Shown piece by piece: positions 1-32,000 of a stretch of DNA of 32,000 nt. A model generated the notes under the pieces. That model made no database searches, was not told where the DNA came from, and was given only the letters and a program-made list of their open reading frames with translations. The stretch spans positions 180,001 through 212,000 of the forward strand of contig NZ_CP064925.1 of NCBI RefSeq assembly GCF_018336915.1, in the 5' to 3' direction. Positions within the stretch are counted from its first letter, which is position 1; every line of letters starts with the position of its first letter. Source of the DNA: Acaryochloris marina S15 (lineage in GTDB: Bacteria > Cyanobacteriota > Cyanobacteriia > Thermosynechococcales > Thermosynechococcaceae). The position numbers and the translations under genes were made by a program.

Positions 1-3000
1 GTGATTTACCAGTCGAGTTGTCAGCTTATTGGCGTTCTTGTCCGCTGATATGTTTTTGTATATGTCGTGGTTCTTGTGAATGGCTAACAAGTACCGCTTA
101 TAATCTTCAGGTTCAGCCGATCTCATGTGGTCTGACGCTGAAATAAAGCGATGGGCATCGTTGATCGTTGCGCCGTTATCAGGTGACATACAGTAGCTGT
201 AAACCTCCATGTCCAGCCTTTCTTTAGGCATATCGCCGAATCGTTCTATAGCCTTCTTGGTAATAGCGTTGTACTGGGTTCTGTAGTGACGCTTAATCTC
301 AGCATCAGGCCTAACAGCATTTGCGATCGCAAGGTTATAGGCTTTCGGGCCAGCTTTCACAATTAGATCGTCCAGGCCTTTCCCTAGCTCTGGCTTCCAT
401 TGGGCAATCTTGCAGACAACGCCCCTAGTCTGCATTAGCTCTATTGTTCTCACCAAATCTCGACGCACATTTAGGATGCTCGATACCTTTGTGTCTTGGT
501 CAAAGGCAAAAGTGATTTGCCTACCCGGTTTAGCTAGTGCCTCACCGTACTCTGTTGGTTCACGTTGGGGCAGTCGTTTGTCATACTCATTCTTAGCCCT
601 GTATAAGGCAGTTACACCGGGTAGGCCTACGGTTAGGTGACCTTGACTCAAAGATGCCCATGTCTTTTTCAGGCCCTCAGTAATGACGATCGGTAGGTTA
701 TATTTGTCAGCTACATACCAAACCCCCTTAGACCGCTCCTCAGCAGTTGGACTGATGCCATTACGCTGATAAATTCGTTCCTCGATTGCCAAAGGTATCT
801 CAGGTAGAAAGACTTGTTGACCGGGTACTTTAGGCGTCTCGTATTTTATGATGTCGCCATCTTTGTCTAAGCGGGGGGTCTTAGGTTTCACTTGGCAATA
901 CTGGGATGGTTGAGGATTGCCCTCGATGACAGAGAGTAAATCAGTGCCACCATACCCGATCCATCCTCCCACCTCGGCAATGTGGCTGTACGCTTTCTCG
1001 TGGTCATACTGGGTATGGCCGTCAACGATGGAAGCTCGGTATAGAAGGCCCTTCATCTTGCCTGTAACCTCTTGTCCAGCCCCATACTTAGATTTAGTGA
1101 ATTCGGCTTCTAAGAGAGCGGCAACTAAAGGATTATCCCGGATGGAGCCATAAGGATCGGGGTTCTCACTTCGGAGATGATTCGAGGTCAATAGGTCGGG
1201 GTGAATACCGCTGTCCTTCATTTCCTTCCATGTATCCTCATCCAAGCCATAGGGCCGCTCTTCCTTGTCATAAGTTGGACTCCAGCCCGCATGAGGATCG
1301 AATAGTATCTCTAGTGCGTTCTCTTGAGCATAGGACTGTGCAACCCACTCTTGGAGCTTACTCAGGTCCTCAGTGAATACAGTCAGATACTTAGTCTTGT
1401 TCCTGGAGATAGCCACATAGAAGGATTCTTTGGCTGAGGTAGGATTAAGGCTAGCAATGTAGAGGGTTTCTGAGTTGGTACTACCTTGTGATCGATAGGT
1501 AGTCGTGGCCCAGTCATGATCTATCTGTAGGGGCTTGGCTAGGTCTAAGTGATGTACTCGGCCATGCTTATCTTTGACCGTTGCGATCTGATCTTTGATA
1601 TCGGTACAGGTCAAAAAAGCATTATTGTGGATATCCTTCTTCATGTTGGTTGAAGTGAACCGGAGCTTATCACCAACAGCAATCTGATTGCGCCTCGTCG
1701 TGTAAACCTGAGTTAGCTTATGCTCTGCAGGATTGATGGTGAAATGCCGACCGCCCGGTGACTGGACCTTAAGTTTTTTGCCCTCCACGGCCAAGACTTT
1801 ATAAGGGACATGGGTCTGAAGCTGGGTATAGAGCCTATGTTTCTTGTGCAGTACCAGTAAATCGCCCTTGTTGTAGTTCTCGGCCCGTTTCTTCTCGGCC
1901 TTGGAGAGGTTTCTTCTCTGGAGCTGAGTAAATTCAGTATCTTTGGTAAGCTGGCCTTCCTTGATAAGCTCGGCTCTTAGGAGTTTGGTAAAGCCAAACC
2001 GTTCTGCATTAGTCCCCACGACTACGAGGGTTTTGTCTCGGCGATGTTTAGGCTTCTCCATGTAATAGGCCACGGCACTTGTGAGCTTGGTTTCTGAGTC
2101 TTCGACCTCTCTGATATTTCCATTTTTTTCTAAAGCTCTCAGAGCCTCAACCCCGTGACCATCGGCGATAAGCTCAACGGCCCTAAGCTGTTCTTTGTTT
2201 TGCTGTCTAATGATTTGGTCGAGACGGTGAACGATTGCGCCTTTATTCATCAGCATTCGTACAGGTGCCCCTGCGGATATGGCGGCATTCTGCCCAGTGT
2301 CACCTACAAACCAGCACCTAGCCCCAACCTGTTCGGCTTTCTGGAGAATCTTCTCCATGTCCTCAGATCCAATCATGCCCGCTTCGTCAAATATCCAAAG
2401 CTGGTTTTTCCCTTCCGGTGGGGGACTGACAACAAAGCTGGCTATGGTTGTTCCTTCTAGTCCAAATGCCTCACTAATCTGATGTTTTGCATTGTGGGTG
2501 GGCGCAAAAACTTTAACATCCACATCTGGGGGTAATTGTTCCCTTGCAAGACCAAGAGCAGTTGTTTTACCCGTGCCTGCCAGTCCTTTTAGGATTTGGT
2601 ACTGATCCGAAAAGCTGAGTAAGCGTCTCATGGCTTCGGCCTGACCACTGTTTAGCATCGTGTCGCTAAAGTCAGCGGTTGGGTTCAGCGGGTCAACCTG
2701 GTTATCTGGGGATAGAACTATGTCTAAAATCCGTTGGTCCCTATCAACAGCGGCTTGGGTTGTGAGTCGGCCATCCCAGGCAGTAATCAGGTCCGGGTGT
2801 TTGGCAATCTCAGCATTTAAGGGCTTTTCGTCAAAACTTCGGAGGTGAGAGAACACAAACCGCTGTATGTCCTCGGCGTTGAATGAGGATTGATATTCTG
2901 TCAGGTGTGCTAATGCAGCGTCTAAAAGTTCTCGGGGTGTCTCTTGGTTTTCAGGCTTGATAGGTTGGTCAAATGGGGTTATGCCAGTGAAACCGACTGA

Positions 3001-3803
3001 GGCCATTTCTTCGCCCCATCGTTGCTGCTTATGTTCTAAAGTCTCTTTGCTGTCTTTGCCGATGCGAGTCTCAAAGGTAGCTTTCTGTCGATTTTTTGGG
3101 GTGTTGGCCCAACCCTTCTCTTTTAAGTAGTCTTCAATTTCAGTTGAGCGCTTACTGAATTGTTTAATCTGCTCATCGGTCACTCCTTCGAGGTCAAACC
3201 CGGTTTTTGTTTCGCGGATCTTATAGCCCAGCGCCTGGACCTTGAGAGCCATCTTCTGATCGTAGATGTCCCCTAAAACACTGCTTCTCGTTAGCAGCTC
3301 TTTGTAAAAAGCCCTGAATTCACCATCAGGGCATTGAGTTCCGTTGAATAAAACGACATGGGTATGCACATGCGGATCACCTGCCCTGCTTTCGTGGTGG
3401 TGGATAAGAGCAGCGGCGATGTTCCCAGTCTTTACGATTTGACGGTCATTGTTCTTCTGAATTCGGGCCGCTGCATATTCATCCTCAACGATTTGCATCA
3501 CTTCTTTAATGGCCTTGACATGGGCACCCCATAAACGGTGATCGCCGTTGGGTGCATGGATAGCCATGCTGAGGGATTTACCAGGAATCTTGAAGGTGAG
3601 GTCATAGGCTAAGCGTTCCTGGCCCTTACCCTTTACCTGGTTTCTAATTCGCCCCTTGCCTGGATAGTCCCCATAAAACAGCTTCGTAAATAGCTCAGCA
3701 GAGTAAGGGTCATTCGGTGCCATCCTGCCTATAAATTCGTTTTGAGTGATCCGCTGAATTTCCTCGTTTGGGCTGTAGTAGCTCTCTTCCTTGGTGTATA
3801 GCA

Positions 3804-4265
3804 CTACGGGAATATGTTAGTACACTCCTTAAAGGCAGCATCTACACAATCACGAAAAGTGTCAAACTCATCCCATCGCTGCTTCATCCAGTTTTTGAGT
3901 ACAAACCACCATCGCTCAATTTTGTTGAGATCAGGAGAATAGCTCGGTAGATACCAAATCTCACACCCTGCTTCAGCTACGATTTCTTCGATACTTTGTC
4001 CATGGTGAAAACTGGCATTATCAATCACGATAATATCGCCAGGGTGTAGCTGGGGCAGGAGACTCTGCTGTAACCACGCCTCAAATAACAAACGATTGCA
4101 AGACCCTTCGAAAGTCATCGGGGCAAATAACTGTCGCTCTTTGAGCGCAGCAATGAAACTGACTCGCTCTGTCCGCTTGCCTGATTTAAGGTCATAGAAT
4201 CGTTGACCAATGGGGCAATATCCATAGGGATAATCCGCTCGATTATCGATACCTGCTTCATCCAC
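3804..4265 (-). CDS. IS630-family transposase, C-terminal DDE_3 catalytic part
   Basis: VDEAGIDN...VIDNASFH...YLPSYSPDLNKIERWW is the DDE(D) signature of IS630/Tc1-mariner-like transposases. The frame is open upstream to the A8 run at 4354-4361. Confidence 0.85.
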   Translation of the reverse strand: MDEAGIDNRADYPYGYCPIGQRFYDLKSGKRTERVSFIAALKERQLFAPMTFEGSCNRLLFEAWLQQSLLPQLHPGDIIVIDNASFHHGQSIEEIVAEAGCEIWYLPSYSPDLNKIERWWFVLKNWMKQRWDEFDTFRDCVDAAFKECTNIFP

Positions 4266-4380
4266 ATAGACTATCTGGTGAGGATGTTTGGTCTGTAACC
4301 GCTCTATAAAGGCTTGGCGTTGCGTTTCATCCCGTTCTCGATAGCCATAGGTCTTTTTTTTCGACTCAATCCTAATTTCT

Positions 4381-4686
4381 TCAAGGCATCACTGATATTT
4401 TGCTGGGTGACATTATCACCCATAATTTAGCCATTTGGGCCTGAGTCTTTCCCCCATGCTCTTGAGCAAATTCACGAAAGCGCTCCCAATCTGTAATTTT
4501 GTGGCGAGCTCCTTGCTGGTAGTGGGTAATGGCCTGACAATCACCGGTCGATTCCTCTCGCGCTATCCATAAGTGCAAGGTGTTCCGACTGATGTTTAAC
4601 ATCCGGCATACGTCGACTTTCCGTTCTCCATTCTTGACCGCAGCAATCGCTTTGCAGCGAAGGTCATAACTATAAGGGGCTGGCAT
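4381..4686 (-). CDS. IS630-family transposase, N-terminal HTH part. The true start is MPAPYSYDLRCKAIAAV at 4686; the longer track ORF runs out through the IS end.
   Basis: MPAPYSYDLR...ISRNTLHLWI is typical of ISY100-type transposase N-termini. The frame is lost at TTATGGGTG (G3 run), where homologs would read LWGDNVTQQNISDALKKLGLSRKKK. Confidence 0.75.
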   Translation of the reverse strand: MPAPYSYDLRCKAIAAVKNGERKVDVCRMLNISRNTLHLWIAREESTGDCQAITHYQQGARHKITDWERFREFAQEHGGKTQAQMAKLWVIMSPSKISVMP

Positions 4687-4930
4687 ACTTCTGCAGTGAT
4701 AGCTTCTATTTATAGTACTAACACAGTTTCGTAGTGCTATAATACTTCGCACCGTCCTTAACGTTGGAATTGATGGTCGTGACATCTAGCATGATTTATC
4801 GAAAAAACCGATTCTTACCTTATTTATAGGAGTGTCACTGGGAAGACCAAAACTGAACATTAAAGCGCTCTGTTCAGATAGAAAGACATAGCACTCCTAT
4901 CTACGGATTTAGGCAATTTCAAATAAGCAC

Positions 4931-5476
4931 TTAGCTAAAATTAATTACATAATCATCGCCATAGGTTTTCAAAACTCTTTCCACATATTCGACCAAAGAT
5001 GACCACCCCCAGTAGGCACTCATTTCAATCCACTGATATTTCATGAATTGCCACAGACGCTCAATCAAATTTAGATGGGGAGAATAGCTTGGTAACTCAA
5101 ACAAGGTAATTCCCCGTTCGGCCCACTCTGCCTTCATCTCATAGATTGCTTGGCTCGTATGGATAGGGGCTTGATCCATCACAATGACGGTGGGCAACTC
5201 CACGTCAGTAAAGAAGGTATCAATGCAATGACTGACAACCTCACTGGTGATGGTCTGTTCTGATGTATAAGCATGTAGCCCTTGTCGTCGACTCAAAAAC
5301 CCCAGAACATTCAAGCGTTTACTTGAACGAGTTGGTATTTCCAGATAAGTCCCTATGGGTTGCCATCCGTAGGGAATACAGGGGACTAACGAAAAACCAC
5401 TCTCATCCATAAAGAATAGGTGGATGTCTCCCTTCTCTTCTTGTTTCTTGAGATGTTCTAACTGCTGTTTTTTTCG
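4931..5476 (-). CDS. IS630-family transposase OrfB (DDE_3), probably expressed as an OrfAB fusion by -1 frameshifting
   Basis: FMDESGFS...VMDQAPIH...ELPSYSPHLNLIERLW is the DDE signature. The OrfB frame is open upstream to the A7 run, reading RKKQQLEHLKKQEEKGDIHLFFMDESGF. Confidence 0.8.
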   Translation of the reverse strand, partial: RKKQQLEHLKKQEEKGDIHLFFMDESGFSLVPCIPYGWQPIGTYLEIPTRSSKRLNVLGFLSRRQGLHAYTSEQTITSEVVSHCIDTFFTDVELPTVIVMDQAPIHTSQAIYEMKAEWAERGITLFELPSYSPHLNLIERLWQFMKYQWIEMSAYWGWSSLVEYVERVLKTYGDDYVINFS

Positions 5477-5928
5477 AGGTAGTCGGCATATAAAGGCTGG
5501 CCTGATGTCCCTTGGCGAAAGCGATGCCAGCTCATATCCATCTGCTTCAAGACGCGTTTAACGGTGGCCTTTGACACGCGCACTGACCACTGCTGTTCAA
5601 TCTGAGCTAGCACCCGATTGAGTTGGATGGGAGATGCCTGAGTCCACTCATAAATCTGCTGTTGTTGGTCGGGATTAAACATCGGTTTTCGACCTCGGCC
5701 TGGGCGATTATAGAGTCCTGCAAAACCACGGTTATTCCAAGCCTTAAGCCAGTTGTACACGGTTTTAGGACTCACACTAAAAAGGGAGGCTAAGGTGTAG
5801 GGACTCCCACCCTGGGCAGACAAAATGAGGCAATGGGCGCGTTGTCTGACCTGATGATGGCGACTACAGCGATAAATCCGATGCAATAAGCGTAAGCTTT
5901 CGGTGGAGATAGGACGGACAATTGACAT
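5458..5928 (-). CDS. IS630-family transposase OrfA (HTH / winged-helix DNA-binding part)
   Basis: ATG at 5928. SPKTVYNWLKAWNNRGFAGL and RPGRGRKP are helix-turn-helix motifs typical of IS630 N-terminal domains. The ORF ends just after the slippery A_AAA_AAC sequence (T-run 5468-5474 on the + strand). Confidence 0.8.
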   Translation of the reverse strand: MSIVRPISTESLRLLHRIYRCSRHHQVRQRAHCLILSAQGGSPYTLASLFSVSPKTVYNWLKAWNNRGFAGLYNRPGRGRKPMFNPDQQQQIYEWTQASPIQLNRVLAQIEQQWSVRVSKATVKRVLKQMDMSWHRFRQGTSGQPLYADYLEKNSS

Positions 5929-6066
5929 CAAATCAATGGATGTAAAAAAGAGGACTCAGGTAGTTTACAACCTGGAAATTCTATGTAATTAATTTTGTCC
6001 ATCTGCTTAATTAGTAGACAAAGCAATTTAAAACCTCCAGTTTTAAAGCTTTAATGCACAAACCAA

Positions 6067-8574
6067 TCAAGAAAGTGATGCTAGATAGTTCCGAAGGCTT
6101 TGAGTATGGGGATGTTTACTCCCAAGTTTTTCCTCAAAAATGACTAGAGCTTTTCGATAAAGACCTTCTGCATCCTCATTTCTGCCTTGTTTTTGATAGA
6201 GTGCCCCTAAACACCACATAGATATAGCGACATCGGGGTGTTTGTTGCCCAAGAGCTTCTGTCTCATCTGTAGGGCTTGGACATAGAGGGGGTAGGCTTC
6301 TGAGTACCGTCCTTGGTTGTCGTAGAGTAAGGCCAGGTTATTGAGGCTAAGAGCGACATAGGGGTGTTCGTTGCCCAAGAGCTTCTGTGTCATCTCTAGG
6401 GCTTGGACAAAGAGGGGTTCGGCTTCTGAGTACCGTCCTTGGTTTTTGTAGAGTGCTGCCAGACTAAGGAGGCTAAGAGCGACATAGGGGTGTTCGTTGC
6501 CCAAGAGCTTCTGTGTCATCTCTAGGGCTTGGACAAAGAGGGGTTCGGCTTCTGAGTACCGTCCTTGGTTTTTGTAGAGTGCTGCCAGACTAAGGAGGCT
6601 AGTGGCGACAGAGGGGTGTTCGTTGCCCAAGAGCTTCTGGTACATCTCTAGGGCTTGGACAAAGAGGGGTTCGGCTTCTGAGTACCGTCCTTGGCTGTCG
6701 TAGAGTAAGGCCAGGTTATTGAGGCTAAAAGCGACATCGGGGTGTTCGTTGCCCAAGAGCTTCTGTGTCATCTCTAGGGCTTGGACAAAGAGGGGTTCGG
6801 CTTCTGAGTACCGTCCTTGGCTGTCGTAGAGTAAGGCCAGGTTATTGAGGCTAGTGGCGACAGAGGGGTGTTCGTTGCCCAAGAGCTTCTGGTACATCTC
6901 TAGGGCTTGGACAAAGAGGGGTTCTGCCTTCTCACACCGTCCTTGGTTGTCGTAGAGTAAGGCCAGGTTATTGAGGCTAGTCGCGACATCGGGGTGTTCG
7001 TTGCCCAAGAGCTTCTGTCTCATCTCTAGGGCTTGTGTATAGAGGGGTTCGGCTTCTGAGTACCGTCCTTGGTGGTTGTAGACTAAGGCCAGGTTATTGA
7101 GGCTACTCGCGACATCGGGGTGTTCATTGCCCAAGAGCTTCTGTCTCATCTGTAGGGCTTGTGTATAGAGGGGTTCTGCCTCCTCATACCGTCCTTGGTT
7201 GTAGTAGAGTCCTGCCAGGTTATTGAGGCTAGTGGCGACAGAGGGGTGTTCGTTACCGAATCTCTGTTGAGTCTGTTCCAGGCATTTTTGATACCAAGGC
7301 AAAGCCAATCCATAGTTCCCTTGCCCGTCATAAAATCGACCAATACCGACATAGGGCCAAATCAATTGATCATCACTGAGGTGGTCAATCCACTGTCTGG
7401 TTAGTTCCTCCAGATGGGGAATGCTGGCACTCATCCCTGCAATCACATCAATCGTTGGACTGTAATTAATACCCTGAGCAACACCAACCATTGCTGTGCA
7501 ATAAGCTGCTTGAAGGGATTCCCCTTTGTCAGTGCGCTCATTCAACTTAATCCGAAAGAACTCCTGCACAATTTGATGGAGTTGGTAGGTACTCTGTGCT
7601 ACTCGTTTGAGTAAGTTTCTAGCAATTAAACCTTCATCCCTGATGTCTTCCAGATCATCCTGATCCTGATCTGATAGACATCCTTCAACCAAATGCCAAG
7701 GAATAGGAGCAATTGCAAACATCCCTAATAGACAAGCGAGTTCTTGCTCTGCCTTACTTAGCTCTACCCAGCTTAACTCTAGAGCAGCAGCTACTCCTAA
7801 CTGAGCCGTCATTCCTGATTCTCTTGCTGTTAGTGCTTTAGCCTCAAGTCGCTTGGATTCAAGTCGCTCAATTAGTTTTTTAATAGACCAATCTGGCTTT
7901 TTAGCTAATGACCGTCCTAGCAGCTCTAGTCCAAGGGGCAGGTTACCGACCCAACCACACAAAGTTTTGGCATCTTCTAATTGAGATTGAACCCGTTGTT
8001 GTCCGATCAGCTTTTCTAGTAGTGTTAGTGCGCTCTCATTATCGAGTTCTTCCAGGCAAAGAGAGCGAACAGATCCACCAAAATCAAGTCGAGTGGTGAT
8101 CAGGACTTTGAACCGTGGGTTCGATAGAGGAAGACAGGAGGCAACAAGCTCATACTCAACCACATCGTCAACAACGATTAGGACCTCCCCTTGGGGCCAT
8201 CGTTGCCAAATGAAACTGACCTGGGCCTCTACTTCCAGATCATCTGGGGGTTTCATTCCCAGATGACTTTTAGAAAAATCAATAATCTGAGTGGTGATTT
8301 CTTGATCTCGCGACCGCAACCAACACACTCCACCCGAATAGAGATTTTGGATTAAGGACCGTTGAGCATATTTCCAAGCTAGTTCAGTTTTACCAATCCC
8401 TCCCATCCCTTCAAGTGCAGTGATAGCGATTCGCTGGTTACTTTGCAGTTGCTCATGCAGTTGCTTGATCTGGGAGTCTCGACCGACGAAGGTGACTGCC
8501 CCACTCGCTGGTAGGTTATTCGGTATATCGGTAAGGGGATGTAACTTTGTCCGGTCCCAGTCGGACGACTCCAC
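6067..8574 (-). CDS. STAND NTPase with an NB-ARC domain followed by about 10 TPR (TPR_10/12-type) repeats
   Basis: Walker A GMGGIGKTELA, Walker B LIVVDDV, KVLITTR, and GNLPLGLELLG (GLPL-like), all NB-ARC motifs. The 42-aa repeat LGNEHPxVAxSLNNLALLYxxQGRYSEAEPLFVQALEMxQKL occurs about 10 times. The annotated start is a GTG immediately after an in-frame TGA. Confidence 0.9.
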   Translation of the reverse strand: MESSDWDRTKLHPLTDIPNNLPASGAVTFVGRDSQIKQLHEQLQSNQRIAITALEGMGGIGKTELAWKYAQRSLIQNLYSGGVCWLRSRDQEITTQIIDFSKSHLGMKPPDDLEVEAQVSFIWQRWPQGEVLIVVDDVVEYELVASCLPLSNPRFKVLITTRLDFGGSVRSLCLEELDNESALTLLEKLIGQQRVQSQLEDAKTLCGWVGNLPLGLELLGRSLAKKPDWSIKKLIERLESKRLEAKALTARESGMTAQLGVAAALELSWVELSKAEQELACLLGMFAIAPIPWHLVEGCLSDQDQDDLEDIRDEGLIARNLLKRVAQSTYQLHQIVQEFFRIKLNERTDKGESLQAAYCTAMVGVAQGINYSPTIDVIAGMSASIPHLEELTRQWIDHLSDDQLIWPYVGIGRFYDGQGNYGLALPWYQKCLEQTQQRFGNEHPSVATSLNNLAGLYYNQGRYEEAEPLYTQALQMRQKLLGNEHPDVASSLNNLALVYNHQGRYSEAEPLYTQALEMRQKLLGNEHPDVATSLNNLALLYDNQGRCEKAEPLFVQALEMYQKLLGNEHPSVATSLNNLALLYDSQGRYSEAEPLFVQALEMTQKLLGNEHPDVAFSLNNLALLYDSQGRYSEAEPLFVQALEMYQKLLGNEHPSVATSLLSLAALYKNQGRYSEAEPLFVQALEMTQKLLGNEHPYVALSLLSLAALYKNQGRYSEAEPLFVQALEMTQKLLGNEHPYVALSLNNLALLYDNQGRYSEAYPLYVQALQMRQKLLGNKHPDVAISMWCLGALYQKQGRNEDAEGLYRKALVIFEEKLGSKHPHTQSLRNYLASLS
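6100..7300 (-). repeat. 126-bp tandem repeats encoding the TPR units, with near-perfect copies at the DNA level
   Basis: For example, 6361-6474 is repeated exactly at 6487-6600 (offset 126). Related units continue across about 6230-7260. Confidence 0.9.
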
Positions 8575-9000
8575 TCATGTTTTATTTACGGTGATAGAGT
8601 CAGCGGTATAGTTTTCTCCACCATAGTTGTTGATCTGCTTGTTTTGGTTTCCGTAATTTACCTGGATTGGAGCATGGCTATCTTGAATCACACATTGATT
8701 GATTTCTTGAGCAAGTGTCTGAAGTTCCTGAGCGAATTCCGGGGCTTCCCTCATCGCAATCTTCAGATAATCACCAATGGTTTCGATGGATTCGCTGTCT
8801 CCTTCGCCAGCCTTTTCAATTGCAGTTTCAACAGTTCTATTGCCTTTGAACTTGTCCACAATTTTTTTTCGCAACTGATCAATCAACCCAAAGGCTTGTT
8901 CAGCAAATTTCTTTCCAGTCTCAGAACCGACACCTTCAACAAACTTTTGGAAGGCAAGAGCAGAAATTACTGCGGCTGACAAGGTAATGGGTTCAGTCAT
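8575..9000 (-). CDS. 141-aa helical protein with a Q/N/G/Y-rich tail. It lies in the same frame as, and is contiguous with, the NB-ARC/TPR ORF, so it is probably the detached N-terminal module.
   Basis: It ends ...ATC ACC GTA AAT AAA ACA TGA | GTG GAG TCG..., so only one stop codon separates the two ORFs. The sequence is helix-rich (LSAAVISALAFQKFVEG, IDQLRKKIVDKF, EFAQELQTLAQEINQ), followed by VNYGNQNKQINNYGGENY. Confidence 0.7.
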   Translation of the reverse strand: MTEPITLSAAVISALAFQKFVEGVGSETGKKFAEQAFGLIDQLRKKIVDKFKGNRTVETAIEKAGEGDSESIETIGDYLKIAMREAPEFAQELQTLAQEINQCVIQDSHAPIQVNYGNQNKQINNYGGENYTADSITVNKT

Positions 9001-9310
9001 AGCGGTTTTAGGGCAGATATCAGTTAATTATCTGTTGGAATCCCTGAAAATACGCGAGTCTTCAACAAGAATTGAGGTTCAGAGGATAAGGGATGAAGGA
9101 TAAAACCAGCTTTGGTGCATTAACGCTTTAACTTTTTGAGCCTTCAATTAAGCATAGGTGCATTAGTTATTTAAAACTACAAGAATAATATTGCGGTATC
9201 GAAAATCATACGACATATACTCAGAAAAGACTTTAGAGATTTATAGGCTGTGCGCTAAGTCTTTAATTCGGAGTGTAGCGCTTTAATAGACAAAAACTCT
9301 CGCTCCTGAA

Positions 9311-9788
9311 TACTACATTAGCTCTACATTTGTGTGACAAGAAAAATTTTGTGTAGTACGTTTGAAATTTTCTGTAGCACTGAAAAGCACGATTTTGGAC
9401 TTTTGGCCCGATCCGAGAGGTAACCCCAAAGGATGGCGGTTAGCCGTATGCCCCCACCCCCGACTCCACAGACAAGATATGCAATCCCCGAAATCTTTTC
9501 CCCGTATGGCCTCCAGATAACACACCCCAGATAAAAGCCAGGATTCACCAAGTGAGACCAGCACGGATTTTTGTTGGTGCCACTTGGTGTAGTTTGGCGC
9601 TACTTGGTATCGATAATTCGCGAAAATGGGCGTTTTTTGTAGCTCAAACGTAGACACACAAAAGCTTTGAGGTCGTTTTGGGGCCATTTTTTCAGGTTTT
9701 TTAAAAAAATTTGGAAGTACTACAAAAAATTTCAAACGTACCACAATATTTCTGAGGAGACCACTACAAAAGGCTACAGAATGTAGTA
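9311..9788. repeat. Iteron array with a TGTAG(T/C)-type core in both orientations. Candidate parC-like centromere or plasmid iterons upstream of the actin-like ATPase gene.
   Basis: Cores at 9311 (TACTACA), 9352 (TGTAGTA), 9373 (TGTAGCA), 9588 (TGTAGTT), 9638 (TGTAGCT), 9719 (TACTACA), about 9763 (CACTACA), and 9782 (TGTAGTA). GTAGTACGTTTGAAATTTT (about 9354) and AAAATTTCAAACGTACCAC (about 9727) form a long-range inverted repeat. The region has no convincing ORF. Confidence 0.55.
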
Positions 9789-9873
9789 TCCATGCCCACT
9801 CAAAAAAAGTTTTTGGTCTTTCTGATTGCAAGCCTATAGATAGGTGAGGACGACAAACATAGGAGATTCAGGA

Positions 9874-10872
9874 ATGGATCGAGAACTAAAGATATGCACT
9901 GATCTAGGCTCAAGCATGGGCAAGGGTTGTTATGACCTCGACGGGTCTATCAGGTGGATTGCTCAAGATAATGCAGTTGAAGAGGAGGAGGTTAGAGACC
10001 TGGACAGTGAGAGCTGTGTAATCGAGTACAAGGGTAGAGCATGGACGGTCGGCTCTAGCGCTATTTACGGACTACATGAAACCTCGTTGCATCAGAACAA
10101 AGCAGAGCAAGCCAGTCTAAGAACTCTGGGAATGCTTGGCAAGGTCATTGAACGAGAGCAGTTTTTAGAGGGCTATGTTGATCTAACGGTGCTTTTACCT
10201 GAAGGTGAGCGGCGATACTTTAAAACCTTGGAGTCGAACCTGGCGAAAGGTATTTACGGATCAACATTCAACGGTCTTAAGCCAAACGTGAAAGTGCGAC
10301 GGGTCCGGGTACTGCCTGAAGGATCGGGTATTGCTTCACAGATACAAGATCAGGGGGCAATGGCGATCATGTTTGGTCACAAGGATGTCTCGTTGCTCCA
10401 AGTTCTGAACGGCGTAATCCAGGCTCAGAAGAGTCTCACGCTTTCCAACCTTGGGATGATTAAGCTCATCAGTGAATGCGGCATTCACATTTCAGATGAA
10501 CTGATCCTTTCTACACTGATCTGTAGAGAAGTCAGAAACAAGAATGGGTTTAAACATGCTTTCTCGGATAAGGAAGCATTGAAGAACGCCAGACAGATCC
10601 TCAAGGATACAAAGGCTAAAGTTTGGCCTCTACTCTCCAGAAAGTTTGACGGGTTTCCAGCCTTGGGGACTGCAACCAAGATTTATGTGACTGGGGGCAG
10701 TCATCCAGTCTGGGGGCCAGAGCTAAAAAACAAGTTTGGAACTAAGCTGCGTTTCTTCAAGGATGAACTTGAAGAGATGTCAGGGGCCTTGCCAGAACTG
10801 AATGCGCCAGAGTACACGGGGTACAAGAATCGGTTTACTGACAGTTATCTATTGATTAAGGGGGTTGGGTGA
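9874..10872 (+). CDS. Actin-like ATPase (ParM/Alp-like), candidate type II plasmid-partition motor
   Basis: ICTDLGSSMGKG resembles the ParM phosphate-1 motif (FIDDGSTNIKL). VRVLPEGSGIA resembles VKVMPESIPAG. IYVTGGSHPVWGPELK resembles the adenosine motif VMVIGGGAELI. Phosphate-2 is degenerate (AIMFGHKDVSLLQV). GGAG sits 8 nt upstream of the ATG at 9874; the track's GTG at 9844 is less likely. Confidence 0.6.
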   Translation: MDRELKICTDLGSSMGKGCYDLDGSIRWIAQDNAVEEEEVRDLDSESCVIEYKGRAWTVGSSAIYGLHETSLHQNKAEQASLRTLGMLGKVIEREQFLEGYVDLTVLLPEGERRYFKTLESNLAKGIYGSTFNGLKPNVKVRRVRVLPEGSGIASQIQDQGAMAIMFGHKDVSLLQVLNGVIQAQKSLTLSNLGMIKLISECGIHISDELILSTLICREVRNKNGFKHAFSDKEALKNARQILKDTKAKVWPLLSRKFDGFPALGTATKIYVTGGSHPVWGPELKNKFGTKLRFFKDELEEMSGALPELNAPEYTGYKNRFTDSYLLIKGVG

Positions 10873-11258
10873 TGCCTAAAGAATCAGACATCAAAACGAT
10901 CCGACCATCGAAGCAGTACCCCGAAGATTCCGCGCACTACCGTCGCTACTTGGCCCTGAAAAAATACTACGGGGGCAGCTTCAACGAAATGTTTTTCCAG
11001 GCTGCATGGTCAGTCTTGGGACCGCTGGGAAGTGCAGTACTTGGAGCGCCCCTTGATGAAGTTCAGCGGCTCTCAACGGTAGGCAATCACTTTAAGTTGG
11101 CCCTAGATAGTGAAGCCTTAGCTACAGCCAGCGGCGGGAATAAGATTGTTGGCGAGGATCAGCCCAGTCTTGATACCTGGGCTAATGACTGCGAAGGAAC
11201 CGAAGACATAGACGATGATTCCCCGTCTGTGTCTATCGCTGGTGACCCGTTCGGTTGA
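10872..11258 (+). CDS. Small protein with an acidic C-terminal tail, translationally coupled to the actin-like ATPase. Candidate ParR-like adaptor.
   Basis: TGATG stop/start overlap with the upstream gene. The position matches parR in parMRC loci. Acidic tail DCEGTEDIDDDSPS. No direct sequence recognition. Confidence 0.4.
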   Translation: MPKESDIKTIRPSKQYPEDSAHYRRYLALKKYYGGSFNEMFFQAAWSVLGPLGSAVLGAPLDEVQRLSTVGNHFKLALDSEALATASGGNKIVGEDQPSLDTWANDCEGTEDIDDDSPSVSIAGDPFG

Positions 11259-11276
11259 TTTTTTGGAGATACAACG

Positions 11277-11681
11277 ATGCTCGAATTTTTAATCGTACTG
11301 GCAGCATCAGTCCTGACCTCGAAGGTAAAACTAGCCAGGTCAAAAGGCCAGGGCCGAACAAACCTAATCTTGCTCTGTACTGTGCCTTCCCTTCTGGTAG
11401 CAACTCCATTGATCGGGGGCGGTCTAAGCGCTGCGGGCCAATGTCTCCTCGACAAAGATTGCATCAGTCGGACGTATAGAAGCGAGGTTAGATCTTTTGC
11501 AGTCCAGTATTTTTGGGCTATCTACAACCCCTGGCTTGCGGGGGAGGGCCTAAGCGTTGGACTGGCCCTGATGTTTTGGGCAGCGATGATCGTCACATAT
11601 ATGCAGATCCTTTTGTTCTTCGTTGCATTAAGGGCACTGATCTTTGGTGCTTTCCCCGTCCGCGCATTCATCAAACCTTAG
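11277..11681 (+). CDS. Hypothetical multi-pass membrane protein
   Basis: GGAG 8 nt upstream of the ATG. Several hydrophobic segments (FLIVLAASVL, LILLCTVPSLLVATPLIGGGL, GLALMFWAAMIVTYMQILLFFVAL). Confidence 0.5.
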   Translation: MLEFLIVLAASVLTSKVKLARSKGQGRTNLILLCTVPSLLVATPLIGGGLSAAGQCLLDKDCISRTYRSEVRSFAVQYFWAIYNPWLAGEGLSVGLALMFWAAMIVTYMQILLFFVALRALIFGAFPVRAFIKP

Positions 11682-11686
11682 GAGAT

Positions 11687-11815
11687 ATGGCGATGTTTGA
11701 AGTCCTCTTAATAATTGCAATCTCAGGCCTAACAACGTCCTTTTGGCACGTCAAAGGCAGTAACGACAATGCGATCGCATCAGTGAAACCAAACCGCAGG
11801 CCTACCAATAATTAA
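11687..11815 (+). CDS. Small (42 aa) single-TM peptide
   Basis: TAGGAGAT precedes the ATG at 11687. MAMFEVLLIIAISGLTTSFW is a hydrophobic helix. This is the 3' part of track ORF 11513..11815. Confidence 0.4.
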   Translation: MAMFEVLLIIAISGLTTSFWHVKGSNDNAIASVKPNRRPTNN

Positions 11816-11893
11816 TAGGTGCATTAACTCGATAAGCAGCGTCAAACAATTTCCCAACTAACAAACGTAAACTCGCTAAAAGGCAATAAAGCA

Positions 11894-12589
11894 ATGCACA
11901 ATCTAGACGATATCCTCCAACTATTAGAAGTTTCCCAAGAGACCCTTGACAAAATCCTGAAGGCTATGGGTTGGGAGGGTTTGACCCAGTTTGATGATAG
12001 CCAGTCAGAACTATTGATGGTCGTAAACGCAGGTCACAGCTCCCACGGCTGGAGTTATACCGAAAGCTATCTAAGGAACGTTGCTCACAAGCAGGGTTTA
12101 ACCCCCGAACAATATGACGAACTAGCTTCAGCAATCACAGGATCGGGTAGCACTCTGGGACAATACCGCGAACGTTTTGAAGCTCTGTGTCAGCGAGTTC
12201 AGGCAGGGGAGAAACCTAAAACTGTGATCGAATCAGCTTCGGCCCCCTCCGATCAAGAGATCAAGGTAGCTGCAGAAAAGTCCGGTGTTGGCATGGAGGG
12301 CAACGAACTTGTGAACCTGTTGAAAGGGATTGCACGGGCAAATGCCAAAAAGCTTTGCGAGACGGTTGAAGAACTTGCCGCTATGGGTGCAGCGGATCAA
12401 TTAACTGCTCAAGAAATTTATATTGCCGAGTACCGTCAGGTTGTCTGTGAAACCTTGCAAAGTGCGGATTTTAAAAAGCGGACTGATGCAATTATGCAGG
12501 GAGGTACTGAGACAGAGCAAAAAAAGCAATTGCAAAGCTTGATTTTTGGTCAAACGATCCCCGCAGGACTATTGCCCAGCAGCAACTAG
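11894..12589 (+). CDS. Hypothetical protein (231 aa)
   Basis: Long ORF with coding-like composition. No family recognised. Confidence 0.55.
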   Translation: MHNLDDILQLLEVSQETLDKILKAMGWEGLTQFDDSQSELLMVVNAGHSSHGWSYTESYLRNVAHKQGLTPEQYDELASAITGSGSTLGQYRERFEALCQRVQAGEKPKTVIESASAPSDQEIKVAAEKSGVGMEGNELVNLLKGIARANAKKLCETVEELAAMGAADQLTAQEIYIAEYRQVVCETLQSADFKKRTDAIMQGGTETEQKKQLQSLIFGQTIPAGLLPSSN

Positions 12590-12624
12590 TTTCCTATCTT
12601 GAGACCTATCTAACAAAAAACGGT

Positions 12625-12861
12625 TTGGCGCTTAAACAACGGTTCGCCCAGATAGAGGCGACCAAAAGGAAGTTAGACCAAGCCGATCGCGCCCTGCGAA
12701 TGAGACAAGTTGAAAAGGACATCCAGCGAGAAAACAAATGGTACAGGCTAACCCATATCTCGATTGGGATAGGCATCGGCGTTGCATTAACCCTCTTTGG
12801 ACTGTCCTTTAAAGATAACCTCAGCAATCCAGCTCCAGTTGTGCAAGTCGAAGGTAAATAA
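12625..12861 (+). CDS. Hypothetical coiled-coil protein with a C-terminal TM helix
   Basis: Charged helical N-terminus followed by ISIGIGIGVALTLFGL. The start is uncertain (TTG at 12625, or the internal ATG beginning MRQVEK). Confidence 0.4.
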   Translation: MALKQRFAQIEATKRKLDQADRALRMRQVEKDIQRENKWYRLTHISIGIGIGVALTLFGLSFKDNLSNPAPVVQVEGK

Positions 12862-12926
12862 TCATGTCTGACAACAGCAAGAAGTTAAGGCTGTTCTTTG
12901 CGATGGCCGAAGGCCGCTCTTCGAGC

Positions 12927-13084
12927 ATCGCAACTTGATACCAACTTCCTGGTATCACACCTATTGATTCACTCAAACTTTCAAATTCTATAGGGATTCT
13001 GTATTACCTAACCCAATCATTCGTCCATCCATCCCAACCCAAAACTTAGTCTTTTGAAATCCCTAGAGAATTCATATTACCTAG
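12927..13084 (+). repeat. Dispersed structured repeat, full copy A
   Basis: ATCGCAACTTGATACCAACTTCC...TTTCAAATTCTATAGGGATTCTGTATTACCTA...GAAATCCCTAGAGAATTCATATTACCTAG. It aligns along its length with 13729-13898. Internal inverted repeat: AAATTCTATAGGGATT with AAATCCCTAGAGAATT. Confidence 0.85.
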
Positions 13085-13128
13085 CTAAGGCTATTCGTTA
13101 AGTACACCAGTCACAAAGTAAAAAAACT

Positions 13129-13263
13129 ATGCTCACCAGAAAAGTAATCGTGTGTTGCAGTATTGGCGCTTTAGTACTTCTATGTTCAGCGTCTGCCCTG
13201 TTTATGAAGCCCCTGGAAAGGGAAAACCCTGTATACGTGGACACAGGAGAAAACAGCAATTAG
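13129..13263 (+). CDS. Possible 44-aa exported or hydrophobic peptide (MLTRKVIVCCSIGALVLLCSASALFMKPLERENPVYVDTGENSN)
   Basis: ATG-initiated ORF lying between the two full repeat copies, with a signal-peptide-like N-terminus. It competes with track ORF 13152..13364 in another frame. Confidence 0.3.
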   Translation: MLTRKVIVCCSIGALVLLCSASALFMKPLERENPVYVDTGENSN

Positions 13264-13395
13264 TCCCAAAAACTTATGCTCAAGTGGATTCCGCTTATTC
13301 TGACCGATGGCTAAAAAACAATAAAACGACCTCCCGATCTTCCAGTCCAAGAGGTCGCAAATAAATCCTTGCCTAAATTATAACGAGGTCACCCA

Positions 13396-13614
13396 ATGAT
13401 GACTAACCCCTTTTTCGGCTACTACGAGCAAATCTGGATCGACCACCAGACCGACTACGGACAGCACCCAGACCCATGCATAGGACTGCCACTAGACCAG
13501 ATCCAAGACCGGGTTTCGTCCTGGTTGGCTGATTTTAACCCGCTGATATCACCTGAGCCGCAGGCAACTGAGAGTATCCAGGCGGGCATTGTCCAGCGAT
13601 TCTATGGGTGGTAG
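13396..13614 (+). CDS. Hypothetical protein (72 aa)
   Basis: GAGG 7-8 nt upstream of the ATG. Coding-like composition. Confidence 0.45.
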   Translation: MMTNPFFGYYEQIWIDHQTDYGQHPDPCIGLPLDQIQDRVSSWLADFNPLISPEPQATESIQAGIVQRFYGW

Positions 13615-13728
13615 CGATGACCCAATACTCAAAACCACGATGAACCTCCGGGTTGGGAGTGGGGGAGTGTTGCAATTGCATGTATTGATGATGTGCCGTT
13701 TTGAGTATGGGGGTTGCAATGCGTTAAT

Positions 13729-13898
13729 GCGATCGCAACTTGATACCAACTCCCTGATATCACACCTATTAATTTATCCAGTCTTTCAACCTTTCAAATT
13801 CTCTCGGGATTCTGTATTGCCTAATTAATTTTCTCACCCATCCACTCACACCAAAAGCTCAGTCTTTCAAAATCCCTAGAGAATCCATCTTAGGTAAT
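13729..13898 (+). repeat. Dispersed structured repeat, full copy B
   Basis: Begins with HIP1 (GCGATCGCAACTTGATACCAACTCCC) and contains TTTCAAATTCTCTCGGGATTCTGTATTGCCTAA...AAATCCCTAGAGAATCCATCTTAGGTAAT. Homologous to copy A. Confidence 0.85.
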
Positions 13899-13936
13899 TT
13901 CATTCGATGACTCATGTATAGCAAGGACTTCGACCA

Positions 13937-14329
13937 ATGCTAGACTCTAATCCAATCACTCTAAATCCTCTCTACAGCACGTTTTTTGATGCGATTAGAG
14001 AGAATCCATCGCTTTACACCGACTTTCTTCAGGTCCGCGCACTCAGCAATAAAGCCCATGCAACCATCGCCAAATGGGATGGTGTTGTTTGCCCCGGCTT
14101 CTTCACTGACGAACACGGGTTGAGTGGTCAGGAGATTGTAGATCTGTTAGTCCAGAACTCAGATAGAGGGCTACTAGAGGATTACCAGCAATTTCAGGCA
14201 GATGGCGAGACAGTTAGAAATATTTGGGCTAAACATAAGGACGTTGTAGACATGCGCTTTTGGACGGTTGAAAGCGTTCCTATCGTGTATGAAATCGCTG
14301 AGTCTTTAGGATTGGAAGCTATTCATTAA
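13937..14329 (+). CDS. Hypothetical protein (130 aa)
   Basis: AAGGA about 9 nt upstream of the ATG. Coding-like composition. No family recognised. Confidence 0.55.
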   Translation: MLDSNPITLNPLYSTFFDAIRENPSLYTDFLQVRALSNKAHATIAKWDGVVCPGFFTDEHGLSGQEIVDLLVQNSDRGLLEDYQQFQADGETVRNIWAKHKDVVDMRFWTVESVPIVYEIAESLGLEAIH

Positions 14330-14355
14330 CTTTCATTTTCTGGAAGGATTCTGTA

Positions 14356-15033
14356 TTACCTAGTAACTTTGTTAATGCACTGCGATAAATCAGGCTTTAA
14401 TGCATCGATTTTGTATTGCTCACAGCCTTTGAAAGTGTCAGTGTGCAAAGGGTTCACAGCACAAGTTAGTTCGCTGGGTTCCTTGCCGTAAGCTTCAATT
14501 TCTCCAGACGGATCAACCCAGTATCGACAACTAAAGCACTTGTCGCGAACGTGAGGATATGCTTTAGAAAACCAAGGAATTTCTCGAAAATTTAGTCGCC
14601 ATGTAATCCTTTGATTTTCGCCTTCAACAATGTAAAAAGCACCCATTTCATAAAGCCAAAGCATGGTGAGATAGGTATGCTCTGGATTGATTTGCTGTAG
14701 ACGAGCTTCATCAAGATTTAGCCGAGTGATTTTTCTCAGGTAAGCAGCTCCATTTTTTATGAAGCGTTTGACATTATGCCTTGGGTATTTCTGGTGAATC
14801 TGACAATAAAGGTAATCCCTGACTTGTTCTTCCCGGTGCCAGATTTTTGAGTGCTCTTTGGTCATTCTTGGGACAGTAACCAGGCACCCACCTAGAGATG
14901 CTGCGCTCCCCCATAGAATGCGTCGGGCAAGGGGTTTAAGTCCTCCGACTTCTGCGATCGCAGCACTAGGAATTAAACCCACGGATAGGACCATAAAGGC
15001 CATCGCAATCTCGTCTTTAGTTATTCGTTTCAC
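14356..15033 (-). CDS. Hypothetical protein with N-terminal TM segments and a Cys-containing C-terminal region
   Basis: AMAFMVLSVGLIPSAAIA and GSAASLGGCLV are hydrophobic segments. CFSC...C...C lies in the C-terminal third. Last gene of the minus-strand operon. Confidence 0.55.
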   Translation of the reverse strand: MKRITKDEIAMAFMVLSVGLIPSAAIAEVGGLKPLARRILWGSAASLGGCLVTVPRMTKEHSKIWHREEQVRDYLYCQIHQKYPRHNVKRFIKNGAAYLRKITRLNLDEARLQQINPEHTYLTMLWLYEMGAFYIVEGENQRITWRLNFREIPWFSKAYPHVRDKCFSCRYWVDPSGEIEAYGKEPSELTCAVNPLHTDTFKGCEQYKIDALKPDLSQCINKVTR

Positions 15034-15139
15034 TGTGCTTTACCTTCGTGGTTAAAAGGAATATTCGGAGCGGTATAAGGATAATTTTCAAACCCGTGCA
15101 GCGACTTGAGTGGATGAGCGGTTGATGGGCAGAACATTT

Positions 15140-15538
15140 CTAGCTTGCATGGCTTAGCTCCAACTGATCGGCGGCAGGGTATTTCCAGTTCAGATATGCG
15201 GCGAGTCCATGACCGGGGTCGGGTGTGCGGTGCGTCCCAATCACAACTGAGCCAGCTCTGACAATGTTCTTGACTTCAGCAATAACGGCGTCTTTCGTGG
15301 GTGGCGTCCATCTGCCAGAAACTAAGATTTCTCGCTCTTTGGACAGTTTTAGCGCAACGTCCATCGGCATCTTATTCAGCTCTAAAACCCTGTAGAGGTA
15401 TGCTTTGTATGCCTCCACACATCTAATGTTCTCAGGGTCACTATAGGGATGGAATGGGGAACGCAGAGGGCCACTCTCTAGCAGGTAAACCCCTTCTCTG
15501 TGGGTCGTTCTAGACAATTTCTTTACTTTGATATTCAT
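15140..15538 (-). CDS. Hypothetical protein, weakly DUF4326-like
   Basis: GGAGG 7 nt upstream of the start. GVYLLESGPLRSPF...CVEAYKAYLYRVL and VIGTHRTPDPGHGLAAYLN loosely follow the DUF4326 pattern (vYiGR..wGNPF...yr.wl...C.C.P.pCHgdvL), but the cysteines are absent. Confidence 0.5.
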   Translation of the reverse strand: MNIKVKKLSRTTHREGVYLLESGPLRSPFHPYSDPENIRCVEAYKAYLYRVLELNKMPMDVALKLSKEREILVSGRWTPPTKDAVIAEVKNIVRAGSVVIGTHRTPDPGHGLAAYLNWKYPAADQLELSHAS

Positions 15539-15649
15539 CGAACTGCCTCCAACTGGAGTTGTTTAAATCTTTGAGGGAAGCCCTGACTTAAAACTCTGGG
15601 GTAACCACCAGGGCGCGTAAGAGTGTACGGATTTGAATCGATAGAGCTA

Positions 15650-16270
15650 TTACGATGAATAGTTTTCGGCTAGAGAATAGTTCTGCCCTAACCTGTTCCT
15701 AACCTGTAAGGTTGTTTGTTGCGCTGAATGGGCAGAGTTGCCCTCAGTGACCCCTTTCTGCTCGAAGGTTTCAGGATGCATTAACAACAAACCATTGCGA
15801 GTGGCCAAGGCTTCAAATCTGCCAGTGCCGACCATTACCGTAGTTTTAAAGGTGGAATTGTGCAACGCCATGCAGGCCATTAGCAAGCCGGGGCTTGGCG
15901 GTAAAAACCAGTCGCCTGTGATTGTTACATCAAAGGACTTTGCGATTTTCTGGGTTAAGGTTGATTGTGTGTTAAATATACCGATATCAGGTATTTGACA
16001 CCGTGTTACAACCATTTCGCTGCCCTGGTTAGTTGTGAACATGCTTACGCCGATTAATTGGCCATAGCGGCTCATCGCGGCTTGATGGTAGTCGAGAACT
16101 TCTGTTAGAGTGCGCTCACCTTTTGCGATTCTGGATTGATCTGAAATCATTGCCAGATGCCATCCTCCCTTGTGCGCTGTTGTTAAGGCTGCTAGCAATG
16201 CTTGTCGGGGTCTGAGGTGGTTGACTGGTTGGAGTTCGGCGGGGTCAATGATGAGTAATTTGTTGGCCAT
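15650..16270 (-). CDS. HAD-IIIA (GmhB / polynucleotide 3'-phosphatase-like) family protein with degenerate catalytic motifs
   Basis: LAMISDQSRIAKGERT resembles GmhB LVVVTNQSGIARGKFT. PPSPGLLMACMA resembles RKPHPGMLL. Motif I reads IIDPAE instead of DxDGT, and motif IV reads VGTGRFE instead of VGDxxxD. Confidence 0.5.
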   Translation of the reverse strand: MANKLLIIDPAELQPVNHLRPRQALLAALTTAHKGGWHLAMISDQSRIAKGERTLTEVLDYHQAAMSRYGQLIGVSMFTTNQGSEMVVTRCQIPDIGIFNTQSTLTQKIAKSFDVTITGDWFLPPSPGLLMACMALHNSTFKTTVMVGTGRFEALATRNGLLLMHPETFEQKGVTEGNSAHSAQQTTLQVRNRLGQNYSLAENYSS

Positions 16271-16337
16271 TATGAGAACCTTTTGTTGTTGGGTATCGGC
16301 AAACCAAGAAGTGATTCAGATTTAAGGCTGGTACTAA

Positions 16338-16610
16338 TTAGTCGTATTCGGCCTGCAAGTTATCAGTAGCTTTGAGTGCGAGGGTTCCTTGGATAACGGC
16401 ATCGATGGCGCTTTGCTGGTCGTTAAATCGCTTTGTTAAGGTGCATCTGCCATATCGCCCGTACCAGTGGCCTAAAGTGCCGAAAATCGTTCCCCAAAAA
16501 TGACTGTAGGAATGTCCAGGGTTTGGACTCAAGACGTGAAACGTTGAAGAGCTTTGTAAGTCTGGAACTAAATTGATTTGAGGTTTTTCGAGTGTTGCTG
16601 AAGATGTCAT
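16338..16610 (-). CDS. Hypothetical protein (90 aa)
   Basis: An ORF within the operon. Preferred over the overlapping alternative-frame ORF 16423..16659 on composition. Confidence 0.45.
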   Translation of the reverse strand: MTSSATLEKPQINLVPDLQSSSTFHVLSPNPGHSYSHFWGTIFGTLGHWYGRYGRCTLTKRFNDQQSAIDAVIQGTLALKATDNLQAEYD

Positions 16611-16673
16611 GAAAAAAGCTCAGTAATGTGTGCAAAAGGCCCCACCCAGCGCTGGCCAAGTGAGGCCAAAAGG

Positions 16674-17303
16674 TTACGCGCCGATGCTTTGACGTAAGTT
16701 GTGTTCAGCATCGATCCAAGTTTTTCTCTGGGTCCAGTCAAACTGGCCGACATCTTCGCGGTAGGAAGGGAACAGCTTCAGGATTTTGTTTTCTACTCCG
16801 TCTAAATCGCCGGGTTCAACTTCGGCAAACTCGAATATGTCCTCACCGAGCTGTTCAAAGCCTTGGCGGGCTTCGTTGTAGCTTGTAAAAAAGTTCTTCC
16901 ATCCCTCCTTGCTGCGGAATTTTGCATCGCCTTTCACTACATGAATGGAGACTTGCGCTACTGGATCGCCGTTAAACATGCCCAGCAGCCCTGGAATGAT
17001 AATGGAGGCAAGGCCGCTGGTTTTTTTGTTGGTCTCTCGCTGTGGAAGCTTTTCGGCGTCTAACTTGAGGATGTTGAACAGCTCTATGGCATCCTCAGTC
17101 TTATTCAGGCGTTTATGGCCATGATGCAATGCACGGGCAAACTTTTCTAAATCAGTTGTAGGGTCGATATCCTTTGGGTTGTGGTTTTTGCAAATGTGAT
17201 GCTTGAGCTTGAATTTCTCGTGATTGTTCTCGATACCCTGAGGGTCGAAGTGGTCTTTAATCGCAGTTTGAATAGATTTGATTGTTGCGTTTTCAAGAGA
17301 CAT
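16674..17303 (-). CDS. Hypothetical protein (209 aa from MSLENATIK)
   Basis: The ATG at 17303 is preceded by AAAGGAATCCAAAATC, part of a leader conserved with the one upstream of 17961. The track's extension to 17465 overlaps another coding-like frame. Confidence 0.6.
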   Translation of the reverse strand: MSLENATIKSIQTAIKDHFDPQGIENNHEKFKLKHHICKNHNPKDIDPTTDLEKFARALHHGHKRLNKTEDAIELFNILKLDAEKLPQRETNKKTSGLASIIIPGLLGMFNGDPVAQVSIHVVKGDAKFRSKEGWKNFFTSYNEARQGFEQLGEDIFEFAEVEPGDLDGVENKILKLFPSYREDVGQFDWTQRKTWIDAEHNLRQSIGA

Positions 17304-17385
17304 GATTTTGGATTCCTTTAATGTGCAAAGTGTTGTGATTGGGAAAGGTCGCCCGGTCTTGGGATGGAAGGCGGCCAAGCCTTTA

Positions 17386-17649
17386 TCTGGTGGCGGTAGA
17401 CGGCTTTGTGCCAGGGACGGGAACATGGCCCCAAGTGCTGGTGATATGCTCAAACTCAGAGGCAATTTGCTCTTGGTGTTGAGCGTTTGCGGCCTCTACA
17501 GATTCATATAGGCGGGAAACAGCTTGGCCAAAAGTCCCGAAGCGTTGGGAGCGCTGAAAACTGTTAACTATGTAATAAAAGTTATTGCTGTGATCGCGGT
17601 AGATGCTGCCTAGAACCTCGTCATGGTTGTAAGCGATCCAAGTGTAGGC
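17386..17649 (-). other. Coding-like open frame of 87 sense codons with no ATG/GTG/TTG start, in frame with ORF 17656..17961 behind TGA CCA TGA
   Basis: Manual translation: AYTWIAYNHDEVLGSIYRDHSNNFYYIVNSFQRSQRFGTFGQAVSRLYESVEAANAQHQEQIASEFEHITSTWGHVPVPGTKPSTATR, then TAA at 17386-17388. Confidence 0.45.
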
Positions 17650-17655
17650 TCATGG

Positions 17656-17961
17656 TCAATACCGATAGGCTTGGCCTCTGTTTTTCCAGAGCATACTTAG
17701 CGCTGTTTCACGGTCTCCTGAGTAAATCAATTCGCTAACAGTGTCATACCCTTTTTCTGGTAGGCAAAGGATCGAAGCTTCCCAGCCGTCACCCAAAATG
17801 TTTTTAGTAAGACTTCCAATACACTGCCTTGACTGTCTCAACATCAAGTAACAGTTACCTTGGCCAGTGGAATAGTTGATGTTTTCCTCTAGCTGATACA
17901 GAGCGTTTTTCTTGAGGACATTTAAGCGTGTAGCTGTTTTGGTCAGTGTTGCATTAGTCAT
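17656..17961 (-). CDS. Hypothetical protein (101 aa)
   Basis: The ATG is preceded by the conserved leader AAAGGAATTCAAAGAAATATC. Coding-like composition. Confidence 0.55.
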   Translation of the reverse strand: MTNATLTKTATRLNVLKKNALYQLEENINYSTGQGNCYLMLRQSRQCIGSLTKNILGDGWEASILCLPEKGYDTVSELIYSGDRETALSMLWKNRGQAYRY

Positions 17962-18009
17962 GATATTTCTTTGAATTCCTTTAATTTGTAAAGCGTTGTG
18001 ATTAGGAAA

Positions 18010-18038
18010 GGCCGAAGCGGTAAGGGAGAGCTTCGGCC
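18010..18038 (-). terminator. Hairpin (9-bp GC-rich stem) just downstream of the sigma-like gene. Candidate terminator or attenuator.
   Basis: GGCCGAAGC (18010-18018) pairs with GCTTCGGCC (18030-18038). On the minus strand it is followed by TTTCCT, a weak U-tract. Confidence 0.45.
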
Positions 18039-18047
18039 AACGGATTG

Positions 18048-18785
18048 CTAGTAGCTAGGGGCCGCAGAAAAGACGGACGAGACCAACTCCTTGATCTGCG
18101 GATTCTCTTTGAGCTGTTCACGGGATACACGAAGGTATTTTCTGACCGTCCATCTTGAAAGCCCAAGGCTAGCGGCGATGTTGGCCGATCCCTCACCCTG
18201 CCAGTAATGAGCTTGGATGAGCTTTACATTGAAATCTGGCAATGCAGTAGTGATAATCTGATCGAGCTTGTCTCTTAAATCGTTATTCGGCTCAGTATCG
18301 ATGGGGATATCCTCATGGCCCACAGGTTTAATGCACTTGAGTTTTTCGCAGGTGACCTTGGTTCTGCGGTAGTATCCAAACTCCTTATCGAAAAGCTTGA
18401 TAAATAGCTGTCTGAGCTGAAATGACACCCAGCTTTTGAACCCTTTTTTCCGTCCGGGTTTATTTGGATTGTGGTTGTTCGCTGCCCGCTCCACACAAAT
18501 CACACCCAGTTGATACATCTCCTCAGTTGGAATGTGTTCGGAGCCATTAAAGCGATGGATTTGTGCCAAAATGACCGGGCGACACTCTTTCACTAGCAAC
18601 CCCATCGCCCGGTCACCGCGAAGGCAAATCCGTTTCTCTTCGAGTGTTAAGCCCTCTTTCTTGCGCTTCAGCAATTGAGTGCGTTCTTTAACATGGGCCA
18701 CTAATGCCCATTCTTCTTGTTCTGTCAAACCCTCACGGGTAGAGCGATTGCTATAACTATCCTGGGAAATAACTGTCTGTACCAT
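18048..18785 (-). CDS. Sigma-70 family protein (regions 2 and 4; ECF/group-3-like)
   Basis: EEMYQLGVICVERAANNHNP...FKSWVSFQLRQ fits sigma region 2 (eDLiQeG.iGL.kA...F..ya.w.ir). LIQAHYWQGEGSANIAASLGLSRWTVRKYLRVSREQL fits the region 4 HTH. Confidence 0.7.
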   Translation of the reverse strand: MVQTVISQDSYSNRSTREGLTEQEEWALVAHVKERTQLLKRKKEGLTLEEKRICLRGDRAMGLLVKECRPVILAQIHRFNGSEHIPTEEMYQLGVICVERAANNHNPNKPGRKKGFKSWVSFQLRQLFIKLFDKEFGYYRRTKVTCEKLKCIKPVGHEDIPIDTEPNNDLRDKLDQIITTALPDFNVKLIQAHYWQGEGSANIAASLGLSRWTVRKYLRVSREQLKENPQIKELVSSVFSAAPSY

Positions 18786-18847
18786 GATGAATTTCTCTCT
18801 AAAAATGTGTCGATCAGGGTGATTAGTGGCTCACCCAAGCCAGAAAA

Positions 18848-19717
18848 CTAGGCAACAGCTAACTCTTCAGACTCAGTAGAGGCAGCGCTTTCAATGCCCT
18901 CAATAATCGCCTTAACGGTTTTTGCGATCACACTCATTGACGCTTTGAATTGCTCAAGTGCCTGATCGCTTTCCCGGTTCCAACTAGTGATGTATGCAAA
19001 ACTCCGTTTCTGATCTTCGGCAACCCCAAAATATTGAGTCACGCAGTAGGCCACAGATTCAGCCTCTAATTCCTTTTGGGAAGTCAGAGAATGCCCCTTG
19101 TACTCTTCAGCGTTGTGCATCAGGGCATGGCCTAGCTCATGGGCGAGAATGCTAGCTCTTAACTCCACGCTCAGCAGTGGGTCAACCCGAATCTCAATTC
19201 CATCAGGCTTGTAGATGCATACCCCATACGAACCAGGATAGGCTTGCTCTAGCACCTTGAACCCTTGAGCTTCACCGAATGCTTTGAGATTTCGGTATAG
19301 CTCGGCCTCAGTGGTTTGAGCCTTGATATCTGTTTCCTCTAATTCGTCGCCATCGGTCTGGCTGATGTCAAAGACGCTTGCAGTAGTGAAACCAAAGATT
19401 TTCCAAGCCTTCTCCTTTGTTTTTTCATCCTCGACTTTCTTCTTGCAGGGAGCGAGGATAACGATCCCTTTCTCCCCTTTGCGAACCTGTCGCCCGTGCT
19501 TCTGCCAAGCCTTGTAGCCTGCCACATGGCTAGCATCTGGGCATTGGCCGTAAATTAGCATCGAGTTTTTTGCGGAATAGTTGTAGAACTTGGAATGGAA
19601 ATCTAGATATTGTCGCCAATCGGCTTCAGTTGAAATATTCAGAATGCCTTGCTCTAATTTTTCGAGTGCTGCTTGCTGTTTGGCTTGGGCTTTCTCACGT
19701 TTTGATTGAGTGGTCAT
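18848..19717 (-). CDS. ardC: ArdC-like antirestriction protein (N-terminal ssDNA-binding ArdC-N domain plus C-terminal HExxH metallopeptidase domain)
   Basis: YNYSAKNSMLIYGQ...GYKAWQKHGRQVRKGEKGIVILAP matches the ArdC-N/DUF1738 pattern. ILAHELGHALMH is an HExxH zinc site. AAGGGA lies 9 nt before the ATG at 19717. The track's longer N-terminus overlaps the upstream gene. Confidence 0.7.
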   Translation of the reverse strand: MTTQSKREKAQAKQQAALEKLEQGILNISTEADWRQYLDFHSKFYNYSAKNSMLIYGQCPDASHVAGYKAWQKHGRQVRKGEKGIVILAPCKKKVEDEKTKEKAWKIFGFTTASVFDISQTDGDELEETDIKAQTTEAELYRNLKAFGEAQGFKVLEQAYPGSYGVCIYKPDGIEIRVDPLLSVELRASILAHELGHALMHNAEEYKGHSLTSQKELEAESVAYCVTQYFGVAEDQKRSFAYITSWNRESDQALEQFKASMSVIAKTVKAIIEGIESAASTESEELAVA

Positions 19718-19787
19718 AATATTCATTCCCTTGTGTAGCGAGTGGGTGTAAGTGAAGTGGAAGGGGCAAAGATGCCCCAAGAGATTT

Positions 19788-20165
19788 CTAAATTTCGTCT
19801 TCGTAATCGTTTTCAGCTCTTGCGGTCTGATCGGCTGGCACGGTGTACCAGTCACTGAGAACACCTTTAAGTTCGGGGTGATTGAGAACCCAATTTTCGA
19901 TCCGGGTTTGGGTGGTACGCTCTTCAGCGGAAGGCTTTCGGGTTACCATCAGCACCCAATGCTCATCGAAATCGATCTCAGCATCGAAGGGGCCACAGTC
20001 CTTTGTCTGAATACAAGCCAGAGTATAGGGAGGGCAGAAAGGATTCTCAGTGTGCTCGTTAACGAAGGCTATCCCATCGGCTTCAGTCTGAACCAGCCAC
20101 ATATCAGGCTGGGTTTGTGGCTGAGTGGTTAAATGAAGAGCTTGTGTTTCGAGTAGAGTAGACAT
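19788..20165 (-). CDS. Hypothetical acidic protein (125 aa), first gene of the minus-strand operon
   Basis: ORF with coding-like composition and an acidic C-terminus (ENDYEDEI). No family recognised. Confidence 0.5.
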   Translation of the reverse strand: MSTLLETQALHLTTQPQTQPDMWLVQTEADGIAFVNEHTENPFCPPYTLACIQTKDCGPFDAEIDFDEHWVLMVTRKPSAEERTTQTRIENWVLNHPELKGVLSDWYTVPADQTARAENDYEDEI

Positions 20166-20192
20166 AGTTAATCCTTATCAGGTTTTAACTGG

Positions 20193-20250
20193 GGCACCGC
20201 TTGAGATTCGCAGTCGTGAGCGGTGCCTTTGTTTGTATGTCTATATAATA
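20193..20250 (+). promoter_or_regulatory. Candidate oriT: inverted repeat followed by a TrwC(R388)-like nic core
   Basis: GGCACCGCT (20193-20201) pairs with AGCGGTGCC (20219-20227). This is followed by TTTGTTTGTATGTCT|ATATAA, with the putative nick between 20242 and 20243. The R388 oriT as I recall it is GCGCACCGAAAGGTGCGTATTGTCT|ATAGCC, sharing GCACCG/GGTGC arms and GTAT(T)GTCT|ATA. Confidence 0.45.
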
Positions 20251-20255
20251 CCATT

Positions 20256-20311
20256 AATCGAACGTATACATTCATTTAAAAGGATTTGTTATATATGTAT
20301 ACATTCGATTT
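20256..20311. promoter_or_regulatory. Two operator-like sites built on the palindrome AATCGAAyGTATACATTCGATT, in the divergent promoter region
   Basis: Site 1 at 20256-20276 is AATCGAACGTATACATTCATT, nearly a full palindrome around GTATAC. Site 2 at 20297-20310 is GTATACATTCGATT, an exact half-site. Confidence 0.6.
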
Positions 20312-20352
20312 GCTGTGCTATTCTTTAAGTCGTTGATTAATTAGCTCCATCT

Positions 20353-20574
20353 ATGTCAGTCAATAAAAATAGCTTGAAGAACTTGACCATTGGCAAAACA
20401 GCTCCAGACTCTAATGAGTTATTAGCTGAAACACCTTTGAGTGTTCGCTTACCCGCCAGTCTGGATAAAATCGTTCGACAGATGAAAAATAGACCGCAAT
20501 GGCTACGATCCGCAATTGTTAAAGCTGCAATTGCGGATGATTCTATTGATTGGCCCAAGAATGATCAGGAATAG
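20353..20574 (+). CDS. Ribbon-helix-helix (CopG/Arc/TrwA/TraY-like) DNA-binding protein
   Basis: LSVRLPASLDKIVRQM...RPQWLRSAIVKAAI fits the RHH strand-helix-helix pattern. The gene is adjacent to the operators and the candidate oriT. Confidence 0.65.
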   Translation: MSVNKNSLKNLTIGKTAPDSNELLAETPLSVRLPASLDKIVRQMKNRPQWLRSAIVKAAIADDSIDWPKNDQE

Positions 20575-20631
20575 CTTAAACATCATCTTTTTCAGTAGCT
20601 CTTGCCGATATAATTGTCATTATAACTGAGT

Positions 20632-20645
20632 GTATACATTCGATT
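20632..20645. promoter_or_regulatory. Third copy of the GTATACATTCGATT half-operator, upstream of the next gene
   Basis: The exact 14-mer is shared with 20297-20310. Confidence 0.55.
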
Positions 20646-20713
20646 TATTCTATAATTCAGACACTGGACAACCTAAAAGTCCATTGATATGGAATTTCAG
20701 TGGAGTCATCTCA

Positions 20714-21007
20714 ATGACCTCAGATAACCAGGACACTACCCCAACCCGTTTTTCTTCTTTGGTGGACTTATCCAAAGACTTGTTGCCTATCTTTGCTGTG
20801 ATTGGTCTTCTAATCGGTGGTCTGTTCTTCCTGATCAATACCAGTGTTGCCGCTATTGTCCCTACCAGCGAAAGCAGATTGATCGACAGAATTGCTGATA
20901 ACAGGATTGAGATTGAGCTATTACGCAAAGATATGAATACTCAATTTGAAGGAGTGAATAAACGCCTGGGTCGGATTGAGCAACTGTTGCTAAACGGTCA
21001 ATCATGA
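20714..21007 (+). CDS. Small membrane protein (one TM helix plus C-terminal coiled coil)
   Basis: GGAG 8 nt before the ATG at 20714. LLPIFAVIGLLIGGLFFLI is a TM helix. The track start at 20630 overlaps the operator. Confidence 0.5.
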   Translation: MTSDNQDTTPTRFSSLVDLSKDLLPIFAVIGLLIGGLFFLINTSVAAIVPTSESRLIDRIADNRIEIELLRKDMNTQFEGVNKRLGRIEQLLLNGQS

Positions 21008-21417
21008 CTCATATTCCATCCCTGACTCAAGAACAGCTAGAACTCCTAAGATTAGCCAAAAAAAATTCTGTGGAGGAACTACAGCTTTTTTATGAGTTTC
21101 CGGTTGTCGATAACAGTGGGCCTTCAACCGTGCATCCTCTATTTATTCAAAAGCTGATTGATATCCATCTAATCCAGGTCAGAGAAGTAAAAACTTCTGT
21201 ACTTGTTTCAGAGTTCCAGCAATCGAGCTGGACAGAGTATTGTAAAAACCTAGCTTACCCTACTCAAGTTGATTGGGACCGATGGCGGCAAGAATTCATC
21301 GCCCAACTAGGTGAGGGAGTTGAACAGCTTATGAATCCAGGGAAAGGGTTAGGGCAATTCGCGAAGGTTTGGATCCGAGAGATTCGTATTCGAGCGGTTC
21401 AACCGAGCAACCTATGA
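21004..21417 (+). CDS. Hypothetical protein (137 aa), translationally coupled (ATGA overlap)
   Basis: ATGA stop/start overlap with the upstream gene. Coding-like composition. Confidence 0.5.
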   Translation: MTHIPSLTQEQLELLRLAKKNSVEELQLFYEFPVVDNSGPSTVHPLFIQKLIDIHLIQVREVKTSVLVSEFQQSSWTEYCKNLAYPTQVDWDRWRQEFIAQLGEGVEQLMNPGKGLGQFAKVWIREIRIRAVQPSNL

Positions 21418-21508
21418 GCGGGACTGGCGTATGCAATTAGATTGCACCTGAAATTAGCTGATGGGACTCATACCAGAATTTTCAGCTTCTCTACGGTTAC
21501 TATGTTAA

Positions 21509-21601
21509 CTAGGTAATATAAATCCTGTATGGAATTTGAAATTTAACGGATGAGTGATTAATCTACCCAGTCAGGAAAGTTAGTGATTGCTTTGCGATCG
21601 C
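21509..21601 (-). repeat. Dispersed structured repeat, copy C (inverted orientation)
   Basis: The reverse complement reads TGCGATCGCAAAGCAATCACTAAC...TTTCAAATTCCATACAGGATTTATATTACCTAG. It has the same head (HIP1) and tail as copies A, B and D. Confidence 0.75.
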
Positions 21602-21768
21602 AAACACGATACCAATCCCAAAACTCCCACCCATCCCGCAAAATTCCGATAATGCAACATCCCCAAGTAAAGGCAGAGAGCAGAGCAAAAGCACGGTTTT
21701 GCGATGGCGACCTTGCCGATCTGAGGTGCGCTAGGCTCTTGCTTGTTTCGGGGGTGCCCACTTTCGCA

Positions 21769-22110
21769 TCATCTCAGGCCAATTCTCGACTCAACACCAG
21801 CCCCCGAAACTTGCCCCGTGGCGAGCGTCTTTTCTTCTCCTCTTAGCATCTGCACCGATAATCCCGCATTCCCATTCTCGAACTGCTCGGAGACTTCCCG
21901 CCAACCTAGCTCCCGGTAAAATTTTGCAGAGCTGACCCTAGCGTTAGACCAAATCGGTCTTACTTGATCAGACTTCTGCAAATCCTCAAACAAGTACTGA
22001 ATTAGTCCTGTGCCAATCCCCTGATTTCTCCAGTCTGGAGCCGTCGCCATTGCCATGAGTCACCATGAAGCTTCCCCGTGCCAGTTTGAGGGAATGAGAG
22101 TGACGCAGGC
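21769..22110 (-). pseudogene. GNAT acetyltransferase remnant, copy 1 (in-frame TGA; 5' part lost)
   Basis: NACVTLIPSNWHGEASW*LMAMATAPDWRNQGIGTGLI...IWSNARVSSAKFYRELGW carries GNAT motif A. The paralog at 26233-26235 has CGA (R) where this copy has TGA (22057-22059). Confidence 0.75.
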
Positions 22111-22259
22111 ATTGAATTCTTATTCTTCTATTGGTGTCATAGCAGTAAGAGTGATCACCTCTGCGAAATTATCATTTATCACTCGGAAAAGTAATAAGCT
22201 CCCTTGTATTAGAGATCATAATTTTTCTAAGTCACTTTCCTTACATTTAATATTATTTT

Positions 22260-22700
22260 TTTAGAAAATAAAGCTTTCGATATGGTTTAACACTTAGTAG
22301 GAAAGCATTGTGAATTTTGCTAGGAGAAAGAAAATTACTTTCTGACTTTAAATTACTTTTTTATATTTTTTGGTTAAATTATTCTAATATCTTTGATTTT
22401 GCAAATATAATAATTTTTTTTGAGAAAATTACTCGCTTACTTTAAAGCATCTATCTAGTTACTTTTTCTGATATTTGTCGGTTAACAAATAGAATTTTTC
22501 GTGATAGAAATAGTCAATCAAACAAATTTATGGGATTCAATGAAGGCTAGAAGTAACACATTGGCTACTTTCTGACTCTCAATATTTCCTTATTTTTCTT
22601 TCTTTATGAGGTAGATTAGATTTTTTCTAAGGTACTTTTTAGCAGGTTATCTAGCAAAAAAAATTGACAATAGCTGGGCGACTGTAATGCACTAAGCCTT
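22260..22700. repeat. AT-rich non-coding stretch with TTACTTTCTGAC-type iterons
   Basis: The exact 12-mer TACTTTCTGACT occurs at 22336-22347 and 22566-22577. Variants are AATTACTTTTTT (22351), ATTACTCGCTTACTTT (about 22428) and GTTACTTTTTCTGAT (22458). No ORF of 60 codons or more on either strand across about 22265-22900. Confidence 0.5.
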
Positions 22701-22903
22701 TCAGATAGTCCTGAGTCTATCTTTCGCATTTATAAGGTAGCTTCAGATACCATCATGCCTATGGTTGGTGCCTGAAGCATCTACACCATAAGTTCTAGCC
22801 ATTTCTTGACATAAGTTTGGCACATTCCCAACAACCATATTAATCAAGGATCTCAAATCTTTTAGAGAAGCTTATAACACCTCAACCCATATGGAGAAAG
22901 TAA

Positions 22904-23104
22904 ATGCAAATTGTTGCTCTAATAACACAACCTTCCAGTCCCTTACAACAATCAAAACCTATAGTAGTTCAGCCTCCTTCTGAGCCTATAAACCAACCCA
23001 CTAACTCATATTTACAAAGAGATATAAACTATTTCCTAATTATTATCGGGCTAGCTATCCTAGCTAGAGTAATCCTGGGTAACTCTGCTCAAGTCAAAAC
23101 ATAA
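22904..23104 (+). CDS. Small protein (66 aa) with a Pro/Gln-rich N-terminus and a C-terminal TM helix
   Basis: GGAG 9 nt upstream of the ATG. YFLIIIGLAILARVIL is a TM helix. A hairpin follows. Confidence 0.45.
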   Translation: MQIVALITQPSSPLQQSKPIVVQPPSEPINQPTNSYLQRDINYFLIIIGLAILARVILGNSAQVKT

Positions 23105-23146
23105 TAGTGAGTCAAATACCTATGTTTAAACCATAGGATTTTATTC

Positions 23147-23178
23147 AGTCCCCTAGCCTGAGATGGTGCTAGGGGACT
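23147..23178 (+). terminator. 11-bp-stem hairpin downstream of 22904..23104
   Basis: AGTCCCCTAGC (23147-23157) pairs with GCTAGGGGACT (23168-23178). The U-tract is poor (TTCCTTATC). Confidence 0.45.
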
Positions 23179-23381
23179 TCCTTATCTGCAATACTTACGC
23201 CAATATCAGAAGATATCGGGCTATTCAATCACAGCTCTCGTGCGGTCGTGCCCTTTAGCTGTGGCATAGGTGATCGTTCTGAGAAATGCAGAGAGTTTTT
23301 GAAAGGACGGTGCTACTTCTGTGCCAAAGATAATTCCTGATGATGTGCCGTTTCGATTATTGAGGGTCGTAACGCAGGAAT

Positions 23382-23471
23382 GCGATCGCAAAGCAATACC
23401 AAATCCCTCGACTTTGCACCTAATAAATAACCCAATGTTTTCAGAATCCAGAAAGAATCTGTATTGCCTAG
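23382..23471 (+). repeat. Dispersed structured repeat, copy D
   Basis: TGCGATCGCAAAGCAATACCAAATCCC...TTTTCAGAATCCAGAAAGAATCTGTATTGCCTAG. Confidence 0.7.
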
Positions 23472-23653
23472 TTTTTCTCCTTTTTGCTCTAAGCCTGCTG
23501 TGGGGTTTGCTAAACCTCAGCCGCCAACCGCTTCAACTCAGCATGATCATTATCTTGCTGTGCGTTCCAAACATCATGATCGGCCTGCATACGCATCCAG
23601 GTCAGTGGCTCCAGTCCCAAGACTTTAGGCGGCTTCCATGAAACTTATTACCC

Positions 23654-24366
23654 TTAGATTGGTTGGATAAGGATATCCCATTTAGGCAAAAGTGGATTGC
23701 GTTTTAAACGCTCTTCAATGGGTCGCATTGCTTTTTTTGTGAGTGAGATACCTTTTTCATAAGTCCTAAAACTTAACTTAATGACAGGAGATAAGCCTTT
23801 CCAGGTCATACTTCGAGCCCATAGCAGCATCGTGAGTACATCAGTAAGCTTGGCTCCATTCCAGTGCTTTTCGAGAATTCCCCAACAGCGCTCAATGGGA
23901 TTGTACTTGCTGTGATAAGGCGGATAGTAGAGCAGATGAATAGGGATGCCAATCTCATCTGAGAACGCTACCATTCGCTTGAGGAACTGAGTCCGAACCC
24001 CGCTACTTTCAGGGCCATTATCGATTTTGAGCTGAATTTTGTGAGTCTGCTGTTGCTGCTGAGGGGTGAGTTCTTTCCACCACTCTTGGAGGGTATCAAC
24101 AATGAAGTCACTAGTTTTATAGGAATTACCGAAAATCAAGTACAACTGGGCACTATCCTCATCGACAATCCCACAGGGAATGTAATGCTCTTCCGTAAAA
24201 TCATGATCACTGGCTTGGGTGTCACCTCGGGTTTGACCCCCACGGGCGAAATCACCAATGTTCACGGTGGCTTTACAATCCATGCTCAGACGTTTGATGC
24301 CTGCTCCTTGCTGGTCGTTGGCTTGGATGTTGTCAAAGATGGCATCTGTTTCTGGAATTTTTTTTG
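23654..24366 (-). CDS. ISAzo13-family transposase, catalytic part (frame open from the A8 run)
   Basis: KIPETDAIFDNIQANDQQGAGIKRLSMDCKATVNIGDF...KIDNGPE...YYPPYHSKYNPIERCW has DDE-type motifs. Confidence 0.75.
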
Positions 24367-24894
24367 GGGTTTGGCTTTAACCACAGGACGCAGACGGTAG
24401 CCCATCCGGTTCAAAATAAGGGCCATTGTACTGGGAGCTGGTATTTGTTCTTCAGGATATCCCTGCTCTTTAAGTTGCTCGATTGCTGCTGCTGATGTTA
24501 AGCGAGTATAAGCAATCGTTGTCAGAAAACTGGGGTCTTGCTGGGCATGAATCTCGGCGATTTCAAGCAAGGTTTCTGCAGCAGCTGGAAATCGCTCTTC
24601 CCAACGCTTTGTGCCACCGAAACCAGCTTGGGCTCCAATACAAGTCATTCCTGTCCGTTTCTCTTCCAGTCCTAAGGCAACATTATTTCGTCCCCAGCCA
24701 AAGACCCTCTCAGTACATCGGGCACTCCCCCCGCAGTATTTCAGAGCCATCTCTGCCTGAAAACTACGGCGTTTTGCTCCCAGGAGAATGGAGGATGCCA
24801 GTCGCAAATCCTCGATTTGGGATGCACTGAGTTGAGGTTCCGGTAGGCACAGATCCAAGTCTTTGTTCCTTACGTTGTGAGTACATGAGTACAT
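24286..24894 (-). CDS. ISAzo13-family transposase, N-terminal part
   Basis: From memory, RRSFQAEMALKYCGGSARCTERVFGWGRNNVALGLEEKRTG...KAKPQKK looks like the N-terminal region of ISAzo13-type (DDE_Tnp_ISAZ013, PF07592) transposases. The frame is lost at the A8 run (24359-24366). Confidence 0.7.
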   Translation of the reverse strand: MYSCTHNVRNKDLDLCLPEPQLSASQIEDLRLASSILLGAKRRSFQAEMALKYCGGSARCTERVFGWGRNNVALGLEEKRTGMTCIGAQAGFGGTKRWEERFPAAAETLLEIAEIHAQQDPSFLTTIAYTRLTSAAAIEQLKEQGYPEEQIPAPSTMALILNRMGYRLRPVVKAKPQKKFQKQMPSLTTSKPTTSKEQASNV

Positions 24895-25245
24895 CTTACG
24901 TGAAGGTAATAAGTTTCATGGAAGCCGCCTTAGACAGCCTCACGGCCATGTCTGAGCTGAGGGAAATTTTGCCATTGACCAGCCGCGAAAAGTTACCAGG
25001 GCTGACCTCCAGTGCATGAGCAACATTGGCCAGTCGGTTTGATGAACGATCTTTGAATCTAGTCGGGGTACATTCCCCGTTGCTTACAACGAAGAATAGG
25101 AACCCCAATTAAAGCCTATGGATTGGGAGTTAAACATCTTCCATACCCTGTTTGCTTGCAGTGGGAGAGGATTGACTTCGCCAGGGTCAGTTAGGCTAGA
25201 AACTCGAAGCCAGTGATTTATATTGGGTCTAAAGCAGTCATAGAT

Positions 25246-25782
25246 TCAGATCTCAAAAGGCACTGGTATTGCTTCCCCAATCGGGGGTTGAGAAGTAGTT
25301 CTGAGCAAAGAAGTTCTATCTGGCGCAAAAAGTATGATTTGGAAGCCTGCTGGATTTTCGAAGCCATTAGTAGCGTGATACACAGAATTGCCTGAAGTTT
25401 GGTTACCATCCCAATTAAAAAACTCTTCACGTCCATCCCAAAGTGTAGGAGTTCTTGTATTAAACGTTCCACCGAAAAATGAATTTGTTGATTTTCCAAA
25501 CCCCAAGCTTGAGAAACTAAGCTGAATATCTAATTCATTACCAAAACCAGTCGAAGTGGAAGTAAAGGAGGTAAACTCACTACTAGTAATCAGGTTATCA
25601 GTCCCAGGATTCCCTTCAAACTCAACGGTCATTACCCCGTCTGGATATCCCTCAAAATCTGTAGCTGTGAATGATCCAAACCATAGAGTTGCAGCCAGGC
25701 TAAATGTTGAGTTTGATAATACCAAGATTGCAGCGAAAAAGGTCGTGGTAGCGATACTAAAGTTTATATGTCTGAAGTTCAT
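25246..25782 (-). CDS. Secreted hypothetical protein (178 aa), Ser/Thr/Gly/Phe-rich
   Basis: Signal peptide MNFRHINFSIATTTFFAAILVLSNSTFSLAA. It ends ...IPVPFEI at a TGA, and the frame stays open beyond it. Confidence 0.6.
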   Translation of the reverse strand: MNFRHINFSIATTTFFAAILVLSNSTFSLAATLWFGSFTATDFEGYPDGVMTVEFEGNPGTDNLITSSEFTSFTSTSTGFGNELDIQLSFSSLGFGKSTNSFFGGTFNTRTPTLWDGREEFFNWDGNQTSGNSVYHATNGFENPAGFQIILFAPDRTSLLRTTSQPPIGEAIPVPFEI

Positions 25783-25904
25783 AGATTTAATCCATTGTGA
25801 GAAAAATCTCTACTAAAAAATAAAAGGCAAGAGGTCTTTAGTAATAGAATCAAGTTTTTATTTAAACTTCTTTGCAAGTGTAACATTCCTAACTCAGCGC
25901 AAAG

Positions 25905-26340
25905 AGCATAGAAAAAGTGTGGTTTTGCGAAGGCAATATTGCCGATCTGGAGTGCGCTAAGATTTGCTCGTTTCGGGGGCAACTCTCACATTATTTCAGG
26001 CACATCTTTGATCCGGCACCAACCTCGGATCTGCTCAGCAGCAAGCGTCTTGTCTTCTAGCCTAGCTCCCAGTAAAATCTAGTAGAGCTAATCCTAGCAT
26101 TAGACCAAATCGGTCTTACCTGATCGGACTCTCGCAAATTTTCAAGCAAGCACTGGATCATTCCTGTGCCAATCCCCTGATTTCTCCAGCCTGGATCTGT
26201 CGCCATTGCTCTAAGTCGCCATGCGATTTCCCCGTGCCAGGTCGAGGATATTAGAGTGACGCAGCATATGACTTATTTATGGTGGTCAAGTGCCCCATAA
26301 TGCCGGGTTCCCTGGTCCTGGTCTTCTGCAAAGATGACTT
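25905..26340 (-). pseudogene. GNAT acetyltransferase remnant, copy 2 (internal deletion, in-frame TAA, frameshifts)
   Basis: KEVIFAEDQDQGTRHYGALDHHK*VICCVTLISSTWHGEIAWRLRAMATDPGWRNQGIGTGMIQ...IWSNARISSTRFY. The DNA aligns with 21680-22110 but lacks about 66 bp of it. Confidence 0.7.
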
Positions 26341-26534
26341 CTTTGATTTAGCGGTGTCATGCAGGTGCTAGCTGCGTTTATATCAACACGAGAAGCTCCC
26401 TTTATAGGTGGGGCAATCTCTTAATGATTTAGATTCTCTAGTAGAACTTTCTGATGAGCGATAATATAGCATTAATCATGTCACCATGTGAAAGACATTT
26501 ATATGAATCGCAATTGAAGTAGATAGAATAAAAA

Positions 26535-26558
26535 ACTCCTTGAGTTTATCAAGGAGTT
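26535..26558. terminator. Hairpin flanked by an A-tract and a T-tract; candidate bidirectional intrinsic terminator
   Basis: AAAAA ACTCCTTGA gtttat TCAAGGAGT TTATAAAA, with a 9-bp stem. Confidence 0.55.
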
Positions 26559-26828
26559 TATAAAACACAAAAGTAATGAGAACAAAAAGAGAAAATATAA
26601 GATACTAGCTCTCTTTAACTTAGGTTGCCCAATTAACTTATAAATCTATACCAAATCTTAGAAAAATTCTATATTAATCATTATGTTTCATAGCATTGAT
26701 GCAAATATTATATAAATTTATTTTACCTGTATCCGCAGATAAAGAAATGAACTATTTCACTCATTGCTTTAGGTACTTTCTATAAAAACTTAATCTATTA
26801 GCCATTATATAGATATAGGAGTAACAGA

Positions 26829-27365
26829 TTGAAAGAGGCTAGAAAAGCCAGAGTAATCATTTACTGTAGTGTAGTAATAACAGTATTAATGTGGGTATGG
26901 TATAAATCTATTCATCCTATTTCTCCTGAAAATTATAGTGCTATCTCAGGTATATTAGAGTCGAAAGAAGAAGTAATTATCAATAAATCAGTTAGATTAA
27001 GCTTCTATATAAAGAATAATCCAATTTCGTTTCAGATACCTGCTTACTTATATGAAAAATCAGTTAATCGTGAATTACTGTTTAAGACAGTTCATCAAGG
27101 TGATTTGATTTATTTTTTAGCAGATAAACATCAACTAAATAAATCTATTAATCGCTCTCCTGATTTAGTCAAGCCTATCACGGCATACAGCTTTAGATAT
27201 GAAGACACAATTTTTTTGACTCTTGAGGCACAAAATAAAATTATCAAAGATCAAAAAATCTCAATACTAATCTCAACCTGGATGATGACGATTTTCAGTG
27301 TTTTTCTTAGTGCCTTGTACTTCAAAGTCATTCCAAATGACTTATTTAAGGTTAATGAGGACTGA
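26829..27365 (+). CDS. Hypothetical membrane protein (N- and C-terminal TM helices), AT-rich
   Basis: TTG start. VIIYCSVVITVLMWVW and ILISTWMMTIFSVFLSALYF are hydrophobic helices. Confidence 0.45.
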   Translation: MKEARKARVIIYCSVVITVLMWVWYKSIHPISPENYSAISGILESKEEVIINKSVRLSFYIKNNPISFQIPAYLYEKSVNRELLFKTVHQGDLIYFLADKHQLNKSINRSPDLVKPITAYSFRYEDTIFLTLEAQNKIIKDQKISILISTWMMTIFSVFLSALYFKVIPNDLFKVNED

Positions 27366-27635
27366 TATCTATAAAATGCACTGATAGTTTCATAAGAGTG
27401 TTCTTGTTATCGACCATCTTTCAAAAATCATTCATTACTTACACTAGAACCAATTGGGATAATCGAATTGTGCCTATCGGTCACTAGTTCATGATGGTTA
27501 GTCTTTCAACTAGATCAGGTCTAAGCCTGTTAGGGATGAATTAAGTTCTATATTACTTCTGGGGTTGATAAACTCTAAGCCAACTCTAAAGCTATAGGCT
27601 GACTGGAACAACTTGGCTTTAGCATGCTCAGGTGC

Positions 27636-27817
27636 TGCCTGCTTTCGGTAATTCTCAGCCTTGATCTCAATAATAAGAACATGGTGAACTAGGCGATCTA
27701 CCACAGCCACTGTCATCATCGAGTCACTGAAAATGCTGTTCCATCGTGAGAAAGGATGATTGGCGGTAATCATTAATGAGTGCTGGGGTTGCAATCTCAA
27801 TTCGATCCCAAACTCTA
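27636..27817 (-). pseudogene. IstB (IS21 helper ATPase) C-terminal remnant
   Basis: RLEFGIELRLQPQHSLMITANHPFSRWNSIFSDSMMTVAVVDRLVHHVLIIEIKAENYRK matches the IstB C-terminus pattern (SliiTSN.pf.eW..vF.D..mt.A.lDRLvHH..i.ei.GeSYR). There is no N-terminal part and no istA. Confidence 0.75.
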
Positions 27818-27849
27818 ATCGTCATACCTAACAATGTGGAGCTAGAAAC

Positions 27850-28137
27850 TTAAGCCGCTAGATGCTCTTCAAAATCTGACACTTCAATGTTAGATAGGCT
27901 ATACAAAAACACACCATTGCCAACATTTACAGCTTGTCCAGATAGAATATCGACGCTTCCAGACAGAACATCAATAATACGTTGAGCTAAGGTAGGAGAC
28001 ACTTCAGACACATTTAGCATAATCAACTGACCAAGCTTCAGTTGTTCAATAATCTGTTGAACTTCTTCAAAAACTTTAGGTTTAACCAATCTAATCTTTT
28101 GCGTAGAAGAACCGAAGAGAGGAATAACGTTGCTCAT
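27850..28137 (-). CDS. sepF: SepF-like (DUF552) protein, 95 aa
   Basis: IRLVKPKVFEEVQQIIEQLKLGQLIMLNVSEVSPTLAQRIIDVLSGSVDILSGQAVNVGNGVFLYSLSNIEV aligns with the SepF C-terminal domain ([65 protein letters not shown]). Confidence 0.75.
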   Translation of the reverse strand: MSNVIPLFGSSTQKIRLVKPKVFEEVQQIIEQLKLGQLIMLNVSEVSPTLAQRIIDVLSGSVDILSGQAVNVGNGVFLYSLSNIEVSDFEEHLAA

Positions 28138-28249
28138 GATTAGAGTGCTGATGAAATAATATAAGCACTATTGTTCCCTTTCTGAGACTAACTAGCTTAT
28201 CAGTACTTCAAAAACTAGATTTCCTTAAGCATTAGAGAGGCTGGAATTC

Positions 28250-28364
28250 TTATACAGCGGATCGCAGGTTGGTAGGGGACATATTCAATCCTGGAGCATT
28301 TACTGATCAAGCTTTTTAAGAGTTGTGGCTGTCCCCCATCTATATGAAAACCGCTGTATTGAGA
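28250..28364. other. Nested long-range inverted repeats in the cyAbrB / sepF-like spacer; candidate structured leader or ncRNA
   Basis: ATACAGCGG (about 28252-28260) pairs with CCGCTGTAT (about 28352-28360). GGGGACA (about 28275-28281) pairs with TGTCCCC (about 28331-28337). Confidence 0.35.
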
Positions 28365-28547
28365 ATGAAGTAAAACTGATTTCAGAGTCTGTCAATCAAC
28401 CTTTCTATAAACTGGGTCTTGGCTGCTCCGACGACATTATGCTTTTCTTATCTGGATTCAAGAGTCGCTGTTCTGTAGCTTCGAGATCTTAAATACGAGA
28501 AATCAGTGCCCTAGTGATTATGAGTCACGGTTTTTGGCAAAATTGTT

Positions 28548-28928
28548 CTATTCATCTTCCGTCAATTGAGTTAAATGAATGTGCTTTCTGCCGACCTTGA
28601 TTTCAAACTCATCGCCAGTTTGTACACCCATCTTTTCGGTATAGGCAGACCCGATAACCATCTGCCCATTCTGATGAACTTTGATCCGATAGCTTGCTTC
28701 TCGACCCCTACTGTCGCTATTGGCATCACCATCAAGCGAAATGCCCTTGGCTTCCAAAATGGCATTCATAAAACCACTCAGGTTAACTTGCTTGCCGACT
28801 ACATAGCCACACTCTTTCGCTTTTTCCCGCTTTGACAAGTGAGATAAATCCTTGAGCTTACTGAGTAGTTCTTTACCAACCAAGGGTTGAATATCTTGTT
28901 TCTTTGCGGCTACTCTTTTTTTTGCCAT
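28548..28928 (-). CDS. Cyanobacterial AbrB-like (cyAbrB) transcriptional regulator with a C-terminal AbrB/SpoVT domain
   Basis: PLVGKELLSKLKDLSHLSKREKAKECGYV...GFMNAILEAKGISL...SYRIKVHQNGQMVIGSAYTEKMGVQTGDEFEIKVGRKHIHL matches the cyAbrB architecture and motifs, recalled from Sll0359/Sll0822-type proteins. Confidence 0.8.
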   Translation of the reverse strand: MAKKRVAAKKQDIQPLVGKELLSKLKDLSHLSKREKAKECGYVVGKQVNLSGFMNAILEAKGISLDGDANSDSRGREASYRIKVHQNGQMVIGSAYTEKMGVQTGDEFEIKVGRKHIHLTQLTEDE

Positions 28929-28987
28929 TAATGCTGTATGTCCTTGACTGAACTAAATTGCGAACGATTTAGCCTACTATAACTCTC

Positions 28988-29013
28988 AATAAGGCCAGAG
29001 GTCTGGCCTTATT
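28988..29013. terminator. Perfect 12-bp-stem hairpin between the small membrane-protein gene and the cyAbrB gene
   Basis: AATAAGGCCAGA gg TCTGGCCTTATT. Confidence 0.5.
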
Positions 29014-29145
29014 GACCTTGAACGTTCGTCCCATCTATTTGGCTTGAACAATAAACAAGAAATCCACTATTACTCAAGTGGGATATCTTCATTCAGGCAA
29101 TTAGATAGGGAACTTCTTTTCAGAAAATCAACAAAGAGCGGACGA

Positions 29146-29370
29146 TTAGCGCTTGATAATGTGAAGCAGCCAGAACAATCCGGGAAGCGCTATATAGGAG
29201 ATGATTGGTACGATAACCGCTACAGCAATGAGAGTGACGACGAGCCGATCAGAAGACACGTTTTGCGAAATCCATGGCGGCACATAGTAGACCAAAGGAA
29301 GTAGTGTAATAAAGGTGAAGAACGCCACCAAATGCCGGTTTGGCGGCGTCCGTTTTTGGTTGGAGTTCAT
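29146..29370 (-). CDS. Small two-TM membrane protein (74 aa)
   Basis: HLVAFFTFITLLPLVYYVPPW and LVVTLIAVAVIVPIISYIALPGLFWL. Preferred over the antisense track ORF 29044..29304. Confidence 0.5.
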   Translation of the reverse strand: MNSNQKRTPPNRHLVAFFTFITLLPLVYYVPPWISQNVSSDRLVVTLIAVAVIVPIISYIALPGLFWLLHIIKR

Positions 29371-29673
29371 CGTTACTGTTTGGAGAAGTAGCTATTTATA
29401 ACATAGCAGTATTTCGTCGTATAGCCTGCGAGCAACTGGCCCAAGCCACTTCGCTAATCATTCATGATTTCAATGGGTTTAGCTATCACGAAAACTGGCT
29501 TCACAATTTATCCATCAGCATGTCCATGAATGGGCGCAGAGAAGGTGATTGTTGAGAGACCCCAGAATCCGTTAGAACGAGATATGGCTGAGGTTTGTTT
29601 TCAGCACTTTTAGAATGTCTTCTCAAGTAGATCCCTGAAATCCATAAAGAGCGTCTATTAATTATCAATCTTA

Positions 29674-31761
29674 CTATTTCTGAATAGATTCTTCGAGATA
29701 TTTTAGATAATTATTTAATTGAGACTTAGTTTTGCAAAACTTAGGCTTTTCAGATATCCCTTTACAATCAAATCCATTTAATCGTTTATTAAATGGATTT
29801 GATGATGTTGATGAATCAAAATAATCTCTAGAATAATTTTTTTTATTCTTCAATGGTAATACTTGACTAATCCCTAAAGGTGTAGGAGTGACAAAAGAAT
29901 TTGTTAATAACAAGCTTTCGTGAGATACATTTTGGTTTCCCCTAGAAAAACTAAACAGGTTTCCTAGCACTGGTATTCCGCCGAATATAGCATGCCAAAC
30001 CTGGCCAATAATTGGAATGCGGAACCGACCTCCATCTAATGTGGCCTGGTTGGTGAATGTTGAGAGATCGAAAAAGTCTAATGCTTGAGTATAAACAGAT
30101 GTTTCTATAGTTTGACTACCTACTCGTGAAATCTGAGGATTGTTCTTAGCGTTATCTCCAGTACCTTTAAATTCAGGATCAGTAACTTCCAGCTTAATAT
30201 TAAGTTCAGCTGAAGTTGAATTACGTAATATGCCAGGTGTGATTGTTAAATTAGTTCCTGTCTCTACTTCAACTGGTTCAATTCTCTGTTGAGCTAAAGC
30301 AATTGCAAGACCAAGTAATTTAGTCGCAGGAACACCTGAGCTAGCGACTTCTGCAGGGGAAGAGCCTGCTGGCAAAAGAGTGTTGATAGAATTTTGCAGC
30401 GTTGATGCTTGTGAAAGTAACTGTTCAGCATCTTGAGACTTTGCAACTTCAAAAACACTTGTTGATGCTGACTGAATTACTGTTTTAACTCCACTTAGTG
30501 TCGATATAGTGGTTCTACCAACTTGCGCAAAAGTGACTTTCTTTTCTTTTCGAATTAATTCTTGAATCTTATTTAGTGTTGGTTGAGTAAAGAAATCTTC
30601 AATATCTTTCTGCAATGGATCATAAAAATCTTGCAAAGAAGTATTTAAAGAGTCTGCTGTTTGTTGGAGAGCTTCAAAGTCAGAGTCATTAGGATTGATA
30701 GAAAAATCAGCGTATTGAAATGCAAACTCTAGTATTTCTTTTTGTCTTCTAATAGCTATTCTTTTAACTTCTCCAGGTTTTCTTTCTTCCCAACCACACT
30801 TTCTATTTATTTTTGAGTTGTCTTTATTTGACTGCATATTATTGCAGTAAGAATTAGGTTTAAAACCTCTTGATCTAAAAAAACGTTCAAAAGGTTGTTT
30901 GCCGATTTTTCTTATAGAAGTAAAGTAATATTTATAACGATCATCATCTTCTTCTAAATCAGATAGAGATTGGTGTATTTCTAGGTAGAATTTTTTAGGA
31001 TCTTCGACAAAATTTCCTAAGATACCTACATCTAAAATAGATGGCTCATGAGATAAATCACTGATATGTTTATATCCTATATTGTTCAGTAATATTTTAA
31101 GATTATCAGGAATTGGAAACTCTTCCTTTTCCAAAATAATTTCAACAGATTTACTTTTCAGTAACTTAAATGTTCCTCTGACTAACTGCTGAGTAAGATC
31201 TATCTCTTGACGCACTTTAACCATTGCTTTTGCTAGCCTTTTTGGATCATTGCTTGATACTTGGATTCCCCATAGTTGCAACTTAATTCCAGGCAATGGA
31301 AGATCAATAGCAGTTATAAATCTTTGAGCACTCTTAATATAGTCTTTAGTTCCGACTAAAAATATAATATTGCCACCTCCTTGACCAACTCCTACTCCTG
31401 CTTCTAGATTATTTATTGGTAGGTCGGATGCACAGCCAGGATCTTCAAAAGGTAGTTTATTCAGTATCTCGGTAATATTTTTTGATTTTCTATAATAGAA
31501 TAATTCGACTCTTTGAATTTTTAGTTTATTCTCATCTATAATCTGAGTATTATCTTTATCTATAATCTGAATATTATCCTTGCTTTTCTTTTCAAGTTTG
31601 GTCTTGAGTTCACTAAAGCAGTCTGAATCCATTGACTTTGATACCATTTCAGTTCCTGTATCTTTAGATGTCATTTCTTCAGCAGCAAGGGATTGAACAC
31701 TTTTCCCCAAAGAAGAAGTAGCACTCCACATCAAAGTAATAATAAGTAACTTGTAATTCAT
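29674..31761 (-). CDS. Exported 695-aa protein with a secretin-like (GspD/PilQ/pIV-type) C-terminal region; AT-rich gene
   Basis: Signal peptide MNYKLLIITLMWSATSSLG. NIIFLVGTKDYIKSAQRFITAIDLPLPGIKLQLWGIQV resembles secretin N-domain units. TNLTITPGIL...SAELNIKLEV...GRFRIPIIGQVWHAIFGGIPVLGNLFSF...ESLLLTNSFVTP resembles the secretin core (itP.i...v.l.i...kvP.LgdiP.lG.LF....ellifitP). The similarity is divergent. Confidence 0.5.
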   Translation of the reverse strand: MNYKLLIITLMWSATSSLGKSVQSLAAEEMTSKDTGTEMVSKSMDSDCFSELKTKLEKKSKDNIQIIDKDNTQIIDENKLKIQRVELFYYRKSKNITEILNKLPFEDPGCASDLPINNLEAGVGVGQGGGNIIFLVGTKDYIKSAQRFITAIDLPLPGIKLQLWGIQVSSNDPKRLAKAMVKVRQEIDLTQQLVRGTFKLLKSKSVEIILEKEEFPIPDNLKILLNNIGYKHISDLSHEPSILDVGILGNFVEDPKKFYLEIHQSLSDLEEDDDRYKYYFTSIRKIGKQPFERFFRSRGFKPNSYCNNMQSNKDNSKINRKCGWEERKPGEVKRIAIRRQKEILEFAFQYADFSINPNDSDFEALQQTADSLNTSLQDFYDPLQKDIEDFFTQPTLNKIQELIRKEKKVTFAQVGRTTISTLSGVKTVIQSASTSVFEVAKSQDAEQLLSQASTLQNSINTLLPAGSSPAEVASSGVPATKLLGLAIALAQQRIEPVEVETGTNLTITPGILRNSTSAELNIKLEVTDPEFKGTGDNAKNNPQISRVGSQTIETSVYTQALDFFDLSTFTNQATLDGGRFRIPIIGQVWHAIFGGIPVLGNLFSFSRGNQNVSHESLLLTNSFVTPTPLGISQVLPLKNKKNYSRDYFDSSTSSNPFNKRLNGFDCKGISEKPKFCKTKSQLNNYLKYLEESIQK

Positions 31762-32000
31762 ATAGATATTTCCTTCTAAAATTTATCAATAGATTTACTT
31801 TTTTTTAGGGCTTGCTAAAAAATAAATTGAGCTGTTCCGAGGATCAAACCATACCAGAAATGAGAGTAGGTTGCTCCTTGCAAGGGTTGTTATAAAAGGA
31901 GATGGGTGCGGATCTTTTGAAGCGACAAGATTTATATTCCCTCAAAAAAGCCCATAAAGCAGATGGAGAATCTTTTGTAAGATGTTTAGTCAGCAGTTAA

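Follow-up and report, generated by a model that had tools for sequence, protein, structure and literature searches.

The left end of the window, by which we mean the whole stretch of 32,000 nucleotides analysed here, very probably carries the mobF gene of a pMB08/pMB04-like Acaryochloris plasmid, encoding a conjugative relaxase-helicase that brings its own primase for complementary-strand synthesis in the recipient and that was recently inactivated by an insertion sequence. An IS630-family element, IS1, splits mobF and sets codons 1-17 apart from the rest; the gene is inactive, and the ability to transfer has presumably been lost. The allele is new; the mobF family itself had been annotated before.

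Gene model and state of mobF

On the minus strand, the frame 1-3798 is stop-free across 1272 codons, reaching back to an upstream TAA at 3819-3817. It is absent from the list of open reading frames because it continues past the window edge. The preliminary description had thus rightly reported a giant ORF invisible to the track, and the intact frame that it proposed stands, with neither a stop nor a frameshift in 1-3798. Deletion of 3799-4739 together with one TA joins this frame to 4742-4792 (minus strand, ATG at 4792) and yields 1283 codons with no stop. The 3' end lies beyond the left window edge, leaving the gene about 32 codons short by comparison with its orthologues on pMB08 (1315 aa) and pREB2 (1317 aa), and a product of about 1315 aa is expected.

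The restored N-terminus, AKYYTKEESYYS, agrees with that of intact pMB04 mobF except for D3N, in line with the earlier proposal that excision would regenerate an intact protein start. Once the element is removed, the junction reads AKY followed by YTKEESYYS; the intact pMB04 allele reads MLNVTTINSNVKDGAKYYTKEESYYS at this point. A leucine previously placed in the restored junction comes from the element, as its final in-frame codon, and is lacking in the pMB04 allele. Motifs quoted beforehand all occur in the restored protein: HHHESRAGDPHVHTH at residue 150, the Walker A sequence GLAGTGKTT at 422, the Walker B sequence DEAGM at 488, ITEGLKKT at 1056 and FAFDQD at 1114.

An ATG at 3723 (Met43) had been considered the only restart codon, but a GTG at 3804-3802, in frame inside the end of the element, is also a candidate and would give V-L-Y18 and onward. 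Products from either codon are devoid of residues 1-17, including Tyr17. The errors of the preliminary description, at the junction and over the restart codon, are minor. Comparison with three intact alleles gave dN/dS values of 0.05-0.11 in every domain. Because the remaining frame is intact and these values reveal no relaxed selection, the insertion appears to be recent. Alternatively, the fully open remainder of 1266 codons may reflect continued use of a truncated product.

Table 1. Coordinates of mobF, its domains and the adjoining insertion elements in the window.
Feature	Position	Strand	Evidence
mobF codons 1-17 (MLDVTTINSNVKDGAKY)	4742..4792	-	Frame; intact pMB04 N-terminus; pCU1 TraI alignment
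mobF codons 18-290, remaining TrwC-type HUH relaxase domain	2980..3798	-	PF08751 residues 12-284; NF041492; pCU1 TraI/TrwC matches
SF1 (RecD/TraI-like) helicase, residues 399-870	1240..2655	-	AAA_30, TraI_hel_assoc_N; TraA_Ti and TraI models
Predicted DnaG-like primase module, residues 874-1203	241..1230	-	DUF3854; AF2; Foldseek; invariant residues; CyRepA1 homology
Pfam DUF3854 (TOPRIM) core, residues 1045-1169	343-717	-	Pfam
mobF C-terminal helical tail, residues 1204-1283, cut by window edge	1..240	-	AF2 helices; orthologue lengths
mobF 5' leader/promoter-proximal region, conserved	4793..4925	-	Alignment with pMB04 and pMB08
IS1, IS630-family, ISAcma31-like, 941 bp, in mobF codon 18	3799..4739	-	Inverted repeats, TA duplication, HTH_Tnp_IS630, DDE_3
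TA target-site duplication, upstream copy	4740..4741	.	Other copy 3797-3798
IS2, IS630-family, 1082 bp, TA duplication, orfA/orfB joined at A7 run	4926..6007	-	Domain search; pMB04/pMB08 comparison

Relaxase, helicase and plasmid relatives

As previously suggested, the first domain is a MobF/TrwC relaxase, matched by Pfam (PF08751, 7e-67) and by the NCBIfam MobF model (NF041492, 232 bits against a cut-off of 100). The best-matching solved relaxases are conjugative, namely pCU1 TraI (3L57, 4e-34) and TrwC (1OMH, 4e-27). Tyrosine pairs at 17-18 and 24-25 are accompanied by YDLTF at 82 and a histidine metal-binding motif at 150-164. Tyr17/18/24/25 line up with pCU1 TraI Tyr18/19/26/27, and Tyr17 is the counterpart of the first tyrosine in the N-terminal pair of TrwC and pCU1 TraI. 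The assignment of the second domain as a P-loop helicase also held. It belongs to SF1, matched AAA_30 (1.5e-51) and TraI_hel_assoc_N in Pfam and the TraA_Ti and TraI models in NCBIfam, and carries TTYRSQG at 783. TrwC of R388 and TraI of pCU1/pKM101 and F share this order, in which an HUH relaxase (paired tyrosines, histidine triad) precedes an SF1 helicase, whereas the protein described here alone has about 440 extra C-terminal residues, comprising a putative DnaG-like primase module and a tail. According to a 2025 review (PMC12857230), MOBF relaxases have helicase domains, and primase domains are listed for some of the MOBQ class only; the literature searched yielded no discussion of a MOBF-plus-primase combination.

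mobF is 84-93% identical at the DNA level to Acaryochloris plasmid mobF genes (pMB08, pMB04, pREB2, pREC1), and at the protein level its restored product shows 88-96% identity to those of pREB2, pMB08 and pMB04. All four relatives encode the same three domains and share the neighbouring TPR, ParM and ArdC-like genes; their alleles are intact at codon 18 and upstream, whereas that of the window is split and has the additional element IS2. Synteny with pMB08 covers mobF, the TPR gene, a hypothetical gene and ParM through to the ArdC-like gene. On pREB2 and pMB08, mobF borders on a gene for a coupling protein and on a type IV secretion-like cluster; such genes do not lie inside this window.

The C-terminal module was matched in 213 PLSDB plasmids, and the ten commonest genera (163 records) are all cyanobacteria. 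In Acaryochloris, Nostoc, Tolypothrix and Picosynechococcus, matches coincide with mobF genes, and the relaxase is carried by 28 of the 142 top-scoring representative clusters retrieved. The MobF family is used for plasmid typing (PMC9324425). This combination of relaxase, helicase and primase-like module is how MobF usually occurs on cyanobacterial plasmids, where it has been annotated before, a status that the preliminary description had missed; the case is therefore largely ordinary.

Proposed function

Intact MobF would nick the plasmid oriT, keep a covalent tyrosine link to the 5' end and then unwind the strand destined for transfer. Export of MobF with the DNA would fall to the coupling protein and type IV secretion system whose genes lie beside mobF in relatives, and in the recipient the attached primase would make primers for complementary-strand synthesis. 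RSF1010 MobA-RepB' and the transferred primases Sog and TraC embody the same principle. RSF1010/R1162 MobA-RepB' likewise links a relaxase covalently to a primase, so that the primase is carried along with the strand being transferred. An earlier comparison with this protein is apt in its logic, but relaxase class and primase fold differ: MobA belongs to the MOBQ relaxases and lacks a helicase, whereas MobF is a MOBF relaxase with one of SF1, and RepB' is not known to be a TOPRIM/DnaG-type primase. The significant structural matches obtained here are of the DnaG type, and no RepB' entry was among the PDB matches listed by Foldseek. Sog and TraC are DnaG-related but separate proteins, whereas the predicted primase module here is fused to the relaxase; the likeness is drawn by description. 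Both Sog (ColIb-P9) and TraC (RP4) are plasmid-encoded primases acting on the transferred single strand (PMC4595007). The primase of MobA-RepB' is required for mobilisation, according to Henderson and Meyer (1999) as cited in PMC12857230. The literature searched contained no demonstration of conjugation by Acaryochloris plasmids.

An unlikely alternative is that this protein, as a whole or through its helicase-primase two-thirds, serves chiefly in plasmid replication in the manner of CyRepA, with a relaxase-less product still working downstream of the element. Such a product would explain the intact frame, but a recent insertion alone would also leave the frame intact and dN/dS low. In-frame restart codons at 3804 and 3723 are compatible with this idea, and ORFs starting just before the helicase recur in relatives; however, these split ORFs break at differing sites, and at least one lies on a 3x-coverage contig, making sequencing errors or decay likely. 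CyRepA1, a proven replication protein, has an N-terminal module homologous to the C-terminal one of MobF (PMC10079941), yet on the syntenic sister pMB08 a CyRepA1-family replication protein is annotated in a gene of its own. The restored protein did not match the CyRepA1 naming model of NCBIfam. In Acaryochloris plasmids, of which each has exactly one mobF (PMC9324425), a ParM partition operon lies near mobF on the opposite strand, and on pAQ6, typed in PLSDB as mobilizable only, mobF adjoins such an operon. Against these associations stand the coupling-protein and secretion genes that adjoin mobF in relatives and the conjugative TraI and TrwC as best matches of the relaxase domain. A role in conjugation is our preferred reading.

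C-terminal primase-like module

The tail had been described as DUF3854/TOPRIM, and both sequence and predicted structure support this. By sequence, DUF3854 (1.3e-37) was the only family found, with no Pfam Toprim or DnaG family reached. The last 410 residues were modelled with AlphaFold (AF2; pLDDT 89, pTM 0.85), and in Foldseek searches of the PDB the model best matched the DnaG RNA-polymerase domain 5GUJ (E 2.6e-5) and the Aquifex primase 2AU3 (E 3.1e-5), each with probability 1.0 over about 390 columns, with the next match at E 0.03; TM-scores were modest (0.40-0.49). Phage DnaG-type primases headed the BFVD matches, and at E <= 0.001 those with names were DnaG/twinkle-type TOPRIM or DNA primases, the rest having no functional name. 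From Acaryochloris MobF to CyRepA1, acidic TOPRIM residues E1058, D1117, D1119, D1160 and D1161 are invariant, as is a K-Y-x-x-P motif (K1002-Y1003) that sits upstream of the TOPRIM core at the place of the DnaG K-Y-L-N-S-P motif. Collectively, these data suggest a primase core of the DnaG-like (TOPRIM) type that lacks a zinc finger and has predicted primase activity.

TOPRIM folds are present in nucleases and topoisomerases too, and it is conceivable, if quite improbable, that the domain is a TOPRIM enzyme other than a primase, such as a nuclease or DNA-end processing enzyme, serving a non-priming step. The module has no zinc-binding domain, its sole family by sequence is DUF3854, and hhalign of the family profile to E. 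coli DnaG was not significant. However, the structural match spans DnaG catalytic cores beyond the TOPRIM subdomain, significant named matches are DnaG-type primases in PDB and BFVD alike, and K-Y-x-x-P is invariant across the family. Moreover, the same module is coupled with a helicase in CyRepA1.

The link to CyRepA, drawn in the preliminary description, was verified by BLASTP (31% identity to the N-terminal module of CyRepA1, Slr7037, E 5e-31) and by the presence of DUF3854 in CyRepA1/2 (PMC10079941). CyRepA1 (pSYSA) and CyRepA2 share with MobF a homologous module of about 290 residues including DUF3854, with invariant GGW, KYExP, TEGxKKT, FxFDxD and KGxDD motifs. CyRepA carries this module at its N-terminus, ahead of a DEXDc-type helicase, and has no relaxase, whereas in MobF the module is C-terminal to relaxase and SF1 helicase.

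Insertion elements

IS1 has perfect 10-bp terminal inverted repeats (TAGCACTACG) and encodes HTH_Tnp_IS630 and DDE_3 (Pfam, 1.6e-39) transposase parts, with orfA starting at ATG 4686, an A8 slippery run at 4354-4361 and the orfB stop at 3806-3804. An IS630 insertion at a TA inside the tyrosine motif was correctly recognized, but the element separates Tyr17 from Tyr18, not Y17 from Y19; the TA that it targeted forms the opening two bases of the Tyr18 codon. Across its full 941 bp, IS1 has 87% nucleotide identity to ISAcma31 of A. marina MBIC11017, with which it shares the TA duplication, terminal inverted repeats and an HTH plus DDE_3 transposase read via an A8 run. Unlike ISAcma31, IS1 has a further deletion of 1 nt, near 4421, which frameshifts orfA, a defect that had gone unnoticed; its own transposase is probably defective.

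That IS1 is a minority allele, an assembly choice or an excision-reversed on/off switch for transfer is highly improbable: the TA duplication and intact gene halves mean that exact excision would restore mobF, and Acaryochloris plasmids carry many IS630-family copies, but the inserted transposase is frameshifted, the window holds no further IS1 copy and IS2 upstream would need to be tolerated too.

IS2, also overlooked before, lies upstream of mobF in the intergenic region, with 132 bp between it and the ATG; pMB04 and pMB08 lack it. No oriT was identified for mobF when the leader was aligned with these plasmids; the leader is a possible oriT location, and IS2 cuts it off from upstream sequence.

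Restored mobF encodes a MOBF relaxase and helicase

On the minus strand, 1272 codons of the mobF frame are open from window position 1 back to a TAA at 3819-3817. Excision of IS1, the ISAcma31-like element inside the gene, together with one TA fuses this frame to an ATG at 4792 and yields 1283 codons with zero stops. An earlier impression that a stop-free giant frame was missing from the ORF track was correct, the sole cause being that the frame is open past the window edge. Because orthologues measure 1315 aa (pMB08) and 1317 aa (pREB2), approximately 32 codons lie beyond that edge. Intact mobF on plasmid pMB04 of Acaryochloris sp. 'Moss Beach' encodes an N-terminus identical to the restored one (MLDVTTINSNVKDGAKYYTKEESYYS) except for D3N.

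By every feature that sequence can test, the mobF product belongs to the MOBF relaxase family. Pfam placed a TrwC relaxase (PF08751) at residues 12-284 (E 7e-67, 226 bits versus a cut-off of 25), and the NCBIfam MobF equivalog NF041492 scored 232 bits versus a cut-off of 100. The nearest solved relaxase domains are conjugative, namely those of pCU1 TraI (3L57, 4e-34) and TrwC (1OMH, 4e-27). Near residues 17-27, the catalytic tyrosine motif (YY-x5-6-YY) is present in restored MobF as Y17 Y18 ... Y24 Y25, which align with Tyr18/19/26/27 of pCU1 TraI, and the histidine metal-binding motif (H-x-x-x-R...H-x-H) occurs at 150-164 as HHHESRAGDPHVHTH, aligned to pCU1 TraI frhetsraldpdlhth. C-terminal of the relaxase lies an SF1 helicase (AAA_30, residues 399-584, 1.5e-51, Pfam) with Walker A GLAGTGKTT at 422 and Walker B DEAGM at 488; TraI_hel_assoc_N was also matched. 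Pfam analysis of the reconstructed protein thus upheld the TrwC relaxase, helicase and DUF3854 domain calls of the preliminary description, which was essentially right overall in both observation and interpretation.

In the actual window DNA, the tyrosine motif is divided by IS1 after Y17. An IS630 insertion in this motif had been placed between Y17 and Y19; the element is present, but it separates Tyr17 from Tyr18, its target TA belonging to a TAC codon, and the junction 'L' previously read as a MobF residue is the final in-frame codon of IS1. Restart had been considered only at ATG 3723. An in-frame GTG at 3804-3802 precedes it, although every restart product does lack residues 1-17. With Tyr17 and the N-terminal strand severed and the upstream region also disrupted, the relaxase is probably disabled in the window.

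Features of the window and of loci on related plasmids
Sequence	Feature	Position	Strand	Description
Window	mobF	1-3798, 4742-4792	-	Interrupted by IS1; predicted intact length ~1315 aa
Window	IS1	3799-4739		IS630 family, 941 bp
Window	IS2	4926-6007	-	IS630 family, 1082 bp
Window	TPR gene	6067-8574	-	835 aa, NB-ARC + multi-TPR (STAND-type); directly upstream of mobF
Window	ParM-like actin protein	9844-10872	+	Weak ALP_N match
Window	Antirestriction-like protein	18848-19864	-	ArdC-N + Peptidase_M78
Window	ISAzo13-type transposase	23654-24894	-	Split into two ORFs
Window	Low-GC stretch	26000-32000		GC 0.33-0.40 vs ~0.47 elsewhere
Window	AbrB-like regulator	28548-28928	-
Window	695-aa ORF	29674-31761	-	In low-GC stretch; no Pfam match
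L001 (pMB04)	mobF	11950-15762		1270 aa, early end
L005 (pAQ6)	mobF	1278-6485		1249 aa
L006 (pMB06)	Split mobF	4380-8311
L006 (pMB06)	Coupling-protein gene	12357-13953		Short; IS630-family transposase gene directly behind
L009 (pMB08)	'CyRepA1 family' gene	17019-20819		1266 aa
L010	Split mobF	3983-7913
L011	Split mobF	3120-9657

A predicted DnaG-like primase core at the C terminus

The C-terminal module of MobF (residues 874-1203) contains DUF3854 (residues 1045-1169, 1.3e-37, Pfam). For the last 410 residues, Pfam at E <= 10 yielded DUF3854 alone and no Toprim or DnaG family, and phmmer against PDB sequences found no solved relative, only spurious PPR-repeat matches. Alignment of the module family profile with a single E. 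coli DnaG sequence by hhalign was visibly misaligned and not significant (E 0.13). As these sequence-level links to DnaG failed, assignment as a primase depends on the predicted structure and on conserved motifs. An AlphaFold2 model of the last 410 residues, built with 31 homologues, was confident (pLDDT 89, pTM 0.85). Foldseek comparison with the PDB returned only two significant matches, the DnaG primase cores of B. subtilis (5GUJ, E 2.6e-5) and Aquifex (2AU3, 3.1e-5), both with a Foldseek probability of 1.0 over ~390 columns; the third-ranked PDB match was already at E 0.03. Over these columns the rmsd was ~10 Å, and the TM-scores, 0.40-0.49, were modest, which is usual for a match that covers multiple subdomains. 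Top matches in the viral library were phage DnaG/twinkle-type primases, with the DnaG-type ones likewise at a Foldseek probability of 1.0.

Both the Glu (E1058) and the DxD (D1117, D1119) of the TOPRIM fold are invariant. E1058 (TEGxKKT), D1117/D1119 (FxFDxD) and D1160/D1161 (KGxDD), at the acidic metal-ligand positions of TOPRIM primases, are unchanged across Acaryochloris MobF and CyRepA1, the cyanobacterial plasmid replication protein. Likewise invariant is an upstream K1002-Y1003-x-x-P, whose likeness to DnaG KYLNSP was judged by eye only. The module begins right behind the helicase, and residues 871-1283 hold no Cys/His cluster indicative of a zinc-binding domain. The model and the motifs argue for a DnaG-like primase core with predicted priming activity. 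That the module is a TOPRIM with a non-primase function, a reading that sets the failed sequence links against the two DnaG core matches, seems unlikely.

Relationship to CyRepA and distribution of the module

By BLASTP, the module is 31% identical to Slr7037 of pSYSA (MobF 874-1167 versus Slr7037 8-269, E 5e-31). CyRepA1/2 have been described as DUF3854 plus a DEXDc helicase, with DUF3854 termed Toprim-related (PMC10079941), and the DUF3854 link to CyRepA made in the preliminary description is confirmed by both lines of evidence. In CyRepA1 the module is N-terminal, followed by the DEXDc helicase, with no relaxase, whereas MobF consists of relaxase, SF1 helicase and module in that order. Because of this difference in architecture MobF is not a CyRepA1-family protein; the CyRepA1 model is also absent among its NCBIfam matches.

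At the DNA level, mobF is 84-93% identical to mobF of Acaryochloris pMB04, pMB08, pREC1 and pREB2, each of which is annotated as a 'MobF family relaxase'. RefSeq already assigns this relaxase family to genes on Acaryochloris plasmids and on many from other cyanobacteria, and the window gene adds an inactivated allele to it. A tblastn search of PLSDB with the module matched 213 plasmids, the ten commonest genera of which (163 records) are all cyanobacterial. Some matches coincided with mobF genes of Acaryochloris, Nostoc, Tolypothrix and Picosynechococcus, others with 'CyRepA1 family' replication genes, including Slr7037 of pSYSA. A search of 1.84 billion representative proteins gave 1179 clusters with the module at E <= 1e-3; in the 142 top-scoring of these, 28 also had a MobF relaxase and 46 a CyRepA-type helicase. 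Seven matches to a degenerate DNA pattern (TEGxKKT...FxxDxD, 153-base spacer), all cyanobacterial, hint weakly at a restriction of the module to this group, the spacer (versus 150) covering only variants with one additional residue and giving no census.

Picosynechococcus PCC 7002 plasmid pAQ6, a 124-kb plasmid typed as mobilizable only, encodes a MobF with the same three domains, divergent beside a ParM operon. In an unrelated lineage, the 1983-aa protein P0072 has TrwC and SF1 helicases fused to DUF7146 + Toprim_3. As this is a different TOPRIM family, relaxase-helicase-TOPRIM fusions arose more than once.

Proposed role in transfer and alternatives

We propose that intact MobF would nick oriT, become bound to the 5' end via its tyrosine, unwind the strand and then be exported together with it, after which the fused primase would start complementary-strand synthesis in the recipient. 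The logic is the same as that of transferred plasmid primases (PMC4595007) and, according to the work of Henderson and Meyer (1999) as cited in PMC12857230, of the R1162/RSF1010 MobA-primase. Fusion logic alone is common to the two systems: RSF1010 MobA-RepB' joins a MOBQ relaxase to a RepB'-type primase fold, whereas MobF joins a MOBF relaxase to a module with DnaG-type best matches, and no RepB' entry is among the PDB matches listed for the module by Foldseek. MobF is therefore not an RSF1010-type MobA-RepB', as relaxase class and primase fold both differ.

In a 2025 review, MOBF relaxases are credited with helicase domains, whereas primase domains are listed solely for certain MOBQ members (PMC12857230). 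The searchable literature yielded no description of cyanobacterial MOBF-primase fusions, and nothing relevant on TrwC, cyanobacteria and replication. Given this silence, the family-level architecture is under-described, though abundant and annotated in databases. For the family, a point of modest interest is that cyanobacterial MOBF relaxases apparently combine a helicase with a DnaG-like primase core that has its homologue in the CyRepA module. If the module primes the complementary strand in recipients, the MobA-RepB' principle would extend to MOBF systems and could matter for building conjugative or broad-host cyanobacterial vectors.

A replication role, for whole MobF or for its helicase-primase part, is an unlikely alternative suggested by the homology to CyRepA, the ParM neighbourhood and the rule of one mobF per plasmid. 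A published comparison reports a single mobF for each of the pREC plasmids and for pREB1-8 and classifies the plasmids by it (PMC9324425); that study makes no mention of the primase-like part. Against this role, the mobF neighbourhood is conjugative and sister plasmid pMB08 has a separate CyRepA1-family gene, for which reason MobF was dropped as sole replication candidate. The product of the pMB08 gene gave neither a Pfam match at E <= 1e-4 nor, by BLASTP, any significant resemblance to the MobF module, and is thus either a very divergent member of its family or a generous annotation.

ORFs beginning just before the helicase recur in relatives, several of which have mobF broken by frameshifts, leaving one ORF for the relaxase and, overlapping it, a second for the helicase and DUF3854 (proteins P0137, P0193 and P0149). 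These would favor a replication role, but the breaks are at differing positions, one on a 3x-coverage contig, and the split ORFs may reflect errors in sequencing, gene decay or genuinely divided genes. As proof of an independent product, 'relaxase-less' helicase-module proteins were rejected, several being contig-end truncations or frameshift splits at differing positions. A wider reading, in which cyanobacterial CyRepA and MobF have shared one primase module and the MobF helicase-primase in addition acts alone in plasmid maintenance, is improbable as a whole. In that event, interrupted mobF would still give a relaxase-less helicase-primase from GTG 3804 or ATG 3723, and continued use of this product would account both for the 1266 codons left untouched and for the ORFs that recur in relatives.

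Insertion elements and loss of transfer genes

IS1 is flanked by TA copies at 3797-98 and 4740-41 and has perfect 10-bp terminal inverted repeats (TAGCACTACG) with more matches inward. Its transposase parts match HTH_Tnp_IS630 (1.8e-5) and DDE_3 (1.6e-39) in Pfam, and the element shares 87% identity with ISAcma31 from A. marina MBIC11017. As annotated, the CDS of ISAcma31 has 884 nt, a length not divisible by 3, which implies programmed -1 frameshifting at an A8 run; IS1 has this run as well. The IS1 transposase is not intact: compared with ISAcma31, orfA lacks 1 nt near 4421 and stops prematurely at 4383-4381, so the transposase is probably dead and the copy probably unable to move by itself. 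IS1 is a defective member of the IS630/ISAcma31 group, and an insertion that is polymorphic or reversible, despite the open frame left by its excision in silico, is highly improbable. IS2, with a TA duplication and orfA/orfB joined at an A7 run, is apparently intact; it lies between the TPR gene and mobF, 132 bp ahead of the mobF ATG, and is not in pMB04 or pMB08. The window contains no further copies of either element.

Comparison of the window mobF with the three intact alleles (pMB04, pMB08 and pREB2) gave dN/dS of 0.05-0.11 across all domains, including the primase-like one. No relaxed selection is visible, and the knock-out is thus recent relative to divergence of these alleles. In pMB06, the coupling-protein gene appears to be another conjugation gene struck by the IS630 family and split by the element. 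Two IS630 insertions, the pMB06 case and the frameshifted mobF ORFs point to frequent loss of transfer genes from these IS-rich megaplasmids. The finding in the window, a conjugation gene disrupted by an IS on a plasmid rich in such elements, is thus genuine but for the most part ordinary.

Allele variation and plasmid context

Synonymous divergence along mobF (1-3798 versus the relatives' loci L001, L002 and L008) is mosaic. The primase part is nearest pMB08 (dS 0.08) and the helicase part nearest pMB04 (dS 0.18 versus 0.48), which suggests recombination between plasmid alleles. The pMB04 protein is shorter than the 1315-aa form and has a differing tail, indicating that the C-terminal helical tail varies or decays in that plasmid.

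In pREB2 and pMB08, mobF adjoins a coupling-protein gene and a large secretion-like cluster; the window, which ends inside mobF on the left, contains no coupling-protein or type IV secretion genes. The mobF upstream region aligned well only among the three closest alleles, not with pREB2, and from the allele alignment no oriT nic site could be assigned in it. Synteny of the window with pMB08 runs from mobF through the TPR gene, a small ORF and the ParM-like gene to the ArdC-like gene. In pMB04 as well as pMB08, the TPR gene occupies the same position upstream of mobF.

Follow-up and report, generated by a model that had tools for sequence, protein, structure and literature searches.

A putative stop-codon readthrough cassette between a Bell-like effector and an NB-ARC/TPR receptor in cyanobacteria

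The nearest known systems to the locus described here are the Bell/BASS-NLR gene pairs (Dyrka et al. 2020, bioRxiv 10.1101/2020.01.06.895854) and the Bab/Agp system of E. coli (bioRxiv 10.1101/2024.11.07.622273). Bell and Babybell domains are characterized by a 'MEPIS' motif and by a hydrophobic N-terminal helix 1 that is cupped by four helices. As in the Bell/BASS-NLR pairs, the candidate effector gene at our locus is collinear with an NB-ARC/TPR gene that it abuts, in the cyanobacterial phylum; its product combines a helical part of about 100 aa, with a MEPIS-type hydrophobic N-terminus, and a beta-prone, Q/N/G-rich motif of about 25-35 aa at the C-terminus. A motif of the same type also forms the end of an alpha/beta hydrolase, in agreement with what is reported on BASS motifs. 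Unlike in these pairs, the matching N-terminal motif of the NLR that defines them is absent, a structured RNA element follows the one conserved stop codon across which the two ORFs lie in frame, and most loci offer the NLR no start codon of its own. Neither of the two papers mentions readthrough, stop codons or frameshifting, and no description of this stop-junction arrangement was found in the literature searched.

The antiphage NLRs Avast2/Avs2 and bNACHT02/11/23 are all-in-one proteins with a Bell-like 'MEPIS' domain at their N-terminus. The 977-aa protein predicted from readthrough at our locus would share this architecture, and the free short product would correspond to HET-S or Bab. Unlike in fungal HET-S/NWD2 and in Bab/Agp, where the sensor carries the motif only, the sensor would here carry the whole effector and, unlike in the all-in-one NLRs, one gene would encode both the all-in-one and the free-effector forms. 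If true, this would constitute a third immune architecture, intermediate between the all-in-one NLRs and the pairs of genes that signal through amyloid.

Programmed readthrough is well established in viruses and is, to our knowledge, almost undocumented for cellular bacterial genes. Viral readthrough signals include that of MuLV gag-pol (UAG, 8-nt spacer, pseudoknot), the UGA-CUA(G) context found in alphaviruses and in human, and compact pseudoknots of the luteovirus type. In a bacterial host, readthrough at UGA produces the A1 protein of phage Qbeta. We know of no conserved 3' pseudoknot in Qbeta A1 or in B. subtilis sacB, and of no established precedent for structure-stimulated readthrough in cellular bacterial genes. 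One readthrough review, which tabulates the viral signals, names sacB as its only bacterial case (PMC7026636). The junction described here resembles the viral signals by its stop codon, its fixed 8-nt spacer, its proposed compact H-type pseudoknot and the C (often CUA) that follows the stop, as well as by the proposed production, at a set ratio, of two proteins with a common N-terminus. In contrast to the viral cases, it belongs to a plasmid-borne family of cellular bacterial genes, decoded by 70S ribosomes with RF1/RF2, its pseudoknot is smaller (5 + 4 bp), and its proposed role concerns the stoichiometry of an immune receptor rather than the extension of a replicase or capsid protein. With Qbeta A1 and sacB it would share the suppression of a stop in a bacterial host to give a C-terminally extended protein; these are single genes, whereas the cassette is reused here among different upstream and downstream modules.

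Two ORFs in one frame on a mobile replicon

The window, a stretch of 32,000 nt from Acaryochloris marina S15, carries the two ORFs on its minus strand (Table 1). They share one frame with zero spacing, the GTG at 8574 abutting the TGA (...AAT AAA ACA TGA GTG GAG TCG...), and reading through the stop would give a protein of 141+1+835 = 977 aa. The second ORF combines a Walker A motif, an NB-ARC domain and a C-terminal superstructure-forming repeat, and thus classifies as a STAND NTPase. Its N-terminus (VESSDWDRTKLHPLTDIP...) contains no Q/N/G motif matching the effector tail. Each of the two IS630-family genes is split into an HTH ORF and a DDE_3 ORF. The upstream neighbour is a ParM-like ALP_N gene, an ArdC-like gene lies farther along, and DNA-level matches to the locus come only from Acaryochloris plasmids. 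The layout of contiguous same-frame ORFs parted by a single TGA, the 977-aa length of the read-through protein, the order of helical N module, Q/N/G tail, NB-ARC and about ten TPRs (Pfam, AlphaFold2), the absence of a matching motif on the NLR and the setting on a mobile replicon next to IS elements had all been put forward in a first-pass annotation made from the sequence, and they are borne out. Its view of the locus as a probable defence or conflict NLR is also upheld.

Table 1. Features of the locus (window coordinates)
Feature	Position	Strand	Description
Upstream ORF	8575..9000 including stop; ATG ORF 9000->8578, 141 aa	(-)	Candidate free short product (ORF layout)
Bell-like all-alpha domain	8686..9000, residues ~1-105	(-)	Begins MTEPITLS, then hydrophobic helix 1
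Q/N/G/Y-rich tail (...QVNYGNQNKQINNYGGENYTADSITVNKT)	8578..8685, residues 106-141	(-)	Candidate BASS-type amyloid signalling motif
In-frame TGA	8575..8577	(-)	Proposed leaky/readthrough stop; single stop at homologous position in 24/24 loci
8-nt spacer GTGGAGTC	8567..8574	(-)	From stop to RNA structure; family consensus CTRSAGYC
Proposed compact H-type pseudoknot	8536..8566	(-)	S1 + S2 + L3
S1	8562-8566 with 8549-8553	(-)	GTCCG pairs with CGGAC
S2	8555-8558 with 8536-8539	(-)	Loop GGGA pairs with TCCC
L3	8540-8548	(-)	A-rich, AAAGTTACA
Downstream ORF	6067..8574	(-)	835 aa: leader peptide, NB-ARC, TPR sensor
NB-ARC STAND NTPase domain	7834..8478	(-)	Pfam PF00931, E 7e-18; residues 33-247 of second ORF
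P-loop (Walker A)	8386-8409	(-)	GMGGIGKT, residues 56-63
TPR sensor region	6085..7353	(-)	~10 TPR_12/TPR_10 repeats; TPR_12 E 3e-162, 10 stretches; NCBIfam FxSxx_TPR-like
Two IS630-family transposase genes	3804..5931	(-)	Context, directly downstream of NLR; Pfam DDE_3, HTH_Tnp_IS630/HTH_32

The N module gave no match in Pfam, NCBIfam or PADLOC, and no fold match when Foldseek was run against the PDB, in line with the first-pass statement that it belongs to no recognised family. Its own family comprises 503 clusters at 50% identity, mostly stand-alone proteins of about 140 aa. AlphaFold2, run on the N module as that annotation had advised, predicts five helices (residues 9-22, 34-50, 55-65, 69-85 and 87-102), with pLDDT values of 70-88 over residues 30-100, followed by a tail with low-pLDDT strands at 112-116, 119-126 and 129-133. 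The N-terminal region MTEPITLSAAVISALAFQKF is kept in the family alignment (A1), where P4, A9, I12, L15, A16 and F17 are invariant or nearly so. The tail, present as originally quoted, is rich in N, Q, G, Y, I and V and its motif is kept across the family in the same alignment. A tail of this type also terminates the alpha/beta hydrolase of one junction locus (L021), and a related type is paired with a matching N-terminal NLR motif in two sister loci (L026, L032). The N module thus fits the Bell type by its MEPIS-like N-terminus, its five predicted helices and its beta-prone Q/N/G tail, a resemblance of features rather than a profile-scored homology. The earlier suggestion of a Bell/HeLo-type domain with an amyloid signalling motif gains support from the likeness of MTEPITLS to MEPIS, from the predicted helices and tail and from these sister motifs within the genus.

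A conserved stop codon followed by a covarying RNA structure

The same in-frame, single-stop junction was found in 23 further loci, so that its arrangement in the window is not due to chance. The 24 loci come from Acaryochloris, Nostoc/Anabaena PCC 7120, Nostocales HT-58-2, Calothrix, Leptolyngbyaceae, Thainema and metagenomes, and their N modules are only 35-60% identical. The stop is TGA in 21 loci and TAG in three (L010, L016 and L044), with the same downstream element, and intact ORFs of 600-1100 aa continue past it. The stop is followed by CTA in 15 loci, by CTG in 6, by ATA in 1 and by GTG in 2, the latter being the window and its 97% relative (L041). The nucleotide at +4 is accordingly C in 21/24 loci, G in the window and L041, and A in L043; UGA followed by C is documented in bacteria as a context of weak termination (PMC5289835). 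The UGA-G of the window itself, and the possibility that its GTG serves for reinitiation, speak against readthrough there. Among ten classical sister loci, in which the downstream gene starts on its own, the relation of the frames varies and only 4/10 are in frame. No junction with a sense codon at the stop position, such as the TGG, CGA or GGA that the first-pass annotation had suggested looking for, was found on searching. One apparent Trp version (P0127) was rejected as a gene-calling artefact over a real TGA.

A leader peptide, L-E/Q-S-S/P-D/E-x-x-R-T/V/A-K-L-N-P-P, begins directly after the stop and is kept from its first codon. Over leader codons 15-55, differences by codon position number 392/326/941, a third-position excess typical of coding sequence, and numerous stops interrupt both other frames. 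Codons 1-14 show no such excess (110/28/105), as expected if an RNA structure adds constraint. A compact H-type pseudoknot can be proposed in this region, and the spacer between it and the stop keeps one length throughout alignments A3 and A5. Across 22 sequences (15 in a smaller set), pairing is complete in S1 (100%), with compensatory exchanges UA<->CG and CG<->UA, and reaches 96.6% in S2, with exchanges GC<->AU and AU<->CG; four pairs show compensatory double changes. When the 3' partner was slid by 1-3 columns as a control, 17-61% of cells were paired. The amino acids vary at paired codons (S/P, T/A/V, W/R/Q/G) while pairing is retained. The covariation score was attained in 0/500 shuffles, and part of the pairing signal could reflect shared ancestry or codon constraint, since the 22 sequences are relatives of one another and the structure is embedded in a coding region. 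It is also small: the MFE of the hairpin is only -3.5 to -10 kcal/mol, with z-scores against shuffles that are not significant, and no Rfam family corresponds to it. Among the junction loci scanned for the motif at the DNA level, each one matching the exact pattern has a single copy, and none of the classical loci has any.

Readthrough and its rivals

The conserved RNA structure 8 nt after the stop, which the first-pass annotation had overlooked, makes programmed stop-codon readthrough the likely mechanism, and we give a probability of about 0.6 to a model in which it yields a free effector together with a low-abundance effector-NLR fusion that seeds it. Ribosomes would first make the 141-aa Bell-like protein with its Q/N/G tail, and most would end at the TGA and release it. 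With the ribosome at the stop, the pseudoknot would sit at the mRNA entry channel, and in a minority of ribosomes a near-cognate tRNA (for UGA probably that of Trp) would read the stop, so that these continue through the leader, the NB-ARC domain and the TPRs. The product of the downstream ORF would thus exist mainly or exclusively as the C-terminal portion of the 977-aa fusion, an all-in-one NLR with one copy of the effector and of its amyloid motif. By analogy with known amyloid-signalling and pore-forming effectors, a trigger sensed by the TPR/NB-ARC part would lead to oligomerisation, the clustered N-terminal motifs would nucleate a cross-beta fold, and this fold would template the abundant free 141-aa protein and release its hydrophobic helix 1, with membrane damage (abortive infection or cell death) as the outcome. 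The proposed job of the cassette is to let a sensor seed its own executioner without a gene segment for a second motif.

The competing explanations meet the same comparative data. A decaying pseudogene, in which a fusion NLR was recently disarmed by a nonsense mutation, had been one of two initial readings; IS630 elements adjoin the locus and some related NLR ORFs are truncated (L025, L034). However, a stop conserved at one codon in 24/24 loci and several cyanobacterial orders, with TGA replaced by TAG three times, is not a recent mutation, and long intact ORFs and coding-type substitution in the leader follow it. In our judgement this reading is already refuted by the comparison, and we give it hardly any credence. 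The other initial reading, reinitiation at the abutting GTG, fares little better. Its general form, in which the 141-aa protein is released and ribosomes restart at the abutting codon while the hairpin or pseudoknot holds or repositions them, draws on the TGAGTG of the window and L041 and on the tight coupling or overlap by which pairs of Bell and NLR genes are commonly linked (Dyrka et al. 2020, bioRxiv 10.1101/2020.01.06.895854). Yet in 22/24 loci it is CTA, CTG or ATA that follows the stop. CTA is not known to be a usable initiator. Reinitiation would moreover need no frame-keeping, yet all 24 loci are in frame, and the resulting NLR would lack a motif matching the effector tail, unlike in the classical sister loci. 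We hold it to be quite unlikely.

An independent start would make the stop a true end, with initiation of the NLR at an internal or non-canonical codon of the leader, an RNA structure that regulates initiation or mRNA stability and a frame that is simply inherited. In its favour, 12/20 loci have a canonical start (GTG/TTG/ATG) in the interval from the leader to the P-loop or, if that motif is missing, ahead of the downstream domain; the hairpin energies are modest; and in Leptolyngbya boryana (L028), where the loop is 1 nt shorter, the intact NLR ORF lies in another frame and a TTG precedes the NB-ARC core. But the first canonical in-frame start falls at or beyond the P-loop in 8 of the 17 loci with a P-loop, no near-cognate start was found at a conserved position in the leader, the leader evolves as coding sequence right from the stop, and frame and 8-nt spacer are held in 24 loci despite strongly diverged flanks. 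This explanation is unlikely, though it deserves some weight. Recoding of UGA as selenocysteine or by another dedicated insertion, with the hairpin as a SECIS-like element, would account for the UGA of 21/24 loci and the hairpin immediately 3' of it. It is very improbable: TAG takes the place of UGA in three loci, the site lies in an inter-domain linker rather than at a redox site, and neither a tRNA gene within the window nor an Rfam match was found.

Modularity of the junction

Readthrough would also account for a difference between the junction loci and their classical sisters. The NLR genes of L026, L032 and L030 have a separate start, and their products bear a motif that matches the effector tail, whereas the NLRs of the junction loci carry no second motif; the fusion would supply it, which would explain how an NLR without a matching motif can talk to its effector. 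The upstream modules found at the junction are the Bell-like family, two other helical families (MEPLTAG/MELLT) and the alpha/beta hydrolase, and the downstream ones are NB-ARC-TPR, NACHT-HEAT and CHASE2. Whether the junction (stop, 8-nt spacer, compact pseudoknot and leader) is a portable recoding cassette of cyanobacterial immunity that sets the ratio of free to NLR-tethered effector is, in our estimate, evenly balanced. Such a cassette would be the first case, among cellular bacterial genes, of programmed readthrough stimulated by an RNA structure, and would provide the recoding field with a natural system that combines a covarying 3' pseudoknot with viral-type 8-nt spacing in a bacterial gene family. 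The system is tractable because one copy resides on pCC7120gamma of Anabaena PCC 7120.

Annotation pipelines mis-called these NLRs in the loci inspected: the annotated CDS uses a CTG start in L021 and begins after the P-loop in L036. Screens for motif pairs, such as the BASS survey, are blind to them. Separately, in Acaryochloris TIR->NLR sister loci a dnaX-type -1 frameshift (A_AAA_AAG followed by a stem-loop) appears to reach the same result; if true, these NLR systems would have recoding as a general principle of their design.

The effector and NLR genes of the window

The pair of ORFs described by the first-pass annotation is real: both lie on the minus strand in a shared frame, and a TGA alone stands between them. 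The downstream protein (the NLR) contains an NB-ARC domain (Pfam PF00931, E = 7e-18, residues 33-247) with the P-loop GMGGIGKT and ten TPR_12/TPR_10 stretches in Pfam, with which NCBIfam agrees, and is a STAND NTPase. Scanning for promoters and terminators gave none between the two ORFs on the minus strand and nothing above shuffle expectation, while a tRNA scan found no tRNA gene in the window. DNA matches of the locus were obtained from Acaryochloris plasmids only, at 75-89% identity. The mobile setting proposed earlier was also recovered: the replicon is a plasmid of an Acaryochloris-like cyanobacterium, and near the pair lie an ArdC-like gene, a ParM-like gene and two elements of the IS630 family. 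The split layout of the IS630 genes is the usual one for elements that require a frameshift or for decayed copies; the ParM/ALP-like and ArdC-like genes are consistent with a conjugative plasmid backbone.

Features of the window discussed in the text
Feature	Position	Strand	Remarks
Upstream ORF (N module)	9000->8578	minus	ATG start, 141 aa; stop TGA 8577-8575
Downstream ORF (NLR)	8574 to 6067	minus	opens with GTG directly after the stop, 835 aa; same frame
Two IS630-family transposase genes	3804-4785, 4931-5931	minus	each an HTH ORF and a DDE_3 ORF
ParM/ALP-like partition gene	9844-10872	plus	divergent from the effector-NLR operon
ArdC-like antirestriction/M78 peptidase gene	18848-19864	minus	

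Searches of the upstream protein (the N module) against Pfam, NCBIfam and PADLOC gave no family match. A word-indexed search retrieved 15 homologues, all of 134-150 aa, which were aligned (alignment A1), and a full profile search delineated a family of 503 clusters, mostly of about 140 aa. A minority of these clusters are fused to TIR, CHAT-like+TIR, GUN4-like, HEAT, TM or NB-ARC-TPR regions. The N module is a widespread protein that normally stands alone, which argues against a recent nonsense mutation. The best-conserved stretch of A1 is the N-terminus, MTEPITLSAAVISALAFQKF, which matches the 'MEPIS' region, described by Saupe and colleagues as shared by Bell, Hell and Babybell domains and several antiphage NLRs. 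According to the same authors, the Bell-type fold consists of a hydrophobic helix 1 cupped by four helices. The AlphaFold2 model computed with A1 shows five helices over residues 9-102 (pLDDT 70-88 over residues 30-100), followed by a low-confidence beta-strand tail (residues 106-141). Foldseek comparison of this model with the PDB returned nothing below E = 1. The Q/N/G-rich tail fits the published composition of BASS motifs, the amyloid signalling motifs of bacterial NLR gene pairs.

An effector tail matched by a motif at the N-terminus of the NLR is the classical Bell/BASS-NLR paradigm. In L032, a sister locus from the same genus as the window, the adjacent NLR begins with its own helical segment and a motif matching the effector tail (...GWQTKVEGGTAYIGEIHI vs ...GFQTLVEEGGIANIGNHYHL); L026, also of this genus, is similar, and in Pseudanabaena the tail of a caspase matches the N-terminus of the NLR. 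As the first-pass annotation had remarked, the NLR of the window lacks a matching motif, whereas L026 and L032 have one. Ten sister loci in which the downstream gene carries an SD and ATG of its own served as a control: the two genes are in frame in only 4 of them, and their stops are mostly TAA or TAG.

Stop codon, frame and RNA structure at the junction

Loci were fetched from genomes, metagenomes, plasmids and assemblies, and 23 further loci showed a small effector ORF followed by the same junction. The Acaryochloris sources include A. marina MBIC11017 (pREB4, pREB5 and pREB8) and 'Moss Beach' pMB04, which has two junctions. Nostoc-type sources include Nostoc UHCC 0870, Nostoc C057 and Nostoc/Anabaena PCC 7120 pCC7120gamma; other sources include Nostocales HT-58-2, Calothrix brevissima NIES-22, several contigs from metagenomes, and MAGs of Leptolyngbyaceae and Thainema. 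In PCC 7120 the locus is PCC7120DELTA_RS01205/RS01200, and its stop is at about 69968-69970 of NC_003267.1 on the complement strand. All 24 junction loci have exactly one stop, with the downstream ORF in frame. The stop is TGA in 21 and TAG in 3, and the codon that follows is CTA (15), CTG (6), ATA (1) or GTG (2), the last in the window and its 97% relative L041. A C at position +4 is a weak terminator context in bacteria (PMC5289835).

A conserved peptide, L-E/Q-S-S/P-D/E-x-x-R-T/V/A-K-L-N-P-P, starts at the first codon past the stop, and in 8 of the 17 loci having a P-loop the first canonical in-frame start is found only at or after it. Comparison of codons 15-55 across nine equally long leaders gave 392, 326 and 941 differences at positions 1, 2 and 3; the two alternative frames are interrupted by 16 and 34 stops. 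Selection thus acts on the leader as protein-coding sequence, read in frame with the upstream ORF. Over codons 1-14 the third-position excess is gone (110/28/105).

The RNA 3' of the stop has a predicted structure. An invariant 8-nt spacer (consensus CTRSAGYC) separates the stop from a 5-bp stem, S1 (GYCYG-N8-YRGRY). Its GGGA loop is able to pair with a UCCC that follows nine nucleotides later, across an A-rich stretch (AAAGUUAAA), to give S2. Together S1 and S2 would form a compact H-type pseudoknot. Covariation was computed on sets of 15 and 22 sequences, which are related to each other. In the alignment of 22 junctions, S1 pairs in every cell (100%), with exchanges at pairs 13-28 (UA 13, CG 9) and 15-26 (CG 17, UG 4, UA 1), and S2 in 96.6% of cells, with exchanges at pairs 20-42 (GC 17, GU 3, AU 2) and 23-39 (AU 19, CG 1, GU 1). 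Pairing fell to 17-61% when the 3' partners were displaced by 1-3 columns, and none of 500 shuffles reached the observed covariation score. Pairing is kept although the encoded amino acids vary (S/P, T/A/V, W/R/Q/G). Among the loci scanned for the DNA motif, each junction locus that conforms to the exact pattern has it once, and no classical locus has it. The hairpin is small (MFE -3.5 to -10 kcal/mol), and z-scores of the nested-fold MFE, about +1 to -2, are not significant; we therefore relied on covariation rather than on thermodynamic stability. Rfam, searched with the junction, has no such family and returned nothing at E <= 10, and viral contigs scanned with two junction patterns gave no match.

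The exception to the in-frame rule is Leptolyngbya boryana IU 594 p2 (L028 1975-2060; the same is seen in NIES-2135), with a junction of the same type, TAG CTG AAG TCG TCG GGGGGG CAC CGA CAA AG. Its NLR is out of frame because the hairpin loop, a G7 run, is one nucleotide shorter (7 nt, against 8 nt elsewhere); this variant could stem from decay, from phase variation or from a homopolymer error in the sequencing. S1 of this locus has a flipped pair (GUCGG/CCGAC).

In public annotations, NLR starts are misplaced at three junction loci: in pMB04 (L021 3151) the PGAP start is a CTG codon, in PCC 7120 (L035 3567) it lies 21 codons past the stop at a codon that reads Ile in the in-frame translation, and in HT-58-2 (L036 2464) the GenBank CDS begins past the P-loop.

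Proposed readthrough and alternative readings

We propose that the junction directs programmed stop-codon readthrough, to which we give a probability of about 0.6. The proposal is based on the conservation of a stop through TGA-TAG exchange in a strict frame, on coding-type evolution from the first codon past the stop without a start codon, on the weak-terminator C at +4 and on a structure that covaries and keeps a constant distance of 8 nt. Such combined features are the signature by which programmed readthrough is identified in viruses. In the gag-pol signal of MuLV, an 8-nt spacer precedes a pseudoknot, and the junction likewise has 8 nt before its predicted pseudoknot. Viral examples are tabulated in PMC7026636. 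Most ribosomes would terminate and release the free 141-aa effector, while a fraction would read through to a 977-aa effector-NLR fusion, in which the NLR would bear the motif together with the entire Bell-like domain at its N-terminus. Since the motif would then be present at this N-terminus, readthrough would resolve the problem of the missing motif. By analogy with HET-S/NWD2 and Bab/Agp, oligomerisation of the NLR could nucleate a fold that converts the free protein. What we infer from these comparisons comprises readthrough and how efficient it is, the residue placed at the stop (Trp would be expected for UGA), the formation of amyloid, an attack on the membrane and a function in defence.

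The first-pass annotation had offered two other readings. A recent nonsense mutation is not borne out, the stop being conserved in 24 of 24 loci across cyanobacterial orders, and the same conservation contradicts pseudogenisation. The relatives searched offered no sense codon at the position of the TGA. One database protein, P0127 (L034 488-1648, ENA contig k141_901044), looked like a natural fusion with Trp at this position, but the contig itself reads TGA there; evidently gene calling had applied a TGA=Trp code for the sake of the longer ORF, and such entries can mimic natural fusions. With the fusion-translated window junction as query, only classical NLRs with their own N-termini were found. 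Reinitiation at the codon abutting the stop is possible for the window alone, where a GTG is available; as a general mechanism it fails, 22 loci having CTA, CTG or ATA there. Independent internal initiation of the NLR draws on the 12 loci in which a start intervenes between leader and P-loop, a count including loci without a P-loop motif in which the start precedes the downstream domain. We consider it improbable, as it leaves unexplained the 8 start-less loci, the conserved frame and the translated leader. Insertion of selenocysteine is incompatible with the TAG found in three loci, and ribosome hopping was rejected as the codons flanking the stop form no matching take-off and landing pairs.

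Both the kind of system (Bell/BASS-NLR) and the kind of mechanism (readthrough with a pseudoknot) are already known. The survey of Dyrka et al. and the Bab/Agp preprint make no mention of readthrough, stop codons or frameshifting; we found no prior description of readthrough or recoding in the literature on bacterial NLR/Bell systems or Anabaena Ribo-seq, and no report in the literature searched combining Bell/BASS-NLR with pseudoknot readthrough. For cellular bacterial genes, a readthrough cassette associated with an RNA structure would be new.

Modularity of the junction and a candidate frameshift in TIR-NLR loci

Stop, spacer, structure and leader form a portable cassette. Upstream modules comprise the window-type Bell-like family, two other helical families (starting MEPLTAG or MELLT) and an alpha/beta hydrolase ending in the same type of tail (L021); downstream modules are NB-ARC-TPR, NACHT-HEAT (L018) and a CHASE2 protein (L037). 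The DNA homology shared by the window and pMB04 reaches no further than 18 nt upstream of the stop, and the two upstream modules are unrelated; effector modules therefore appear to be swapped at the junction. In pMB04 of Acaryochloris sp. 'Moss Beach' (L021 2107-3100), the hydrolase WP_235112228.1 shares with the window both the Q/N/G tail and the TGA-pseudoknot junction, which leads into an NLR 88% identical to that of the window; this locus has its second junction a further 3 kb downstream. In Calothrix brevissima NIES-22 plasmid4 (L037 2515-4305), the cassette joins a small protein of Bell-like type to a membrane protein with a CHASE2 domain, and is therefore not limited to STAND NTPases. 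Toxin-antitoxin genes adjoin two junction loci (HicA/HicB, L043 71-648; HigA antitoxin, L021 1548-1838), which fits a defence-island setting.

A different arrangement was observed in A. marina MBIC11017 pREB7 (NC_009932.1, L033 1900-1960), where a CHAT-like+TIR gene ends in ...ACA AAA AAG TAG. The downstream NB-ARC-TPR lies in the -1 frame. This frame is already open ahead of the stop, and its first canonical start comes shortly before the P-loop. The A_AAA_AAG at this site is a dnaX-type slippery heptamer, and it is followed by a 10-bp stem (AACTCTCCGT-N16-ACGGAGAGTT, -16.9 kcal/mol). Heptamer and stop are invariant in four Acaryochloris plasmid loci (L033, L038, L039 and L040) that are 85-92% identical, making the site a candidate for -1 programmed frameshifting that would produce a TIR-NLR fusion.
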